The notes below the pieces were generated by a model, which searched no databases, had not been told where the DNA came from, and worked only from the letters and a program-made list of their open reading frames with translations. A stretch of DNA of 64,000 bases. It comes from Candidatus Nomurabacteria bacterium RIFCSPHIGHO2_12_FULL_42_19 (GTDB lineage: Bacteria; Patescibacteriota; Minisyncoccia; Phycocordibacterales; UBA9973). The position numbers were made by a program, and so were the translations under genes. Of the stretch, positions 1 through 64,000 are shown one piece after another. Location of the stretch: contig MFUM01000008.1 in assembly GCA_001786955.1 (NCBI GenBank), positions 11,062 through 75,061 on the forward strand, written 5' to 3'. How positions within the stretch are numbered: the stretch's first letter is position 1; each line of letters begins with the position of its first letter.

Positions 1-441
1 GAAGCTCGGGCGAAAGCTATTGATGCTTATTTTGCCAAGCGTGATATGCCGCTCGAAGGAGTAGGTATGAAAATGGTGCAAGCGGCGGAAGATAACGACC
101 TTGACTGGCGTCTTTTGCCGGCTATTGCCGTGCGGGAATCGACCGGGGGCAAAAATGCCTGCGATAGAGTAGAAAACAATTCCTTCGGCTGGGGTTCCTG
201 CAAAATCGGTTTTAAATCCAACGAAGAAGCGATTAAAACTGTAGCTAAAAATCTTGGCGGAAATAATCCGAATACCGCCCATCACTACGATAATAAAACC
301 ATCAAGCAGATTTTACGCGCCTATAATCCTCCTTACATTGTGCCTCGTTATGCCGAACAGGTAATGTCTATCATGAAAGCGATTGGGACAGAAGATATGG
401 CAATAAAAACGGAAATAGAAATAGCTGTCATTAAAACATAA
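1..441 (+). CDS. Partial CDS (5' end outside window); C-terminal region resembling a glucosaminidase/lysozyme-like peptidoglycan hydrolase domain
   Basis: Reading frame is open from base 1. The motif 'AIAVRESTGGK...NNSFGWGSCKIGF' resembles the glucosaminidase (FlgJ-like) 'ESGWG...NNLFGIK' signature. A hairpin terminator follows the stop. Confidence 0.4.
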   Translation, partial: EARAKAIDAYFAKRDMPLEGVGMKMVQAAEDNDLDWRLLPAIAVRESTGGKNACDRVENNSFGWGSCKIGFKSNEEAIKTVAKNLGGNNPNTAHHYDNKTIKQILRAYNPPYIVPRYAEQVMSIMKAIGTEDMAIKTEIEIAVIKT

Positions 442-444
442 CTA

Positions 445-472
445 AAAAATCCCGCTTAATGCGGGATTTTTT
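445..472. terminator. Bidirectional rho-independent terminator (aaaaaatcccgc-ttaat-gcgggatttttt)
   Basis: Perfect GC-rich stem flanked by A-run and T-run, between convergent genes. Confidence 0.7.
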
Positions 473-480
473 AGTTATGT

Positions 481-1560
481 TTATTCTAGATACACCAAGG
501 TCATCTTCTGGTCTTTTGGCTCAAAAAGTGTAATTTGGAAATTATAATTCTTGCCGAGTTCCAGTTTTTCGCGGAGTTTCGTCTCGGAAGGGAAAGTTGA
601 GTTGTGCACCAGCCCGGCCACGCCCTCTTTGATGGAAACGAGAGCGCCGTGCTTGTTGTATTTTATTACCACTCCCTTAATGATATCTCCTTTCTTTAAT
701 TTCCCTTCAAATTCTTTCCAAGGGTTTTCCTTGAGCGCTTTTATGGAAAGGGATATTTTCCCGTCTTTTATTTCAATCACTTTTGCTTTCACTTTATCTT
801 CCACTTTGAACATATTGCGCGGATCTTCCACTAGCCCCCAATCAAGTTCGGAAATATGCACGAGTCCTTCCAGCCCTTCTTCCAGCTTCAGGAACACGCC
901 GAAATCCACGATTCCGGCGACGATGCAATCCAAATTGTCGCCGATATTGTATTTGCTCAGGATTTCTTTTTTTTCTTCGGGATTGTTGTCTTTTTCGGAA
1001 AAAATCAATTTGCCTTCTTTCGGAAGCGTGGAAATAATCATCACGGAAATATGCTGACCAATAAGCTTTTTCAATTCTTTCAATATTTTATCTTTATCTG
1101 AATCTAAAACGCGAGGATAATGGTCCGCTTTGAGCTGGGAAGCGGGTAGGAACCCCTGGATACCCTGCCATTCTAAAATCAAGCCTCCTTTGTTCGCATC
1201 CTTTACTTCCAAATCTAGGACTGTCTTTGTCTTGATTGCCTTTTCCGCTTCGCTCCAGGCGAGTGCCTGCTTTGCCTCCTTCAGGGAAAGTTCCGTGTAG
1301 CCATCCTCATTTTCCACTTCGACGATTTTTGCCTTGATGATGTCGCCGAGGCTGATTTTTCTTATAATGTCTTTCGCGTTTATAAATTCCCGGCCGTAAA
1401 TAATGCCCGTGCCGAAAGGCGCCAAGTCTACGTAAACAGAGGATTTTTCCACTAAAATTACCGGACCTTCCACCAGAGAATCAACTTCCGGTCTATTGGC
1501 GCTGCGGTCAGTGATGGAACTCAAAATCAAATTTTCTTTGATTATTTCTTCTTTTATCAT
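481..1560 (-). CDS. rpsA: 30S ribosomal protein S1 (four S1 domains)
   Basis: Repeated S1/OB-fold modules with ~70-aa periodicity; length and composition typical of reduced-genome S1. Confidence 0.8.
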   Translation of the reverse strand: MIKEEIIKENLILSSITDRSANRPEVDSLVEGPVILVEKSSVYVDLAPFGTGIIYGREFINAKDIIRKISLGDIIKAKIVEVENEDGYTELSLKEAKQALAWSEAEKAIKTKTVLDLEVKDANKGGLILEWQGIQGFLPASQLKADHYPRVLDSDKDKILKELKKLIGQHISVMIISTLPKEGKLIFSEKDNNPEEKKEILSKYNIGDNLDCIVAGIVDFGVFLKLEEGLEGLVHISELDWGLVEDPRNMFKVEDKVKAKVIEIKDGKISLSIKALKENPWKEFEGKLKKGDIIKGVVIKYNKHGALVSIKEGVAGLVHNSTFPSETKLREKLELGKNYNFQITLFEPKDQKMTLVYLE

Positions 1561-1650
1561 ATGTTTGATTAAACCCCGACGATTCTGTCGGGGTCCCGAC
1601 TTTACGTCGGGATTAAAAAATCCGCCATAAAGCGGATATAAGGCTTAGGT
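1561..1650 (-). promoter_or_regulatory. rpsA 5' leader with three consecutive stem-loops and no obvious SD
   Basis: Hairpins ccccgac-gattct-gtcgggg, cccgac-ttta-gtcggg and atccgc-cataaa-gcggat lie directly upstream of the rpsA start codon. Confidence 0.35.
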
Positions 1651-1800
1651 TTTCCGACGCAAGGCCGGAAGGTTACCCTAAAACACGCTTTTAATAAATA
1701 TTTACTTGTATAAACATACTACTACAAAACCACAAAAATGCAAGTCGGAAGACGTATTCTTTATTTTCTTTTTCTTTGAAATTTTGCTATAATACATAGA

Positions 1801-2427
1801 ATGATAATCACATATTTCGGCAAGCAGTTTTTCAAAATTCAGCAAGGGGAGATGGTCCTGGCTTTTAATCCCGTCAGTAAAAGCTCAAAAACGGGCATTT
1901 CTGCCCATTTTGGCGCGGATATAGCCATGATAACCACTAATCATCCCGACTACAACGGCATTGAACAGCTCTCGCACGGCGAACGGGAACCTTTTGTTAT
2001 TACCGGACCGGGGGATTACGAGATAAAGGAAATTTTTATCAAAGGAGTATTGTCGGACGCGCTGATTGCCTCGAGAAAATATATTAATACCATTTATCTG
2101 TTTTCCGTCGATAATATTAGTATTGCTTTCCTCGGAGCCTTGTCGGATTCCGAACTTTCCAAAGAATCGCGCGAAGCCATAAATAGCCCGGATATTATTT
2201 TTATTCCAGTCGGCGGAAAGGGAATGCTGGACGCCAAGGCATCCGCCAAACTCGCTTCATCGCTGGAACCGAAGTTGGTAATCCCGATGGACTATGACGA
2301 GAGCACACTGAAAATATTTCTTAAAGAAATGGGTGAAGAAAAGGCCGAAACAGCGGACAAACTGACACTCAAGAGAAAAGATTTGGATAATAAAGAAGGG
2401 GAAGTGGTCGTTTTAAAAGCAACATAA
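1801..2427 (+). CDS. MBL-fold (UPF0173-like) metal-dependent hydrolase-like protein; metal-ligand motif appears degenerate
   Basis: The N-terminal 'ITYFG' and C-terminal 'LEPKLVIPMDYD' resemble UPF0173 'ITYLGH...KPKxVIPMHY'. The HxHxDH motif is replaced by 'TTNHPDY'. Confidence 0.45.
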   Translation: MIITYFGKQFFKIQQGEMVLAFNPVSKSSKTGISAHFGADIAMITTNHPDYNGIEQLSHGEREPFVITGPGDYEIKEIFIKGVLSDALIASRKYINTIYLFSVDNISIAFLGALSDSELSKESREAINSPDIIFIPVGGKGMLDAKASAKLASSLEPKLVIPMDYDESTLKIFLKEMGEEKAETADKLTLKRKDLDNKEGEVVVLKAT

Positions 2428-2466
2428 CAGATAGACCACAGGTCCGACCTGTGGAACAAAAAGATT

Positions 2467-2715
2467 ATGAAAAGAATAATTCATCATATAAGAAAACAGC
2501 CTGAAGAAGTCCGTAGGCACATTTTACATATCCTTACTTTTACGGCTGCCGTAGTTTTAATCCTTCTGTGGATTTATTTTCTGGGAACGACTTTATCGAG
2601 TCCGGATACGCAAGCGAAAATGAGTCAGGATTTAAAACCTCTTTCTGCATTAAAAGATAATATGACAGGCGGATACAACAGCATATTGGAGCCTAATTTG
2701 GGCGTTTCACAATAA
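2467..2715 (+). CDS. Small single-pass membrane protein, hypothetical
   Basis: 82-aa ORF with one hydrophobic helix, in tight spacing ahead of gyrA. Confidence 0.3.
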   Translation: MKRIIHHIRKQPEEVRRHILHILTFTAAVVLILLWIYFLGTTLSSPDTQAKMSQDLKPLSALKDNMTGGYNSILEPNLGVSQ

Positions 2716-2739
2716 TTTTTCCGCCAGAGGCGGACAGGT

Positions 2740-5199
2740 ATGGCAAAAAATAACGAAAAAACAAAAGAAGAATTACAAGCGGATACGATTCTTCCGGTTG
2801 ACGTTGTGGCGGAAATGAAAGAATCCTACCTGGCCTATGCGATGTCGGTTATTACTTCGCGCGCTTTGCCGGATGTTCGCGACGGGCTGAAGCCCGTGCA
2901 CCGCAGAATCCTGTTTGCTATGCACGAGATGGGCTTGACCTCCTCGGCGCGTTTTCGGAAATCTGCCGCAGTCGTCGGAGATGTGCTCGGGAAATATCAT
3001 CCGCATGGCGACACGGCTGTTTACGATTCCATGGTGGGGATGGCCCAGGAATTTTCTTATCGCTACCCTTTGGTTTTAGGGCAGGGGAACTTCGGTTCGA
3101 TTGACGGAGATAACGCCGCCGCAATGCGCTATACCGAAGCAAAAATGTCCAAGATTTCCTCCGAGCTTTTGCGGGATCTGGAAAAAGAAACGGTTGATTT
3201 CCGCCCGAACTACGACCAGACCCGCAAAGAACCGGTAGTCTTTCCTTCTTCCGTGCCGGCATTGCTTCTGAATGGCACGCTCGGCATTGCCGTCGGCATG
3301 GCGACAAATATTCCTTCGCACAATTTAGCGGAAGTGCTGGACGCGACAGATTATTTAATTGAAAATGACGATGCCACGACTGAAGATTTGATGCAATTTA
3401 TAAAAGGGCCCGATTTTCCGACCGGCGGGATTGCTTACGGATCCAAAGATATGCTCCATGCGTATTCATCGGGGCGGGGCGGGATAGTCTGCCGGGGCGA
3501 AGCGGAAATAGTCGAGCAAAAAGACGGGAACTTCTCTATCGTCATCACCTCGATTCCTTTCCGGATAAATAAATCTAATTTAATAATAAGCATTGCGGAG
3601 CTGGTCCAGGAAAAAAAGCTTGAAGGCATCAAAGGGCTCCGGGACGAGTCCGCAAAAGACATCAGAATTGTCATTGATTTAAAAAATAGCGCGCATCCCG
3701 AAAAAGTTTTAAATTATATTTACAAAAATACCCAACTTGAGTCGAATTTTAATTTTAATATGGTTGCTCTGGTGGACGGCGTGCCCCAGACTTTGTCGCT
3801 CAAGTCCATACTGACTGAATTTATCGCGCACCGGAAGGAAGTAGTGAAACGCAGGAGCGCATATGATTTGCGTAAAGCGGAAGAGCGCGAGCATATCCTA
3901 CTCGGTCTGAAAAAGGCTTTGGATAAGATAGACCGGGTGATTGCCGTTATCCGCGGGTCAAATAATTCCCAAATTGCCAAATTGAATTTAATCAAAGAAT
4001 TTAAATTTTCAGACCTGCAGGCGGCAGCCATTTTGGAAATGAAGCTGGCAAAGCTCGCAGGACTCGAGCGAAAAGCCGTCGAAGACGAGCTTGCGGAAAA
4101 ACAAAAATTTATTGCGGGAATGAAAGACCTGCTGGCCAGCCCTAAAAAAATATTGAAAACGATTGCCGGAGAATTGAAAGAAATCCGCGAAAAATATGCC
4201 GATGAGCGCCGCACCAAAATAGTAAAAGGCGGGGTTAAGGAAATTTCCGACGAGGATTTGGTTCCGGAAAAAGAAACAATGCTCGTGCTGACGGCCGGAG
4301 GGTATGTAAAATGCACCGACCCTTCCGAATACCGCGCGCAAAAGCGGGGCGGCGTGGGAGTGATTGACCTGGAAACCAAAGAAGAGGATTTTGTGACGAT
4401 GCTCGTTTCCGGCTCCACTCACAGCAATACTTTGTTCTTTACCAACCTTGGCAAGGTTTATCAGATGAAAATGTATGATATTCCGGAAGGCCGCCGGGCA
4501 ACCCGCGGCAAATCCATTATGAATTTTCTGGCACTTTCGGCGGAAGAAAAAGTAAGTTCCATTTTGGCATTACCAAAAGACATTGGGAAAAATCCTTCTT
4601 CCTTAATGCTTGTCACCAAACATGGCACGGCGAAAAAAATGTCTTCCGAAAGCTTCAAGGATGTGCGCCGGAGCGGTATTATTGCTATCCGACTGGACAA
4701 AAATGACCAGCTTATTTCCGCATTGGTGACGGAAAAAGGCGATGAAGTCATGATTGCGACAGCTGACGGTCAGTCTATCAGGTTTAAGGAATCCGACGTG
4801 CGCGAAATGGGCAGGACGGCCGGAGGAGTGAGCGGCATCAGGCTGGGAAAAAACGATCAAGTTATCGGAGTTGATGTGGTAAAGAAAGGAAGCGAAAAGG
4901 GCTCATTCCTGACAATGAGCGCCAATGGTTTTGGCAAAAAGACTGGCTTGAAAGAATATAAAGTCCAGAAACGCGGGGGTTCCGGAGTGAAGACAGCCAA
5001 GGTAACTGCAAAAACAGGCAAGCTTATCGTGGCGAAAGTACTGACCGGAGAAGAAATGGAACTGATTGCCATGTCCAAGAAAGGGCAGGTAATACGAACG
5101 GCGCTCAAAGATATTTCCTCTTTAGGTCGCCAGACGCAGGGCGTGACCGTTATGCGCTTGCGCGCGGGCGATGGTATTGCGTCTTTAGCTTGTATATAA
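2740..5199 (+). CDS. gyrA: DNA gyrase subunit A
   Basis: Canonical '[28 protein letters not shown]' and 'YHPHGD' motifs; C-terminal beta-pinwheel repeats; 819 aa. Confidence 0.95.
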
Positions 5200-5206
5200 T
5201 GTATAT

Positions 5207-5722
5207 ATGTTCTCCGACCCGGTAAAAAATTTAAAAGCTTTGGGTTTGCGAGAAAACGACATCGTGGCGGACTTGGGGGCGGGGACCGGGTATTATGCTG
5301 TCGCGGCCGGAACGCTCGTGCCGAAAGGAAAAGTGTATGCTGTTGAATTACAAAAAGATTTTTTAGATACGATCAGAAATAAGGCAAAAGAAGCCCATTT
5401 AGAGAATGTGGAAATCATCTGGGGGAATATTGAAAAAATCGGCGGAACGAAAATAGGCGATGGTGTCGCGGATGCGGTTATTGCTTCAAACGTACTTTTT
5501 CAAGTTGAAGAAAAAGATAAATTTATTGAAGAGGTAAAAAGAATATTGAAACAGAAAGGCCGGGTGTTATTGATCGACTGGTCAGAGTCATCGATTATGG
5601 GCGCAACCGCGGTTATTCCCAAAAACAAAGCCCGGGAAATGTTCGAGAAGAAAGGCTTTATTCCGGAGCGGGAAATTGATGCGGGAAACCACCATTATGG
5701 TATGATATTGATAAAGCAATGA
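5207..5722 (+). CDS. Class I SAM-dependent methyltransferase
   Basis: Motif I 'VADLGAGTGYYA', an acidic residue after the beta2 strand, and 'VLLIDW'. Overlaps the next gene by 4 nt. Confidence 0.7.
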   Translation: MFSDPVKNLKALGLRENDIVADLGAGTGYYAVAAGTLVPKGKVYAVELQKDFLDTIRNKAKEAHLENVEIIWGNIEKIGGTKIGDGVADAVIASNVLFQVEEKDKFIEEVKRILKQKGRVLLIDWSESSIMGATAVIPKNKAREMFEKKGFIPEREIDAGNHHYGMILIKQ

Positions 5723-7008
5723 GAGGAAATTTCCAACTTATCGTCATAATTGTGTTTATTGTTGCCGCTATTTTAGGCATTTTGGTTTTTTCCGGAGCAA
5801 TACCACTTGGGAGCGACGGAGCAGGCAGTCTCGGAACTGTCGTTTTGTGGGGAACTACCCCAACCCGGTCGATTGCCGGGGCACTGGAAGATTTTAATAA
5901 TACCAATCCTACTTTAATCGTGAAATATGAACAAAAATCTCCCGATACTTTCGACCAGGATTTGCTTGAAGCACTGGCTTCAGGCGCCGGTCCCGATATG
6001 TTTTTCCTGCCCGACAGCCTGGTTTTTAATTATGCCAATAAGATTTTTGCTATTCCATATGCAAGTTATCCGCTAAATACTTTTAAAAATATTTTCGCCG
6101 GCGCCGGAGAAGTGTTTTTGACTTCCAAGGGCGTTTTGGCTTTTCCGATAACCATTGATCCACTTATGATGTATTACAACAGGAGCATTCTGGATGCGAA
6201 CGGAGTTATTTACCCTCCGGCTTCCTGGGATGACTTAATGAATCTCGTGCCAGCCCTGACCAAAAAAGACGACTCAAATAAAATAATAAAAAGCGCGGTA
6301 GCGCTCGGGCATTTCCCGAATGTGGCTCATGCTAAAGACATCCTGGCTGCTCTTTTTATGCAGGCCGGCAATCCGATTGTTGCAGAAAAGGACGGAGTTT
6401 TTAGTTCGGTTTTGAATTCACCGGTTGGAAATTACAATCTTCCTTCAGTTTTAAAATTTTACACGGATTTTGCAGACCCGAGCAAACCTGTATATTCCTG
6501 GAACCGGTCTTTTCCCGATTCTGATAATGTTTTTTCGGCGGAAAATCTGGCATTTTATTTCGGTTATGCCAGCGAACTCCAGTCTTTGGTAAATAAAAAT
6601 CCCAATCAGAACTTTTTTGTCGCGCCAATGCCTCAGATTAAGAATTCCAATTTCAAGCTGACCGGAGCTCGTGTGACCGGTCTGGCTATCTCGTCTTTTT
6701 CCAAGAATTTTGATACGGCTTTCACGGCAGCGAGCCTGATGACTAATGGCGATTTTGCTTCCAAGTTTGCGGCTGCTTTAGATACGCCGCCGGCCCGCCG
6801 AGATTTGCTTGCTACAAAACCGGCTGATGCTTATTCTCCGATTTTTTACAGTTCGGCATTATACGCGAAAAGTTGGCTGGATCCGTCGCCGGAAGATACC
6901 GATAATATTTTCAGCGGAATGGTTAATGCAGTGCTTTCAAATAATCTATCGGTGGGTGATGCCGTCAAAGATGCCAGTTCCAAGCTGAGTCTTTTATTAT
7001 TCAAGTAG
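5719..7008 (+). CDS. Extracellular solute-binding protein (ABC transporter SBP family-1-like) with N-terminal membrane anchor
   Basis: 'TVVLWGT...ALEDFNNTNPTLIVKYEQ...LLEALASGAGPDMFF' matches the SBP_bac_1 N-lobe pattern. N-terminal TM helix present. Confidence 0.6.
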   Translation: MRGNFQLIVIIVFIVAAILGILVFSGAIPLGSDGAGSLGTVVLWGTTPTRSIAGALEDFNNTNPTLIVKYEQKSPDTFDQDLLEALASGAGPDMFFLPDSLVFNYANKIFAIPYASYPLNTFKNIFAGAGEVFLTSKGVLAFPITIDPLMMYYNRSILDANGVIYPPASWDDLMNLVPALTKKDDSNKIIKSAVALGHFPNVAHAKDILAALFMQAGNPIVAEKDGVFSSVLNSPVGNYNLPSVLKFYTDFADPSKPVYSWNRSFPDSDNVFSAENLAFYFGYASELQSLVNKNPNQNFFVAPMPQIKNSNFKLTGARVTGLAISSFSKNFDTAFTAASLMTNGDFASKFAAALDTPPARRDLLATKPADAYSPIFYSSALYAKSWLDPSPEDTDNIFSGMVNAVLSNNLSVGDAVKDASSKLSLLLFK

Positions 7009-7023
7009 TCGCGCTATAATGAC

Positions 7024-7051
7024 GGTTGCGCGACATGATTTCGCGAAATCA
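7024..7051 (+). promoter_or_regulatory. Conserved ~27-nt element (tgcgcgacatgatttcgcgaaatcaat) immediately upstream of pilin-like gene; copy 1
   Basis: 27/29 identical to the element at 7765-7798 upstream of the third pilin-like gene. Contains short inverted repeat cgcga-N8-tcgcg. Confidence 0.4.
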
Positions 7052-7450
7052 ATGAAAAAAACAAAAAAATTCCTAATTTTTATTTCAATATTTTTAATAC
7101 TAGTTATGCCGGTTCTGTCTTTGGCATACACACTTGGAGAACCCTTAGTGCCACCTTGCAGTACAGCAGCAGCACCAGAGCAATGTGGATGGGGTCAGCT
7201 AATGGGGCTTGTCGATAATGTTATTACTTTTATTTTGAAGTATATGGCTGTGCCGATTGCGGCGATAATGTTCGCTTATGCCGGTTTTCTTTTGGTCACA
7301 GCGGGCGGGGAAGCGGCTGGCGCCAGGACGAAAGCCAAGTCAATTTTTACCAATGCGGCAATTGGCTTGATTCTTGCCGTGGCCGCCTGGCTGATTATTA
7401 AGACGATATTGGCAATTTTGGGCTACGAAGGGGCTTGGATTGGATTTTAA
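7052..7450 (+). CDS. TrbC/VirB2-like (T4SS-pilin-like) small membrane protein; signal peptide plus two TM helices
   Basis: ORF track starts at 7019; an in-frame ATG at 7052 (MKKTKKFLIF...) gives a typical signal peptide. Two hydrophobic helices separated by the charged loop 'GGEAAGARTKAKS'. Confidence 0.5.
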   Translation: MKKTKKFLIFISIFLILVMPVLSLAYTLGEPLVPPCSTAAAPEQCGWGQLMGLVDNVITFILKYMAVPIAAIMFAYAGFLLVTAGGEAAGARTKAKSIFTNAAIGLILAVAAWLIIKTILAILGYEGAWIGF

Positions 7451-7737
7451 TATGTGTTACAATTAAAACGATGATTAATAATCCAATACCAAATATAACT
7501 TCAATACCCAATCTCATTCAAACCATTCTGGAAGGCGCGCTGAAAATCGGCATGCCAGTCGTGGCATTGGCGGTTATTTACTGCGGTTTTCTTTTTGTTT
7601 TTGCCCGGGGCAATCCAGAGAAATTGACTAAAGCCAGAGAAGCCCTTCTTTATACATTAATCGGCGCGGCAATACTTCTGGGATCGTGGGCTATTGCCAA
7701 GATGATATCTGCTACCGTGACCGGGCTTGGGTCTTAA
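7435..7737 (+). CDS. TrbC/VirB2-like (T4SS-pilin-like) small membrane protein, divergent paralog
   Basis: Two TM helices flanking the charged loop 'RGNPEKLTKAREA'; same architecture as neighbours. Start uncertain (overlaps previous ORF). Confidence 0.4.
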   Translation: MDWILICVTIKTMINNPIPNITSIPNLIQTILEGALKIGMPVVALAVIYCGFLFVFARGNPEKLTKAREALLYTLIGAAILLGSWAIAKMISATVTGLGS

Positions 7738-7764
7738 AATTATTATTAAGCGTCGCGCTTTAAT

Positions 7765-7798
7765 GGACTTTGCGCAACATGATTTCGTGAAATCAATT
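7765..7798 (+). promoter_or_regulatory. Conserved upstream element, copy 2 (tgcgcaacatgatttcgtgaaatcaat)
   Basis: Near-identical to 7024-7051; ends at the likely true start codon (7799). Confidence 0.4.
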
Positions 7799-8506
7799 AT
7801 GAAAAAATTATTTAAAATCATTCCCATACTTTTTTTTACAATCTTATTTCCAATTATTGCCTTGGCTGATTTTGTGGGTCCTTGTCCTACAGGTACTCAC
7901 TATACCATTTCAGGTTGTGTTCCTGACGGTTTGGGCGGTATATTATACAATATATCAAAACTCCTTAATTTAATTATCCCAGTTTTACTGTCTTTGGGCG
8001 TGGTCTATTTTGTTTGGGGAGTGGTGCGGTATGTTATTGGCGATAGTGAAGAAGCTAAAAAGAAAGGAAGGGACAGAATGATATATGGCATCATCGGCCT
8101 GACTGTTATCACCAGTTTATGGGGACTTGTGAATATCGTCGTTGAAACTTTTGGTATTGGTGGTGCTTCTGCGCCTTCATTAGAACCTTTAACCGGGCCG
8201 GCTTCTACCTGTAATCTTGCAGGCAATCCTAAATTTCAGGATCTTTTATGCTATATCACCCGCATTATTAACGATTCGGTAATTCCTTTGATTTTTGCCC
8301 TGGCTACGGTTATGTTTGTCTGGGGTATGGTAAACTTTTTTATACTTAATGCTGATGAAGAAGTTAAAAGGGCGCAGGGCAAGCAGTTTATGATTTGGGG
8401 GATTGTTGCTTTGGCGGTAATGCTTTCTGTCTGGGGATTGGTCGGAATACTTGGCAGCACCTTTAATGTTGACAGCTCAATTCTTCCACAGGTAACTCCG
8501 CCCTAA
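7799..8506 (+). CDS. Tandem double T4SS-pilin-like protein (two pilin modules fused in one ORF)
   Basis: Two copies of the module '...VYFVWGV..Y.IGDSEEAKKKGRDRMIYGIIGLTV...LWGLVNIV..TFG', starting near residues 80 and 170. ORF track start is 7727; likely start is 7799 (MKKLFKIIPILFF). Confidence 0.55.
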   Translation: MKKLFKIIPILFFTILFPIIALADFVGPCPTGTHYTISGCVPDGLGGILYNISKLLNLIIPVLLSLGVVYFVWGVVRYVIGDSEEAKKKGRDRMIYGIIGLTVITSLWGLVNIVVETFGIGGASAPSLEPLTGPASTCNLAGNPKFQDLLCYITRIINDSVIPLIFALATVMFVWGMVNFFILNADEEVKRAQGKQFMIWGIVALAVMLSVWGLVGILGSTFNVDSSILPQVTPP

Positions 8507-8703
8507 TTTGCCAGCTTATAGATGTTTTACTTTAATTATGCTTGTGCTATAATTAAGGAATAAGAGAAGGATAAATAAGCTTGCTTGTTTATCCCGAACG
8601 AAAGAGTTGATTATATTGTATTTAGTTATATAATTAAGGGACATTATTAGTTATTATAAGGTCGTTTTATTATTAACATTATTATTAGAATATTAGGAAT
8701 CAT

Positions 8704-9096
8704 ATGAAAAAGAAATTAATTGTGTTGTCGGGTTTCGTTTTAGGCTTGGCGCCGGTTGTGGCACTGGCTCAAACTACCGGTGGTTTGGTTGGGTGTACTG
8801 CTGCCAATGCCCCAGGAGGAACTATCCAATATTTAATATGTAAACTGGGTGATCTTCTTAATCTTGTTGTTCCGATTCTTATAGCGCTGGGAGTGGTTTA
8901 TTTTGTCTGGGGAGTCATTACTTATATGATTGGTAGTGATGAAGAGGCAAAAAAAGCGGGAAGAGACCGCATTATCTTTGGTATTATCGGTCTGGCTGTT
9001 ATTATAGCCTTGTGGGGGCTTGTAAGAATATTGACAAATACTTTTGGGGTTCCTACGGCTGGCCAAGGTGTTACTTTGCCGACCACACCTTACTAG
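8704..9096 (+). CDS. T4SS-pilin-like (TrbC/VirB2-like) protein
   Basis: Signal peptide (MKKKLIVLSGFVLGLAPVVALA) and the module 'VVYFVWGVITYMIGSDEEAKKAGRDRIIFGIIGLAVIIALWGLV', near-identical to the modules in 7799-8506. Confidence 0.6.
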   Translation: MKKKLIVLSGFVLGLAPVVALAQTTGGLVGCTAANAPGGTIQYLICKLGDLLNLVVPILIALGVVYFVWGVITYMIGSDEEAKKAGRDRIIFGIIGLAVIIALWGLVRILTNTFGVPTAGQGVTLPTTPY

Positions 9097-9121
9097 TTCA
9101 TAAAGAAAAAGAAGACAAAAT

Positions 9122-9436
9122 ATGGATTTATTTTCTACGAAGATAGTTTACGCCAGTCTTGATTCTTTTATTGGAAAGGTAGACCGGATGATTATAAATC
9201 CGCTTATTTTGTTTCTCTTTGCTTTGGCCGTGGCGTATTTTCTTTACGGTGTTCTGGAGTTTTTTTTAAATCAGGAAAATGATGAGAAAAAAACAACCGG
9301 CAAAAGCCATATGCTTTGGGGTGTTATCGGGATTACCATAATGCTCGGAGTTTGGACTATTCTTGGTATTATTACAAACACCCTAGGGATATCTGGTCAA
9401 ATAAATCCAGAGCAGGGAACAGTAGACTTGAGATAA
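9122..9436 (+). CDS. T4SS-pilin-like small membrane protein, divergent
   Basis: Two TM helices separated by 'NQENDEKKTTGKSHMLWGVIGITIML', similar to the module of its neighbours. Confidence 0.45.
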   Translation: MDLFSTKIVYASLDSFIGKVDRMIINPLILFLFALAVAYFLYGVLEFFLNQENDEKKTTGKSHMLWGVIGITIMLGVWTILGIITNTLGISGQINPEQGTVDLR

Positions 9437-9462
9437 TTGTAATAAATCCTGATGCAATAAAA

Positions 9463-9496
9463 ACAAAAAAAATCCCCCTATTGGGGGATTTTTTTA
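9463..9496. terminator. Bidirectional rho-independent terminator (aaaaaaaatccccc-tatt-gggggattttttt)
   Basis: Perfect stem with flanking A/T runs between convergent genes. Confidence 0.7.
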
Positions 9497-9504
9497 GGCT
9501 GAGC

Positions 9505-10035
9505 CTATTCGTGCTTCAATGGTGTTGCGTGATAGTTCTCTTTGGTGTTAAAAATTATTCTTGTCAATATAACCAGCAACAAAATGAGTATTGCAAACAT
9601 GATCCACTGGATTAATCCGGAAGGCAGGAAACCGCTTATCCCGTAAAAAGCATTGGCTGCGAGACCGCTGTAAGTGTTGGAATTTTTTGTAGATGCAGAT
9701 GATGCTACGGTTTTTACGGCGCTGGCTGTTTTTACTTTTGCTGTTTTTGGAACAGTTGCCGAGTTTTCCGCATTCGGATTTACGCTATTTGAATAGACTA
9801 TCGGTGTAGGCGCGGGAGCCGGAGGGGGAGTATAAATCGGCGGCTGATAAGGAGATTGATTGGCATTATAATAATAACCATCATTATAATAACCATGAAC
9901 CGGTACAAAAACTTCATTAGCAGAAGCCTTGTTAAAAGGCATAAAAATCAAGACAAACGCCAAAATAGCCAATATTTTCAAGCCATAATTTATTGATTTG
10001 TTGTTTATTTTCTTCATATGCAAGTAGTATATCAC
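9505..10035 (-). CDS. Secreted/cell-surface protein, Tyr/Pro-rich low-complexity region, C-terminal TM anchor; hypothetical
   Basis: Signal peptide after the internal Met (MKKINNKS...ASA, likely start ~10017), a 'YYNDGYYYN...PPIYTPPPAPAPTP' region, and a C-terminal hydrophobic helix. Confidence 0.4.
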   Translation of the reverse strand: MIYYLHMKKINNKSINYGLKILAILAFVLIFMPFNKASANEVFVPVHGYYNDGYYYNANQSPYQPPIYTPPPAPAPTPIVYSNSVNPNAENSATVPKTAKVKTASAVKTVASSASTKNSNTYSGLAANAFYGISGFLPSGLIQWIMFAILILLLVILTRIIFNTKENYHATPLKHE

Positions 10036-10083
10036 TTATTAAGATAAAAGTCAAGCGGTTTTCTGGGGACACAAATAGAAAAG

Positions 10084-10121
10084 GCATCGATGGTGCCCTT
10101 TCAGGAAACCGGTCGATGCCT
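10084..10121 (-). terminator. Hairpin terminator downstream of the GC-rich gene
   Basis: ggcatcgatggtgccc...ggtcgatgcc stem followed (minus sense) by a T-rich run; a second hairpin gacgggt-ccatcgaa-cccgtc at 10133-10153. Confidence 0.4.
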
Positions 10122-10158
10122 GGATTTATTAGACGGGTCCATCGAACCCGTCCGGCTA

Positions 10159-10635
10159 CTATCTGCGCCTGTAGCCGATGATGGGGGCGAACACCCCTTG
10201 CCCCCCCTGGAGTCCGCCGCCGTAGGGCGAGGGGACAACGACCTGCAACGGCCGGTGGTCGTCCCGGCTGTTGTCGCGGCGGACTTCGTTGTCCTGGCGC
10301 GATTGTTCGCCGATGTGGCGGAGTCGCTCGACCTCAGCCGTTGTTTCGGCGGCCAAGATTTTTTTCGCCGCTTCGAGAGCAGACTCGGCTTTCACGAGTG
10401 CCAGCTTCGCTTCAGCGATTTTCGTCGCTGCCTCGATTTCCGCGATCTTTTTGTCGGTCGCGGTGACCGTCGTGGCCGTCATGTCGGTCGCCGTCTGTGC
10501 CGACACCGCCAGTGTGCAAGCCTGCCCGGTCGTGGAGCTGAACGCTGCCCCGGCCGTACAGCCTGCCGGGAAGGTTTGCGCCGACGCGGTGCCGACGAGT
10601 CCGAGAGCGAACACGACGACGAGAGTGAGTTTCAT
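10159..10635 (-). CDS. GC-rich gene encoding a secreted coiled-coil protein (signal peptide MKLTLVVVFALGLVGTASA), likely horizontally acquired
   Basis: Strong SD (GAGGAG) 7 nt upstream of the ATG at 10635. Signal peptide, Thr/Ala-rich region, heptad-like 'KKIAEIEAATKIAEAKLALVKAESALEAAKK'. GC content and codon usage are visibly unlike the flanks. The ORF track's 10159..10731 version has an upstream in-frame Met judged unlikely. Confidence 0.5.
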   Translation of the reverse strand: MKLTLVVVFALGLVGTASAQTFPAGCTAGAAFSSTTGQACTLAVSAQTATDMTATTVTATDKKIAEIEAATKIAEAKLALVKAESALEAAKKILAAETTAEVERLRHIGEQSRQDNEVRRDNSRDDHRPLQVVVPSPYGGGLQGGQGVFAPIIGYRRR

Positions 10636-10806
10636 GGTAATCTCCTCGTGAACTGGCGGGGTTAGCCACCGGGTTGATGGTATCTTTTTTTGGGTCTCCG
10701 TGCCTGGAAGCACTAATTTTTTTACTTGCAAACACGGAAACCCAATTATTTTAAAGAGCTGACTACTGGGGATAGTATAGCATATCTATACACAAAAGTC
10801 AAGGGT

Positions 10807-10825
10807 GCCGGGAGGGAAACTCGGT
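10807..10825 (-). repeat. Duplicated 3'-end fragment of tRNA-Leu (tgccgggagggaaactcgg)
   Basis: 18/19 match to the 3' acceptor/T-arm end of tRNA-Leu(TAG) at 10921-10940; no complete cloverleaf. Confidence 0.5.
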
Positions 10826-10834
10826 CACAGGTAT

Positions 10835-10895
10835 TTTTCTACTGAAAAATCCTGCGACCCCGTCTCGGTACGTCTGCCTCCGACTTTCGAGTCTG
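10835..10895 (-). repeat. Repeated tRNA-leader motif (core ttttcagcagaaaa on minus strand), copy 1
   Basis: 14-nt core shared with 11050-11063 and 11663-11676, with a degenerate ~40-nt extension. Confidence 0.4.
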
Positions 10896-10920
10896 GCAAA
10901 AATATATCCCATATATTTTG

Positions 10921-11002
10921 TGCCGGGAGGGAGACTCGAACTCCCAAGGGTTGCCCCACTAGTTCCTAAAACTAGCGCGTATACCAATTCCGCCATCCCG
11001 GC
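10921..11002 (-). tRNA. tRNA-Leu (anticodon TAG), class II with long variable arm
   Basis: Cloverleaf folds by hand: acceptor GCCGGGA/TCCCGGC, anticodon stem CTAGT/ACTAG with loop TTTAGGA, T-loop GTTCGAGTC, discriminator A. Confidence 0.85.
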
Positions 11003-11049
11003 ATGTAAATTCTCTCGTGCTTCGGTCCGCACTTTGTGGTCAGGAATAG

Positions 11050-11095
11050 TTTTCTGCTGAAAACTTTCCCAACCCGGACTCGCTCCGTCTCGCAC
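11050..11095 (-). repeat. Repeated tRNA-leader motif, copy 2 (upstream of tRNA-Leu-TAG)
   Basis: Core ttttctgctgaaaa (plus-strand reading). Confidence 0.4.
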
Positions 11096-11113
11096 AAAGC
11101 ATCCCATGCTTTG

Positions 11114-11186
11114 TGCGCCCTGAAGGGATCGAACCTTCGACCTTATCCTTAAGAGGGATCTGCTCTACCAGCTGAGCTAAGGGCGC
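11114..11186 (-). tRNA. tRNA-Lys (anticodon CTT)
   Basis: Acceptor GCGCCCT/AGGGCGC, D-arm GCTCAGCTGGTAGAGC, anticodon loop CTCTTAA, T-arm GAAGGTTCGATCCCTTC. Confidence 0.85.
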
Positions 11187-11231
11187 AAATATTTTATTTT
11201 TTCAAGAAACAATTATTTATTATCTTATAAT

Positions 11232-11262
11232 CTTTCGACCTACCAAAACAGCTAAGGGCGCA
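11232..11262 (-). repeat. tRNA-Lys-derived fragment (T-arm piece fused to 5' acceptor/D piece)
   Basis: ctttcgacct...cagctaagggcgca matches two separated parts of the adjacent tRNA-Lys. Confidence 0.45.
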
Positions 11263-11348
11263 TATAAATTTTAAAACAGCTATGCCTGCCCGTCCGTAGC
11301 GTAAGCGAAGGCGGGGGCGCAAATAATTTATTTTTTTAAAAAACAAAG

Positions 11349-11432
11349 TGCCCGGGGTGGGAATCGAACCCACATGACCTTGCGGTCGGGAAATTTTAAG
11401 TCTCCTGCGGCTACCAATTACGCCACCCGGGC
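11349..11432 (-). tRNA. tRNA-Leu (anticodon TAA), class II
   Basis: Acceptor GCCCGGG/CCCGGGC, anticodon stem GGAGA/TTTCC with loop CTTAAAA, long variable arm, T-arm GTGGGTTCGATTCCCAC. Confidence 0.85.
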
Positions 11433-11464
11433 AATTATAATGTTTTAATTTTCAAATTACAAAC

Positions 11465-11536
11465 GGAGGCCTGGGGCGGAATTGAACCGCCGTATATTCC
11501 TTTTGCAGAGGAATGCCTTACCACTTGGCTACCAGG
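11465..11536 (-). tRNA. tRNA-Cys (anticodon GCA), discriminator U, CC encoded
   Basis: Acceptor GGCCTGG/CCAGGCC, anticodon stem TTCCT/AGGAA with loop CTGCAAA, T-arm GGCGGTTCAATTCCGCC. Confidence 0.85.
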
Positions 11537-11564
11537 CCTTACACTTTTTCTTGCTAATATTTTA

Positions 11565-11622
11565 TCCTCTGCGCAGAGGAATGGCATATTCGCTACGCTC
11601 ACGCCACTTGGCTACCAGGCCG
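11565..11622 (-). pseudogene. tRNA-Cys pseudo-copy: 5' half with an insertion in the D region, no T-arm
   Basis: ggcctggtagccaagtgg...attcctctgcgcagaggat parallels the tRNA-Cys 5' half up to the anticodon hairpin, then ends. Confidence 0.5.
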
Positions 11623-11662
11623 AATTTTTTTGAAATAGCTCTTCTCAAAATGCACACATAAT

Positions 11663-11710
11663 TTTCTGCTGAAAATTTGCTCTACTCGGCCCAGTCGGCC
11701 TGCGCAAGGC
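11663..11710 (-). repeat. Repeated tRNA-leader motif, copy 3 (upstream of the tRNA cluster)
   Basis: Core ttttctgctgaaaa. Confidence 0.4.
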
Positions 11711-11746
11711 ATTTCTCAAAGACTATTTCAAAACATTCAACTAATC

Positions 11747-12070
11747 CTAACCGTTTCGCAGCAGTTCGTCAATTTTCTGCCTGTTTTTTTCGCCCTGGTC
11801 TATCGCTACGTCCAGAAAAGGGATTATTTTTATCGGCATGCTCTTTTTCAAAAATTCTCGCAGTTCCGATCTCTTGCGTTTCGCAAATTCCAGCGCATCG
11901 TGTTCTTTGGCAGTCGGGAGCACGGTAATGAATATAGTAGCTCGTTTCAGGTCAGGCGAGGTGGTACAGGACATAACCGTGATGAGCGAAGTCCTGTTGT
12001 TTTCGCGCCCCAAAAATTGCGCTGCCAGTTCTTTGATTTGATTCGCTACTTTTTCATTCCTGTTTGTCAT
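11747..12070 (-). CDS. rbfA: Ribosome-binding factor A
   Basis: ~107 aa with a KH-like pattern ('RTSLITVMSCTTSPDLKRATIFITVL'); immediately downstream of infB (conserved infB-rbfA linkage); SD GGAGGAG upstream. Confidence 0.7.
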   Translation of the reverse strand: MTNRNEKVANQIKELAAQFLGRENNRTSLITVMSCTTSPDLKRATIFITVLPTAKEHDALEFAKRKRSELREFLKKSMPIKIIPFLDVAIDQGEKNRQKIDELLRNG

Positions 12071-12079
12071 GATGTTTTT

Positions 12080-12113
12080 CTCCTCCTGCGAAGGGGGAGA
12101 TTAAGAGGGGGTC
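12080..12113. repeat. Short C5/G5 motif element in the infB-rbfA intergenic spacer
   Basis: tctcctcctgcgaagggggagattaagagggggtc; also supplies the rbfA SD. Confidence 0.3.
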
Positions 12114-13690
12114 TATTTCTGCACTACGTTGAACGCTTCTATCATGTCTCCGGCCACAACTTCTATTTTTGATTCAATCATCATCCCAAACTCGGCGCCT
12201 TCTTCCACGATGCTTGTTTTTACCTTGTTTTTTTCTAAATTCACGATTTTTCCGCGGCCAATTTCAAATTCCCGGCGCATTATTTTTACCGTGCTATTCA
12301 GGTTGATTTGTCCTTCAATTACTTTGCCTCCGACTATTTGGCGTTCTTTTGTGCGGCTAAAAGCCCGGATAATTTTTGCCCGGCCAGTTGTTTCAATTGT
12401 TTCAATTCTCGGTCTTTTTTCTTCCATTTGTTCCTCGAGCCACTCGGTCAGTTTATAAATAATATTAAAAAAAGAAATTATTACTCCTCTTTTTTGCGCG
12501 ATTTCTATGGCGCTCTTGTCGGTCTTCACGTTGAATCCGATGACCAGCGCGTTAATGCCGGATGCCACTCCTTTTATATCCGATTCGGAAATAGGCCCGA
12601 TGCCTTTTCCGACAATTCTGAATTCGGCATTCTTGCTTACGGTGGCGTTAAGCTCGGAGTTTATTTTGGCGATTTCTTTTTCAATAGCTTCAATTGAGCC
12701 GGAAACGTCGGCTTTTAATATTATCGGTATTACTTTTTTACCACTCCCAACCCCCTCCTTATCAAGGCGGGGAATTTCTCCTCCTCGTTGAGGAGGAGTG
12801 TCTGAAGGGTGAGGTGGTAAATTTTTGGCATATTTTTCAGCGTCCGATTTTTTTTGAAAAGATTTGAATTGCGCTCCGACTCTCGGCATCTTGTCAAAAC
12901 CCACAATGCGTATCGGGGAAGAAAAACTGGCTTCGTCTATCATTTTTCCCGAAAAATTTTCAATTATTCGCGTGGAGCACAGGCTGTCTTCCACGACGAC
13001 GGTCATCCCTTTTTTAATTGACCCGTTTTTTATAATCAAAGTTGCCAGTATTCCGCGCCTGGAATCTAGATTTACTTCGATTACAAAGCCGGAAGCGTCT
13101 TCTTCAATGCTGCCGGTCAAATTTTCCATTTCAGCTAAAATCAAGATTAGCGACAGCAGATTGTCTATTCCCGTGCCGATTTTCGCGGAAATTTCCGCGT
13201 AAGGGACTTTTCCTCCGTAATTTTCCAGATAAATTTCATTTTCCGCCAATTCTTTTTTTGTTTTTTCTACATTGGCGCCCGGCTTATCTATTTTATTTAT
13301 TGCGACAATACACGGAGTTTTGGATTCTACGATGGTTTTCCAGGCCTCAATCGTTTGTGGTTTTACGCCATCTTCAGCCGAAACGACCAGAATGGCAATG
13401 TCAGCTATTTGCGCACCTCGTTCCCGCATTTTTGAAAAAGCCTCGTGTCCGGGAGTGTCCAAAAAAGTTATTTTTCTATCTTTCCCATTTTCACCTGCCT
13501 GCGCAGGCAGGTCTTTATGCACAACTTCATAAGCGGAGATTTTCTGAGTTATGCCTCCGGCTTCATTTTCAGTGATATTCGTCTTCCTGATATAATCAAG
13601 CAACGTTGATTTTCCGTGATCAATATGGCCCATAACAACTACTATAGGCGCACGAACCTCCAAATTTAATTTTTTGTCATTTTTTTCCAT
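12113..13690 (-). CDS. infB: Translation initiation factor IF-2 (short form lacking the N-terminal domain)
   Basis: G-domain 'VVVMGHIDHGKSTLLD', 'DTPGHEAF', 'NKIDK'; beta-barrel domains C-terminal to it. Carries an in-frame GC-rich insert (see repeat 12741-12817). Confidence 0.9.
   Translation of the reverse strand: MEKNDKKLNLEVRAPIVVVMGHIDHGKSTLLDYIRKTNITENEAGGITQKISAYEVVHKDLPAQAGENGKDRKITFLDTPGHEAFSKMRERGAQIADIAILVVSAEDGVKPQTIEAWKTIVESKTPCIVAINKIDKPGANVEKTKKELAENEIYLENYGGKVPYAEISAKIGTGIDNLLSLILILAEMENLTGSIEEDASGFVIEVNLDSRRGILATLIIKNGSIKKGMTVVVEDSLCSTRIIENFSGKMIDEASFSSPIRIVGFDKMPRVGAQFKSFQKKSDAEKYAKNLPPHPSDTPPQRGGEIPRLDKEGVGSGKKVIPIILKADVSGSIEAIEKEIAKINSELNATVSKNAEFRIVGKGIGPISESDIKGVASGINALVIGFNVKTDKSAIEIAQKRGVIISFFNIIYKLTEWLEEQMEEKRPRIETIETTGRAKIIRAFSRTKERQIVGGKVIEGQINLNSTVKIMRREFEIGRGKIVNLEKNKVKTSIVEEGAEFGMMIESKIEVVAGDMIEAFNVVQK
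12741..12817. repeat. G/C-rich palindromic mini-element inserted in-frame in infB (encodes ~PPHPSDTPPQRGGEIPRLDKEGVGSG)
   Basis: 'ccactcccaaccccctccttatcaaggcggggaa...gaggaggag...gaggtgg'. Shares its opening CCAC(C/T)CCCAACCCC(C)TCC with the typA insert at 19781-19797, and the ccttatcaagg core with mnmA copy C (26131-26207). Confidence 0.55.
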
Positions 13691-13693
13691 ATA

Positions 13694-14161
13694 TTATACT
13701 TTGGCTTTTTGCAGCGCCTCTTTTTCTTCAGCCGAGAGTTCGTATTCGGATTTTCCATTCTTGACAGGCTTGGCAAATACGCTCATTCGTTCACGGGAAT
13801 ATAAGCTTGAAATTACCAGACCATCGCCTTCCTCATCCAGCATTCCAATCGCAAAACTCTGATTGCTACCCTGGTCGGGAAACGGGTTGAAACGTATTGT
13901 CTCAAGCCCACGAATGCTTTTTTTAAGCTTGGTATTTATCACGGAAATATTTTTTTCCATGTTTTCTTTTGCGATTTTTAATTTGCCGATTTCTTGTTCC
14001 AGCACAACAATAGTATCCTCTAAATTCTTCGCTTTTTTACCGAGGAAAAATCTCTTTAGGCGTTTTTCGGTAACTATCGCCCAAACAGCGCCAATCAAAA
14101 CGGCGATTCCGATAAAAACAAAAAAAGCCAAGAGAAAAATATTATCGAGCTTTATATTCAT
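13694..14161 (-). CDS. DUF4446-like protein (N-terminal TM helix, coiled coil, conserved C-terminal 'RFNPF.D.GSNQSFA' domain)
   Basis: Pattern recalled from DUF4446 family members; identification from memory, not searched. Confidence 0.45.
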   Translation of the reverse strand: MNIKLDNIFLLAFFVFIGIAVLIGAVWAIVTEKRLKRFFLGKKAKNLEDTIVVLEQEIGKLKIAKENMEKNISVINTKLKKSIRGLETIRFNPFPDQGSNQSFAIGMLDEEGDGLVISSLYSRERMSVFAKPVKNGKSEYELSAEEKEALQKAKV

Positions 14162-14185
14162 GCACTTTCAATATATACTATTTTC

Positions 14186-15457
14186 ATGCCTAAATCAAAT
14201 AAAAATAAGCTAAAAAATATATATCTTGACTATGCCGCTTCGGTCTCGGCTAACCCAAGTTCGATACATTTACTGGGAACAGAAGCCAAAAATGAACTTC
14301 AAAATGCGCGGAGAGTTGTTGCGGGGGTTTTGGGCGTCCGATTCGAAGAAATAATTTTTACGAGCAACGGCACAGAAAGCAATAATCTTGCAATTCAGGG
14401 AATAATTTATGCTGCAGAAAAGCCAGGTTTTCTTCCGCATATTATAACCACCAATATAGAACATCCTTCTGTGTTTGAAACCTGTAAGTTGCTGCAAAAA
14501 AGAAAACTGGCGGAAATTTCTATCATACCGGTCGAGGAGAGTGGAATAGTGGACCCTAAAAAAATAAAAAGAGAAATTAAAAAAAACACGGTGCTTGTTT
14601 CGGTAATGTATGCGAACAATGAAATTGGAACCATCCAGCCGATAAAAGAAATTGCAAAAGAAATTAGACACTTTAAGAAAGTGAAGGCAGGAAGTTTTTC
14701 GAATGGTCTGGCCGGGATTGGGCTGGAATCTGCCCTAAAGACAGATTCCAAAGAGAACCGAGGACCTGAGAAAAATTTACTGCCTTCACGAACTTATCCT
14801 TTTTTCCACACTGATGCTGTGCAGGCGGCAAATTATCTTGATTTAAATGTGGAGAAACTCGGTGTAGATATGTTGACGCTCTCCGGTTCAAAAATTGAAG
14901 GAGCAGGCAGGGTGGGGGTTCTTTATAAAAAGAAGTCAGTACCGCTTGCACCGATATTCGGTGGAGGGGATCAGGAAATGGGACTGCGGCCTGGGACGGA
15001 AAATTTACCGGAGATTTTAAAATTTGTTGAAGCGTTAAAATTAGTCCAGAATGTAAAAGAAAAAGAGGCGAAACGTTTAGCCAAACTCCGCGATTATTTC
15101 ATAAATAAAATTTTTAAAAATACTAGAAACTCAGCGATAGCAGAAAGTTTAGTAATTTTGAATGGAGACGGTAAGAAGCGTTTACCGAATAATGTAAATA
15201 TTAGTTTTCCAAAAATTCCGAGTGATCTTTTAGTTATTGAACTTTCAGCCAAAGGTATAATGGTGTCTTCAAAAAGCGCCTGCAAAAGCGGAGAGAGTGG
15301 AGGTTCGTATGTTATCAAAGCGATACATCCTGAAATAGATTCTGAAACCGGCGGATTGCGTTTTTCATTAGGCCGACAGACAACTAAATCTGACATCGAT
15401 TATACCGTTAAAGTTTTATCCGAAATTTTGACAAAACTGAAAAAATGGTATAATTAA
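14186..15457 (+). CDS. Cysteine desulfurase (NifS/IscS family, class V aminotransferase) with a ~35-aa lineage-specific insertion
   Basis: 'LDYAASVS', 'FTSNGTESNN', 'HTDAVQA', PLP-lysine in 'LSGSKIEGAGRVGVLY'. Extra segment 'FKKVKAGSFSNGLAGIGLESALKTDSKENRGPEKNLLPSRT' lies between conserved blocks. Confidence 0.8.
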   Translation: MPKSNKNKLKNIYLDYAASVSANPSSIHLLGTEAKNELQNARRVVAGVLGVRFEEIIFTSNGTESNNLAIQGIIYAAEKPGFLPHIITTNIEHPSVFETCKLLQKRKLAEISIIPVEESGIVDPKKIKREIKKNTVLVSVMYANNEIGTIQPIKEIAKEIRHFKKVKAGSFSNGLAGIGLESALKTDSKENRGPEKNLLPSRTYPFFHTDAVQAANYLDLNVEKLGVDMLTLSGSKIEGAGRVGVLYKKKSVPLAPIFGGGDQEMGLRPGTENLPEILKFVEALKLVQNVKEKEAKRLAKLRDYFINKIFKNTRNSAIAESLVILNGDGKKRLPNNVNISFPKIPSDLLVIELSAKGIMVSSKSACKSGESGGSYVIKAIHPEIDSETGGLRFSLGRQTTKSDIDYTVKVLSEILTKLKKWYN

Positions 15458-15460
15458 AAA

Positions 15461-16234
15461 ATGGATATCAAGGAATTAAACAAATCACAACTTATATTAT
15501 TGGCAGTGCTTTTGAGTTTCATTACCTCTATCGCCACCGGCATTACGACTGTAACCCTGATGCAGCAGGCACCGGCATCTTTTACCGTGCCTGTTAACCG
15601 TATCATCAAGCAGACAATTGAAAAGATAGAGCAGGTGGAAGGCAAGACCACGGTCCAGACTGTAATTGTCAAAGAAGAAGATTTAGTGGTAGATGCCATA
15701 GCAAAAAGTAGGTCTGCCGTATTTGTCGTAAGCAAAGAGATCCTTGATACGGATGGAAAAACTATTGAAGTTTCAGCTGGCAGGGGATTTGCAGTTTCCG
15801 CGGACGGCATAGTCGCAGTTGATGCCAATCTTGTATCGGATAAGGGGGTTTATTACGTAAAAAATGACAGCGGAAAATTTAAAGCGGATTTTATGTCTTT
15901 AGACAAAGCGGGTTTTTCTTTCCTTAAAATAGGAGCCTCGCTTGACGAAAAGAATAAGCTTGTTTTTACCGTTCCCGCTTTTGGAGATCTGGAGAAGATG
16001 AAGATCGGACAGAAGGTTTTATTATTGGGCAATACAATATCTTCTTCTATTTTTGAAGGGAATAAAAATGTCAACATTAATGTTGCAAAATCAAATGCCG
16101 GAGGGCTGGTCCTTAATTTAGACGGCGAGGCTCTCGGCATCGCCCTCTTTGGTGACACGACAAATTTTGCTTCAATTGGAGCAATCACTGAGGCTTTAAA
16201 GTCAACAGAAACAGTAATTCCTAAAACGCCGTAA
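15461..16234 (+). CDS. Trypsin-like (S1/HtrA-like) protease-fold protein with degenerate catalytic triad; membrane anchored
   Basis: The oxyanion/Ser motif 'GNSGG' is replaced by 'SNAGG'; no His in the expected 'TNAHV' position. N-terminal TM helix. Confidence 0.45.
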   Translation: MDIKELNKSQLILLAVLLSFITSIATGITTVTLMQQAPASFTVPVNRIIKQTIEKIEQVEGKTTVQTVIVKEEDLVVDAIAKSRSAVFVVSKEILDTDGKTIEVSAGRGFAVSADGIVAVDANLVSDKGVYYVKNDSGKFKADFMSLDKAGFSFLKIGASLDEKNKLVFTVPAFGDLEKMKIGQKVLLLGNTISSSIFEGNKNVNINVAKSNAGGLVLNLDGEALGIALFGDTTNFASIGAITEALKSTETVIPKTP

Positions 16235-16283
16235 GCAATAAAATTATTTTAAAATTGAAAATTAGAAATCAATAATCAAATAT

Positions 16284-19004
16284 ATGCCGCCATTAAATAA
16301 ATTTACAACCAAAGCCAAAGACGCCATTAAAAAAGCCCATGAGCTGGCTATTGAGCGCGGGATGAACCACGTGTCTTCGCTTCACTTGCTGGCGGCGCTT
16401 TTGCTTCAGGAAGAGTCTATGGTGAATTCTATTTTGGATAAATTAGAGATTGACACGATGCTTTTGACTGATTCCGTCGTGGAACTAATCGAACTGCCGG
16501 AATCGCGCAGTACTCTTTCGCCGTCGTATCAAATTTATCTGAATCCCGATTTAGCCCAAGTCATCGAACAATCGGCCAAATTGGCGGAATATATGAAAGA
16601 CGATTTCGTTTCAACCGAACATCTTTTTATCGCTATCTTGGAAGTCACTAGTGAAGCGCGCGAGACTTTGGCGCGGTTCAGGATCCATAAAGACCAGGTA
16701 ATAAAAGTTTTAGAAGAGCTTCGCAGCCAGAATATCACCGATGTTTCCGAACCGAAAAAATTTAAATTATTGATAAAATACACCCGCAATCTGACCAAGC
16801 TGGCCAAAGAAGACAAGCTGGATCCGGTTATCGGCCGCGATAATGAAATAACCCGCATCATGCAGATACTCTCGCGCCGGACCAAGAATAATCCGATTTT
16901 GATAGGCGAAGCGGGAACTGGCAAGACAGCCGTGGTGGAAGGCCTGGCCCAGATGATTGCAAAAAATAATGTTCCCGAATCTTTAAAAGACAAAGAACTT
17001 GTTTCGCTTGATTTAGGATTGCTCGTGGCCGGCACAAAATATCGCGGAGAGTTTGAGGAAAGGCTGAAAGGCATTATGAAAGAAATTGAGCGGTCCGACG
17101 GAAAAATTATTCTCTTTATTGACGAGATTCATACAATTGTCGGCGCCGGAGGAGCCGAAGGCACGATGGATGCCTCAAATATGCTGAAGCCGGCGCTTTC
17201 TCGCGGGGAATTGCGGGCTATCGGCGCGACGACTTTGCGGGAATATCAGAAGCACATTGAAAAAGATCCGGCTCTGGCCCGCCGATTTCAGCCGGTTTAT
17301 ATTGACGAGCCCAGCGTGGAAGACGCTATTGCCATCCTGCGCGGACTTAAAGAAAAATACGAACTTTTTCATGGTATACGTATTACGGACGATAGCATAA
17401 TTGCCGCGGTCAATCTTTCTTCCCGCTACATCACCAACAGATTCCTACCGGATAAAGCCGTAGATTTGGTTGATGAAGCTTCTTCGTCGCTTAAAATAAT
17501 GCTTGAAAACAAGCCGCCAGTCTTAGAGGACGCGCACAGAAGGACAATGCGTCTAGAAATAGAGAAAGAAGCGCTGAAAAAAGAAATCATTTCTTCAAAT
17601 GGCGGTCAGAAAGATAAGCAAAAAGAAAAGGAAATCAAAAACAGAATTAAAGAAATAGACAAGGAAATAGGCAATTTGTCCGAAAAAACCAGGGAGCTTG
17701 AATTAAAATGGCAGAACGAAAAATCAACCGTAATTGAAATCCGGGCAATCAAGAAAGAATTGGAAAGCATCCGTCTGGAGGCCGAGGATGCGGAAATGAA
17801 AGCGAATCTTTCCCGGGCGGCTGAAATACGCTATGGAAAAATACCTGAGTTGAAAAAAGAACTTGAAATAAAGCTCGCGCGGCTGAAGAAATTGCAAAAA
17901 TCGCGCAGAATTTTGAAAGAAGAAATTACCGCCGAAGATATTGCCGAAGTAGTCGCTCGTTGGACCGGCATACCGCTTACCAAAATGCTTGAAGAAGAGC
18001 GCGAGAAGCTTGATAAGATGGAAACAGAATTAAGGAAAAGAATTGTCGGCCAGGATGCGGCAATCAAGCGGGTTGCCGACGTCATTCGCCGTTCGCGCGC
18101 CGGCATCGGGGATCCGAACCGCCCGATTGGTTCCTTCATATTTTTGGGACCGACCGGGGTCGGCAAGACCGAGCTCACCAAAGCCTTGGGTCAATTCATG
18201 TTCAATGACGACAATGCGATTATCCGGGTAGATATGTCCGAATACATGGAAAGGCATTCAATGTCCAAGCTAATCGGTTCTCCGCCGGGCTATGTGGGTT
18301 ATGATGAAGCGGGTCAGCTGACCGAAGCCGTCCGGCACCGGCCTTATGCCGTCATACTTTTTGACGAAATTGAAAAAGCTCACCCGGAAGTTTTCAATGT
18401 GCTTCTGCAGGTTATCGACGAAGGCAGACTGACTGACGGGAAAGGAAGAGTGGTTAACTTCAAAAACACCATTATTATTCTTACCTCCAATATCGGCTCG
18501 CAATTCGTGGAAAAAATGGAATCAATCGGATTTTCCAATAATTCCAAGAAACAGGATTACGGCAACATGAAGGAAAAAGTTATGGAAGCGTTGAAAGATA
18601 ATTTCCGCCCGGAATTTCTGAATCGCCTGGATGAAATTATTGTTTTTGACGTTTTGTCGGAAGAGTCTCTCAAAGAAATAGTCGGCCTACGGATTAAAAT
18701 AGTCCGGGATCGCCTGGCAGGCAAAGGAATAAATCTTGAAATTTCCGATGAGGCTCTTTCATACTTGGCAAAAGAAGGCTATGACCCGCACTATGGCGCT
18801 CGCCCCCTGAATCGCCTGATTCAAAATAAAATTTTGAATCCAGTCGCTTCATATATCATTTCAAACGGAGTCAAGAAAGGAGATGCTGTTTTTGTGTCTG
18901 TCAAAAATAGTGAACTTGCCATTGAAACCAAAAAAGGCCTGTTCACCGGTAGGCGTGGAAAGATTAAGAGTTCCATTCGCGTACAATCTCATTCTGCGGT
19001 ATAA
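16284..19004 (+). CDS. clpB: ATP-dependent chaperone ClpB
   Basis: Clp-N repeats; two AAA+ modules with Walker A 'GEAGTGKT' and 'GPTGVGKT'; long middle coiled coil between NBD1 and NBD2; 906 aa. Confidence 0.9.
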
Positions 19005-19088
19005 AAATCTATTAAAAAAGATGCAAAAATAACAATTTTGTGTTATTTTATACTTGTCCTGCCGAAACTTTAGTGAAGGCGGATGCAC

Positions 19089-19171
19089 GCGTCGGTGGTA
19101 GAGTGGTCAATTACAACAGACTGTAAATCTGTCGCCTTAGGGCTACGAAGGTTCGAATCCTTCCCGACGCA
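19089..19171 (+). tRNA. tRNA-Tyr (anticodon GTA), long variable arm
   Basis: Acceptor GCGTCGG/CCGACGC, anticodon stem ACAGA/TCTGT with loop CTGTAAA, T-arm GAAGGTTCGAATCCTTC, discriminator A. Confidence 0.85.
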
Positions 19172-19247
19172 CAAAAACTTGCAGTTTTTATAAAATTATG
19201 TTATAATATCAAGTAATAAGAAATATAGAGAAAGCCTGAAGGCTTTT

Positions 19248-21152
19248 TTGTTTGATTTATATAAAAATAAAATGGAAATCAGGAACATAGCAATTATAGC
19301 TCACGTGGACCACGGCAAGACGACTTTGACCGATGCGCTGATGAAGCAAAACGGTGGGCTTCAAGACGAGGGAGTATCAATGGATTCGAACGATCTTGAA
19401 AAAGAGCGCGGTATTACCATTTATTCTAAAAACACTTCTATCTACTATAAAGACACGAAAATTAATATTGTTGATACTCCCGGTCACGCGGATTTCGGTT
19501 CAGAAGTAGAACGCGTTCTTCGGGCTGTTGACTCGGTTTTACTGCTAGTCGACAGCGCGGAAGGGCCGATGCCGCAGACCCGGTTCGTTTTGAAAAAGTC
19601 TTTGGAACTGGGGCTGAAGCCGATAGTTGTCATAAATAAAATAGACAAACCAGCTTCCGACCCGCACAGGGTGCACGAGGAAATTCTGGAATTATTTTTT
19701 GAATTGGGGGCTAATGAAGAACAGGCAAATTTTGAAACGGTTTATGCAATCGGGCGCGAAGGACTGGCTTTTAGAAACTACCCCACCCCAACCCTCCCCA
19801 AAGGAGAGGGGGAAATTCACAGTCTCCCCCTTGGGGGGAGAGAAAGAGGGGGTGATCTCTCGCCGCTCCTTGACGTAATTTTGGAAAAAGTTCCGCCGGC
19901 TTCCGTAAATGAAAATGGAAAAATGTCCGCGCAAGTTTTTAATCTGGGTTATGATAATTTCTTGGGTCGGATGGCTGTTGCGCGTATTTATTCCGGAAAA
20001 ATATTGTCCGGAAGTCAGATTTTTGTAAAAGGAGAAAACGGCACAAGAAAGGGAAAAATAACGAAGCTTTTTAGTTTTAAGGGCATAGCGAGAAAAGAAA
20101 CAGATTCGGCAATTTCCGGCGACATCGTTCTTTTGGCCGGAATTCCGGACATATATATCGGGGAAACATTATGCGAAGACGAGAGTATCGAGCCGCTCCC
20201 GCATATCGCCATTGATGAGCCGACTCTTTCTCTCAATTTTTTAGTGAACGATTCTCCGTTTGCGGGTCGGGAAGGGAAATTTGTCACTTCTAGACAGCTT
20301 AAAGAAAGGCTGGAAAAAGAATTGGAAATCAACGTCGGCCTCAAAGTTGATTTTTCCCTGCCTGCGCAGACAGGTCCCGACCAAGGCAAAAATAAAATGG
20401 GTCCGTCTTTTTTCAAGGTATACGGCCGGGGAGAACTTCATGTTGCTATTCTGCTGGAAAATATGCGCCGGGAAGGTTTTGAAATGCAGGTATCCCAGCC
20501 GGAAGTTATTATCAAAGAAAATAATGGAGTTAAGACAGAGCCATATGAAGAGTTGATAGTTGATGTTCCGATGGAATATTCCGGAGGGGCGATTGAAAAA
20601 CTCAGCAAAAGGCGCGGTATTATGAAAGACATGGTGGAAAAAGAGGGCATTGCGAGGATTATTTTTGACATACCGACGCGTGGGCTATTGGGTTATCGCG
20701 GCGAATTTATCATAGATACGAAGGGAGAAGGCATAATGTCTTCGCGGGTTACGGGTTTTAAAGAATACGCCGGAGAAATAAAAAAGCGCGAATACGGTTC
20801 CATGACATCCATGGTCGCCGGCAAGGCAGTAGCTTTTTCCCTTGCAAATTTACAGGAACGTGGTATATTATATATTAGTCACGGAACCGAGGTTTATGAA
20901 GGCATGGTGGTTGGCAATGTTTTAAAAGGGGATGACATGTCGGTGAATCCCACAAAAGGGAAACAGCTTACCAATATGCGGGCTTCCGGCACAGACGAAG
21001 CCATAATCCTGAATCCTGTTTTTATTTTGAATATTGAGCGCGGCCTAGAAGTGATGAACGGAGATGATTATTTGGAAATCACGCCGAAATTTGTTAGACT
21101 CCGCAAGAAGTATCTGACGGAACTTGACCGGGTTAAGGCAAAGAGACAATAG
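19248..21152 (+). CDS. typA: Translational GTPase TypA/BipA
   Basis: 'NIAIIAHVDHGKTTLTDAL', 'DTPGHADF', 'NKIDK'; EF-G-like domain order. Carries an in-frame G/C-rich insert. The start may be the downstream Met at MEIRNIAII. Confidence 0.9.
   Translation: MFDLYKNKMEIRNIAIIAHVDHGKTTLTDALMKQNGGLQDEGVSMDSNDLEKERGITIYSKNTSIYYKDTKINIVDTPGHADFGSEVERVLRAVDSVLLLVDSAEGPMPQTRFVLKKSLELGLKPIVVINKIDKPASDPHRVHEEILELFFELGANEEQANFETVYAIGREGLAFRNYPTPTLPKGEGEIHSLPLGGRERGGDLSPLLDVILEKVPPASVNENGKMSAQVFNLGYDNFLGRMAVARIYSGKILSGSQIFVKGENGTRKGKITKLFSFKGIARKETDSAISGDIVLLAGIPDIYIGETLCEDESIEPLPHIAIDEPTLSLNFLVNDSPFAGREGKFVTSRQLKERLEKELEINVGLKVDFSLPAQTGPDQGKNKMGPSFFKVYGRGELHVAILLENMRREGFEMQVSQPEVIIKENNGVKTEPYEELIVDVPMEYSGGAIEKLSKRRGIMKDMVEKEGIARIIFDIPTRGLLGYRGEFIIDTKGEGIMSSRVTGFKEYAGEIKKREYGSMTSMVAGKAVAFSLANLQERGILYISHGTEVYEGMVVGNVLKGDDMSVNPTKGKQLTNMRASGTDEAIILNPVFILNIERGLEVMNGDDYLEITPKFVRLRKKYLTELDRVKAKRQ
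19779..19856. repeat. G/C-rich palindromic mini-element inserted in-frame in typA (encodes ~NYPTPTLPKGEGEIHSLPLGGRERGG)
   Basis: 'ccccaccccaaccctccccaaaggagagggggaaattcacagtctcccccttggggggagagaaagagggggtg'; self-complementary C5/G5 blocks. Confidence 0.55.
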
Positions 21153-21189
21153 GATTAACTTTAGAAAAAATAACTTTTAACCAATAATT

Positions 21190-22218
21190 ATGTCAGCAAT
21201 ATCTTTCAAGCCTAAAAAAGTCACCAAGAAAATAACTTCGCATCTTCAAGACCGCGCTTCGGACGTGATTATGAATCGTTTTGGCTTGACTTCTGACGGA
21301 AAGAAAAAAACTCTCGAAGAAATCGGCAAAAAATACAATATCACCAGAGAGCGCGTCCGGCAGGTGGAAGATGCAGCTCTGGCTCTCATCAAAAAGTCTA
21401 ACGCCTACAAGGGTGAACAGGCGGTTTTTGAAGAACTGAAGCAATTAATACACAAGCTGGGGTCAATTGTTGCCGAGCACGAACTCTTGTCTTATATTTC
21501 AAAGGACCAAACAACCCAAAACCACATTCATTTTTTCTTGGTGCTGGGCGATGCTTTTAAAAAATACCGTGAAGACGAGCATTTCCACGCCCGCTGGAGC
21601 GTAGATGATGCCATGACCGACAAAGTCCATGATTCTTTGAAGAAGCTTTACGCCAGCCTGAAAGACGAGGACCTTGTTCCGGAAACTGAAATGATTAAGA
21701 AGTTTTTTGACCAAATGAAAGATTTCGCGGAACAATACAAAAACGAAGAAGTGGCCCGCCGATGGCTTTCTATGTCCAAATCTGTCGCGAAAAATCCATT
21801 AGGCGAATGGGGCAAGGCCTCTTCGCCCAATATCCGTACTCGCGGGGTCAAAGATTATGCTTTTCTGGTGATGCGGCGCCATGGCTCGCCGATGCATTTC
21901 AGAGAAGTGGCGGATGCTATCTCTAAAACTTTCGGCAAGAAAACGCACTATGCCACCTGCCACAACGAGCTTATCAAAGATTCCCGGTTTGTTTTGGTCG
22001 GCAGAGGCATGTATGCTCTTGCCGAATGGGGCTATAAGACGGGTATTGCCCGTGAAGTCATTCAGGATATCTTGAGAAGAGAAGGGCCGCTATCCAAAGA
22101 TGAAGTTGTAAAAAAAATGATGAAAGAAAGGTATTTCAAAAAAAATACCATTTTGGTAAATTTGGCTAATCCGAAATATTTCAAGAAAAACAAAAGCGGG
22201 CTTTATACTGTTGTTTAA
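21190..22218 (+). CDS. DNA-binding protein with sigma-70 region-4-like HTH (N-terminal) and HARE-HTH-like domain (C-terminal); hypothetical regulator
   Basis: '[19 protein letters not shown]' is a region-4-like HTH. '[18 protein letters not shown]...[17 protein letters not shown]' resembles the RpoE-delta/HARE-HTH pattern. Confidence 0.4.
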
Positions 22219-22220
22219 AA

Positions 22221-22300
22221 AACTCTCCCCCAGTCTCTCCCTTGTCAGGGCGAGGAAAAAAGCAGCAAGTTCCCTTGATAAGGGGGACATAGGGGGTTTG
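22221..22300. repeat. G/C-rich palindromic mini-element, intergenic copy
   Basis: 'ctctcccccagtctctccc...tcccttgataagggggacatagggggtttg' contains the CCTTGATAAGGGGG core (reverse complement of the infB copy's ccttatcaagg). Confidence 0.5.
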
Positions 22301-22345
22301 TATTTTTTGCTTTGTATTTTTGCATTTCTGTATTAAAATATAAGC

Positions 22346-23695
22346 ATGATTGATGTTGTGATTTTTTGGGCGTATAAGATATTGATAGGTCTTTTACCTG
22401 TGGCTGGAGTGATAGCGCTTGGGTGGGTTGCTTGGAAATTCTGGGTTCACTACATACAGCAGGATTTTATTTCCGGAATAGACTTTGTCCTGCTTGAAAT
22501 AGTCCCGCCGCGCGATGTTTTACGGAGTCCGAAAGCAATGGAACTTTTTATAACTAATGCTCTTTATCACTGGAGCATGAAAGGAGGCAAGGAAGAATAT
22601 TGGCAAGGAGCCGTATGGTTTTGGTTTTCTCTGGAGATTGCGTCGATTGACGGGCAGGTGCATTTTTACATCCGGACGCCGACGCGCATCAGGGGCTTGA
22701 TTGAAACCCAAATGTATGCCCAATATCCCCAGGCGCAAGTCAAGGCAGTGGAGGACTATACTTTGGGAGTTGATGAGATAACTCCCAAGGGCGCCTGGAA
22801 CGGCTGGGGGTGCGAATTTAAGCTGACGAAACCCGAGGCGTTTCCTATCAGAACTTATGTTGATTATGGATTGGATAAAGACCCGGACGAGGAAGTGAAA
22901 GTTGACCCTATTTCTCCGGTGGTGGAATTTTTCGGGTCGCTAGGGAAAGGAGAACAAGCATGGATGCAGATTATTGTTACACCTTCAAAGAAAGTATATC
23001 GTACTAAGGGGACATTGTTTGGATATCACGACTGGGTTAGAGAATCCAGATTGCAGGTAGAAAAGTTTTTGAAACCTTTTACCCGTTTTCACCCGGACCC
23101 GACCGAACCCGGAAGATATGCGAAAGAAATTCGCGTTCCGGGATTTTTGGATGCTACCATGAAGGCCATGAGCGCGAAAACCTCCAAGCTTGGCTTTGAT
23201 ACCGGGGTTAGGTTAATGTATGTTGCCAAGAAAGAGATATATCCTCCAGGTTCTAGAACCAATAATTCTAGAGATATCCGTTTAGTTTTGCGTCAATATG
23301 CGAAACCTGACTGTAATGAGTTTTATCGCATAAATTCAGCCCAAGGAGATGCTCTTAATAGCAGCATACTTACGCTTTCCCGTTTTCAAGTAATGACTTT
23401 AGCAAATAGAATGCTTCATGAATATCGCGAAAGAGCATTTTTCCATCTCCCTCTTAGGCATCATATTTTTTCCGTACATATTTTTGAAGCTATATTTCCA
23501 AAACCCATTATTCATGCAATATTCATGACTATGATAAAACCATTTTTCTTGCCTTATGTGCACCACAAAACTTTCGTCTTAAATACCGAGGAGTTGGCGA
23601 CGATGTGGCACTTCCCGGGCCAGATTTTGAAAGTTCCTACTCTTGAACGCATTGAGTCCAAGGAAGCTTCTCCTCCTTCGAACTTACCGACTTAA
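22346..23695 (+). CDS. Membrane-anchored hypothetical protein (possibly a detached N-terminal module of the VirD4/TraD-like proteins)
   Basis: N-terminal TM helix, a large soluble domain, and a C-terminus '...TEELATMWHFPGQILKVP'. Confidence 0.3.
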   Translation: MIDVVIFWAYKILIGLLPVAGVIALGWVAWKFWVHYIQQDFISGIDFVLLEIVPPRDVLRSPKAMELFITNALYHWSMKGGKEEYWQGAVWFWFSLEIASIDGQVHFYIRTPTRIRGLIETQMYAQYPQAQVKAVEDYTLGVDEITPKGAWNGWGCEFKLTKPEAFPIRTYVDYGLDKDPDEEVKVDPISPVVEFFGSLGKGEQAWMQIIVTPSKKVYRTKGTLFGYHDWVRESRLQVEKFLKPFTRFHPDPTEPGRYAKEIRVPGFLDATMKAMSAKTSKLGFDTGVRLMYVAKKEIYPPGSRTNNSRDIRLVLRQYAKPDCNEFYRINSAQGDALNSSILTLSRFQVMTLANRMLHEYRERAFFHLPLRHHIFSVHIFEAIFPKPIIHAIFMTMIKPFFLPYVHHKTFVLNTEELATMWHFPGQILKVPTLERIESKEASPPSNLPT

Positions 23696-23698
23696 ATT

Positions 23699-24616
23699 AT
23701 GGAAAATGAAGAATTAAAAAGCTCTAATGGGATGGATAAAACCAGGAAAATTATTTTTTGCTTTTTGGGCGTATTTTTGTTTTTTATTTTAGTTTATATT
23801 TTTACTATTTCTGCTCCAAAGAATTTTCCCAAAGGCGTTATTTTTAACATAGAGCAAGGAGCCAGCTTAAGAAGCGTGTCTTTTAATTTGAAGAAAACGA
23901 ATATCATACGATCCCGTATTTTATTTGAGGCCTTCGTCATTATATATGGCGGAGACAAGCATGTTATTTCTGCTGATTATTTATTTGAAAATAAAATTCC
24001 AGTTTTTGAAGCTGCCAGGCGCATCTCCAGAGGTGAACGCCATTTGGCTCCCGTTAAAATTACGATTCCGGAAGGTTTTACTACCGAAGACATAGCATCC
24101 GCCTGCATTTCCAAGCTTCCATATTTTGATAAAGAAAAATTTTTGCTTTCCGCGAAAGGGTCCGAGGGGTATCTTTTCCCGGATACTTATTTCTTTTTTA
24201 CCACTGCAGACGAGAGAGATGTAATTAAATCCTTAACTGACAATTTTCAGAAGAAAGTTTCTTTTTTAGATAAGGATATAATACAAAATGGCAAGAGCAG
24301 GGAAGACATTATCACAATGGCTTCAATCATCGAGAGGGAGGCAAAGGGGGATATCGATAGGGGAGTCATTTCCGGGATTTTATGGAAAAGGATTAAAATC
24401 GGCATGCCGCTTCAGGCTGATGCTGCGCCCGGGACTTATAAAACAAAAGGATTACCCAAGAGTCCGATTTCAAACCCCGGATTGGAAGCCATAAAAGCGG
24501 CTATTTATCCGCAAAATTCGCCTTATCTTTACTATCTGCACGACAAAAATGGCATTATCCATTATGCGAAAAATTTTACGGAACATATGAAAAATATATC
24601 AAAATACTTAAAATAA
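23699..24616 (+). CDS. mltG: Endolytic murein transglycosylase MltG (YceG-like)
   Basis: N-terminal TM helix; 'EGYLFPDTY' and 'ASIIEREA' signatures of the YceG family. Confidence 0.75.
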   Translation: MENEELKSSNGMDKTRKIIFCFLGVFLFFILVYIFTISAPKNFPKGVIFNIEQGASLRSVSFNLKKTNIIRSRILFEAFVIIYGGDKHVISADYLFENKIPVFEAARRISRGERHLAPVKITIPEGFTTEDIASACISKLPYFDKEKFLLSAKGSEGYLFPDTYFFFTTADERDVIKSLTDNFQKKVSFLDKDIIQNGKSREDIITMASIIEREAKGDIDRGVISGILWKRIKIGMPLQADAAPGTYKTKGLPKSPISNPGLEAIKAAIYPQNSPYLYYLHDKNGIIHYAKNFTEHMKNISKYLK

Positions 24617-24617
24617 A

Positions 24618-25145
24618 ATGAGAAAACACAATTTTGCTTTTATTGACATAGAAACTACCGGACTGGATGTTATTAATCATGAAATCATTGAAATCGGTTG
24701 CGTCTTGACGACACCCGAACTTCAAGTTATAGAAGAATTTGAAATGAAAATAAAGCCGGAACACCTGGAAAATGCCGATCCGGTTTCGCTTAAAATCAGT
24801 CATTACGAGGAGAATTTATGGACGGATGCACTTACACTCAAAGAAGCGATTAAAACATTGTCGGAAAAAGTTCAGGATGCGATTATGGTCGGGCAGAATG
24901 TTGCTTTTGATTCGGGCTTTTTAGAACATGCATTTTCTAAAACCGGAGTAAAAAATAGCATGCATTATCACAAACTAGATACCATTGCTATCGCTTGGGC
25001 GAAGTTTCATCAAGATACGAGCTTCGAGCATTTTTCACTTCGGGAAATGTGCGAGCGTTTCGGCATAAAAAATGAACGCTCTCATACCGCCCTTTCTGAC
25101 GCGCGCGCGACTTTTGAGCTTTACAAAAAGCTGATGTCTATATAG
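24618..25145 (+). CDS. DEDDh 3'-5' exonuclease (DnaQ-like/oligoribonuclease-like)
   Basis: Exo I 'FIDIETTGLD', Exo II 'GQNVAFDSGFL', Exo III 'HTALSDARATFELY'. Confidence 0.7.
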   Translation: MRKHNFAFIDIETTGLDVINHEIIEIGCVLTTPELQVIEEFEMKIKPEHLENADPVSLKISHYEENLWTDALTLKEAIKTLSEKVQDAIMVGQNVAFDSGFLEHAFSKTGVKNSMHYHKLDTIAIAWAKFHQDTSFEHFSLREMCERFGIKNERSHTALSDARATFELYKKLMSI

Positions 25146-25254
25146 AATCAAATTGTCAAACTTTTCGAAACATGAATTTTTCCGGTACGGATTTTTTAAA
25201 GCTTAAAAAATCCTGAAATTCTCGCGCCGTCGCGCTCGAAACCCCTTCAAAATT

Positions 25255-26433
25255 ATGTTTCAAAAAGTTCTATTATTTATGAAGAAAAAAAAAGTATTTG
25301 TCGGACTTTCGGGGGGCGTAGATAGCGCTGTGAGTGCTGCAATCCTGAAGAAAAAAAATTATGAAGTTGTCGGGGTTTTTATCAAAACCTGGCACCCGGA
25401 CTTTTTAATATGCAATGAAGAAGAAGAACGCCGGGACGCTATGCGTGTGGCGGCCTTTTTAGATATCCCATTCCTGGCTTTTGATTTTGAAGATGTATAT
25501 AAAAAAGAAGTTGCCGATTATATGATTAGGGAATATAAAGCCGGCAAAACGCCTAATCCGGATGTGATGTGTAACAAAGAAGTGAAGTTCGGCATTTTTC
25601 TTAAAAAAGCGTTGTCTATGGGGGCGGATTATATAGCGACAGGACATTATGCAAGAGTGAGCGGGGCAGGGAATTCTTTTTCTCGGGAATATCCTGCTTC
25701 GCATCGTCACCACTCAAAAAAGTATTCCCTGCTCCGCTCCCCGGATAACACGAAAGACCAGAGTTATTTTCTTTGGACGCTCAAACAGGAGCAATTAAAG
25801 AAGATTTTATTTCCCATCGGGCATTTAAAAAAAACGAAAGTCCGCAAATTGGCAAAAAAATTCAATTTACCGGTTGCGGAAAAAAAAGACAGCCAAGGCA
25901 TATGCTTTTTGGGCGCGGTGGATTTAAAAGAATTTTTAAAGCATTATATCAAGTCTAAAAAGGGGAAAGTGTTGGACGAAAAAGGAGAAGAAATAGGTTT
26001 TCACGATGGCGTTGCATTTCATACACTGGGAGAAAGGCATGGTTTCACGATTACTAAAAAAAGTCCGGCTGGCGGTCCGTATTACATAGTAGGCAAAAAT
26101 GTAAAGAAGAATATTTTAATTGCTTCTCAAATCCCCCCTGATAAGGGGGGACAAAGGGGGGTTGAATTTAAAAAACCCCTCCCGACCTCCCCTTATCAAG
26201 GGAGGCTAAAAATACAAATAGAAAATACAAATTGGATTACTAAAGTCCCAAACCCAAAAAAGACTTACACGGCTCAAATCCGCTATCATGGCGAATTTTT
26301 ACCCTGCAAAGTAATTTGCGCAAAGTCGAATTTTGCACAGGTGATTTTTGAAAAGCCGATTTTAGTTGCCTCCGGCCAGTCTTGTGTTGTTTATGACAAA
26401 GATATTTGCTTGGGCGGGGGAGTAGTTGTATGA
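25255..26433 (+). CDS. mnmA: tRNA-specific 2-thiouridylase MnmA
   Basis: PP-loop 'VGLSGGVDSAV'; catalytic Cys regions 'NPDVMCNKE' and 'SQGICFLG'. Carries an in-frame G/C-rich insert. Confidence 0.85.
   Translation: MFQKVLLFMKKKKVFVGLSGGVDSAVSAAILKKKNYEVVGVFIKTWHPDFLICNEEEERRDAMRVAAFLDIPFLAFDFEDVYKKEVADYMIREYKAGKTPNPDVMCNKEVKFGIFLKKALSMGADYIATGHYARVSGAGNSFSREYPASHRHHSKKYSLLRSPDNTKDQSYFLWTLKQEQLKKILFPIGHLKKTKVRKLAKKFNLPVAEKKDSQGICFLGAVDLKEFLKHYIKSKKGKVLDEKGEEIGFHDGVAFHTLGERHGFTITKKSPAGGPYYIVGKNVKKNILIASQIPPDKGGQRGVEFKKPLPTSPYQGRLKIQIENTNWITKVPNPKKTYTAQIRYHGEFLPCKVICAKSNFAQVIFEKPILVASGQSCVVYDKDICLGGGVVV
26131..26207. repeat. G/C-rich palindromic mini-element inserted in-frame in mnmA (encodes ~IPPDKGGQRGVEFKKPLPTSPYQGRL)
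   Basis: 'atcccccctgataaggggggacaaaggggggttgaatttaaaaaacccctcccgacctccccttatcaagggagg'; contains both orientations of the CCTTATCAAGG/CCCTGATAAGGGG core. Confidence 0.55.
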
Positions 26434-26914
26434 TATATCTATGACTCAATTTTTTGCACAAAATAGTGAAATTATTATTAGATTATTAATAGCGGGAGGT
26501 CTTGGATTATTAATAGGGGGGGAAAGGCTTTTTGTACACAAAGAAGCCGGCATGAAGACTCATGCGCTTGTGTCGATGGGTTCAGCTTTGTTTGTAATTA
26601 TTTCGGAAATGATTGCCATTAAATATTCCAGTATTGGAGGTTTTGATCCGACGAGAATTGCTTCACAAATCATTGTCGGTATTGGATTTTTGGGCGCCGG
26701 GTCAATAATGTTACAAGGCTCCAGATTGAAAGGTCTAACCACAGCCAGTGGCCTCTGGGTAACAGCCGGCATAGGTATGGCTGCCGGTTTTGGATTTTTT
26801 AGTTTGGCTGTTATAACCATGGTTCTTGTGCTTTTTGTTTTTGTAGTTGTGAATAAATTTGAGAAGCCTATTAGAAAAATTTCCGAGAACAGTGAAGAGC
26901 AAGATTTTAATTAA
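26426..26914 (+). CDS. MgtC/SapB family membrane protein
   Basis: 'RLLIAGGLGLLIGGER' and 'AGMKTHALVSMGSALF' are characteristic of MgtC. Confidence 0.7.
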   Translation: MYDISMTQFFAQNSEIIIRLLIAGGLGLLIGGERLFVHKEAGMKTHALVSMGSALFVIISEMIAIKYSSIGGFDPTRIASQIIVGIGFLGAGSIMLQGSRLKGLTTASGLWVTAGIGMAAGFGFFSLAVITMVLVLFVFVVVNKFEKPIRKISENSEEQDFN

Positions 26915-28563
26915 TGAAACAAATGCAATCGGAAGAGATTAGGTCCAGGTTTTTAAAATTTTTTTCCGCCAAAGGCGGACCCGCCTCGGGCGGGGAAGGG
27001 CATAAAATAATTCCTTCCGCTTCTTTGGTGCCGGAAAACGACCCTTCGGTGCTTTTTACGACTGCCGGAATGCAGCAATTCAAGCTGTATTATACGGGCG
27101 AAAAAAATGCGGAAAAAGATTTTGAAACAAAAAATGTTGTTTCTGTACAAAAATGCATCAGAACTTCGGATATAGACGAAGTAGGGGACGACACGCATAA
27201 CACATTTTTTGAAATGTTGGGCAACTTCTCTTTCGGCGGGTATTGGAAGAAAGAAGCCATAGAATATGCTTATGAATTTATCACACAAGAATTGGAACTC
27301 ACGATAGATTATGTTTCTGTTTTTGAAGGAGATGCGGAAACGTCAGCCGACAATGAATCAAGAGAAATCTGGAAAAATATTAACCCGAAACTTGTTATTA
27401 AAAATCACAATCGCGCGGATAATTTTTGGGGACCAACTGGGGATGAAGGCCCCTGTGGCCCGACGACGGAGATATATATAAATGGGGTAGAAATATGGAA
27501 TATTGTTTTTAACGAGTTTTATAAAACCAAAGAAGGGAAGTATGAGCCTTTAAAAATAAAAGGAATTGATACGGGCATGGGACTTGAGAGACTTTTAGTG
27601 CAGGTGCAAAAGAAAAATAATATTTACGAGACTGATTTATTTAATAATGAAAAAACTAGAGAAGAACGCATCGTGGCTGACCACGTGAAAGCAGCTCTTT
27701 TTATGATTTCCGACGGAGTTACTCCTTCAAATACAGGAACTGGATATGTTTTACGGAGATTAATCAGGCGAGCAGTTAGATTTTCTAAAAATCCACTAAA
27801 GGAAGAAATTAAGAAAATTCAAAAAATATATAAAGATGTATATGTTTTAGATAGTAAAAGAGAAATAGAGAAAGAAGAAAATAAATTTAAAGAAACTTTA
27901 AATAAAGGTTTGAGAGAATTTGAAAAAGGCATTGATCCTTTTATTTTGGCAACTACTTATGGTTTTCCAATTGAATTAACTCTCGAACTTGCCAAAGAAA
28001 AAGGCCAAAATATAGACCTGGAAGATTTTAATAATAAACTAAAAGCGCATGTTATGCTTTCCCAGACTTCCTCGGCCGGAATGTTCAAGGGCGGGTTGGC
28101 TAATCACAATGAAAAAACAATAAAACTGCATACCGCTCACCACTTGCTCCTGGCGGGCCTACAGGCCATTGTGAGCCCGGAAATCAAGCAAAGGGGGAGC
28201 AACATTACCGAAGAGCGCTTACGCATGGATTTTTTATGCGACCATAAATTGACCGACGAGGAGAAGAAAAAAGTAGAAGATTGGGTAAATGACAAAATCA
28301 AGGAAGGTTTAAATATTGAACGCCGCGAAATGCCTCTAGCTGAAGCGAAAAAAATCGGAGCCGAAATGGAATTTGGCGCCAAATATCCGGATGTTGTATC
28401 CCTGTATTTCATAGAAGATAAAAACGGCAATCCTGTTTCTAAAGAATTTTGCGGAGGTCCGCACGTAAAAAATACCTCAGAATTGGGCCGATTTAAAATT
28501 CAAAAAGAAGAAGCGGTGGCACAGGGAATCAGGCGTATAAAGGCTGCACTTATGCTACAATAA
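26914..28563 (+). CDS. alaS: Alanyl-tRNA synthetase, short form (catalytic plus editing domain, no C-Ala domain)
   Basis: N-terminal 'EIRSRFLKFF...DPSVLFTTAGMQQFK'; editing-domain 'HTAHHLL' and 'CGGPHV' motifs; only 549 aa. Confidence 0.8.
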   Translation: MKQMQSEEIRSRFLKFFSAKGGPASGGEGHKIIPSASLVPENDPSVLFTTAGMQQFKLYYTGEKNAEKDFETKNVVSVQKCIRTSDIDEVGDDTHNTFFEMLGNFSFGGYWKKEAIEYAYEFITQELELTIDYVSVFEGDAETSADNESREIWKNINPKLVIKNHNRADNFWGPTGDEGPCGPTTEIYINGVEIWNIVFNEFYKTKEGKYEPLKIKGIDTGMGLERLLVQVQKKNNIYETDLFNNEKTREERIVADHVKAALFMISDGVTPSNTGTGYVLRRLIRRAVRFSKNPLKEEIKKIQKIYKDVYVLDSKREIEKEENKFKETLNKGLREFEKGIDPFILATTYGFPIELTLELAKEKGQNIDLEDFNNKLKAHVMLSQTSSAGMFKGGLANHNEKTIKLHTAHHLLLAGLQAIVSPEIKQRGSNITEERLRMDFLCDHKLTDEEKKKVEDWVNDKIKEGLNIERREMPLAEAKKIGAEMEFGAKYPDVVSLYFIEDKNGNPVSKEFCGGPHVKNTSELGRFKIQKEEAVAQGIRRIKAALMLQ

Positions 28564-28567
28564 CATT

Positions 28568-29749
28568 ATGAGTATTTTCCCCGGGTCTAAAGAAAAAGGC
28601 GAGTTGGTATTGGTTTTCAATATCGGGTCTTCTTCGGTCGGGGGAGCGCTTTTTTGGGCGCAAAGTTCTGGAATCCCCAAAATAATTTTTTCCATTCAAG
28701 AACCGGTGGCCATTGAAGATAAAATTGATATTGACCGATTTTTATTCCTAACGATGCAATCATTGAAAATTGTTGTTGAAAAAATTTATAAAGCTGGCGT
28801 GGGTGCTCCCTCCCGGATTTTTTGCGTTCTTTCCTCGCCTTGGTATGTTTCCCAAACGCGGATAATCAATCTTAAAAAAAACACACCTTTTATATTTACC
28901 GCAAAGCTGGCTGATGACTTGATTCAAAAAGAAGTAAATCTTTTTGAGGAAGAACATTCAAAAAGAAAAAAGAATATTGGCAACTCTGTCCGCACAATTG
29001 AGCTTAAAAATATAAAAATAATATTAAACGGCTATGAAACATCAAAACCCTTAAATCAAAAAACAAAAGAATTGGAAATGATTATTTTTATTTCCATGAG
29101 CGGGGAACAGGTGTTGAAAAAGATAGAAGATACAATCAGCAAGCATTTTCACTTCAAGCAAATAACTTTTTCTTCTTTTGTGATGGCATCTTTTACCGTG
29201 GTGCGCGATATGTACATGCAAAAGGGAGATTTTCTTTTGGTTGATATCGGCGGGGAGATGACGGATATTTCAATGATAAAGAAAAATATATTGCGCGAGT
29301 CGATTTCGTTTCCTTTAGGCCGGAATTTTTTGACACGCGGAGTCGCATCCAACCTGGGTTGCACCCTGGATGAAGCAGACCCCCTAATTTCTCTTTTTAA
29401 AGACAAGCACGCGGAAAAATCTGTAGTCAAAAAACTTACGCCAATTATGGACCAGTTAAAAACAGAATGGCTCAAGAAGTTTCAGGAATCTTTAGCCAAT
29501 CTTTCCAACGATCTTTCTATTCCGGCGACTATTTACATAGCCATTGATAAAGACTTGGCAGATTTTTTTTCCGAAACAATCAAAACTGAGCAATTTAATC
29601 AGTATACTTTGACGGAATCAAAATTTGAAATTATTTTTTTAAACACCCAGATGCTTCATGATACCGCAGTGTTTGAAGAAAACGTAATTCGCGAGCCATT
29701 TCTTATTATTGACTCTATTTACATTAATCGTTTTTTGACTAAAATATAA
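28568..29749 (+). CDS. Actin-like ATPase-fold protein (FtsA/PilM-like), hypothetical
   Basis: N-terminal 'LVLVFNIGSSSVGGALF' phosphate-1-like motif; ~390 aa. Confidence 0.3.
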   Translation: MSIFPGSKEKGELVLVFNIGSSSVGGALFWAQSSGIPKIIFSIQEPVAIEDKIDIDRFLFLTMQSLKIVVEKIYKAGVGAPSRIFCVLSSPWYVSQTRIINLKKNTPFIFTAKLADDLIQKEVNLFEEEHSKRKKNIGNSVRTIELKNIKIILNGYETSKPLNQKTKELEMIIFISMSGEQVLKKIEDTISKHFHFKQITFSSFVMASFTVVRDMYMQKGDFLLVDIGGEMTDISMIKKNILRESISFPLGRNFLTRGVASNLGCTLDEADPLISLFKDKHAEKSVVKKLTPIMDQLKTEWLKKFQESLANLSNDLSIPATIYIAIDKDLADFFSETIKTEQFNQYTLTESKFEIIFLNTQMLHDTAVFEENVIREPFLIIDSIYINRFLTKI

Positions 29750-29751
29750 CT

Positions 29752-30993
29752 ATGTCCAAACATTTACTGGAAGATATGGTAAGAGTTAAGCATATCAGAA
29801 AAGAAACTGAGGCGAAAGAAATGCGGGGAACGGGAGAAATCAAGACAAATCGCGCCAAAAACAGGCCCCGATACATGCTCTGGAGCGTGGCATTTATTTC
29901 GGTTGTTTTTTTTGTTTTTGCCCTCTCTTTTTTATTTTCCTCAGCGGAAGTCGCGGTTAATCCAAAAACGAAAGATATAGTTTTAAACGAAAATTTGTTT
30001 GCCAGCAAAGACTCTAAAATCGACGGTTTATCTTTTGACTTGGTGGTTATTTCCGGCGAAGAAAATGCAGCAGTAAAAGCATCGGGAGAGAAAGATATTT
30101 TTCAAAAAGCTACAGGCACCGTTGTAATTTACAATACTTTCAGTTTTTCTCCCCAGGCACTCAGCATAGATACGAGACTGGAAGGTTCAAATGGAAAAAT
30201 TTATAAAACACAGACCAAAACTGTTGTGCCCGGGGAGCCAAAAACCGGCACTCCGGGATCAGTCGAAGTGAAAATTTATGGAGCAGAAGCCGGGCAAGAA
30301 TACAACAGCGGTCCGCTTGATTTCAAGATTTTTGGCTTTAAAGGGACTCCCAAATACTCCAAATTTTACGCCAGATCCAAAGGAGAGATTACCGGCGGAT
30401 TCAAAGGCAAGGCTCCTGCTGTTTCTGATACCGAAAAAGCAGCCGCTGTCGGTAATTTGAAAACTGCCCTGCAAACGAAACTCCTGAAAAAAGCAATTGA
30501 TCAGATTCCGGGCGGATTTGTCTTATTCAAGGATGCGATTTTTCTTGATATAGATGACGCGAATACCCCACTTGCTACCAAAAATAATGAGTTAATTATG
30601 ACGCTTAAGGGCAAGCTATACGGTTTTCTTTTTAATGAGCAAAAACTGACGAAAAAAATTGCCGAGAATAATATTGAAAAATATGACGGAAATGAAGTTC
30701 TTATTCCAAACATCAGAGATTTGATTTTTTCCCTTTCCGGCAAAAACAATATTTCATTCGACAATATGAAAAATATAAATTTTAATTTATCAGGCGCGGC
30801 AAAAATTATCTGGAAACTTGATACAAATAAATTTACCGCTGATTTATTGGGCAAATCAAAAAAGGATTTTAATCAAATACTTTTACGATACCCGAACATT
30901 GATTCTGCCACTTTAACGCTCAGTCCTGCGTGGAAAACCTCCATCCCCGGCCAATTCAAAGATATAAAAATAAATGTAAATTATTCGAAATAA
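29752..30993 (+). CDS. Bitopic membrane protein with large extracytoplasmic domain, hypothetical (possible partner of the preceding actin-like protein)
   Basis: Basic cytoplasmic N-terminus, single TM helix (WSVAFISVVFFVFALSFLF), ~340-aa external domain. Confidence 0.3.
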   Translation: MSKHLLEDMVRVKHIRKETEAKEMRGTGEIKTNRAKNRPRYMLWSVAFISVVFFVFALSFLFSSAEVAVNPKTKDIVLNENLFASKDSKIDGLSFDLVVISGEENAAVKASGEKDIFQKATGTVVIYNTFSFSPQALSIDTRLEGSNGKIYKTQTKTVVPGEPKTGTPGSVEVKIYGAEAGQEYNSGPLDFKIFGFKGTPKYSKFYARSKGEITGGFKGKAPAVSDTEKAAAVGNLKTALQTKLLKKAIDQIPGGFVLFKDAIFLDIDDANTPLATKNNELIMTLKGKLYGFLFNEQKLTKKIAENNIEKYDGNEVLIPNIRDLIFSLSGKNNISFDNMKNINFNLSGAAKIIWKLDTNKFTADLLGKSKKDFNQILLRYPNIDSATLTLSPAWKTSIPGQFKDIKINVNYSK

Positions 30994-31056
30994 TCTTTTT
31001 CCTACCAGTATTGGTTTGACATAATCTCTTAATTTTATTATAGTTATAACCTATAC

Positions 31057-31323
31057 ATGAATGAGCCCAAAAGTGAAAAAATCGTAACAGCAAAAGGAAT
31101 TGTTACCGAGGCCCTGCCTAGTACTTTGTTTAAAGTCAAAATACATGCCCGTCCTCACGATGGTTTAGGAGCAAGCGGGGAAGATAAAGACGGCGAGAAG
31201 GAGATTCTCGCATACCTTGGAGGGAAAATGCGGATGCATAGAATTAAAGTTCTGATTGGAGATTCAGTAGAAGTTGTGCTCGATTCTTATGGCGGGAAAG
31301 GCAGGATAATTAAAAGGTTGTAA
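31057..31323 (+). CDS. infA: Translation initiation factor IF-1 with a ~14-aa insertion in a loop
   Basis: S1-like fold signature '...LFKVKI...ILAYLGGKMRMHRIKVLIGDSVEV...GRII' matches IF-1. Insert 'RPHDGLGASGEDKD'. Confidence 0.75.
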   Translation: MNEPKSEKIVTAKGIVTEALPSTLFKVKIHARPHDGLGASGEDKDGEKEILAYLGGKMRMHRIKVLIGDSVEVVLDSYGGKGRIIKRL

Positions 31324-31442
31324 TTTTTTTTAATATGGTGTATTATAGGGCTTGCGGTTTGTTGGCGGTTTTTAAAAAGTTATAGCATTGAAAAATAAGG
31401 GTTTTTTCCTTATTTTTCTTCTGTCATTTTAAAAAAGTTTTT

Positions 31443-31553
31443 ATGAAAATAAGGTCATCTGTAAAAAAAATTTGCGATAATTGTAAAATGGTCAGACGAG
31501 CCAGGCATTTAAGGATAATTTGCTCTAATCCGAAACATAAGCAAAAACAATAA
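31443..31553 (+). CDS. rpmJ: 50S ribosomal protein L36 (36 aa; below the ORF-track length cutoff)
   Basis: Translates to [36 protein letters not shown], with the zinc-ribbon C-x2-C...C-x4-H pattern of L36; conserved infA-rpmJ-rpsM order. Confidence 0.85.
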
Positions 31554-31556
31554 TTT

Positions 31557-31937
31557 ATGAGAATTCTTGGAATTACTGTGCCAAATGAGAAAAGACTTGA
31601 AATCGGCCTGACCTGCCTTTACGGTATAGGCATTCCATCCGCCCGTAAAATTTTAGATCAAGTCGGCATTAATCGCGGAAAGAAGGCTAAGGATTTGACC
31701 CCAGATGAAGAAAATAAAATTCGCCTTGTTGTGGAAAAAATTTTGATTGAAGGAAATTTAAAAAGGGAAATATCGGCGAATATCAAAAGATTGAAAGATA
31801 TAAAAAGCTACAGGGGTATCCGCCATACAAAAAGATTGCCGGTTCGGGGACAGCGCACCAAGACGAATTCCCGAACCATCAGAGGCAATGTCCGAAAAAC
31901 GATGGCGTCAGGCAAGAGGAAGGAAAGCAAGACCTAA
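31557..31937 (+). CDS. rpsM: 30S ribosomal protein S13
   Basis: 'MRILGITVPNEKRLEIGLTCLYGIG...YRGIRHTKRLPVRGQRT'. Confidence 0.9.
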   Translation: MRILGITVPNEKRLEIGLTCLYGIGIPSARKILDQVGINRGKKAKDLTPDEENKIRLVVEKILIEGNLKREISANIKRLKDIKSYRGIRHTKRLPVRGQRTKTNSRTIRGNVRKTMASGKRKESKT

Positions 31938-31983
31938 AATTAGTGGCTAGGGGCTAGGGACTAGAAAAATCTAGAACCTAAAA

Positions 31984-32005
31984 CCTAGAAACTAGAACCT
32001 AATTT
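31984..32005 (+). promoter_or_regulatory. 22-nt CTAG-rich leader motif cctagaaactagaacctaattt directly before rpsK (preceded by more degenerate CTAG units from 31944)
   Basis: Identical 22-mer recurs at 34134-34155 directly before rplQ. Confidence 0.4.
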
Positions 32006-32009
32006 ATTT

Positions 32010-32471
32010 ATGGGAAAGACAAAAATTACAACAGAAAAAAATAATGAAGAAATCGGAGCAAAAGCGGAAATCCGCTCTGCCGAAAATGAGGCAAAAAAGG
32101 CTCCGTCAAAAACGCCAAAAAAGAAAGTAATTTCCGGTATTTTGCATGTTGAAGCTACCTTCAATAATACGAAAGTCCTTTTTGGAGACAAATTGGGCAA
32201 TACGTTATTTTGGTCAAGCGCGGGAAGTTTGGGTTTTAGGGGGGCTAAGAAAGGAACTCCTTTTGCGGCTTCCAAGGTAGGCGATGCAATTGGCAGCAAG
32301 GCTTCAGTGCTTGGAGTAAAAGATGCGGATGTGGTTGTTTTGGGAGTCGGGTCCGGACGCGAACCGGCCATCAGGTCTTTTATGGCTCACGGGATTGAAA
32401 TTACCTCCATATTGGATGCGACACCGGTGCCTCACAACGGGCCGAAAGCCAAAAAGCCGCGAAGAGTTTAA
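32010..32471 (+). CDS. rpsK: 30S ribosomal protein S11 (with Lys-rich N-terminal extension)
   Basis: 'GILHVEATFNNTKV...GFRGAKKGTPFAA...AHGIEITSILDATPVPHNG'. Confidence 0.9.
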   Translation: MGKTKITTEKNNEEIGAKAEIRSAENEAKKAPSKTPKKKVISGILHVEATFNNTKVLFGDKLGNTLFWSSAGSLGFRGAKKGTPFAASKVGDAIGSKASVLGVKDADVVVLGVGSGREPAIRSFMAHGIEITSILDATPVPHNGPKAKKPRRV

Positions 32472-32489
32472 AAAGCAAGGAAAAAATTT

Positions 32490-33092
32490 ATGATATCCAA
32501 ACCAAAATTTAAAATTTGCAGAAGACTGGGTCCGGGGGTTTATGACAAATGTCAAACCGCCAAATTTTCCTCATCCTCAAAGGGGTCTTTGTCGGGCGGA
32601 CGCCGTCCCAAGGCTCCTACGGAGTATGGGGCGCAACTCATAGAAAAGCAAAAAATACGTTTTTCATACGGCATATCCGAACGCCAGCTTTCCAATTATG
32701 TTAAAAAAGCCTCTCACATTAAAGGTGCCGGCACAGCTGAAAAGCTTTATGAGAGCCTGGAGTCCCGTCTTGATAATGTAATCTATCGGATGGGCTTGGG
32801 TAGCAGCAGGCGCGCCACCAGGCAAATGGTTTCCCATGGGCACTTTATTGTCAATAATCACAGGGTTACCATCCCGTCTTTTGAAATTAAAACAGGAGAT
32901 ATCGTAAAAATTCGCGAAGGAAGCAAAAGCAAGAAAATTTTTGAAAACCTGACCGACCGGCTGAAAGATTACAGTGCTCCGGTCTGGGTGGCATTTGACC
33001 CGAACAATATGGAAGGAAAAATTTTAGCCAAACCGAAAAAAATCGAAACCTTTCTTGACCTTAATGCCGTGCTTGAATTTTACAGCCGCTAA
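32490..33092 (+). CDS. rpsD: 30S ribosomal protein S4
   Basis: 'LESRLDNVIYRMGLGSSRRATRQMVSHGHFIVNNHRV'. Confidence 0.9.
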   Translation: MISKPKFKICRRLGPGVYDKCQTAKFSSSSKGSLSGGRRPKAPTEYGAQLIEKQKIRFSYGISERQLSNYVKKASHIKGAGTAEKLYESLESRLDNVIYRMGLGSSRRATRQMVSHGHFIVNNHRVTIPSFEIKTGDIVKIREGSKSKKIFENLTDRLKDYSAPVWVAFDPNNMEGKILAKPKKIETFLDLNAVLEFYSR

Positions 33093-33140
33093 TTTTATTA
33101 TTTTGTTTATTTATTATTAAAAATTAAGATTACAAAAATT

Positions 33141-34124
33141 ATGCCTGAATATAAAATAATTATGCCTTCCAAGCCTCGTGTTGTTTTAGAAGAAGGTAAT
33201 AAGGGAGTATTTGAAATAGACGGCTTATACCCCGGGTACGGCCATACTTTAGGCAACAGCTTGAGGAGAATAATTCTTTCTTCATTACCGGGAGCCAGCA
33301 TTGTCTCTGTCAAGATTGACGGAGTATCGCACGAATTTCAAACAATGAATGGAATCAAAGAAGATGTAATCATAATAATTCTGAACCTGAAAAAAATTCG
33401 TTTCAGAATGCTGTCCGACGAGCCTCAGACGGTCACGCTCTCCATCAAAGGCCCGAAGGAAGTCACGGCAACAGACATAAAAACCGGGGGGCAAGTGGAG
33501 ATTTTAAATCCGGAACTCCACATAGCGGAGGTTACAGGCAAGGTGAATTTGAACATAGAAATGAAAATTGAAAAGGGCTTGGGTTTTATTCCGAAAGAAA
33601 TTTTTCAAAAAGAAAAAGTTGATGTCGGCACTATTGCGGTTGATGCGATTTTTACCCCGATTCGCCGGGTTGCCTATGAAGTTGAAAATATGCGTGTTGG
33701 CGACAAGACCAACCACAATCGCCTGAGAATTTCAATCGAGACGGACGGTACTTTGACCGCCCGCGAGGCTCTTTCGCATTCTATTGAAATTATGATAAAT
33801 CAACTGAAAGCTATTATTGATTTTAAGGAAACAGAAGAAGTTCCAGTTGAGAACAAAGAAGAAGAGAAAAAACCTGCCCGCAATGCTTCGCATAGCGAAG
33901 CAGGTGGGGGAGGTGATTTCGTTGACATTTTAAAAACCCGCACGGACAGCCTGGATCTTTCCACCAGAACCCTAAATGCGCTTACTTCCGCGAATATCCG
34001 GACACTGGGAGGCTTGGCTCGAAAAAAGCGCGAAGATTTGTTGGAAGTGGAAGGCATCGGCGAGAAAGGAATTACGGAAATTAAAAAAGTTTTAAATAAA
34101 TTCGGACTTAACCTGAAGGAATAA
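33141..34124 (+). CDS. rpoA: DNA-directed RNA polymerase subunit alpha
   Basis: N-terminal domain 'GYGHTLGNSLRRILLSSLPG'; C-terminal domain 'LDLSTRTLNALTSANIRTLGGL'. Confidence 0.9.
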   Translation: MPEYKIIMPSKPRVVLEEGNKGVFEIDGLYPGYGHTLGNSLRRIILSSLPGASIVSVKIDGVSHEFQTMNGIKEDVIIIILNLKKIRFRMLSDEPQTVTLSIKGPKEVTATDIKTGGQVEILNPELHIAEVTGKVNLNIEMKIEKGLGFIPKEIFQKEKVDVGTIAVDAIFTPIRRVAYEVENMRVGDKTNHNRLRISIETDGTLTAREALSHSIEIMINQLKAIIDFKETEEVPVENKEEEKKPARNASHSEAGGGGDFVDILKTRTDSLDLSTRTLNALTSANIRTLGGLARKKREDLLEVEGIGEKGITEIKKVLNKFGLNLKE

Positions 34125-34133
34125 TTACTAGCA

Positions 34134-34155
34134 CCTAGAAACTAGAACCTAATTT
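34134..34155 (+). promoter_or_regulatory. Second copy of the 22-nt CTAG-rich leader motif, abutting the rplQ start codon
   Basis: Identical to 31984-32005. Confidence 0.4.
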
Positions 34156-34509
34156 ATGAGACACCACAACAATACAAGAAAATTCGGTAGGGGTAAAACA
34201 CAAAGGCATGCATTGCTTAATTCTTTGGCGCTTAATTTGATTGTGCGTGAAAAAATAAAAACAACCGAACCGAAAGCCAAAGAGTTGAGACCTTTTATGG
34301 AAAAACTTGTGACTCGAGCCAAGAAAGGCGATTTGGCGACCCGCAGGTCGGTTATTTCCAAACTTTCTAACCGCAGCAAAGAAGTGAAAAAGCTTTTTGA
34401 AGTTATTGCGCCCAAATACGCGGATAAAAAAGGAGGATATACGAGAGTTTTAAAATTAGGAGCCAGAAAATCGGACGGCGCCAAGATGGCGGTTATAGAA
34501 TTTGTATAA
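34156..34509 (+). CDS. rplQ: 50S ribosomal protein L17
   Basis: 'MRHHNNTRKFGRGKTQRHALLNSLA...TTEPKAKELR'. Confidence 0.9.
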   Translation: MRHHNNTRKFGRGKTQRHALLNSLALNLIVREKIKTTEPKAKELRPFMEKLVTRAKKGDLATRRSVISKLSNRSKEVKKLFEVIAPKYADKKGGYTRVLKLGARKSDGAKMAVIEFV

Positions 34510-34540
34510 ATATAGAAAATAAAGTAGGATAAAGCAACCA

Positions 34541-34897
34541 ATGAATAATAAAACTTTAAAAACAATAGACGCGGCAGGAAGGACCCTGGGAAGGGTTGCG
34601 AGCGAAGTTGCTATGTCGCTGATGGGCAAGACCAAGGCGACTTTTGAACGTAATAAATATTCAGGTTTTCCCGTCCGAGTGGTAAATGCTTCCAAGCTCC
34701 GCATCACGGATAAAAAACTGGAAGAAATTTATCATACCCGATATTCCGGCATTCCGGGCGGGCTCCGCATTTTAAAAGGCACGGAAACAGCCGATAAAAA
34801 GGGTTTAAAAGAATTAATCAGGCTTGCGACATACCAAATGCTGCCTTCAAACAAATTGCGCAGAATCATGATGAAAAATTTAAGGATCGAAGACTAG
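34541..34897 (+). CDS. rplM: 50S ribosomal protein L13
   Basis: 'IDAAGRTLGRVASEVAMSLMGK...YHTRYSGIPGG'. Confidence 0.9.
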   Translation: MNNKTLKTIDAAGRTLGRVASEVAMSLMGKTKATFERNKYSGFPVRVVNASKLRITDKKLEEIYHTRYSGIPGGLRILKGTETADKKGLKELIRLATYQMLPSNKLRRIMMKNLRIED

Positions 34898-34904
34898 AAA
34901 CACT

Positions 34905-35366
34905 ATGAAAAAAGAAACAAAAGAAAAATCTCTTGGCCATAAACCTGCGAGCGAGGCAAAAGGAAAATATATCGAAGCCGTGGGAAGACGCAAAACCTCT
35001 ACCGCTAGAGTGCGGATTTGGAAAGGTGATAAAGCGGATTTTATTGTAAACGGAAAAAGTGCCAAAGAATATTTTAAAACGGAAGACCAACGTCGTTTGA
35101 TTTTAGACCCGATAATGAAAGGAATACCCGCTGGCCCAGCCAAAAATCTAAAGTGGGTCGTGGAGGTGCATACATCAGGCGGCGGAATTCATTCCCAAGC
35201 TGAAGCTGTTCGTCATGGATTATCCCGTGCCCTAGTAGCATCAGATGCGAGCCTGCGCGGGAATTTAAAAAGTTTAGGATTTTTGAAACGCGACCCGAGA
35301 GCCAAAGAACGCAGAAAATTCGGTCTCAAAAAAGCAAGAAAAGCGCCACAGTGGAGCAAGCGCTAG
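34905..35366 (+). CDS. rpsI: 30S ribosomal protein S9
   Basis: 'GRRKTSTARVRI...SGGGIHSQAEAVRHGLSRAL...RRKFGLKKARKAPQWSKR'. Confidence 0.9.
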   Translation: MKKETKEKSLGHKPASEAKGKYIEAVGRRKTSTARVRIWKGDKADFIVNGKSAKEYFKTEDQRRLILDPIMKGIPAGPAKNLKWVVEVHTSGGGIHSQAEAVRHGLSRALVASDASLRGNLKSLGFLKRDPRAKERRKFGLKKARKAPQWSKR

Positions 35367-35373
35367 AAAATAG

Positions 35374-35396
35374 CCGGCCTGCGCCGGCTTTTTTTG
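35374..35396 (+). terminator. Rho-independent terminator after rpsI (gccggcctgcgccggc + T7)
   Basis: GC stem followed by ttttttt. Confidence 0.7.
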
Positions 35397-35505
35397 CGCT
35401 TGCTCGGCCGGAGCTTTATTGTGAGTAGTAGCGAACAAAAGCGAGGCGGGGGCTGCGACCGAGTCTGAGCGACGGCGAGGACGAGAGTTGTGGTCTAAGA
35501 GATAA

Positions 35506-35538
35506 TAAAAAAATCCCTCTTCCGAGAGGGATTTTTTT
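35506..35538. terminator. Second hairpin terminator (aaaaaaatccctct-tccg-agagggattttttt) before grpE
   Basis: Perfect stem with A/T runs on both sides. Confidence 0.6.
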
Positions 35539-35555
35539 ATGCTAATATATCACTT

Positions 35556-36164
35556 ATGAGCGATGAAGAAGATAAAAAACCGGAAAATATCGAGCCAAAA
35601 GAAGAATCAAAGCAAGACGACTCCGAAGTTTTAGAGTTTGAATTCAACGAGGACGGGGAAGAAGACCTCAAAAAAACTTTAAAAAAATTGAGGGCCGACT
35701 TGAAGCAGGCCAAAAAGGAAAAGGAAGAGTATCTGACCGGCTGGCAGAAAGAGCGGGCGGATTTTATCAACTACAAGAAGCAGGAAGACGACCGAAGGAC
35801 CGTTTTTTCCGAAGCCATACGGGAGCGGATTCTGACTCGTTTTCTTTCGGTGATTGACAGTTTTAATATGGCTTTTGCCAGCAAGGAAGCCTGGGATAAA
35901 ATTGACGAAACATGGCGCAAGGGGGTGGAACATATTTACGCGCAAATGAATGGAATCTTTGAAGAATACGGAGTGAAACCTGTGGGGGAAGCCGGGGAAA
36001 ATTTTGACCCGAATATTCACCAGTCCATAGATGTAGTAGAGACAGATAATAAAGATTTAGAGCACAAAGTCGCAACTGTAATCCAAAAAGGATACAAATT
36101 AGGTGAACGCGTAATTCGTCCGGCGAGGGTAAATATTTATGAGTTTAAGGAAAGTGAGCAATAA
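35556..36164 (+). CDS. grpE: Nucleotide exchange factor GrpE
   Basis: Acidic N-terminus, coiled-coil, and 'ERADFINYKKQ' motif typical of GrpE; normally followed directly by dnaK. Confidence 0.85.
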   Translation: MSDEEDKKPENIEPKEESKQDDSEVLEFEFNEDGEEDLKKTLKKLRADLKQAKKEKEEYLTGWQKERADFINYKKQEDDRRTVFSEAIRERILTRFLSVIDSFNMAFASKEAWDKIDETWRKGVEHIYAQMNGIFEEYGVKPVGEAGENFDPNIHQSIDVVETDNKDLEHKVATVIQKGYKLGERVIRPARVNIYEFKESEQ

Positions 36165-36193
36165 TCTATTCTATAATTCTATAGAATATTAGA
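36165..36193. promoter_or_regulatory. Near-palindromic 29-bp element tctattctataattctatagaatattaga abutting the start codon of Cys-rich paralog 1
   Basis: Identical copy at 47813-47841; inverted copy at 39676-39708. Contains TATAAT/TAGAAT -10-like hexamers around the dyad core ttctatagaa. Confidence 0.5.
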
Positions 36194-37849
36194 ATGAAAA
36201 CAGAAGCAAAAATCTGTGTTGATTGTAAAAAAGAATTCGAAATAAATTCGGGTGATTTGAATTTATACGAAAAAGTCGATATTGAATTGCCGACACTCTG
36301 TTTTTTTTGCCGAATAAAACTGCATTTATCTTTCTGGATGTTTGGAAAATTTCGTAAAGGTAAATCAGACCTCTCGGGGAAAAGTCTGATTACGGTTTTA
36401 CCGGAGATAAACAGGTATCCTATTTATACGCTTCACGAATGGCATAGTGATAAATGGGATGCTATGAATTTCGGGATAGATTATGATTCAAGCAGACCTT
36501 TTTTTGAGCAATTAAAAGAATTACAGGAAAAAGTTCCTCATCCGCATCAAAATGGCATAAAAAATACCGGATGCGATTGGTGCGATGATGTTTGGAATTC
36601 TAAAAATTGCTACCTTTCTCGTTCAATGGAAGAATGTGAAGATTTATACTATTCATATCGAAATGTTAAGGTGAAGAATTCTATAGATATGACCATCTGC
36701 TTTAACACAGAAAAATCTTATGATTCCGGTGATTGTCATAATTCATTCAGACTCTTTTATTCCAAGCATTCTCGTGATTGCATAGATTCACTTTTTTTAT
36801 ATGATTGCCGAAATTGCCAGAATTGTTTTATGTGCTGGAATTTACGCAATAAGTCATATTACATAGAGAATATTCAATACACAAAAGAAGCATACGAAGA
36901 AAAATTAAAATCATTTCAACTCGGTTCATATAAATTTATTCAATCTCTTAAAAAAAATTTTGAAGAAATAATCAAGAAAGAAGCAATTCATAGGGGAAAC
37001 TTCAACTTAAGAACATATAATTCAGACGGAGACTACTTATTGGATGTTAAAAACTGCCATAACTGTAATACCATTAGTGATTCGGAAGATTGTTGTAATT
37101 GCATTCGCGGGTTACATCAAAAATCCGACATTGATTCCGATGGTTGCTGGTATTCCGAAATGATAGGAAATTGTAGTTGTTGTATAGGGGGATATGCTCT
37201 TAAGTATTCTACTTGGTCCTCTTCGCGATATTCAGAGTATTTGGATTTGTGTATTGAGTGTGAATATTGCTTCGGCTGTATTGGATTAAAGAAAAAAAAG
37301 TATTGCATTTTAAATAAGCAATATAATAAAGAAGAATATGAGATTTTGAAAAATAAAATTATTTCTGACATGAGAAAAAGAGGGGAATACGGTCAATTTC
37401 TGCCCTATTCTATGAGCGCTGGTCCCTTCAACTTTTCTACCAGTTTTTTATATTTTCCGGAAACCAAAAAGGAAGATATTTTTAAACTCGGCGGTTATTG
37501 GGAAGATATAAGCGAAAATCAAATTGAAGGTATGCCGACGAACGAACTGCCCGACGATATAAAAGATGTTCCGGACACCATAATAAAAGAGGCTCTGATA
37601 TGCCCCGAAACAGGTTGGCGTTTCAATATTGCCCAAAATGAGCTTTCTTTCTATAAGGAAAACAATATTCCACTTCCGCGATATCATTTTGATGTACGAA
37701 CCAAAAATGCCCTGAAATACCTGACTGTCCTGGAATCTTACCCTTACAAATGTTTTTACTGCAAAAAGGATATAATGGCCTATTATCCGCCGGAATGGGG
37801 CTACCAAAAAATAGCCTGCGAGGAATGTTATAAACAGAATATCGCATAA
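36194..37849 (+). CDS. Cys-rich paralog 1 (551 aa; most divergent; N-terminal CxxC-x17-CxxC zinc-ribbon-like motif, Cys-rich central modules)
   Basis: Shares 'CRNCQNCFMCWNLRNKSYYIENIQYTKEAY' and 'CFGCIGLKKKKYCILNKQYNKEEYE...GEYGQFLP' blocks with the other five paralogs. No signal peptide. Confidence 0.6.
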   Translation: MKTEAKICVDCKKEFEINSGDLNLYEKVDIELPTLCFFCRIKLHLSFWMFGKFRKGKSDLSGKSLITVLPEINRYPIYTLHEWHSDKWDAMNFGIDYDSSRPFFEQLKELQEKVPHPHQNGIKNTGCDWCDDVWNSKNCYLSRSMEECEDLYYSYRNVKVKNSIDMTICFNTEKSYDSGDCHNSFRLFYSKHSRDCIDSLFLYDCRNCQNCFMCWNLRNKSYYIENIQYTKEAYEEKLKSFQLGSYKFIQSLKKNFEEIIKKEAIHRGNFNLRTYNSDGDYLLDVKNCHNCNTISDSEDCCNCIRGLHQKSDIDSDGCWYSEMIGNCSCCIGGYALKYSTWSSSRYSEYLDLCIECEYCFGCIGLKKKKYCILNKQYNKEEYEILKNKIISDMRKRGEYGQFLPYSMSAGPFNFSTSFLYFPETKKEDIFKLGGYWEDISENQIEGMPTNELPDDIKDVPDTIIKEALICPETGWRFNIAQNELSFYKENNIPLPRYHFDVRTKNALKYLTVLESYPYKCFYCKKDIMAYYPPEWGYQKIACEECYKQNIA

Positions 37850-37963
37850 CAGATTTTCACGGTCGCGATAAAGTGTTATATTTAAAAATGAATCAAGAAA
37901 CTAAACAATGCCAAAACCCCGAACCAGAGCGAAGCTCGGTACGGGGCAGGTTGTAAAAAAGAT

Positions 37964-39667
37964 ATGGAGTATAAATCACAAAATGTGGTGTGTCAGAACT
38001 GTAAAGGTAATTTTATAATAGAGCCGGAGGATTTTTATTTCTATGAAAAAATAAAAGTCCCTCCGCCAACCTGGTGCCCGGAATGCCGGCAGCTTCGCCG
38101 CTATGCCTGGCGTAATGAACGCACCCTATACAGAAGGAACTGCGATTTATGCGGCAAGAACACGGTAACGATTTATTCTCCAAATAAGCCGCACAAGATG
38201 TATTGCCAGCCCTGTTGGTGGGGCGACGGCTGGGATCCGGCTTCCTATGGCCGTGATTTTGATTTTTCTCGGCCTTTTTTCGATCAATTTGCCGAATTGC
38301 AATTGGATGTGCCCCGCATGGCGCTCCTGAGTAAAAACAGCGTAAATTCAGAATACACCAACCATTCAGGGGACAATAAGAATGTTTACCTTTCTTTTGC
38401 AGCTTGGTCAGCCGAAGACGTTCTTTATAGCACCTGGGTTATGAAGTCCCGTGATTGTATGGACTGCAGTTTTGTTTACGATAAAGGCGAACGGCTGTAT
38501 GAAATAATCGATTCCCGAACCTCTTACGAGTGCCAGTACGGGCTATTTTTAAAAGATTGTTCCTCTTGTTACTATTGCTATGATTGCCGCGGGTGCAACC
38601 ATTGTTTTATGTCTTCTAACTTGCGCAATAAAAGTTATGTTTTTAAAAACAAACAATACACTCGGGAGGAATATTTAAAAAAAATAAAAGAATACGAATT
38701 ATCTTCTTTCTCAGCGCGAGAAAAACTGCAAAAAGAATTCCAGGACTTGATTGAAAAGGGTTCCATTCACCGCTACATAATCAGCGAACGTAATGTGAAT
38801 TCTGTCGGTTCTCTGATTTTTGACTGCAAAAATGTGACTCAATCTTTTGAAGTGAACAATGGGGAAGACAGCAAGTATATCTACGGCGCTCTGGATTTGA
38901 AAGATTGTATGGATATATATCATGTTGGATGGGCCACTACCGCGCTTGATTACGAATGCCATGGCTGCACTCGGATTTATGATTGTAAATTCTGCCATCT
39001 TTGTTATGACGACAACGGCGTGTCGTATTCCGACAGTTGCCAAAACAGCCAGAACCTTTTTGGTTGCGTGAGTATAAAAAAGGGCGAATATATGATTTTC
39101 AATAAAAAATACTCAAAAACCAATTATCTAGCGCTTAAGGAAAAAATAATAGAGCATATGAGAAAAATAGGAGAGTATGGGGGATTTTTCCCGCCGGCAA
39201 TTTCCCCAGTCGGCTACAACGAAACACAGGGGGCACTCTATGCTCCAATGACAAAAGAAGAAGTTTTGGCCAAGGGCTGGAAATGGGAGGAAAACATTCT
39301 GGGCACTTTCGGCAAAGAAACTATATTTCTCTCCGACATACCGGACAAAATTGAGGATGTTCCCGATAGTTTCTTGAAAGAAGTATTTTCCTGTATGGAA
39401 TGTTCCAAGAATTACAATATTACTCAAAATGAACTTCTTTTTTTGAAAAAAGAAAAAATTCCTTTACCCAGAAAGTGCCCGAATTGTCGTTACAAAAGAA
39501 GATTTAACCTCCGGCCTTTGCGAAAATTATGGCACCGGAGTTGTATGTGCGGTAAATCGGAGCACGGGCATTCGGCTAAATGCCCGAACGAATTTAAGAC
39601 CCCCTATGCCCCCGACCGGCCGGAAAAAGTGTATTGTGAGAGCTGCTACAACAAAGAAGTGTATTAA
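37964..39667 (+). CDS. Cys-rich paralog 2 (567 aa); double zinc-ribbon-like N-terminus and C-terminus
   Basis: N-term 'CQNCKGNFIIEPEDFYFYEKIKVPPPTWCPECR...CDLCGK...YCQPC'. C-term 'CMECSKNYNITQNELLFLKKEKIPLPRKCPNCR...CMCGKSEHGH..KCPNEFKTPYAPDRPEKVYCESCY'. Confidence 0.6.
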   Translation: MEYKSQNVVCQNCKGNFIIEPEDFYFYEKIKVPPPTWCPECRQLRRYAWRNERTLYRRNCDLCGKNTVTIYSPNKPHKMYCQPCWWGDGWDPASYGRDFDFSRPFFDQFAELQLDVPRMALLSKNSVNSEYTNHSGDNKNVYLSFAAWSAEDVLYSTWVMKSRDCMDCSFVYDKGERLYEIIDSRTSYECQYGLFLKDCSSCYYCYDCRGCNHCFMSSNLRNKSYVFKNKQYTREEYLKKIKEYELSSFSAREKLQKEFQDLIEKGSIHRYIISERNVNSVGSLIFDCKNVTQSFEVNNGEDSKYIYGALDLKDCMDIYHVGWATTALDYECHGCTRIYDCKFCHLCYDDNGVSYSDSCQNSQNLFGCVSIKKGEYMIFNKKYSKTNYLALKEKIIEHMRKIGEYGGFFPPAISPVGYNETQGALYAPMTKEEVLAKGWKWEENILGTFGKETIFLSDIPDKIEDVPDSFLKEVFSCMECSKNYNITQNELLFLKKEKIPLPRKCPNCRYKRRFNLRPLRKLWHRSCMCGKSEHGHSAKCPNEFKTPYAPDRPEKVYCESCYNKEVY

Positions 39668-39675
39668 ATATAAAG

Positions 39676-39708
39676 TATTCTAATATTCTATAGAATTATA
39701 GAATAGAT
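39676..39708. promoter_or_regulatory. Inverted copy of the near-palindromic element, upstream of Cys-rich paralog 3
   Basis: tattctaatattctatagaattatagaatagat is the reverse complement of the 36165-36193 element. Confidence 0.5.
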
Positions 39709-39712
39709 AATT

Positions 39713-41455
39713 ATGAAAAGCGAGACAAAAAACTGCCAAAATTGCAAAAAGGATTTCACGATAGAACCGGATGATTTTGGGTTTTATGAGAAAATAAAAG
39801 TTCCGCCGCCGACTTTTTGTCCGGAATGCCGGCTTATTCGTCGGCTTGTCTGGCGCAACGAGAGAATATTATATCGCCGGATTTGTAATCTTTGCAATAA
39901 GAATATCATTTCCATGTATCATGAATCTGTGCCTTTTCCTGTGTATTGTCGGGAGTGCTGGTATGGGGACGGCTGGGACCCCACCTCTTACGGACGGGAA
40001 TACGATATGGCAAGGCCGTTTTTTGAGCAATATAAAGAGTTTTCCAATACTGTCCCGAGGCTGATGTTTTGGCAAAGAAATGCGATTAACTCGGATTATT
40101 CAAATCATGTAGCAGAATCAAGGAATGCTTACATGTCTGCATCTGTGATAAAAGAGTCGGAGAATGTTTTTTATTCAAAAAATATAGATGATTCAAGGGA
40201 TATAGTAGACTGTTTAAATATAATAAACGGATCGGAGCAACTATATGAGACCGTAGAAGCGCAGGGGAATTACAACTCGCAATATCTTCTCCTTTGCCGG
40301 AACACCCTGGATTCGTATTATTCGTTTGATTGCATAAATTGCAGTAATTGTTTTCTTTCTTATAACCTGCGCAATAAAAAATTCTGTATTAGAAATAAAC
40401 AATATTCGCAAAAAGAATATTTTCAAGAACTGGAAAAATTTAACTTAAAAAGCAGAACTTCGCGCGAGGTTTTACTTAAAGAATTTGAAGAGGTTAAAAA
40501 ACAAGCCATCTTCCGCTTTGGCAATATAACCAAGTGTGTGAATGTTACGGGTAACAATATGCTGAATGTGAAAAACGGCAAAAATTGTTTTGAAATATAT
40601 AATATAGAAAATGCAAGTTATTGTTATAGAATTCTTGATTCTAAAGATTGTGTGGATACGAGTTTTAGTATGAAATCAGAGTTACTCTATGAATATAGCT
40701 CGGGTGGTATGAATGATTACAATGTAAAATTTTCCTATTCCGCCATGAATTTTGTCCGAAATGCGGATTATGCCGAGTCCTGTATGAATTGCAGCAATAT
40801 TTTCGGCTGTATCTCACTTCGCGATGCGGAAAATGCCATTTTAAACAAAGTTTATTCCAAAAAAGAATTTGAAACACTAAGGTCAGAAATCATCAAGCAA
40901 ATGAGCGCCTTGCCTTTCATAGATAAAGGCGGAAGAAAATACGAGTACGGGGAATTTTTTCCCATAGAAATCAGTCCATGGGCATATAATGAAACATCAG
41001 CACAAGAAATTGCTCCCCTAAGCAAAGAATCAGCCCAAAAAAGCGGCTATTCGTGGCGCGACGCAGATGAAAAAAATTTCAATATTACAATGTCGGGAAA
41101 TATGATACCGGACAATATAGACGAAGTAGGGGAGAGTATTCTGAAAGAAGTTTTGGGCTGCGCGCATGAAGGGAAATGCAACCATCAATGTAATATCGCT
41201 TTTCGTATAACCGATTACGAGTTTAAGTTTTACAAAAAACACGACATACCTTTGCCGATTTTTTGCCCGAATTGCCGTTATTATGAGAGATTTAAAGTGA
41301 TGCCAGGGCTAAAATTATATAAAAGAAATTGCATGTGCGACAAAGCCGGTCACGGGCACAATGAAAAATGCCCGAATGAATTTGAGACAAGTTATTCCCC
41401 CGACCGGCCGGAAAAAGTGTATTGCGAAAGTTGTTACAACAAAGAAGTTTACTGA
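39713..41455 (+). CDS. Cys-rich paralog 3 (580 aa)
   Basis: Same architecture as paralog 2; C-terminus '...FCPNCRYYERF...CMCDKAGHGHNEKCPNEFETSYSPDRPEKVYCESCYNKEVY' is nearly identical to the paralog 2 C-terminus. Confidence 0.6.
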   Translation: MKSETKNCQNCKKDFTIEPDDFGFYEKIKVPPPTFCPECRLIRRLVWRNERILYRRICNLCNKNIISMYHESVPFPVYCRECWYGDGWDPTSYGREYDMARPFFEQYKEFSNTVPRLMFWQRNAINSDYSNHVAESRNAYMSASVIKESENVFYSKNIDDSRDIVDCLNIINGSEQLYETVEAQGNYNSQYLLLCRNTLDSYYSFDCINCSNCFLSYNLRNKKFCIRNKQYSQKEYFQELEKFNLKSRTSREVLLKEFEEVKKQAIFRFGNITKCVNVTGNNMLNVKNGKNCFEIYNIENASYCYRILDSKDCVDTSFSMKSELLYEYSSGGMNDYNVKFSYSAMNFVRNADYAESCMNCSNIFGCISLRDAENAILNKVYSKKEFETLRSEIIKQMSALPFIDKGGRKYEYGEFFPIEISPWAYNETSAQEIAPLSKESAQKSGYSWRDADEKNFNITMSGNMIPDNIDEVGESILKEVLGCAHEGKCNHQCNIAFRITDYEFKFYKKHDIPLPIFCPNCRYYERFKVMPGLKLYKRNCMCDKAGHGHNEKCPNEFETSYSPDRPEKVYCESCYNKEVY

Positions 41456-41558
41456 AAACTCTTGAAAACAACTTTTTGCAGGGGTTTTGAGCTTGACGGA
41501 GCGAAAACTTCAGAATTTTTTAAGCTTCAAAAAATTCGTACCGGAAAAAAGTTTGTTT

Positions 41559-42071
41559 TCAGGGTTTTTTCCCAAAAGCTTCAAATAAAATTTTCTTTGT
41601 TTCCTCGTCAATATTTTCGCTGACAATAATCATCATTTCGGTTGTCAGGCCCAAATCTTTTTTTATATTTGTAAATAAATGCTCAAAAGGGTAAGGAGAA
41701 ATCCAGGCGGAATTTTTCAGGCAGACGAAGCCGGCTTTTTTCAAAAGGTAGCGTAGGGATTCGCGTTCACTTTTTCTGCTCTCCGGCAAGTCGAGCAAAA
41801 TAATTCTCCAGAATCCGTCCCAACTTACCGGCACCGGCATCTCCTCATTCACCAACGTAATGCTGTGCAACTTCGCCTTACCTTTTTGGGTAATGCGTAA
41901 AAATGGCTGGTTGTCGGAGTTCTGTATCTCCGCATATCCGCCTTCTACCAGGTTTTTTACTGATCGGGTAAGGGCATAGGATGTTTTAAGCTCTGCAGTC
42001 GGTATAGCCGGTTTTTGGCCCAAAACCTCCAATATTTTCTTTGTATATCCTGATTTACTTGACATACCCAT
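41559..42071 (-). CDS. PaaX-family-like transcriptional regulator (N-terminal winged HTH, PaaX_C-like C-terminal domain)
   Basis: 'WDGFWRIILLDLPESRKSERESLRYLLKKAGFVCLKNSAWISPYP' matches the PaaX C-domain pattern as I recall it. Confidence 0.45.
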   Translation of the reverse strand: MGMSSKSGYTKKILEVLGQKPAIPTAELKTSYALTRSVKNLVEGGYAEIQNSDNQPFLRITQKGKAKLHSITLVNEEMPVPVSWDGFWRIILLDLPESRKSERESLRYLLKKAGFVCLKNSAWISPYPFEHLFTNIKKDLGLTTEMMIIVSENIDEETKKILFEAFGKKP

Positions 42072-42122
42072 ATATTATAATATATATTACCTTTTGACAA
42101 GCATTCCGCGACCACGAAATAC

Positions 42123-42151
42123 TTGCTAAAAATAAATGATTGGTATATAAT
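42123..42151 (+). promoter_or_regulatory. Sigma-70-like promoter for dnaK (TTGCTA-17 nt-TATAAT)
   Basis: Near-consensus hexamers with 17-nt spacer ~125 nt upstream of dnaK. No CIRCE (TTAGCACTC-N9-GAGTGCTAA) was found. Confidence 0.35.
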
Positions 42152-42274
42152 GAGTTTACAAAATTATTTATAAGCATTGCTCGAAGAAAATCAAACTTTC
42201 CTGCGTTAGGTCATAAGGATAATGCTCTTGGAAAGTTTATTTTCTTCTCGCAATAATTAATTATTAAAAAATAT

Positions 42275-44179
42275 ATGTCAAAAATAATAGGTATAGATTT
42301 GGGGACAACAAATTCGGCAGTTGCTGTGATTGAAGGAGGTGCGCCGAAAATTATTGAAAACGTTGAAGGCAACCGCACGACGCCTTCCGTTGTCGCGACC
42401 GCAAAAAATGGCGACCGCATCGTCGGTCTTCTTGCCAAGAGGCAGGCGGTGACAAATCCGGAAAACACGATAGCTGAAATCAAGCGTCTTATGGGGCACC
42501 GCTTTGATGACGTGGAAGTGCAGAAAGATAAGGAAACGGCCGCATTTAAAATTGAAGCGGGAGACGGCGGCGGAACGAAAGTAAAAATGTCGGACAAGTT
42601 CTACCGGCCAGAAGAAATCTCCGCGATGATTTTACAGAAAATAAAAACCGATGTTGAAGCAAAACTGGGAGAAAAAATTACCGAAGCGGTTATTACCGTG
42701 CCGGCCTATTTCAATGATGCGCAGAGAAAAGCGACCAAAGATGCCGGGGCCATCGCCGGACTGGATGTAAAACGCATCATCAACGAGCCGACGGCTGCCG
42801 CGTTGGCTTACGGATTTAATAAAAAGAAAAATGAAAAGATAGTCGTCTACGACTTCGGCGGAGGAACTTTTGATGTATCGGTGCTGGAAATCGGCGATGA
42901 TGTCATTGAAGTCAAGTCCACCGACGGCGACAGCCATATGGGCGGGGGCGACATAGACAGAAAGATAATAGCTTACATTGCCGAAGAATATAAAAAAGAT
43001 TCCGGTATTGATGTAATCAAAGACCCTCTGGCGCACCAGAGATTGAAGGAAGCGGCCGAAAAAGCCAAACACGAGCTTTCAACTACGATTGAAACCGAAA
43101 TCAACATACCCTTTATTACCTCAGATAGCTCCGGGCCAAAGCATTTATTGATGAAAATGACCCGCGCGACTTTGGAGTCTCTCGCCAAAGACTTGATTGA
43201 CCGTTCCATTGAAATTACCAAGAGAGCCTTGGCTGCTTCGCCGTTCAAGATGAATGAAATTAATGAAATTATTATGGTCGGCGGGCAGACCCGCATGCCG
43301 ATGATTGTGGAAGCCGTCAAGAATCTTTTCGGCAAAGACCCGAATATGTCCATCAATCCGGACGAAGTCGTCGCCTTGGGCGCCGCGGTCCAAGCCGGAG
43401 TGCTTCAGGGCGACGTGCGCGATGTTTTACTGCTTGATGTCATACCGCTTTCTTTGGGGATAGAGACATTGGGAGGCGTGGCCACAAAATTAATTGAAAG
43501 AAACACAACTATTCCTTCAAGCAAATCCCAGACATTCTCAACTGCCGCCGATAACCAAACTTCTGTGGAAATACACATTGTCCAGGGAGAGCGCCCGATG
43601 GCCTCCGACAACAAATCTCTCGGGCGATTTATCCTGGACGGAATTCCACCGGCGCCTCGGGGCATGCCGCAGATTGAAGTTGCTTTTGATGTGGATGCGA
43701 ATGGAATTCTGAATGTGGCGGCCAAAGATAAGGCTTCCGGCAAAAGCCAGTCCATTAGGATAGAAGCAAGCTCCGGACTGAAAGAAGAAGATATAAAGAA
43801 AATGCAGGCGGATGCGGAACTGCATGCCGAGGAAGACAAGAAGAAAAAAGAAAATGCCGAAGTGAAAAATACCGCGGAGATGATTATTTATACTGCCGAG
43901 AAAGCGCTAAAAGATAATGAAGAGAAAATTCCTGCAGATGTAAAAGATGGCGTAAATGCCAAGATAACCGCCTTGCGGGGAGTGAAAGATGGTGCCGACG
44001 GAGAGGCCATTAAAAAAGCCACCGAAGAGCTTTCCGCCGAAATGTCCAAAATTGGCGAAGCGATGGCCAAGGCCGGCGCAACTCCTCAATCTCCCAAAAC
44101 TCCCGAAGAGCAAAATCCCGAAGTTCACGATGCAGAATTCAAGGAGAAAAAAGAAGGGGAGGAAGGCGAAGTAAAATAA
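42275..44179 (+). CDS. dnaK: Chaperone DnaK (Hsp70)
   Basis: '[14 protein letters not shown]', '[10 protein letters not shown]', 'VGGQTRMP'; substrate-binding domain; C-terminal acidic tail. Confidence 0.95.
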
Positions 44180-44976
44180 TGAAATTACCCCTAAATAATT
44201 TAAATTATCCAGTAAAAATTTCAATTGGAAATAGCTCTGGCTCTGGTTTTTTGATTAGTTATGAGAATAATATATACCTTGTTACAGCTAAACATGTTGT
44301 TTATCAGCAAGACAACATAACAAAAAATTATGTATTATTTGGCGATAAATTAAAAATTACTTGCTATACCTTCCTAGAGCAGTTATCACCACATATACCA
44401 AGAGTATATGAAATTGAAGTTACAAAAATTTTATTAGATAATAATTTAAAGTCTCATCCTACAGCAGATATTGTAGTTATAAAATTAGGGTCCAAAGACG
44501 ACAAATCAGTACTTAGTTTTGTGCCTGGTATTTCAGTAATACAAAATGCCGAAGGGGCACTTGTCCATTATTTAATGGATGGGTCAAGAAAATTTGATGA
44601 TTTAGAAATAACAAATGATGTATTCGTCTTAGGGTATCCAGTTTCCTTGAGTACTTCGGAAATGAAACAAATAAATTATGATGCACCCCTTGTACGTAAG
44701 GGAATAATAGCAGGTAAGAATTATGAAAATAAAACTATTGTGTTAGATTGCCCAGTATATGGTGGAAATAGTGGAGGCATGGTACTTGAAATGAATTCAG
44801 AAAAATCAAAAATACATTTGATTGGAGTAGTAGTACAATTTATTCCGTTTGTGGATCAATGGAGGAATGTTAGATTTCCAGAACTTTACAATTCGAATTT
44901 CCAAAATTCTGGCTATTCGATTGCCCTGCCAGTAGATTATATATACGATTTGATTAAAGAAATTGGAACAACTTAA
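44179..44976 (+). CDS. Trypsin-like serine protease (chymotrypsin fold), apparently intact triad
   Basis: His in 'LVTAKHVV', Asp in 'ADIVVIKL', Ser in 'GGNSGGMV'. Start overlaps the dnaK stop (ATGA). Confidence 0.55.
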   Translation: MKLPLNNLNYPVKISIGNSSGSGFLISYENNIYLVTAKHVVYQQDNITKNYVLFGDKLKITCYTFLEQLSPHIPRVYEIEVTKILLDNNLKSHPTADIVVIKLGSKDDKSVLSFVPGISVIQNAEGALVHYLMDGSRKFDDLEITNDVFVLGYPVSLSTSEMKQINYDAPLVRKGIIAGKNYENKTIVLDCPVYGGNSGGMVLEMNSEKSKIHLIGVVVQFIPFVDQWRNVRFPELYNSNFQNSGYSIALPVDYIYDLIKEIGTT

Positions 44977-44991
44977 ATAGGGCTTTTTGGT

Positions 44992-45666
44992 TTGGCTAAT
45001 TTTTGCTATAATTTAAAAATGAAATACTCTGCGGTGATTTTTGACTGGGACGGGACACTAGGAATGACGCTTCATATATGGCTGGAAGCATATAAAAGTG
45101 AACTAAAAAATCTAGGTATAGAACTATCAGACCAAACTATTATTGAGGATTTTTTCTATGAGCACAAAAAGACAGCAACAAAATATCCAAATATTGATTT
45201 CGATCCTTATATAGAAAAAGTCCGCAAATATATGATTAGTCATGCACCTTTAATGAAACTTTATTCCGGAGTGAATGAGACATTAGAGAAATTACAAACG
45301 AGAGGTATTGTTCTCGCTTTGGTTTCTTCAAGCCCCAGAAAATTACTTGAAGAAGTGCTTGAACTGACCGGGCTGTCGAAATTTTTCTCAGCCATTTCCG
45401 GGTTTGACGATATTATGAAACACAAACCTGACCCAGAACCTTTTTTGTATATTATGGAAATTGCAAAACTTGATCCGAAAACCACAATTATTTTAGGAGA
45501 TTCACCACACGACATCATTGCCGCAAAAGCAGCAGGCATAGATTCTTGTCTTTTCTTGCCTCCGGAAAATAAAATATTTTATGATTTCGATCAGCTTAAA
45601 AAGACAAACCCAAATTATTCCATTGAAACTCTGGAAGAATTTTTGGAGCTTATTTTAAATAGTTAA
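44992..45666 (+). CDS. HAD-superfamily hydrolase (phosphatase, subfamily IA-like)
   Basis: Motif I 'VIFDWDGTL', motif II 'LVSSS', motifs III/IV 'K...GDSPHDIIAAKAAG'. Confidence 0.7.
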   Translation: MANFCYNLKMKYSAVIFDWDGTLGMTLHIWLEAYKSELKNLGIELSDQTIIEDFFYEHKKTATKYPNIDFDPYIEKVRKYMISHAPLMKLYSGVNETLEKLQTRGIVLALVSSSPRKLLEEVLELTGLSKFFSAISGFDDIMKHKPDPEPFLYIMEIAKLDPKTTIILGDSPHDIIAAKAAGIDSCLFLPPENKIFYDFDQLKKTNPNYSIETLEEFLELILNS

Positions 45667-45707
45667 AAATACTGGCAAAAAAGACCATTTTATTGTAAAA
45701 TATTAAC

Positions 45708-47810
45708 ATGGATTTGCCGGAAATACCCATAAATAAAGATGTTACTTATCTCGGTCTAACGACTTATCGGGACAAAAACACACTTTTTGGCATTAAGCGC
45801 AAAGACCGGCGTCAGCATGTTTATCTGCTCGGAAAATCCGGGACCGGTAAATCTGTCCTAATGTTCAACATGATTATCCAGAATATCCAGAACGGCGAAG
45901 GGGTTTGCTTGGTTGACCCGCACGGAGAGAATGTTGAAGCGGTTTTATCCGCCATTCCGCCTCATCGCATGAAAGATGTCATTTATTTTAATCCGGCCGA
46001 TGCGGACTATCATATCGGTTTTAACGTTTTGGAGCTGATTGACCCGCAATACAAGCATCTGGTGGCTTCCGGCTTGATGGGTATTTTTACCAAAATCTGG
46101 GCCAATGCTTGGAGTGCCCGGATGGAATATATTTTAAATAATACGATTTTGGCCCTGCTGGATACGCCGGGCACGACGCTTCTTGGTATTCCCCGAATGC
46201 TGGTGGATAAAGATTACCGTCAGAAAATAATTTCCAATTTGAAAGACCCCGTCATCAAGGCTTTTTGGGTTCACGAATACGAAGCTTGGCAGGATAAATT
46301 CAGAAATGAAGCCATTGCGCCGATTCAGAACAAAGTTGGGCAGTTTCTTTCCACTTCTATCATCCGGAATGTTGTCGGCCAGTCCAAAAGCACCATCAAT
46401 GTTTTTGACATGATGAATGAGGGAAAGATTTTCCTGGTAAATGTTTCCAAAGGGCGTATCGGCGAAGACAACTCCGCCTTGCTGGGCGGCATGATTATTA
46501 CCAAAATCCAGCTGGCAGCCATGGAACGTGTGCGCATTCCCGAAGAACATCGCAGGGACTTTTACCTTTACGTGGATGAATTCCAGAATTTCGTGACGGA
46601 TGCTTTCGCGGGCATTTTATCCGAAGCCAGAAAATACAGACTGAATCTGACCGTGGCTCATCAATATACTGCCCAACTTGTTTCGGATAAAAGCACGGCG
46701 GTGCGCGATGCCGTTTTCGGCAACGTCGGGACGATGATAGTTTTTCGTGTTGGTGCGGACGATGCCGATTTTCTGGAAAAAGAATTCGAACCGGAATTTA
46801 TTCCTCAGGACATAGTTAATTTACCGAACTATAAAGTTTATATGAAATTAATGATAGACGGCGTAACTTCCAGGCCGTTTTCCGCCAAGACTTTGCCACA
46901 GATGGTAAAGTCCGGTGATAAAAAAATAGAAGAAGAGGTTATCCAGTCTTCGCGCGCCCTTTATTGCCGTCCGAAAGAGGTTGTGGAGCGGGAAATCAAT
47001 GACTGGAGCGGAATGTCTCTCGGCAATGACAATGAAACTGCCCCGGGAAGCCTGGAAAAATTTCCGGCTGTTTGTTCATTTTGCAAGAAAGAAACAACCG
47101 TGCCTTTCAAGCCGGAGCCGGGCAGGACAGTTTATTGCAAAGATTGCATAGCCAGAATAAAATCCGGGGAGATAAAAGTGGAAAAGAGCGGAGAACATCA
47201 AATCAAGCATGATGAAACAAAATTTTTTAAGCCATTAGCCGACATAGGGATAGAGTTTGAACAAAAAGACAGGGGTAAAATAGAAGAAGGGGAGAGATAT
47301 CCGGAGCGGGGAGATCACCACTTGGATAAACCTAAATCTGGAGTATTCGGAGCGATTAAAAAAGTTTTTACCTCGCCGCCGAAAGTTTCTAAACCTGCCC
47401 ACGCAGGCGGGGATAATTCGGCCTTGAGAGAAGTTTTAAAAAAGATAGATGAACCTATTTCACTCGATACGCTAAAAAATAAAACTAAAGAAGTCAGTAA
47501 AATTTCTATGCCCTCAAAAGACAGAGCCGCCAGCCCGGAAGATATGAATAAATTAAAAGATTTGATTGCGGAAAAAATTCCTGCCCGCAATGCTTCTAGC
47601 ATAGCTGATGCAGGCGGGGAACCCAAAGAAGAAAACACCACCCCGGCTAAAGCCACCCCTCCTCCGAAAGGAGGGGAAGAAATTCCCCAAAAACCTACAC
47701 CCGTCTCTACTCAAGGCTCCGGCGAGGCAAAGCCAGTTCAAGAGCCTCCACTGACAAAAGGAAACATTCAAGAAATCCCCGAAGATGTCTTAAGAAAAAT
47801 TTTAGAATAG
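45708..47810 (+). CDS. VirD4/TraD/TrwB-like (type IV coupling protein-like) P-loop ATPase, cytoplasmic, with C-terminal CxxC-x13-CxxC zinc ribbon and acidic/Pro-rich tail
   Basis: Walker A 'LLGKSGTGKS', Walker B 'FYLYVDEFQNF', coupling-protein-like 'LTVAHQYTAQL' motif. No TM helices. C-terminus 'CSFCKKETTVPFKPEPGRTVYCKDC'. Confidence 0.55.
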   Translation: MDLPEIPINKDVTYLGLTTYRDKNTLFGIKRKDRRQHVYLLGKSGTGKSVLMFNMIIQNIQNGEGVCLVDPHGENVEAVLSAIPPHRMKDVIYFNPADADYHIGFNVLELIDPQYKHLVASGLMGIFTKIWANAWSARMEYILNNTILALLDTPGTTLLGIPRMLVDKDYRQKIISNLKDPVIKAFWVHEYEAWQDKFRNEAIAPIQNKVGQFLSTSIIRNVVGQSKSTINVFDMMNEGKIFLVNVSKGRIGEDNSALLGGMIITKIQLAAMERVRIPEEHRRDFYLYVDEFQNFVTDAFAGILSEARKYRLNLTVAHQYTAQLVSDKSTAVRDAVFGNVGTMIVFRVGADDADFLEKEFEPEFIPQDIVNLPNYKVYMKLMIDGVTSRPFSAKTLPQMVKSGDKKIEEEVIQSSRALYCRPKEVVEREINDWSGMSLGNDNETAPGSLEKFPAVCSFCKKETTVPFKPEPGRTVYCKDCIARIKSGEIKVEKSGEHQIKHDETKFFKPLADIGIEFEQKDRGKIEEGERYPERGDHHLDKPKSGVFGAIKKVFTSPPKVSKPAHAGGDNSALREVLKKIDEPISLDTLKNKTKEVSKISMPSKDRAASPEDMNKLKDLIAEKIPARNASSIADAGGEPKEENTTPAKATPPPKGGEEIPQKPTPVSTQGSGEAKPVQEPPLTKGNIQEIPEDVLRKILE

Positions 47811-47812
47811 AG

Positions 47813-47841
47813 TCTATTCTATAATTCTATAGAATATTAGA
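47813..47841. promoter_or_regulatory. Near-palindromic 29-bp element, second direct copy, abutting the start of Cys-rich paralog 4
   Basis: Identical to 36165-36193, including the next 12 nt of coding sequence (ATGAAAACAGAA). Confidence 0.5.
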
Positions 47842-49602
47842 ATGAAAACAGAAACAAGAAATTGTCAAAACTGTAAAAAGGACTTCACGATAGAACCCGA
47901 GGATTTTAATTTCTACGAGAAAATCAAAGTTCCTCCGCCGACCTTTTGTCATTTGTGTCGGGCACAGAGGAGATTGGCCTTTAGAAATGAGAGAAAACTT
48001 TTTAAAGTAAAAGATGCTTTTACTGGAGAAAGTATTTTTTCCACTTTTCCCACAGAAAGTGGCAGAAAGATAATTAAGAGAGAAATCTGGATGGGAGACA
48101 CTTGGGATGGCATGGAATACGGTCGGGAGTATGATTTTTCAAAACCTTTTCTACAGCAGTTGCGCGAACTTATCAACTCTTTGCCGATATACAATTTTAA
48201 CGTTATACGCATGGTAAATAGTCCATATTCTTTCAATGCTACGGACCTCAAAAATAGTTATCTTGTCTGCAACTCAAGTTATTCAGAGGATTGCATGTAC
48301 GGGAACGCCATTGATAATTGTAAAGATTGTGTAGATAACTCTCATATTCATGAGTCCGAGCGGTGTTATGAATCCTTTTGGCTCGCCAAATGTTATCAAT
48401 GCTATTTTACCCAGAGGGCAGAGGAGTCCAGAAATCTATGGTTTTGTCGTGGGTGTGTAGGCTGCCAAGATTGTTTCGGGTGTGCTAATTTAGTCAATGC
48501 TTCGTATTGCATTTTTAATAAAAAATATAACCCAGATGAATATCGTAATATTATAAAAGGAATGGAGTTAGATACATACGAAGGAATAATGGTGGCCAGA
48601 GAAAAGGCGCGCGTATTTTGGGATACCCAGCCCGTAAAAAGTATTCAAGGAATAAAGAATGTGAACTCTTCTGGTTCCTATATTACTCACTGCAGGAATG
48701 TTAAGGATAGTTATTTAGTTCGGGAGAGTGAAAACATCCGCTACTGCCAATATCTGCAAGTACCCTCCAGTAAAGAGAATTACGATGTGACAGTGTGGGG
48801 AAACAATACCGAGCTTTGTTACGAGACGGTAGAGTGCGGAGATGATTCGTATAATAATAAATTTACTTGGAATTGTTGGCCTGCTTGTAGAAATCTTGAA
48901 TACTCTACGCATCTTTTCAGTTCTTCGGATTGTTTTGGATGTTCAGGACTAAAGAAAAAACAATATTGCATTTTAAACAAGCAGTATACGAAAGAGGACT
49001 ATAAAGCAATGGTGGAGAAGATTAAAAAACACATGGATGAAATGCCTTATGTCGATGTTCGTGGCCTAATCTATAAATACGGAGAATTTTTACCAATAGA
49101 ATTTTGTCCTTTCGGTTATAACAATACTTTAGCAGGCCAGCATTTTACCTTATCTAAAGAAGAAGCGCTAAAGAATAATTATGGATGGGTTGACGGAGAA
49201 CGAGGAGAATACACTATTACTAAAAAATCTTCGGAACTCCCGGAGTCTATTACCAGCACTTCAGATGATATTTTGAAAGAAGTTTTCGAATGTCAATCAT
49301 GCAAAAATGCTTACCGCGTTCTCGAAAATGAATTGATTTTTTTGCGCAAGGAAAATTTGTCGGCTCCACGTCTCTGTAGTGAATGTAGGCATGAGCGTAG
49401 AATCAACGACAGGCTGAAATTATTTTTATACGAAAGATCCTGTATGTGCGCTGGTATTACCGACCAGACCAATACATATAAAAATACCATTTCTCATAAT
49501 CACAAAGATTTTCCGTGTGGAGAGGTATTCAAAACCGGCTATGCTCCAGACCGCCCGGAAATTGTTTACTGCGAGAAATGTTACCAACAAGAAGTGTATT
49601 GA
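47842..49602 (+). CDS. Cys-rich paralog 4 (586 aa)
   Basis: N-term 'CQNCKKDFTIEPEDFNFYEKIKVPPPTFCHLCR'; central 'CVGCQDCFGCANLVNASYCIFNKKYNPDEY' and 'CFGCSGLKKKQYCILNKQYTKEDY...YKYGEFLP'; C-term '...PDRPEIVYCEKCYQQEVY'. Confidence 0.6.
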   Translation: MKTETRNCQNCKKDFTIEPEDFNFYEKIKVPPPTFCHLCRAQRRLAFRNERKLFKVKDAFTGESIFSTFPTESGRKIIKREIWMGDTWDGMEYGREYDFSKPFLQQLRELINSLPIYNFNVIRMVNSPYSFNATDLKNSYLVCNSSYSEDCMYGNAIDNCKDCVDNSHIHESERCYESFWLAKCYQCYFTQRAEESRNLWFCRGCVGCQDCFGCANLVNASYCIFNKKYNPDEYRNIIKGMELDTYEGIMVAREKARVFWDTQPVKSIQGIKNVNSSGSYITHCRNVKDSYLVRESENIRYCQYLQVPSSKENYDVTVWGNNTELCYETVECGDDSYNNKFTWNCWPACRNLEYSTHLFSSSDCFGCSGLKKKQYCILNKQYTKEDYKAMVEKIKKHMDEMPYVDVRGLIYKYGEFLPIEFCPFGYNNTLAGQHFTLSKEEALKNNYGWVDGERGEYTITKKSSELPESITSTSDDILKEVFECQSCKNAYRVLENELIFLRKENLSAPRLCSECRHERRINDRLKLFLYERSCMCAGITDQTNTYKNTISHNHKDFPCGEVFKTGYAPDRPEIVYCEKCYQQEVY

Positions 49603-49639
49603 AAACTAAGATTTCTGCTATCGCAGAGTTTTAAGTAAA

Positions 49640-51391
49640 ATGAATACAAAAACAGAAACTAGAATATGCCAGAACTGTAAAAAGGACTTCACGATAGAAC
49701 CGGAGGATTTTAATTTTTATGAGAAAATGGCGGTGCCAGCTCCGACTTGGTGTCCTGATTGTCGTTTGCAGAGGCGCCTCACTTTTCGCAACGAAAGAAC
49801 TTTTTACAAACGCCCATGCGATCTATGTGGTGTAAGCACTATTTCAAGATATGATCCCTCTAAGGGAGAGTTAAGTTATTGTGGGGAATGCTGGTGGAGT
49901 GACAAATGGAATCCCGCAAGCTACGGACAGGGCTATGATTTTTCGAGACCATTTTTTGAGCAATTTTCGGAGCTTATGAAAAAAGTTCCGCATCAAAATC
50001 TATCTGTAAGCTATAAGACACTCACTAACAGTGATTTTACAAACATGAATCATTACTTGAAAAATTGTTATTATATATTTAACTCCGACTACGATGAGAG
50101 ATGTTTGTACGGAGAGGAGATAGAACACAGTGCCGATTGTATGGATATGACGATGGCCGAAAACACCCAACTTGCCTATGAGAGCGTAAATTGCAATAAA
50201 TGCTATCAAATTTATTATTCCGTAGATTGCGAAAGTTCCCATGATATTTGGTTTTCTAAGAATTTAGTTGGCTGTTCGAATTGCTTCAGTTGTATTAATT
50301 TGCGTGGTCAACAATATTGCATTTTCAACGAAAAATATAGCCGAGAAGATTATCTAAAAAAACTACAGAAGTTTAATCTAGGTTCTTATGCTGGCACTCA
50401 AGGAATTAAAAAAGAAGCTGCAGGATTCTGGCTCAAATTCCCAAATAAATACATGCATGGAATTCAGAATTTGGATTCCACCGGTGACTATATCTATAAT
50501 TCCAAATATGTAAAAAAATCATTCGTTATTGCAGGAGGAGAATATTGCAAATATTGTTTCCTGCTGATTGGTAAAAATAATAAAGAATGTTATGACTTCA
50601 CGCAGTTTGGCGAGAACACGGAAAAAGTATACGAATCATTAGTTTCTGGGAATGGCATCAGTAATGTTATTGGGGGCATCGTGACTCTCGAAGGAAGAAA
50701 TATAAGATATTCTGTGGATTGCCGTGATAGCAATAGATTTGGTTGTGTAGGGATACGTGATAAAAAACATTATATTTTCAACAAAGAATATACAAAGGAG
50801 GAATATGAAAATTTAGTGCCGAAAATAGTTGAACACATGAATAGCATGCCTTATATTGACAAGAAGGGCTGCCAATATGTTTACGGCGATTTCTTCCCGA
50901 CAGAAATTTCTCCCTATAGTTATAATGAAACCACTGCTCAGGAATTTTTTCCATTAACTAAGCAAGAAGCCGGAGAACAAGGATATTCATGGAAAGAACC
51001 GAAGGAAAGAAATTATAAAATAACTATAGAATCGGAAAATTTACCCGATAATATTAAGGATATTCCAGACGATATGGTATCCGCGGTAATCGGTTGTGAG
51101 CATGGAGGTAAATGCAAAGAACAATGCACTATCGCTTTTAAAATCATAGAACCTGAATTGCAATTTTATAAATCACAAAATTTGCCACTTCCGCATTTGT
51201 GTCCTAATTGCAGACATTACCAAAGAGTTTTAAACAGAAACCCAAATAAATTTTGGCATAGACAATGCATGTGCGACAAAAAGCATGTTCATCACGAAGG
51301 GCAATGTGAAGTCGAATTTGAGACTTCATACGCCCCCGAGCGACCAGAAATTGTATATTGCGAAAAATGTTACCAGCAAGAGGTGTATTAA
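49640..51391 (+). CDS. Cys-rich paralog 5 (583 aa)
   Basis: Same architecture; N-term 'CQNCKKDFTIEPEDFNFYEKMAVPAPTWCPDCRLQRR'; C-term 'CPNCRHYQRV...CMCDKKHVHHEGQCEVEFETSYAPERPEIVYCEKCYQQEVY'. Confidence 0.6.
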   Translation: MNTKTETRICQNCKKDFTIEPEDFNFYEKMAVPAPTWCPDCRLQRRLTFRNERTFYKRPCDLCGVSTISRYDPSKGELSYCGECWWSDKWNPASYGQGYDFSRPFFEQFSELMKKVPHQNLSVSYKTLTNSDFTNMNHYLKNCYYIFNSDYDERCLYGEEIEHSADCMDMTMAENTQLAYESVNCNKCYQIYYSVDCESSHDIWFSKNLVGCSNCFSCINLRGQQYCIFNEKYSREDYLKKLQKFNLGSYAGTQGIKKEAAGFWLKFPNKYMHGIQNLDSTGDYIYNSKYVKKSFVIAGGEYCKYCFLLIGKNNKECYDFTQFGENTEKVYESLVSGNGISNVIGGIVTLEGRNIRYSVDCRDSNRFGCVGIRDKKHYIFNKEYTKEEYENLVPKIVEHMNSMPYIDKKGCQYVYGDFFPTEISPYSYNETTAQEFFPLTKQEAGEQGYSWKEPKERNYKITIESENLPDNIKDIPDDMVSAVIGCEHGGKCKEQCTIAFKIIEPELQFYKSQNLPLPHLCPNCRHYQRVLNRNPNKFWHRQCMCDKKHVHHEGQCEVEFETSYAPERPEIVYCEKCYQQEVY

Positions 51392-51434
51392 TATCTTATT
51401 CTAGTGTTTTGCAAAAGACTGAAATAATAAAAAC

Positions 51435-53207
51435 ATGAAAAGCGAAACTAAAAATTGTCAAAATTGCAAAAAAGATTTCATGATAGAATCGGAGGATTTT
51501 AATTTTTATGAGAAAATTAAAGTTCCTCCGCCGACTTTTTGCCCTGAATGTAGGCTAATTCGCAGAATGACTTGGCGCAACGAGCGATCACTTTTTAAAA
51601 GAGTTTGCGCAAAAACGGGAGAACAAATAATAACCATGTTTCATCCCGAAATTAATATGGTGGTGTATGACCACGACGTGTGGTGGAGCGATAAATGGGA
51701 GCCGACGGATTACGGAAAAGATTACGATTTTTCTCGACCTTTTTTTGAACAGTTTAGGGAACTATTCCAAAAAGTACCGCTTGCAAATTTAGGGAATTCA
51801 AACTGTAAAGGAAGTCCGTACGGTAATCACAATGCGGATTGCAAATATTGCTATTTGACATACGCTTCTTTTAATAATGAACGAACACATTATTCTTATG
51901 GAGTAGTTGAAACGAAAGATTGTGTAGATATGTATAAATGCGGTAAATCTGAATTAAGTTACAACGACACCCTTTGTGCCGGCTTATATAAAACCCATTT
52001 TTCTTACGATTCCGATGAGTCGATAAATTCTTTTTTCTTAAAGTATTGCAAAAATCTGCAGGATTGCATTGGCTGTGTTAATTTAAGGAACAAGAGTCAT
52101 TGCATTTTAAATGTGCAATATACGAAGGAAGAATATAAAAAGAAAAAAAAAGAATTGGACTTCGGCAGCTATCGAATTCTCTCTGAATTTAAAGATTCTT
52201 ACGACAAATTTGTTCTTAATTTTCCAAACAGATACGCAAGTATTATAAAATCCACCGAAGCAACTGGCGACGAAATTATGAATTCCAAAAATATAAAAAA
52301 TTCTTTTGATATTTTTGGAGAGGCTGAAGATTCAAAATATTTATTTCACTGCGTAAGTATTAAAGACAGTTATGACATGTATGGCGCCGGATTGGCGTCT
52401 CTTATGTATGAGGGGATAGATGCTGGCATAGACGCGTCAAAAGAACTGTTCTGCGCGATTGCCCATAGTTGTTTGGATATTTATTATTCTTATATGTGTT
52501 TTAGCTCAAAAAATCTTTTTGGCTGTATTGGGTTGCGAGGTAAGCAATATTGTATTTTAAATAAGCAATATTCCAAAGAGGAATACTTTAATTTATTACC
52601 TAAAATTATTGAACACATGAACACCATGCCTTTTAAAGATAAAAAAGGTCTAATTTACAAATATGGAGAATTTTTTCCATCCGAATTGTCGCCTTTTGCT
52701 TATAATGAAACGATGGCTCAGGAGTATTTTACTAAAACAAAAGAAGAAATAATTCAAAAGGGGCATGTTTACCGAACACCAACTGAAAAAGATTATCAAG
52801 TTACCATATTGAGTAAAGATTTGCCGGATCACATCAGAGATGTTCCTGAAACCATACTTGAGGAAATTATCGCTTGTCCTAACAATGGACAAGAATCAAC
52901 TCAATGCACTAAGGCTTATCGCATCACTAAACCGGAATTAGATTTTTTAAAAAATAATAATATTACACTACCAAGATATTGTCCGAATTGTAGACACTAC
53001 GGAAGGCTGAAGCAAAGAAATCCGTTTCATCTTTGGCGAGGCAAATGCCAGTGTGCTGGAGATTATTCCAAAAACAAAAAATATAAAAACACAATGGAGC
53101 ATATCCACGGAAACAAACCATGTCTGAATGAGTTTGAAACCCCATACGCTCCCGAGCGGTCGGAAATAATTTACTGCGAAAAGTGTTATCAGCAGGAAGT
53201 ATATTAG
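51435..53207 (+). CDS. Cys-rich paralog 6 (590 aa)
   Basis: Same architecture; N-term 'CQNCKKDFMIESEDFNFYEKIKVPPPTFCPECRLIRR'; C-term '...ETPYAPERSEIIYCEKCYQQEVY'. Confidence 0.6.
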   Translation: MKSETKNCQNCKKDFMIESEDFNFYEKIKVPPPTFCPECRLIRRMTWRNERSLFKRVCAKTGEQIITMFHPEINMVVYDHDVWWSDKWEPTDYGKDYDFSRPFFEQFRELFQKVPLANLGNSNCKGSPYGNHNADCKYCYLTYASFNNERTHYSYGVVETKDCVDMYKCGKSELSYNDTLCAGLYKTHFSYDSDESINSFFLKYCKNLQDCIGCVNLRNKSHCILNVQYTKEEYKKKKKELDFGSYRILSEFKDSYDKFVLNFPNRYASIIKSTEATGDEIMNSKNIKNSFDIFGEAEDSKYLFHCVSIKDSYDMYGAGLASLMYEGIDAGIDASKELFCAIAHSCLDIYYSYMCFSSKNLFGCIGLRGKQYCILNKQYSKEEYFNLLPKIIEHMNTMPFKDKKGLIYKYGEFFPSELSPFAYNETMAQEYFTKTKEEIIQKGHVYRTPTEKDYQVTILSKDLPDHIRDVPETILEEIIACPNNGQESTQCTKAYRITKPELDFLKNNNITLPRYCPNCRHYGRLKQRNPFHLWRGKCQCAGDYSKNKKYKNTMEHIHGNKPCLNEFETPYAPERSEIIYCEKCYQQEVY

Positions 53208-53245
53208 AACCCTTCCCGCCTGCGAAGGAGGGGATTGAGGGGTGG

Positions 53246-53983
53246 TTAGATGCCTTTTACCGTCCGGTAAGTGGCTATAATGGCGGCAGTTTCGGCGCGT
53301 AGAGTAAGTGACCCCAGGGAATAAATATTATAACCAGAATTTTTTGCCAAGTTTATCTCCTTTTCCGTAAAACCGCCTTCGGGACCGATAAAAATGCTGA
53401 TATTCTGTGCTTCCTTGTTCGGGATATATAAATTATTTCCTAAATGAAAAATTATTTTTTCTTCTGCTTTGTTTCCGTCAGTTAAGGCGTCTTTAAATTT
53501 TAGAATAGGAAATAATTCCGGGACGAAACTTCTCCCGGACTGCTCACTTGCTTCCAAGATTATTTTTTTTAGACGGTCTGTGTTTAATCCGGTTTTTATT
53601 GTTCTTTCAGTGATTGTCGGTATGATTTCCGAAACTCCGGCCTCAACCGCTTTCTGTACCGCTAACTCGAAATTTTCTTTTTTCAAAATTGCCAGATACA
53701 GACTCACTTTTCTTTTGGTTTTGTCTTTTTTTTCTACTTTATTAATGATACCCGTAACTTTATTTGCAGATACTAGAACCAAAGTTACTTCCGCATTATT
53801 TCCCTTGCCATCTGCGAGAATTATTATATCGTCTTTTTTTAATCTCAAAACGCCCTTTATTTGCTTGATTATTTTGGTATCAAGAATTTCCACTTCTGTA
53901 CCCGAGATAAATCCCTGTCCGCCTTTGGTGGAATAGTTCCCGATAAATCTGTTTAGTCGCATTCTTTTATGATACACTTTCAA
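53246..53983 (-). CDS. rsmE: 16S rRNA (uracil1498-N3)-methyltransferase RsmE
   Basis: SPOUT-fold C-terminal region 'IGPEGGFTEKEI...TLRAETAAI'; N-terminal PUA-like region. Confidence 0.75.
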   Translation of the reverse strand: MKVYHKRMRLNRFIGNYSTKGGQGFISGTEVEILDTKIIKQIKGVLRLKKDDIIILADGKGNNAEVTLVLVSANKVTGIINKVEKKDKTKRKVSLYLAILKKENFELAVQKAVEAGVSEIIPTITERTIKTGLNTDRLKKIILEASEQSGRSFVPELFPILKFKDALTDGNKAEEKIIFHLGNNLYIPNKEAQNISIFIGPEGGFTEKEINLAKNSGYNIYSLGSLTLRAETAAIIATYRTVKGI

Positions 53984-54004
53984 CGTTGAACAATCAATAA
54001 ATAA

Positions 54005-55534
54005 GTGTTAAAATCATTAATATCTATGGCCAAACCGAATCGAGTGCAAATAATCAAATACGGTCCGCCGCCGCCGGAACTGCCTATATTCGGGAAGGTC
54101 AAGCCCGAAGAGGTTTCTTTTATCGGCCGGACCAATTATGTCGCGGCTCTGGAAGAAAAAAAGTTTATTTTCGGCATCAAACGGGTGGACCGCCGGAGGC
54201 ATCTTTACATTATCGGCAAATCGGGGGTAGGCAAATCGAAACTTTTGGAACTTCTGGTCAGGCAGGATGTAAGTTATGGGCATGGATTGTGTTTTATTGA
54301 TCCGCACGGCGATGAATTTAAAAACATTCTGGATTTTGTTCCCAAGGAACGCATTGAGGATGTTTGTGTGATTGATCCCACTGACGTTGATTTCCCGGCT
54401 TCATTTAATCCTCTGGCCAACGTTGATCCCGCTTTTAAATTCATTTTGACCCAAGGGTTGATTGAGGTATTTCAAAAACAATTCGGAGCAAATTGGACGC
54501 CCCGCCTGGAGCACGTTTTTCGTTTTACTTGCCTAGCGCTGCTGGATTATCCTCATGCCACTATGCGCGGAATGATTTCCATGCTGACGGACCGGAATTA
54601 CCGGCAGAAAGTAGTGGAGTATATTACGGACGACATGGTAAAAAGATTCTTCGCGATTGAATTCGCGGACTGGTCGGAAAAATTTGATACGGATGCGATT
54701 ATCCCGCTGGTTAACAAACTCGGACAATTTCTTTCGGATCCGCTTCTGCGAAATATCTTCGGTCAGAAAGAAAATAAAATAGACATTAGCAAACTGATGA
54801 ATGAAGGCAAAATTATCCTGATAAACATTTCCAAAGGCCGACTCGGAGAAGAGAATTCCTCTTTTCTCGGTTCTATCTTTTTGACGAAAATAAAACAGGC
54901 CGGCATGGAGCGCGCTTCAATGGACGAGTCTGCGCGCACGGATTTCTATCTCTATGTGGACGAGTTCCAAAATGTGGTAACCCAAACCTTTGAAAATATT
55001 TTATCGGAGGCCCGTAAATACGGACTTAATCTGACTATCGCGCATCAGTATGTGGGCCAGATTATTACCAAGGTGCACCAAGCCGTACTCGGTAATTGCG
55101 GCAGTATTATAACTTTCCGTGTGGGTGGCGAAGACGCGGTAAAAATGAAGCCGGAATTCGCTCCGCTTTTTGATGTGAAAGATATGATCAACCTGGCTGT
55201 CGGTGAAATCTATATAAAAATGACGATAGACGGCGAATCTTATGATCCATTCTCTGCCGAAACCCTAAGAGTCCTTCCCCCGACTCATCCATCCTATCGA
55301 GAGGAAATTATAGAGGCTTCGCATCGAAAATATACGATACCGAAAGATGCGGCCGCCAAGCTTATCGCCGAAGAAGAAGCGACAATTATCCGGAGCGCCG
55401 AAGAAAAAGCGATAATTGAAGGGAGGGCTAAAAGGAAAGCAAGAGAGCGCGGGGAGACGGTAGAGACGGATGACGGCGGCGAAAAAGAAGAAATAAAAGA
55501 AAAAACTTCACAAGAGGCCGAGCCCATGATTTAG
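54005..55534 (+). CDS. VirD4/TraD-like ATPase, second paralog (no zinc ribbon; acidic C-terminal tail)
   Basis: Walker A 'IIGKSGVGKS', Walker B 'FYLYVDEFQNV', 'LTIAHQYVGQI'; collinear with the 45708-47810 protein over ~400 aa. Confidence 0.55.
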   Translation: MLKSLISMAKPNRVQIIKYGPPPPELPIFGKVKPEEVSFIGRTNYVAALEEKKFIFGIKRVDRRRHLYIIGKSGVGKSKLLELLVRQDVSYGHGLCFIDPHGDEFKNILDFVPKERIEDVCVIDPTDVDFPASFNPLANVDPAFKFILTQGLIEVFQKQFGANWTPRLEHVFRFTCLALLDYPHATMRGMISMLTDRNYRQKVVEYITDDMVKRFFAIEFADWSEKFDTDAIIPLVNKLGQFLSDPLLRNIFGQKENKIDISKLMNEGKIILINISKGRLGEENSSFLGSIFLTKIKQAGMERASMDESARTDFYLYVDEFQNVVTQTFENILSEARKYGLNLTIAHQYVGQIITKVHQAVLGNCGSIITFRVGGEDAVKMKPEFAPLFDVKDMINLAVGEIYIKMTIDGESYDPFSAETLRVLPPTHPSYREEIIEASHRKYTIPKDAAAKLIAEEEATIIRSAEEKAIIEGRAKRKARERGETVETDDGGEKEEIKEKTSQEAEPMI

Positions 55535-55611
55535 AATTAGATTCTAAGTTCTGGTGATTAAGTTCTAGAAAAAATATTGAAATTTTATAAAAATCTGTTA
55601 ATATATAGTTT

Positions 55612-56715
55612 ATGTCAAAAGACTACTATGAGACATTGGGAGTAAATAAGAGCGCATCCAAAGACGAGATTAAGAAGGCTTTTTATAAATTGGCGCACAA
55701 GTATCATCCCGACAAAAAAGGCGGCAATGAAGCGAAATTCAAGCAGGTCAACGAGGCTTATCAGGTGCTTTCGGATGATGCCAAGCGCACAAAATATGAC
55801 CAGTTCGGTAGCGCCTACGCCGAAGGCTTCGGCGGTTCGCAGTCCGGTGGATTTAAAGGCGGTTTTGAAGGTTTTGATTTTTCCGGAAGAGGCGGACAAG
55901 CATACGGCGGCGCGGATTTTGACTTCGGGAATCTTAACGATATTTTCAGCGATTTTTTCGGAGGCGGAATGGGGGAAGAAAGGTCACAGGCGCGCCGCGG
56001 CCGGGATATTTCCACCGAAATTCAGATTTCTTTTTCCGATTCTATTTTTGGAATGAATCGGAAAATTCTAATTACTAAAACTTCAAATTGTCTCACTTGC
56101 AATGGTTTCGGCGCCAAGGCCGGCTCCAAGATGGAGACTTGCAAGCATTGCAATGGCCAAGGTAAGATTCGCGAATCCAAGAGAACGATTTTTGGGACTA
56201 TCGCCAATACAAAGATTTGCGAAGCCTGTCTGGGGACGGGAGAAGTGCCGAAAGAGATTTGCGACAGATGTAAGGGCAGGGGGGTGCTTCGCCGCGAAGA
56301 GGAAGTTTCAATTATTATTCCTCCGGGCATACGCGACGGCGAGATGGTCCGGATGACGAGCTATGGCGAAGCGATTTCCAGGGGAACAGCGGGGGATCTT
56401 TATATAAAAATAAATGTAACACCGCATCCCGTCTTCAAACGGGAAGGCAATGATTTGGCAATGAACTTAAATCTGAAGCTTTCTGACGCGCTTCTCGGAA
56501 CCAAATATCCGATTCAAACTCTGGATGGGGATATTGAGGTTACGATTCCGGAGGGCGTCGCGATGAATGAAATTCTGCGAGTGCGGGGGAAAGGTGTGCC
56601 GGTTTCCAAGAACAAACGCGGCGATTTGTTAATTAAACTCAACATAAAACTCCCCGGCAGGCTTTCCCGCAAATCTCAAGAACTCATCGAGGAGCTCAAA
56701 AAAGAGGGGATCTAA
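55612..56715 (+). CDS. dnaJ: Chaperone DnaJ
   Basis: J-domain 'DYYETLGV...HPDKK', G/F-rich region, four CxxCxGxG zinc-finger repeats, C-terminal domains. Confidence 0.9.
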   Translation: MSKDYYETLGVNKSASKDEIKKAFYKLAHKYHPDKKGGNEAKFKQVNEAYQVLSDDAKRTKYDQFGSAYAEGFGGSQSGGFKGGFEGFDFSGRGGQAYGGADFDFGNLNDIFSDFFGGGMGEERSQARRGRDISTEIQISFSDSIFGMNRKILITKTSNCLTCNGFGAKAGSKMETCKHCNGQGKIRESKRTIFGTIANTKICEACLGTGEVPKEICDRCKGRGVLRREEEVSIIIPPGIRDGEMVRMTSYGEAISRGTAGDLYIKINVTPHPVFKREGNDLAMNLNLKLSDALLGTKYPIQTLDGDIEVTIPEGVAMNEILRVRGKGVPVSKNKRGDLLIKLNIKLPGRLSRKSQELIEELKKEGI

Positions 56716-56721
56716 GAAATT

Positions 56722-57315
56722 ATGCTTCCTGAACAAATTATTTATCTTACTTTTGCCTTTTACATCCCCGGGTATTATTTTTATCTGCGGGATATTGTCT
56801 ACGGACAAAACAAACCGAATTTAATTTCCTGGTTTTTTTGGATGTTGGGCCCGTTCCTTGGTGCTTTTTTTCAATTTAAGGCGGGGGCGGGATTGGTTGC
56901 GCTCCCTACTTTTATGGCGGGTTTTGGCCCGCTTGTAGTAGTCCTTTTTTTTATTTGGCACAAAAATGCATACTGGAAATTAACGGTTTTTGATATTTTT
57001 TGCGGAGTGTTTTCGTTATTAGCATTGATATTATATACAATAACACACAACTTGGTCGTTTCGATTATTTTTGCCATTTTGAGCGATTTCTTTGCCGCTA
57101 TTCCAACCTTTACAAAATCCTGGAAGTTTCCGGAAAACGAATCGCCCCAACCATATATAATCGGTCTGGCTACTAATATGTTCGGTTTATTAATCGTAAA
57201 AAACTGGATTTTCTCCTTTTATTCTTTCGGGATTTATCTCATACTCCTCAATCTGGTAATGACGTTTTTTATCTATCGTAAAAAGATTTTAAAAACTACT
57301 TCAATTTCTTCCTGA
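56722..57315 (+). CDS. Polytopic membrane protein, hypothetical
   Basis: ~6 predicted hydrophobic helices; no recognisable family. Confidence 0.3.
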   Translation: MLPEQIIYLTFAFYIPGYYFYLRDIVYGQNKPNLISWFFWMLGPFLGAFFQFKAGAGLVALPTFMAGFGPLVVVLFFIWHKNAYWKLTVFDIFCGVFSLLALILYTITHNLVVSIIFAILSDFFAAIPTFTKSWKFPENESPQPYIIGLATNMFGLLIVKNWIFSFYSFGIYLILLNLVMTFFIYRKKILKTTSISS

Positions 57316-58186
57316 ATTTATTTGTCATGATTTTATAGCAGAGCAGGGCAGCGCCGAATTCGGTAAGGACTGACCCGGATATCGTGGAGACTTCCACGAT
57401 ATCCGCGCCGATTACGTTTTTTTCCCGGAACAATTTTTCTATCAGATTGAGCGTATAATTCCAGTCCAGTCCTCCCTGTACCGGCGTGCCGGTGCCGGGC
57501 ATAAAACCGGGATCTATGCCATCCACATCCAGAGATAAATAAACCTTTTTTGTTTTAATGGATTTTACAATATCGCCGATTTTGGGAATTTTGTTGTCCT
57601 TGGTCCAGGGAAATACTTTTATTGTTTTTTTATTTTTTTGCCAAAAATTATATTCATATTTGGAAAAAGTTCGGATGCCGACCTGGACAATGGGAAAACC
57701 AATATCATGCGCCCTGCGCATTGTGCAGGAATGGGCGTATTTTGTAATATGGTCGCTATAATCACTGTTGTCTTCTCGCAAATCCTGATGAGCGTCTATT
57801 TGGAAAATAGTGATATCTTCCGGATTTTCTTTTTTTAGGATTGCGTCCAATGCGCCGAGCGCCACTGTATGCTCGCCGCCAAGCATGATTACAAATTTTT
57901 TATCACTGAATAGTTTCTCATATTCGGAACTTATTTTCTTGATTGCTTTTTCCGGAATAAGTTTTTTAAGGCCGGATATTTCCCTGTGAGCGGTTTTTAT
58001 TTTTTTTGCCGGCTCGCACAATAAATCGGTATCAAAAAGCTCCAAATTTTCATTAAGAATTTTCAGTATTTTTTGGGGTGCTTTCGCGGTTCCTCCCATA
58101 AAAGAAACACCCCCCTCATAGGGAGCACTTAGTATCACAATGTCGGCTTTTTTTGCATCTTTTGTATTTATGACAGTATCTATCAT
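57296..58186 (-). CDS. Arginase-family ureohydrolase (agmatinase/formiminoglutamase-like)
   Basis: Mn-ligand motifs 'GGEHTV', 'DAHQDLR', 'SLDVDGIDP'. Confidence 0.65.
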   Translation of the reverse strand: MIDTVINTKDAKKADIVILSAPYEGGVSFMGGTAKAPQKILKILNENLELFDTDLLCEPAKKIKTAHREISGLKKLIPEKAIKKISSEYEKLFSDKKFVIMLGGEHTVALGALDAILKKENPEDITIFQIDAHQDLREDNSDYSDHITKYAHSCTMRRAHDIGFPIVQVGIRTFSKYEYNFWQKNKKTIKVFPWTKDNKIPKIGDIVKSIKTKKVYLSLDVDGIDPGFMPGTGTPVQGGLDWNYTLNLIEKLFREKNVIGADIVEVSTISGSVLTEFGAALLCYKIMTNKFRKKLK

Positions 58187-58224
58187 AAAATATATGTTAT
58201 CAGTTTTCAGTTTTTATGCAAATT

Positions 58225-59643
58225 TCAGATTTTCTTTTTTGTAAAAGTGGTTCCTGTTGCTGTATTTTTTACTTCATATTCCCACTTTTTTTCTATTTTT
58301 TCTCTTATTCTATCAGATTCTTTGAAGTTTTTATTTTTACGAGCCTCCTCTATTTTTTCGCCTAACTTCAATATTTCCTCCGGAATTATTTCTTCTTTTA
58401 AATCTGCAAAACCAAGTCCAAATATTTTATCAAAATCCAGAATTGTCGCTTTTTTGTCGGCATTTGAGATATTTTCGTCTTTGAATACATCCCACAACAG
58501 CGACAATGCCCGTGGCGTATCCAGGTCGTCCTCCAGGAATTCTTTGAACTTATTTTGATATTCCTGGTGAATGTGTCCAACCTGCCCCGTCCTTGGCGGG
58601 GTCTCGTTTTCCAGGTCCAAATAGAGCCCATATAGGCGTTTTAAGGCTGTTTCTGCGCCCTCCAGGGCTTCCCAGACAAAGTTTACTTTAGTGCGGTAGT
58701 TTGCCATTAATAGCCAAAAACGGTAGGTTGCAGGGCTGATATTCTTAACAGCCAAACTTTCCAGTCTCAGAAAATTGTTTTCTGATTTTGACATTTTTAC
58801 GCCGCCAGTATCAACAAATTCACTGTGCATCCAAAACCTGACGAAAGGTTTTTTACCGGTTGCGCATTCCGACTGGGCTATTTCATTAGTGTGATGCGTG
58901 GGAATAAGGTCAATGCCCCCCGTGTGAATATCAAATTGTTCGCCTAAAAATTTCATGCCCATGGCAGAACATTCTATATGCCAGCCCGGAAAGCCTTTGC
59001 CCCATGGAGATTCAAAACCGATTTTTGAATTAAATTTCCAAAGCGCGAAATCTTCCGAGTTTATCTTTTCTGAATTTTCAATAATTCTTGACCTGGATTC
59101 CTCTCGATTTTTAGCAACTCCCCACAATATTCCATAATCAGGCATTTTTGAAGTATTAAAATAAATTCCATCGCTTATTTTGTATGTATATCCTTTTTCT
59201 TCCAACTTCTGCACAAGTTCTATATCTTCTTTCACATAATCGCTTGCATAATAAATATTCTCCGGTATTTCAATGTTTAATGCCTGCAAATCCTCTTTAA
59301 ATTTTTCTGTATAAAATTCTGCCATCTCCCGCATATTTTTGAGCGTGAATTCTTTGCCTTCGCGCAAAAGGCCTTTCGTCATTTTATCTTCTCCCGAATC
59401 CGCATCGCTGGAAAGATGCCCGATGTCGGTAATATTCATTACTCGCCTGACTTTATATCCGCTATATTCTAAAGTTTTTTGCAAAATATCGGCAAAGACA
59501 TAGGCTCGTAAATTGCCAATGTGGGCATAATCATAAACCGTCGGTCCGCAGGAATAAAAACTTACGTCCGGCGGATTAATCGGGGCAAAAATTTCTTTTT
59601 TCCGCGAGAGTGTATTATAAAATTGGATTTTGCTTGAATTCAT
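58225..59643 (-). CDS. cysS: Cysteinyl-tRNA synthetase
   Basis: 'CGPTVYDYAHIGN' (HIGH region) and 'KMSKS'; Cys-binding Zn ligand region. Confidence 0.9.
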   Translation of the reverse strand: MNSSKIQFYNTLSRKKEIFAPINPPDVSFYSCGPTVYDYAHIGNLRAYVFADILQKTLEYSGYKVRRVMNITDIGHLSSDADSGEDKMTKGLLREGKEFTLKNMREMAEFYTEKFKEDLQALNIEIPENIYYASDYVKEDIELVQKLEEKGYTYKISDGIYFNTSKMPDYGILWGVAKNREESRSRIIENSEKINSEDFALWKFNSKIGFESPWGKGFPGWHIECSAMGMKFLGEQFDIHTGGIDLIPTHHTNEIAQSECATGKKPFVRFWMHSEFVDTGGVKMSKSENNFLRLESLAVKNISPATYRFWLLMANYRTKVNFVWEALEGAETALKRLYGLYLDLENETPPRTGQVGHIHQEYQNKFKEFLEDDLDTPRALSLLWDVFKDENISNADKKATILDFDKIFGLGFADLKEEIIPEEILKLGEKIEEARKNKNFKESDRIREKIEKKWEYEVKNTATGTTFTKKKI

Positions 59644-60637
59644 TTCTATATATGGAAATCAAAGTGTAAAGCAGACTTATAACCAAAGGCCCGACCAGGA
59701 TTCCAACCGGACCCAGGAGCGACAATCCGCCCAGCACCGCAAAAAGAATGAGGAGCGGAGGCACATTAGTTTTCTCGGAGATTATGAGCGGGCTTAAAAA
59801 GTTGTCCACCATTCCTACCATAATAACAGACCAGATTAAGAGGCCGATAGCGGGTGCGGCGTTTCCCGCGATAAAGAGAAAAACAATTGCCGGAACCGAG
59901 ACTAGGGCAGTTCCGATGGTTGGCAGAAGAGAAGCGACAGCGGCCACGATACCCCAAAGCGCGCTGTTTGGTATGCCGAAAATCCAAAGCCCGATACCCA
60001 TAAGCACGCCCTGAACGAGGGCGATAAAAAGACTTCCTTTTATCACGCTGTTGATAGCTTGTCTTAATCTCATGATTATTTTTTCATCATCACGGTCGGA
60101 AAGGGGACTAAGCACGACGATAGCCCTTCTCCATTGAGCTCCGTCTTTCAGGAAATAAAAAATAATCAGCAGCATTAACAGAAATGAAAAGAAAGCGGAA
60201 ATAGTGCTGCTGAATATACTGGCTATGTTTTGCGAGACAAAAGAAATAAAATCCGTTGCTTTTTCGTTTGCATCAAAAACTATGCCCTCCGGCAATATAT
60301 TATTAATTTTATTGCTTATGGAATTCATAAATGGCCCTACGCTCCCATTATCAACAACAACATGATAAACGTCCTGGCTTTGGTTGAAAATTATAACGCC
60401 GATGCCCAAAAGCGGCCCGCAAAGTATTATTACAAAAATAAAAACAGTTACGAGCGAAGAAAGCCAGTGGGGCAGACGTCTCTTATTCAGCCATTCATAA
60501 AAAGGATAAAAAACAATGGAAAAGGAAATGCCCAATACCAGTATTGTCCAAAAGGGCCGGAATATCAGGAAAGTAAAAATTAGAGTGGCGAGCAATAGCC
60601 CGAAGAAAAAATACTTCTCAATAATTTTTGTTTGCAT
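59615..60637 (-). CDS. AI-2E (PerM/YdiK-like) family transporter
   Basis: ~8 TM helices with the conserved central loop pattern of UPF0118/AI-2E proteins. Confidence 0.55.
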   Translation of the reverse strand: MQTKIIEKYFFFGLLLATLIFTFLIFRPFWTILVLGISFSIVFYPFYEWLNKRRLPHWLSSLVTVFIFVIILCGPLLGIGVIIFNQSQDVYHVVVDNGSVGPFMNSISNKINNILPEGIVFDANEKATDFISFVSQNIASIFSSTISAFFSFLLMLLIIFYFLKDGAQWRRAIVVLSPLSDRDDEKIIMRLRQAINSVIKGSLFIALVQGVLMGIGLWIFGIPNSALWGIVAAVASLLPTIGTALVSVPAIVFLFIAGNAAPAIGLLIWSVIMVGMVDNFLSPLIISEKTNVPPLLILFAVLGGLSLLGPVGILVGPLVISLLYTLISIYRNEFKQNPIL

Positions 60638-60696
60638 AGGAGCTATTATAGCAAAAACCTTGCTTTTTTACAAAAATTCATATAATATAGGCCGAT

Positions 60697-61023
60697 ATGA
60701 GCAAAGAAGAATTTGCAATAATACAAACTGGCGGAAAGCAATACAAGGTCTCCAAAGGGAGCCTTGTTTCCATTGAAAAAATAAAGGGGGAGTATACCAA
60801 AGGAGATAAAATTTCTTTTGACAAAGTTTTGCTCGTTGATGACGGCAAAGACACAACTATTGGCACACCTTATATAAAAGGCGCAAAAGTAGATGCGGAA
60901 ATCGTAGAAATCGGCCGTTCCAGAAAAATTATGGTTATAAAATATAAACAAAAATCCCGTTATCTTCGCCGCAACGGCCACCGCCAGCCATTCTTTAGAG
61001 TAAAGATTACCTCTATAAAATAA
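60697..61023 (+). CDS. rplU: 50S ribosomal protein L21
   Basis: 'FAIIQTGGKQYKVSKG...KVLLV...KVDAEIVE...KYKQKSRYLRRNGHRQPFFRVKI'. Confidence 0.9.
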   Translation: MSKEEFAIIQTGGKQYKVSKGSLVSIEKIKGEYTKGDKISFDKVLLVDDGKDTTIGTPYIKGAKVDAEIVEIGRSRKIMVIKYKQKSRYLRRNGHRQPFFRVKITSIK

Positions 61024-61050
61024 AAAACGAAGGTTGGTCCTTCGTTTTTT
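61023..61050. terminator. Bidirectional terminator (aaaaaacgaagg-ttgg-tccttcgtttttt)
   Basis: Stem-loop with flanking A/T runs between convergent genes. Confidence 0.65.
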
Positions 61051-62041
61051 ATTTGAACAATTTGCTCAACTTTCTTTCAATAGGTGTTAATTTTTTTTCT
61101 GCCTCCAAAAGATGTCCAATTGATACTTTTGTTAAAAATTGCTCAGATAATTTGTTATCAATATAGTATTCTATTCCATGAAGCACAATACCCAGAACAT
61201 AATAATGAAGCATATTTATAAGTTCAATTTTTTCTTTTTTACTTAATTTTCTGGTGCCAGTATATCCTAGATAAAATTGTTTCATCTTTTTTAGATTAAA
61301 TTCATTGTTTTCATAGCTATACCAAATAAGTGCGCCAGCTAAATCAAGGATTAAGGGTCCATTATATGAATTATCAAAATCAACAACGCCAGTTAATTTT
61401 CCATTATGGAATAAAACATTTTCAGGTCTGATATCAAGGTGCATCGCGCCGTCCGGCAATAATTTATCTATTTTGTATTTAAATGCATTTTTTTCTATAT
61501 ACGTGATAGCATTTTTTATTTTTTTATTTATTATAAAGTTTCTCGCCCGAAGTACGTGATTCATTTTTGAATGCGTAATACCATATAATTCATTTCTTTT
61601 TATCTTTGAGTGAAAATTTCTTGTCTGGAGATGAAGTTTTGCCAAAAATTTTCCGACAGCAGATGAAATTTTGTGATTTATATTCTCTGTCTTTTTCCCT
61701 GGCAGATAGGGATAGAGTAATATTTGATGTTTTTTATACATCACCAAAAATTTACCGTTTCTTGCTTTTAGGGGCTTGGGAATCGGAAGATTTTTTATTT
61801 TATTTAATAGTTCAACTTCATAATTAACCCGATAAGGGTTGTTGCGTATAACAATTTTTAAAACGAAATTACCTTTCGTTGTTTTTATTTTATAAACAAC
61901 ATTTGCTACTCCGCCTTCAAGTTTTTTAAAATTAAGAACCCTGCCTATATTAGGATAGTGGCTTAAATGTTTTTCCAAACTTTCTTCGGTGAAAGTTGGG
62001 GACTTCAAGATATTCATTTTATTGTCTATTTTTGAGGGCAT
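61049..62041 (-). CDS. Phosphotransferase-family kinase (APH/choline-kinase/homoserine-kinase-II-like)
   Basis: Brenner motif 'HLDIRPENVLF' and 'VVDFDNS'; N-terminal Lys in 'FVLKI'. Confidence 0.6.
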   Translation of the reverse strand: MPSKIDNKMNILKSPTFTEESLEKHLSHYPNIGRVLNFKKLEGGVANVVYKIKTTKGNFVLKIVIRNNPYRVNYEVELLNKIKNLPIPKPLKARNGKFLVMYKKHQILLYPYLPGKKTENINHKISSAVGKFLAKLHLQTRNFHSKIKRNELYGITHSKMNHVLRARNFIINKKIKNAITYIEKNAFKYKIDKLLPDGAMHLDIRPENVLFHNGKLTGVVDFDNSYNGPLILDLAGALIWYSYENNEFNLKKMKQFYLGYTGTRKLSKKEKIELINMLHYYVLGIVLHGIEYYIDNKLSEQFLTKVSIGHLLEAEKKLTPIERKLSKLFK

Positions 62042-62630
62042 TTTTGAGCGTGTCGTTGTCCGAATATTCCAACTCGGTGCCGGTAGAGAGGCCCTTGCCG
62101 AGGGAGGAGATTTTGATGTTTAATTTTTCCGCAACTTCTTTCAATTGGGTTCGCACATAAGAGTCAGTATGGTCGCCTTGGGGGCTTAGGGAAAAAGCCA
62201 GAATAATTTCTTTCAAATTTTTTTCTTTTTTAACTCTCTCCTTTAATTCTTCAATCCGGACCCGGCTTTTGGTGTTTTTTTCCACAATCGGCACCAGTCC
62301 GCCCAAGATAAAATATTTGCCGTGATAAACTCTGCTCTTTCGGATGCTTTCCAAATCCGAATCTTTTTCCACAGCCATCAGCAAGCTGTTGTCGGTATTC
62401 GGATTTCTGCAAATTTCACACAACTTTTCTTTTTTATTGTTTAAAATAAAAAACCTAAAACATTCTCCACATTGGGCTACTTCTTTTTTCAATTCCACTA
62501 TTAAACCGGATAAATTTTCGGAATAAGCCGGAGTTCTGGACATTAAAAAATAAACGAAGCGCCGCGCCTGCCTTTCCCCGATACCGGGAAATTCCTTAAA
62601 AATTTCGGTTAATTTGTCTATGATATCCAT
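62019..62630 (-). CDS. recR: Recombination protein RecR
   Basis: N-terminal HhH 'LTEIFKEFPGIGERQARRF', C4 zinc finger 'CGECFRF...CEIC', Toprim domain. Confidence 0.8.
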   Translation of the reverse strand: MDIIDKLTEIFKEFPGIGERQARRFVYFLMSRTPAYSENLSGLIVELKKEVAQCGECFRFFILNNKKEKLCEICRNPNTDNSLLMAVEKDSDLESIRKSRVYHGKYFILGGLVPIVEKNTKSRVRIEELKERVKKEKNLKEIILAFSLSPQGDHTDSYVRTQLKEVAEKLNIKISSLGKGLSTGTELEYSDNDTLKNALKNRQ

Positions 62631-62645
62631 AATTTATATTATATA

Positions 62646-62697
62646 CCCCCTCCGCCTCTGGCACCTCCCCCTATGTAGGGGGAGGATGGGAGGGGGT
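62646..62697. repeat. G/C-rich palindromic mini-element, intergenic copy between recR and dnaB
   Basis: ccccctccgcctctggcacctccccctatgtagggggaggatgggagggggt: nested inverted repeats of C5/G5 blocks. Confidence 0.5.
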
Positions 62698-62700
62698 AAT

Positions 62701-64000
62701 TTAGAATTCATCCAGATCGCCTTTTATTTTTGACGGGGCAAATTCGCTGACATTGCTTTTTTCAAGATTCAGAAATGTCGTGGTTTTTTCGTCAAAATAA
62801 AGTTCGATTTTTCCCGTCGGGCCGTTGCGATGCTTTTCAATCAGAATCTCGGCGATATTTGTTTTTTCCGATTCGTTTTTGCCTTTATCCTCACGATGGA
62901 TAAACATCACGACATCCGCGTCCTGCTCGATGGAACCAGAATCGCGCAGGTCGGAAAGCCGGGGCTTGCCGCCTCTTGACTCTACCGCGCGGGAAAGCTG
63001 CGAAAGCGCGAGCACCGGCACATCCAGTTCTTTCGCCAAGCTCTTCAACGATCTTGAAATCTCCGTCACTTGGTTGACCATTGAATCATAATTTTTTGAA
63101 GTAGTCATCAACTGCAGGTAATCCACCACGATTAAGTCAAGCCCTTTTTCGGCTTTTAGCCGGCGGGAAAGAGCCTTCATCCGAACAATTGAATTTCCGG
63201 GCTGGTCGTCAATATAAATTTTAGCTTTAGCCAGCTTGTCCAGCGAATCCCGGAGCATTGAAAATTCCCGGTCGGAAGACAGGCGCCCGGTGCGGAGGTT
63301 CCAAGCATTTACCCGGCTTTCCGCAGAAAGCATACGGTCCACCAATTGCTGGGAAGACATTTCCAGGGAAAATATTACTACCGATTTTTCATGCAGGACT
63401 CCGGACATGCGCGCGATGTCAAGAGCCAGCGTAGTCTTGCCCATGCTTGGCCGCGCGGCAATAATAATCAAATCGGATTTCTGCAAACCGGAAAGCATCA
63501 CATCCAAATCCTTGAATCCGGTTGCCAGCCCGCGGAGCATTCCCTTATTTTCGTGCAATTTTTCCAGGCGCTCGTAAGCCTCGGGCAGGGCATCTTTTAA
63601 ATTTACATATTTTTGGTTCTTGGGAGACGAGACGACGCTGAATATTTTCTTTTCCGCCATATCCAGGATGTCATCCATGTGGTCGTCGCTTTCTTCAAAA
63701 GCGAGTTCCGATACATAATCCGCTGCTTCAATCAGGCTCCGGAGGACATATTTCTTTTGCACGATGTCGGCATAATGCCTGACATTGGCGGAAGAGGGAA
63801 CGATATTTACAATCTCGGCAAGATATTGATTGCCTCCGACGCTATCGAGCAACTTCTGTTCACTTAGTTTGGTGGAGAGCGAAAGCATATCTATCGGTTC
63901 GTTTTTTATAGATAGGTCAAGCATTGCCCGAAAAATCATCTTATGCTTTTCAACATAAAAAGAATCCGGGCCGAGCATGTCTTCAACCTCGTGCATTGCG
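62701..64000 (-). CDS. dnaB: Replicative DNA helicase DnaB (N-terminus probably beyond the window end)
   Basis: Walker A 'ARPSMGKTTLALD', Walker B 'LIVVDYLQL', RecA-like C-terminal domain. Upstream frame is still open at base 64000. Confidence 0.85.
   Translation of the reverse strand, partial: AMHEVEDMLGPDSFYVEKHKMIFRAMLDLSIKNEPIDMLSLSTKLSEQKLLDSVGGNQYLAEIVNIVPSSANVRHYADIVQKKYVLRSLIEAADYVSELAFEESDDHMDDILDMAEKKIFSVVSSPKNQKYVNLKDALPEAYERLEKLHENKGMLRGLATGFKDLDVMLSGLQKSDLIIIAARPSMGKTTLALDIARMSGVLHEKSVVIFSLEMSSQQLVDRMLSAESRVNAWNLRTGRLSSDREFSMLRDSLDKLAKAKIYIDDQPGNSIVRMKALSRRLKAEKGLDLIVVDYLQLMTTSKNYDSMVNQVTEISRSLKSLAKELDVPVLALSQLSRAVESRGGKPRLSDLRDSGSIEQDADVVMFIHREDKGKNESEKTNIAEILIEKHRNGPTGKIELYFDEKTTTFLNLEKSNVSEFAPSKIKGDLDEF

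What the first reader, a model, noticed from the sequence alone, without database searches (positions are those of the whole stretch)
45708..55534. Two cytoplasmic VirD4/TraD-like ATPase paralogs; one carries a Zn ribbon sharing a motif with the Cys-rich proteins
ORFs 45708-47810 and 54005-55534 are collinear paralogs.
- **ATPase features.** Both have P-loop Walker A (GKSGTGKS / GKSGVGKS), Walker B (YLYVDEFQN) and a 'TVAHQY..QL' motif typical of type IV coupling proteins (TraG/TraD/VirD4). Neither has the N-terminal TM anchor of canonical T4CPs.
- **Shared motif.** The first ends in a CxxC-x13-CxxC ribbon 'VPFKPEPGRTVYCKDC'. Its core x-P-(D/E)-x-P-x(2-3)-VYC-x-x-C also terminates the Cys-rich paralogs ('YSPDRPEKVYCESC', 'YAPERPEIVYCEKC'). 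A motif shared between an ATPase and its neighbours argues for functional coupling.
- **Placement.** The ATPases sit beside the second triplet (one directly before it, one after the intervening rsmE).
- **Possible roles.** Coupling-protein-like ATPases without a membrane anchor, next to candidate substrates, could form a novel substrate-recruitment, DNA-handling or defence-like module.
Basis: partly seen in the sequence, partly recalled or inferred. Interest (0 to 1): 0.7.

Follow-up and report, generated by a model that had tools for sequence, protein, structure and literature searches.

The report
Split type IV coupling-protein ATPases
The two ATPases are real, highly conserved relatives of the "coupling proteins" of bacterial conjugation machines; their missing membrane half is a separate gene 22 kb upstream, and they sit next to a family of zinc-binding proteins far more often than chance allows, which gives a testable handle on a near-universal protein of unknown role in these tiny bacteria.

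Summary
ORFs 45708-47810 (ATP1, 700 aa) and 54005-55534 (ATP2, 509 aa) are 43% identical P-loop paralogs with no membrane segment. Two details are wrong: the ribbon is CxxC-x17-CxxC, not x13, and it is followed by about 220 more residues.

- **Family.** Profile searches place both nearest type IV coupling proteins (TrwB, DotL), not HerA or FtsK.
- **Missing anchor.** It is a separate gene. The DUF8128 protein (window 22346-23695) has an N-terminal hydrophobic helix and a fold like the VirB4 N-terminal domain. It lies directly upstream of ATP1 in 33 other lineages. It is fused to the ATPase in some Patescibacteria paralogs and in plasmid and phage coupling proteins. It ends exactly where ATP1 begins, so this is a gene fission.
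- **Shared motif.** It is a real shared domain (zf_Tbcl_2 / TIGR04272). It is also generic, found in 1,315 other protein clusters.
- **Co-location.** Cys-rich genes lie near the ATPase genes about eight times more often than expected.
- **Conservation.** ATP2 is as conserved as DnaK.

"Orphan" coupling-protein homologues in Patescibacteria were reported in 2025. I found no report of the split architecture or the Cys-rich association. Function is inferred, not shown.

The parts
45708..47810 (+). ATP1: the motor half of a split type IV coupling protein (700 aa). ATPase core aa 1-440, Zn ribbon, variable tail, conserved C-terminal peptide.
   Evidence: ORF. Pfam TrwB_AAD_bind 42.6 bits, T4SS-DNA_transf 30.6, TraG-D_C 25.2, zf_Tbcl_2 43 bits. 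The best PDB match is TrwB. More than 8000 homologue clusters, all named ones from Patescibacteria. No TM segment.
45831..45854 (+). ATP1 Walker A, GKSGTGKS (aa 42-49).
   Evidence: Sequence. Aligned with the TrwB P-loop. Invariant G42, G45, G47 and K48 across 14 diverse homologues.
46560..46589 (+). ATP1 Walker B region, FYLYVDEFQN (aa 285-294).
   Evidence: Sequence. Aligned with TrwB LWLFIDELASL. D290, E291 and F292 are invariant.
47073..47147 (+). ATP1 CxxC-x17-CxxC zinc ribbon (aa 456-480), CSFCKKETTVPFKPEPGRTVYCKDC.
   Evidence: PF23477 zf_Tbcl_2 E 3.6e-11. TIGR04272 44.9 bits against a cut-off of 36. Spacing is x17 in 120 of 120 homologues. A narrow ribbon HMM matched ATP1-type ORFs 70 times across the 80 genome loci.
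47772..47807 (+). ATP1 conserved C-terminal peptide EIPEDVLRKILE, after a variable linker. A probable docking motif (inferred).
   Evidence: C-termini of homologues. Column conservation is 0.95 here against 0.01-0.25 in the preceding 60 residues.
54005..55534 (+). ATP2: the second motor paralog (509 aa). No ribbon. The N-terminus keeps the PPPPELP junction motif, and the extreme C-terminus EAEPMI is conserved.
   Evidence: ORF. 43% identity to ATP1. Pfam TraG-D_C 26.8 and DUF87 30.2 bits, TrwB_AAD_bind 20.2 against a cut-off of 20.5. Median 85% identity to orthologues, equal to DnaK. C-terminal motif. Junction motif.
22346..23695 (+). DUF8128 (PF26449) protein, 449 aa. N-terminal hydrophobic helix plus an alpha/beta domain. 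The inferred membrane-anchor half of the split coupling protein.
   Evidence: - tblastn E 3e-42 to the gene lying directly upstream of ATP1 in other lineages.
- Precomputed PF26449, named DUF8128.
- Hydrophobic segment aa 1-34.
- AF2 model pLDDT 74.5.
- A diverse profile matches the N-terminal domains of fused coupling proteins, E 5e-7 to 9e-16.
- It ends at PPSNLPT, exactly at the fusion junction.
21190..22218 (+). Sigma-70 region 4 plus HARE-HTH protein (342 aa). Conserved immediately upstream of DUF8128. A possible DNA-binding component (tentative).
   Evidence: Pfam Sigma70_r4 9.7e-12 and HARE-HTH 8.5e-11. It belongs to cluster 4, which is present in 24 of the distant loci, typically in the order secD-secF-cl4-DUF8128-ATP1. 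It also precedes DUF8128 in L116, L125 and L142.
47842..49602 (+). Cys-rich paralog 4 (586 aa, 36 Cys).
   Evidence: ORF. No TM segment. The family has more than 6000 clusters, all annotated as hypothetical.
49640..51391 (+). Cys-rich paralog 5 (583 aa, 34 Cys). Zn-ribbon termini with a variable, beta-solenoid-like centre.
   Evidence: - AF2 model pLDDT 84.6, pTM 0.88.
- Sub-threshold PF13451 and PF23477 hits on fragments.
- The ATP1 ribbon profile matches the pooled Cys-rich C-terminal profile at 96.4% probability and the pooled second N-terminal ribbon profile at 94.7%.
51435..53207 (+). Cys-rich paralog 6 (590 aa, 30 Cys).
   Evidence: ORF. Aligned in A4.
36194..41455 (+). First triplet of Cys-rich paralogs (36194-37849, 37964-39667, 39713-41455), between grpE and dnaK.
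   Evidence: ORFs. 33-46% identity to paralog 5. The same position is occupied by Cys-rich genes in most related loci.

Best explanation
**What it is.** ATP1 and ATP2 are two chromosomal copies of the motor (nucleotide-binding) half of a Gram-positive-type type IV coupling protein of the VirD4/TrwB family.

**The split.** In Patescibacteria this protein has been split by gene fission. Its N-terminal half became a separate protein, DUF8128 (window 22346-23695). That half carries a membrane helix and a domain folded like the N-terminal domain of VirB4. In this lineage the DUF8128 gene and the motor genes have drifted 22 kb apart.

**Inferred working model.**
- The soluble motors assemble into rings and dock on DUF8128 at the membrane.
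- They use ATP to recruit or pump a macromolecule. Nucleic acid or nucleoprotein is the most likely substrate.
- The target is either the Patescibacteria type IV secretion system or nothing further (the machine acts alone).

**Partner-binding features.** ATP1 carries a generic CxxC-x17-CxxC zinc ribbon. It also has a long flexible tail ending in a conserved docking peptide. ATP2 carries a different conserved C-terminal peptide.

**The Cys-rich proteins.** They have conserved Zn-ribbon ends and a variable beta-solenoid-like centre. They are an expanded family, seen here mainly in Paceibacteria-type genomes, and they are encoded next to the motor genes far more often than chance. They are therefore probable partners, as adaptors or as cargo.

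**Shown:** family placement, the fission, the co-location and the conservation.
**Inferred:** ring assembly, docking on DUF8128, the nature of the substrate, and any physical link with the Cys-rich proteins.
For: **Family placement.**
- Pfam scores above the cut-offs.
- In a profile search of the PDB, TrwB scores E 1.6e-10, DotL 1.3e-6 and HerA 6e-4.
- The closest relatives outside Patescibacteria are the coupling proteins of conjugative clusters, lying next to replication-relaxation relaxases.

**Fission.**
- A gene for a ~440-aa protein with an N-terminal TM helix lies directly upstream of ATP1 in 33 of 48 distant loci. The same domain is fused to the ATPase in 816-831-aa paralogs.
- A profile of this family matches the N-terminal domains of an 812-aa Embleya coupling protein (E 5e-7), a 913-aa B. 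subtilis plasmid coupling protein (E 1.7e-14) and the 825-aa phage G gp156 (E 9e-16).
- DUF8128 ends at "..EELATMWHFP..PPSNLPT", and ATP1 starts at the next position of the fused proteins.

**Module.** Contiguous arrangements occur elsewhere:
- DUF8128, ATP2, five Cys-rich genes, ATP1 (L081).
- HTH, DUF8128, ATP1, two Cys-rich genes, ATP2, one Cys-rich gene (L125), and similar orders in L106, L142 and L104.

**Co-location.**
- 31 of 80 ATPase-centred loci hold Cys-rich genes.
- In 20 of the 34 loci with both ATPases, Cys-rich genes lie between them.
- 20 of 79 loci chosen by Cys-rich similarity hold an ATPase, against 2.3 expected (P about 1e-13).

**Core role.**
- ATP2 has a median 85% identity to its orthologues, against 83.5% for DnaK.
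- The genomic context is housekeeping.
- Coupling-protein homologues occur in 2,918 of 3,035 Patescibacteria genomes, about two per genome (PMC12102498).

**Nucleic-acid hint.**
- The same ribbon occurs in tandem in small RGG-rich proteins and in what looks like a Csl4/S1-type protein (my reading of the sequence, not a profile result).
- An HTH protein is conserved upstream of DUF8128.
Against: - No physical interaction was tested or modelled between any pair of DUF8128, ATP1, ATP2 and the Cys-rich proteins.
- In this window DUF8128 is 22 kb from ATP1, so linkage here rests on other genomes.
- The match to the VirB4 N-terminal domain is moderate (8% identity, TM-score 0.30). I inferred the aligned region from the absence of other RecA-like hits; I did not read it from an alignment.
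- No virB4, relaxase or other secretion gene lies in the 64-kb window.
- Only 148 of 5,713 homologues lie near virB4. The homologue in Ca. Southlakia epibionticum was not essential for epibiotic growth, although the secretion-system genes were (PMC12102498).
- Cys-rich genes also occur far from the ATPases (L082; most loci). None were detected near ATP1 in most of the distant lineages.
- The shared ribbon is generic.
- The ATPase fold itself was not modelled, so the all-alpha domain and the ring were not examined.
Confidence: 0.6

Rival explanations
1. ATP1 and ATP2 are truly soluble, anchor-less coupling-protein-like ATPases. They act in the cytoplasm on the neighbouring Cys-rich proteins as substrates, recognised through the shared ribbon motif.
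For: - Neither has a TM segment.
- In the window lineage and about 30 related genomes, no DUF8128 gene lies within 10 kb of them.
- Cys-rich genes lie between or beside them.
- The ribbon domains are homologous.
Against: - DUF8128 lies directly upstream of ATP1 in 33 other lineages, is fused in some paralogs and in plasmid coupling proteins, and ends exactly at the junction.
- DUF8128 is retained in this genome.
- The ribbon is a generic module, also present in ATP1 of lineages where no Cys-rich neighbours were seen.
Confidence: 0.15
2. There is no functional coupling between the ATPases and the Cys-rich family. The Cys-rich genes are a mobile, tandemly duplicating family that settles in several permissive, highly expressed housekeeping operons. 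The shared ribbon is a generic domain.
For: - Cys-rich genes also sit after grpE, after scpAB and after ftsW, with no ATPase nearby.
- 59 of 79 Cys-centred loci show no ATPase.
- The ribbon occurs in 1,315 other protein clusters.
- ATP1 in distant lineages has no Cys-rich neighbour.
Against: - About eight-fold enrichment of co-location over a simple expectation, P about 1e-13.
- The association survives rearrangement into at least four different gene orders, and outside the dnaK context (L029, L036, L040-L043, L081, L104, L106, L125).
- In 20 of 34 loci the Cys-rich genes lie precisely between the two ATPase genes.
Confidence: 0.3
3. The ATPases were recruited to protein quality control. They work with the DnaK-DnaJ-GrpE chaperones, for example in handling the many-zinc Cys-rich proteins.
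For: In the window and about 25 related genomes the order is grpE, Cys-rich genes, PaaX-like gene, dnaK, ATP1, Cys-rich genes, ATP2, dnaJ. The genes are co-directional with short gaps.
Against: In other lineages the same ATPases sit with secDF, alaS, mnmA or other housekeeping genes, and dnaK is absent from the neighbourhood. The dnaK linkage is therefore lineage-specific. Nothing in the sequences resembles a chaperone or a protease adaptor.
Confidence: 0.08
4. It is an anti-phage or conflict module. A HerA/mad8-like ATPase works with a diversifying family of sensor proteins.
For: - The best PADLOC hit is mad8 (E 5.5e-14), with weak HerA hits.
- The Cys-rich paralogs have conserved ends and a variable centre.
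- A PemK toxin gene lies inside the module in L081.
Against: - The family is near-universal in Patescibacteria, at about two copies per genome (PMC12102498).
- ATP2 is as conserved as DnaK.
- The context is housekeeping.
- No methylase, nuclease or other defence genes are nearby.
- The profile is closer to TrwB than to HerA.
- Both families are virtually absent from viral contigs.
Confidence: 0.03

Closest known systems
TrwB / VirD4 / TraD / DotL type IV coupling proteins
   Same: - P-loop NTPase core with matching Walker A, Walker B and Q motifs.
- Pfam TrwB_AAD_bind, T4SS-DNA_transf and TraG-D_C.
- TrwB and DotL are the best solved relatives.
   Different: - No TM anchor in the same polypeptide.
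- Far below the NCBIfam cut-offs for any named TraD or VirD4 family.
- Chromosomal, in housekeeping operons, and not next to virB4 or a relaxase.
- Two paralogs per genome.
- A Zn ribbon, a long tail and conserved C-terminal peptides.
Large Gram-positive-type coupling proteins of conjugative elements and jumbo phages: B. subtilis plasmid NZ_OX419581 WP_144625398.1 (913 aa), Embleya plasmid WP_331738717.1 (812 aa), Bacillus phage G gp156 (825 aa)
   Same: - The ATPase half is 25-32% identical to ATP1 over 80-96% of its length.
- The N-terminal 300-390 residues are homologous to DUF8128 (E 5e-7 to 9e-16).
- The same junction motif..EL(A/S)..(H/R)(F/L)P.....PP..(L/I)P.
   Different: Those are single polypeptides. 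The two plasmid proteins lie beside a relaxase and VirB4-like or Tcp genes, and phage G gp156 lies beside a VirB-like gene. Here the two halves are separate genes, the motor is duplicated, and there is no conjugation context.
'T4CP homologues' of Patescibacteria reported by Quinonero-Coronel et al. 2025 (PMC12102498)
   Same: Almost certainly the same proteins. That study reports 5,713 VirD4-type homologues in 2,918 of 3,035 genomes (about two per genome). Only 148 lie near virB4, and the authors say exaptation cannot be ruled out.
   Different: The passages of that paper I searched for those terms do not mention the lack of a TM anchor (no occurrence of "transmembrane"), DUF8128, the Zn ribbon, the terminal peptides or the Cys-rich neighbours. 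I did not read the whole paper.
VirB4 (TrwK), and the split TrsD + TrsE arrangement of pGO1-type systems
   Same: - An N-terminal domain followed by a RecA-like ATPase.
- The DUF8128 model matches the TrwK structure best.
- A precedent for the VirB4 N-terminal part being a separate protein, TrsD (as described in PMC12102498).
   Different: - The ATPase is closer in sequence to coupling proteins than to VirB4. AAA_10 scores 16.3 bits against a cut-off of 27.5, and TrwK is absent from the profile hits.
- The fused relatives occupy the coupling-protein position, with a separate VirB4-like gene in the same cluster.
Legionella DotL-DotM-DotN-IcmS/W-LvgA coupling complex
   Same: A coupling protein that works with dedicated cytoplasmic adaptor subunits (composition as stated in PMC12960579). 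That DotN binds zinc is my own recollection and was not checked here.
   Different: No sequence relationship between the Cys-rich family and DotN, IcmS or IcmW was found or tested. This is an analogy only.
CxxC-x17-CxxC (TIGR04272 / PF23477 zf_Tbcl_2) small zinc proteins, such as those of Methanosarcina mazei
   Same: The ATP1 ribbon is a bona fide member. Zinc binding by this domain was shown experimentally for two M. mazei proteins (PMC12704099).
   Different: There the domain is free-standing or tandem in small RGG-rich proteins. Here a single copy is appended to a coupling-protein motor, and degenerate copies occur at two positions in the Cys-rich proteins.

Membership tests
Type IV coupling protein (VirD4/TraD/TraG/TrwB) | P-loop NTPase with Walker A, Walker B and the conserved Q motif, alignable to TrwB. 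| tested here: met
   Motifs in the sequence. Aligned to the TrwB P-loop and Walker B/Q region. Invariant in 14 diverse homologues.
Type IV coupling protein (VirD4/TraD/TraG/TrwB) | Score above the curated Pfam cut-offs for the family domains (PF10412, PF02534, PF12696). | tested here: met
   ATP1: 42.6 against 20.5, 30.6 against 20.1, and 25.2 against 22 bits. ATP2: PF12696 26.8 against 22 (met), PF10412 20.2 against 20.5, and PF02534 18.1 against 20.1 (both just below).
Type IV coupling protein (VirD4/TraD/TraG/TrwB) | Membership of a named NCBIfam model (TraD, SXT_TraD, CD1115 VirD4-like and others). | tested here: not met
   Best scores are 41-56 bits against cut-offs of 250-650. The proteins belong to no curated subfamily.
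Type IV coupling protein (VirD4/TraD/TraG/TrwB) | N-terminal transmembrane anchor in the same polypeptide. | tested here: not met
   No hydrophobic segment in ATP1 or ATP2, and no room for an upstream extension. The anchor is inferred to be supplied by the separate DUF8128 protein.
Type IV coupling protein (VirD4/TraD/TraG/TrwB) | Genetic linkage to a relaxase or to type IV secretion genes. | tested here: not met
   The ORFs of the 64-kb window that I scanned or recognised are housekeeping genes: gyrA, clpB, typA, infB, alaS, ribosomal proteins, grpE, dnaK and dnaJ. Not every ORF was scanned. In the literature, 148 of 5,713 homologues lie near virB4 (PMC12102498).
Type IV coupling protein (VirD4/TraD/TraG/TrwB) | All-alpha domain inserted in the nucleotide-binding domain; hexameric ring. 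| not tested
The only indication is that the Pfam TrwB_AAD_bind match spans aa 31-349.
HerA / FtsK translocases | Closer profile similarity to HerA or FtsK than to coupling proteins; HerA-type accessory features. | tested here: not met
   In the profile search of the PDB, HerA scores 6e-4 against 1.6e-10 for TrwB, and no FtsK hit appears. The DUF87 hit is weak (28.8 bits), and the PADLOC and NCBIfam HerA hits are partial.
VirB4 | VirB4-type ATPase domain (AAA_10 / CagE_TrbE_VirB) joined to a VirB4 N-terminal domain. | tested here: inconclusive
   [not shown]
zf_Tbcl_2 / TIGR04272 CxxC-x17-CxxC domain | CxxC-x17-CxxC spacing and an HMM score above the cut-off (ATP1). | tested here: met
   PF23477 43 bits against 27. 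TIGR04272 44.9 against 36. Spacing is x17.
zf_Tbcl_2 / TIGR04272 CxxC-x17-CxxC domain | The same domain in the Cys-rich proteins. | tested here: inconclusive
   - The window copies score 11-19 bits against a cut-off of 27.
- The first CxxC knuckle is degenerate in most window copies.
- Profile against profile gives 96.4% and 94.7% probability.
- Some family members carry a precomputed PF23477 hit.
- A narrow ATP1-ribbon HMM did not detect the window copies.
MADS (mad8) or another PADLOC defence system | A full gene set of the system in the neighbourhood. | tested here: not met
   Only a single-component hit to mad8, E 5.5e-14 and 6.4e-12. The neighbours are dnaK, a protease, a HAD hydrolase, rsmE and dnaJ. 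The Cys-rich proteins have no PADLOC hit of note.

The most novel reading that the evidence does not exclude
DUF8128, ATP1 and ATP2 form a Patescibacteria-wide membrane motor. It was exapted from a conjugative coupling protein for a core task of the epibiotic lifestyle, and it no longer serves conjugation. One candidate task is relaxase-independent import or export of nucleic acid or nucleoprotein. In Paceibacteria-type lineages, the expanded Cys-rich proteins (Zn ribbons plus beta-solenoid) would be its dedicated adaptors or its cargo. In the second case they could be the long-sought substrates of the essential Patescibacteria type IV secretion system.
Probability: 0.2. Interest if true: 0.85.

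Novelty: new variant of a known kind. Interest (0 to 1): 0.6.

Why it matters
Type IV secretion genes were found essential for epibiotic growth in Ca. Southlakia epibionticum, the one member of the phylum tested so far (as reported in PMC12102498). Neither the substrates of that system nor the role of the near-universal "orphan" coupling-protein homologues is known.

This analysis turns an anonymous annotation into a concrete parts list with specific interfaces that can be tested:
- The homologues are the motor half of a split protein.
- The membrane half is DUF8128.
- There are two motor paralogs, each with a distinct conserved docking peptide.
- One lineage has a large family of zinc proteins encoded between the two motor genes.

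It also gives DUF8128 a first functional assignment. More generally, it shows that a coupling protein can exist as a two-gene system.

Tried and rejected
- **Narrow ribbon HMM.** An HMM built from the ATP1 ribbons of close homologues found no Cys-rich protein in the window. It was too narrow. Pfam on fragments and profile-profile comparison were needed.
- **Shallow DUF8128 profile.** The alignment of 67-79% identical sequences (A3) against the Embleya coupling protein gave only a non-significant junction match. A diverse profile built from the fetched loci gave significant matches.
- **Family scans of DUF8128.** Pfam and NCBIfam scans of DUF8128 and of the fused N-termini found nothing, because PF26449 is not in the local Pfam copy. 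A literature search for PF26449 or DUF8128 found no paper.
- **AFDB fold search.** The library was unavailable.
- **HerA/FtsK and defence readings.** Considered and rejected.
- **Phage origin.** Considered. Both families are virtually absent from 2.9 million viral contigs.
- **Secretion-gene context of the fused paralogs.** Their neighbours were scanned for secretion genes. Only housekeeping genes were found.
- **RNA elements.** Rfam and tRNA scans found no RNA element in or near the finding. The promoter and terminator scans were not informative.
- **Wang et al. 2023 (PMC10633639).** The main text contains none of the four terms searched: VirD4, coupling protein, T4CP, type IV secretion.
- **DotN.** The zinc-binding precedent could not be confirmed from the papers held.

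Full report
**1. Observation**

The two ORFs exist as described.
- ATP1 is 45708-47810 (+), 700 aa.
- ATP2 is 54005-55534 (+), 509 aa, with a GTG start.

They align collinearly over about 450 residues at 43% identity, E 2e-135.

The quoted motifs are present: Walker A (GKSGTGKS and GKSGVGKS), Walker B (FYLYVDEFQN) and the LT(V/I)AHQY..Q motif. Walker B and the Q motif align with the corresponding TrwB motifs.

Neither protein has a hydrophobic segment. ATP1 cannot be extended upstream, because a stop codon lies three codons before the ATG.

- The ribbon is CxxC-x17-CxxC (aa 456-480), not x13. It is x17 in all 120 closest homologues.
- ATP1 does not end there. A further ~220 residues form a variable tail with conserved patches and an almost invariant C-terminal peptide, EIPEDVLRKILE.

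The closest database matches (100% identity) are proteins of Candidatus Nomurabacteria bacterium genomes from groundwater.

**2. What the ATPases are**

*Family scans.* ATP1 passes the Pfam cut-offs for TrwB_AAD_bind, T4SS-DNA_transf, TraG-D_C and, weakly, DUF87. ATP2 passes TraG-D_C and DUF87 and misses TrwB_AAD_bind by 0.3 bit.

*Solved structures.* A profile of 14 diverse family members (A2) was searched against all PDB sequences:

| Match | E-value |
|---|---|
| TrwB | 1.6e-10 |
| DotL/IcmO | 1.3e-6 |
| HerA | 6e-4 |
| FtsK | no hit |

The coupling-protein placement stands.

*Limits of membership.* Scores against every curated NCBIfam TraD, VirD4 or VirB4 model are far below the cut-offs. 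The proteins belong to the superfamily but to no named subfamily. The best PADLOC hit, mad8, is a single-component similarity with no companion genes.

*Literature.* Quinonero-Coronel et al. 2025 (PMC12102498) screened 3,035 Patescibacteria genomes:
- 5,713 VirD4-type homologues in 2,918 genomes, about two per genome.
- Only 148 of them near virB4.
- VirB4 itself in 2,417 genomes.
- The homologue in Ca. Southlakia epibionticum was not essential.
- The authors conclude that exaptation "cannot be ruled out".

ATP1 and ATP2 are almost certainly these proteins. Their existence as orphan homologues is therefore already known.

**3. The missing anchor is a separate gene**

I fetched 80 genome loci around ATP1 relatives and compared them with the window genes.

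*Adjacency.* In 33 of the 48 more distant loci, the gene directly upstream of ATP1 encodes a ~440-aa protein with an N-terminal hydrophobic helix. The usual order is secD, secF, an HTH protein, this protein, ATP1, then alaS or mnmA.

*Fusion within Patescibacteria.* In a third kind of paralog (816-831 aa; L066, L074, L054) the same domain is fused in front of the ATPase.

*The window copy.* The window has this gene at 22346-23695 (449 aa, tblastn E 3e-42). It still lies behind the same HTH gene (21190-22218) and ahead of mnmA and alaS, but without ATP1.

*Identity of the family.* It is Pfam PF26449, DUF8128. That model is not in the local Pfam copy, which explains the empty scans.

*Fusion outside Patescibacteria.* A diverse DUF8128 profile matches the N-terminal 300-390 residues of large coupling proteins:

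| Protein | Length | E-value | Neighbours |
|---|---|---|---|
| B. subtilis plasmid protein | 913 aa | 1.7e-14 | relaxase, TcpD, TcpE, VirB4-like gene |
| Embleya plasmid protein | 812 aa | 5e-7 | PrgI, a second ATPase, relaxase, NlpC/P60 |
| Bacillus phage G gp156 | 825 aa | 9e-16 | VirB-like gp155 |

*The junction is exact*.
- The fused proteins read "..LN.EEla.l.HfP..(about 20 aa)..PP.NLP" and then "..G.t.fRg....fgi...DRRrH.YiiGktG.GKt".
- DUF8128 ends at "..EELATMWHFP...PPSNLPT" followed by a stop.
- ATP1 begins at the next position.
- ATP2 keeps "PPPPELP" at its N-terminus.

This is a gene fission at a domain boundary.

*Fold.* The AlphaFold model of DUF8128 (pLDDT 74.5) shows a long helix (aa 2-43) and an alpha/beta domain. 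Its best match in the PDB is TrwK/VirB4 of R388:
- Foldseek probability 0.99, with several VirB4 chains in the top ranks.

No other RecA-like ATPases appear among the hits. I therefore infer that the match is to the VirB4 N-terminal domain, but I did not see the aligned residues.

**4. The shared motif**

*It is a real shared domain.*
- The ATP1 ribbon is a bona fide zf_Tbcl_2 / TIGR04272 domain.
- The Cys-rich proteins in the window match that model only below threshold: E 0.005-0.05 at the C-terminus and 0.0014 at a second N-terminal site.
- Profile against profile, the ATP1 ribbon matches the Cys-rich C-terminus at 96.4% (E 1.4e-9) and the second N-terminal ribbon at 94.7%.
- Some family members carry a precomputed PF23477 hit.

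*It is generic in the wider protein universe.* The 44-residue ribbon finds 1,315 proteins at E <= 0.001 among 1.84 billion representatives. Examples:
- Many small proteins made of 2-5 tandem ribbons joined by RGG-type linkers, all with the same "C..CG..T.VPF.P...RPV.C..C" consensus.
- One protein whose N-terminus looks like a Csl4/S1-type RNA-binding protein. This is my reading of the sequence, not a profile result.

*Reading.* The motif by itself is weak evidence for coupling. It hints that both families handle the same kind of ligand, probably nucleic acid. Zinc binding by this domain has been shown in Methanosarcina mazei (PMC12704099).

**5. The neighbourhood signal**

*Gene orders.*
- In about 30 related genomes the order is grpE, Cys-rich genes, a PaaX-like gene (minus strand), dnaK, ATP1, zero to three Cys-rich genes, sometimes rsmE, ATP2, dnaJ.
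- The trio persists without dnaK and in other orders:
  - ATP2, Cys-rich genes, ATP1 (L029, L035, L036, L042).
  - Cys, Cys, ATP2, ATP1 (L040).
  - DUF8128, Cys, ATP1, three Cys (L043).
  - DUF8128, ATP2, five Cys, ATP1 on an 888-kb contig (L081).
  - HTH, DUF8128, ATP1, two Cys, ATP2, Cys (L125), with similar orders in L106, L142 and L104.

*Counts*.
- 31 of 80 ATPase-centred loci contain Cys-rich genes.
- In 20 of the 34 loci with both ATPases, Cys-rich genes lie between them.
- Of 79 metagenome loci chosen only by Cys-rich similarity, 20 contain an ATPase, against 2.3 expected. The expectation is rough (two genes in 0.8 Mb). The binomial tail is 1.4e-13.

*Limits.* Cys-rich genes also occur elsewhere, for example after scpAB and after ftsW in L082. 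None were seen beside ATP1 in most of the distant lineages. The association is strong but not obligate, and it appears lineage-restricted.

**6. The Cys-rich proteins**

- The family comprises more than 6,000 clusters, all annotated as hypothetical and, where named, from Patescibacteria.
- They have no TM segment and are 5-6% cysteine.
- The model of paralog 5 is confident (pLDDT 84.6, pTM 0.88).
- Among the six window paralogs the ends are more conserved (43-50% identity) than the centre (30%, aa 121-380). This fits conserved handles around a variable surface.

**7. Conservation and context**

Median identity to the window proteins across the related loci L001-L031:

| Protein | Median identity |
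|---|---|
| ATP2 | 85% |
| DnaK | 83.5% |
| DnaJ | 76% |
| ATP1 (full length, tail included) | 72.5% |
| GrpE | 72% |
| RsmE | 55% |
| CysRS | 54% |
| Cys-rich proteins | 41-64% |

- The window is housekeeping throughout: gyrA, clpB, typA, infB, alaS, ribosomal proteins and the chaperones.
- The fused paralogs also sit among housekeeping genes, without virB4.
- Both families are virtually absent from viral contigs.
- ATP2 orthologues end in EAEPMI or EPLI. ATP1 orthologues end in ..EVPEDVLRKILE or, in other lineages..PGE.V.(L/F). These look like docking peptides.

**8. Interpretation**

*Best supported.* A split, duplicated, chromosomal coupling-protein system: DUF8128 as the anchor, plus ATP1 and ATP2 as motors.

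*Inferred.* It works at the membrane as a recruiting or translocating motor. Nucleic acid or nucleoprotein is the most plausible substrate, for three reasons:
- The generic ribbon keeps company with RGG-rich proteins.
- An HTH protein is conserved upstream of DUF8128.
- Coupling proteins are known to bind DNA (established knowledge of TrwB).

*Open.* Whether it still feeds the Patescibacteria type IV secretion system or has been exapted.
- For exaptation: the homologues are more widespread than VirB4, unlinked to it, and reportedly non-essential where the secretion system is essential.
- A caveat on non-essentiality: two paralogs could mask essentiality. That is my inference.

*Cys-rich proteins.* They are probable partners in one large lineage. 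Whether they act as adaptors or as cargo cannot be told from sequence.

*Less likely readings.* The purely cytoplasmic model, the chaperone-linked model and the defence model, for the reasons given under the rivals.

**9. Novelty and score**

- Already known: the family placement, the ribbon domain, and the existence of orphan coupling-protein homologues in this phylum.
- Not found in the library searches I ran: the fission and the assignment of DUF8128 as the missing half, its VirB4-like fold, the two paralog types with distinct terminal peptides, the DnaK-level conservation, and the statistically supported association with an expanded Zn-ribbon/beta-solenoid family.
- I rate this a new variant of a known kind, with interest 0.6.

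Noticed in passing
window 41559-42071 (-): A 170-aa protein with a PaaX central (Cas2-like) domain (E 5e-20). It is conserved between the first Cys-rich triplet and dnaK in about 21 related loci. A 30%-identical homologue lies next to ATP2 in L041, outside any dnaK context. It may be a regulator of the chaperone or ATPase genes.
   Followed up: partly
window 21190-22218 (+): A protein with sigma-70 region 4 plus a HARE-HTH domain (RNA polymerase delta-like). It is conserved immediately upstream of DUF8128 in the window, in 24 distant loci and in L116, L125 and L142. It may be a DNA-binding member of the module.
   Followed up: partly
window 55514-55531 (ATP2 C-terminus) and 47772-47807 (ATP1 C-terminus): Two different, strongly conserved terminal peptides follow variable linkers. 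ATP2 ends in EAEPMI or EPLI. ATP1 ends in EIPEDVLRKILE in this lineage and in ..PGE.V.(L/F) in others. Their binding partners are unknown.
   Followed up: partly
proteins P0361, P0363, P0366, P0379, P0391, P0448, P0460: The ATP1 ribbon consensus recurs as 2-5 tandem copies joined by RGG or GGDRGG linkers in many 90-340-aa proteins. It also occurs twice in a protein whose N-terminus looks Csl4/S1-like (my reading). Some ATP1 homologues carry three ribbons in their tail (P0460).
   Followed up: partly
[not shown]
   Followed up: no
window 44179-45666: A trypsin-like peptidase (44179-44976) and a HAD hydrolase (44992-45666) lie between dnaK and ATP1 here. They are absent from that position in nearly all related loci, where dnaK is followed directly by ATP1. 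HAD appears only in L146.
   Followed up: no
L165 (Bacillus phage G 87999-97111); SPO1-like phages: Jumbo phage G encodes a fused DUF8128-like plus coupling-protein ATPase (gp156, 825 aa), next to a VirB-like gp155. SPO1-like Bacillus phages carry more distant homologues, at about 23% identity.
   Followed up: partly
L081 2387-2830 (-): A PemK-family toxin gene lies inside an otherwise contiguous module of DUF8128, ATP2, five Cys-rich genes and ATP1, on an 888-kb contig.
   Followed up: no
window 10920-11538 and 19089-19172: A cluster of four tRNA genes (Leu, Lys, Leu, Cys) on the minus strand, and a tRNA-Tyr upstream of typA.
   Followed up: no
L162 (Sulfitobacter mediterraneus plasmid NZ_CP081110, 99994-101181): The closest relative of ATP1 outside Patescibacteria (39.8% identity) is an isolated 395-aa gene with no N-terminal domain. 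It lies beside transposases on an alphaproteobacterial plasmid. This may reflect horizontal transfer of the motor half alone.
   Followed up: no
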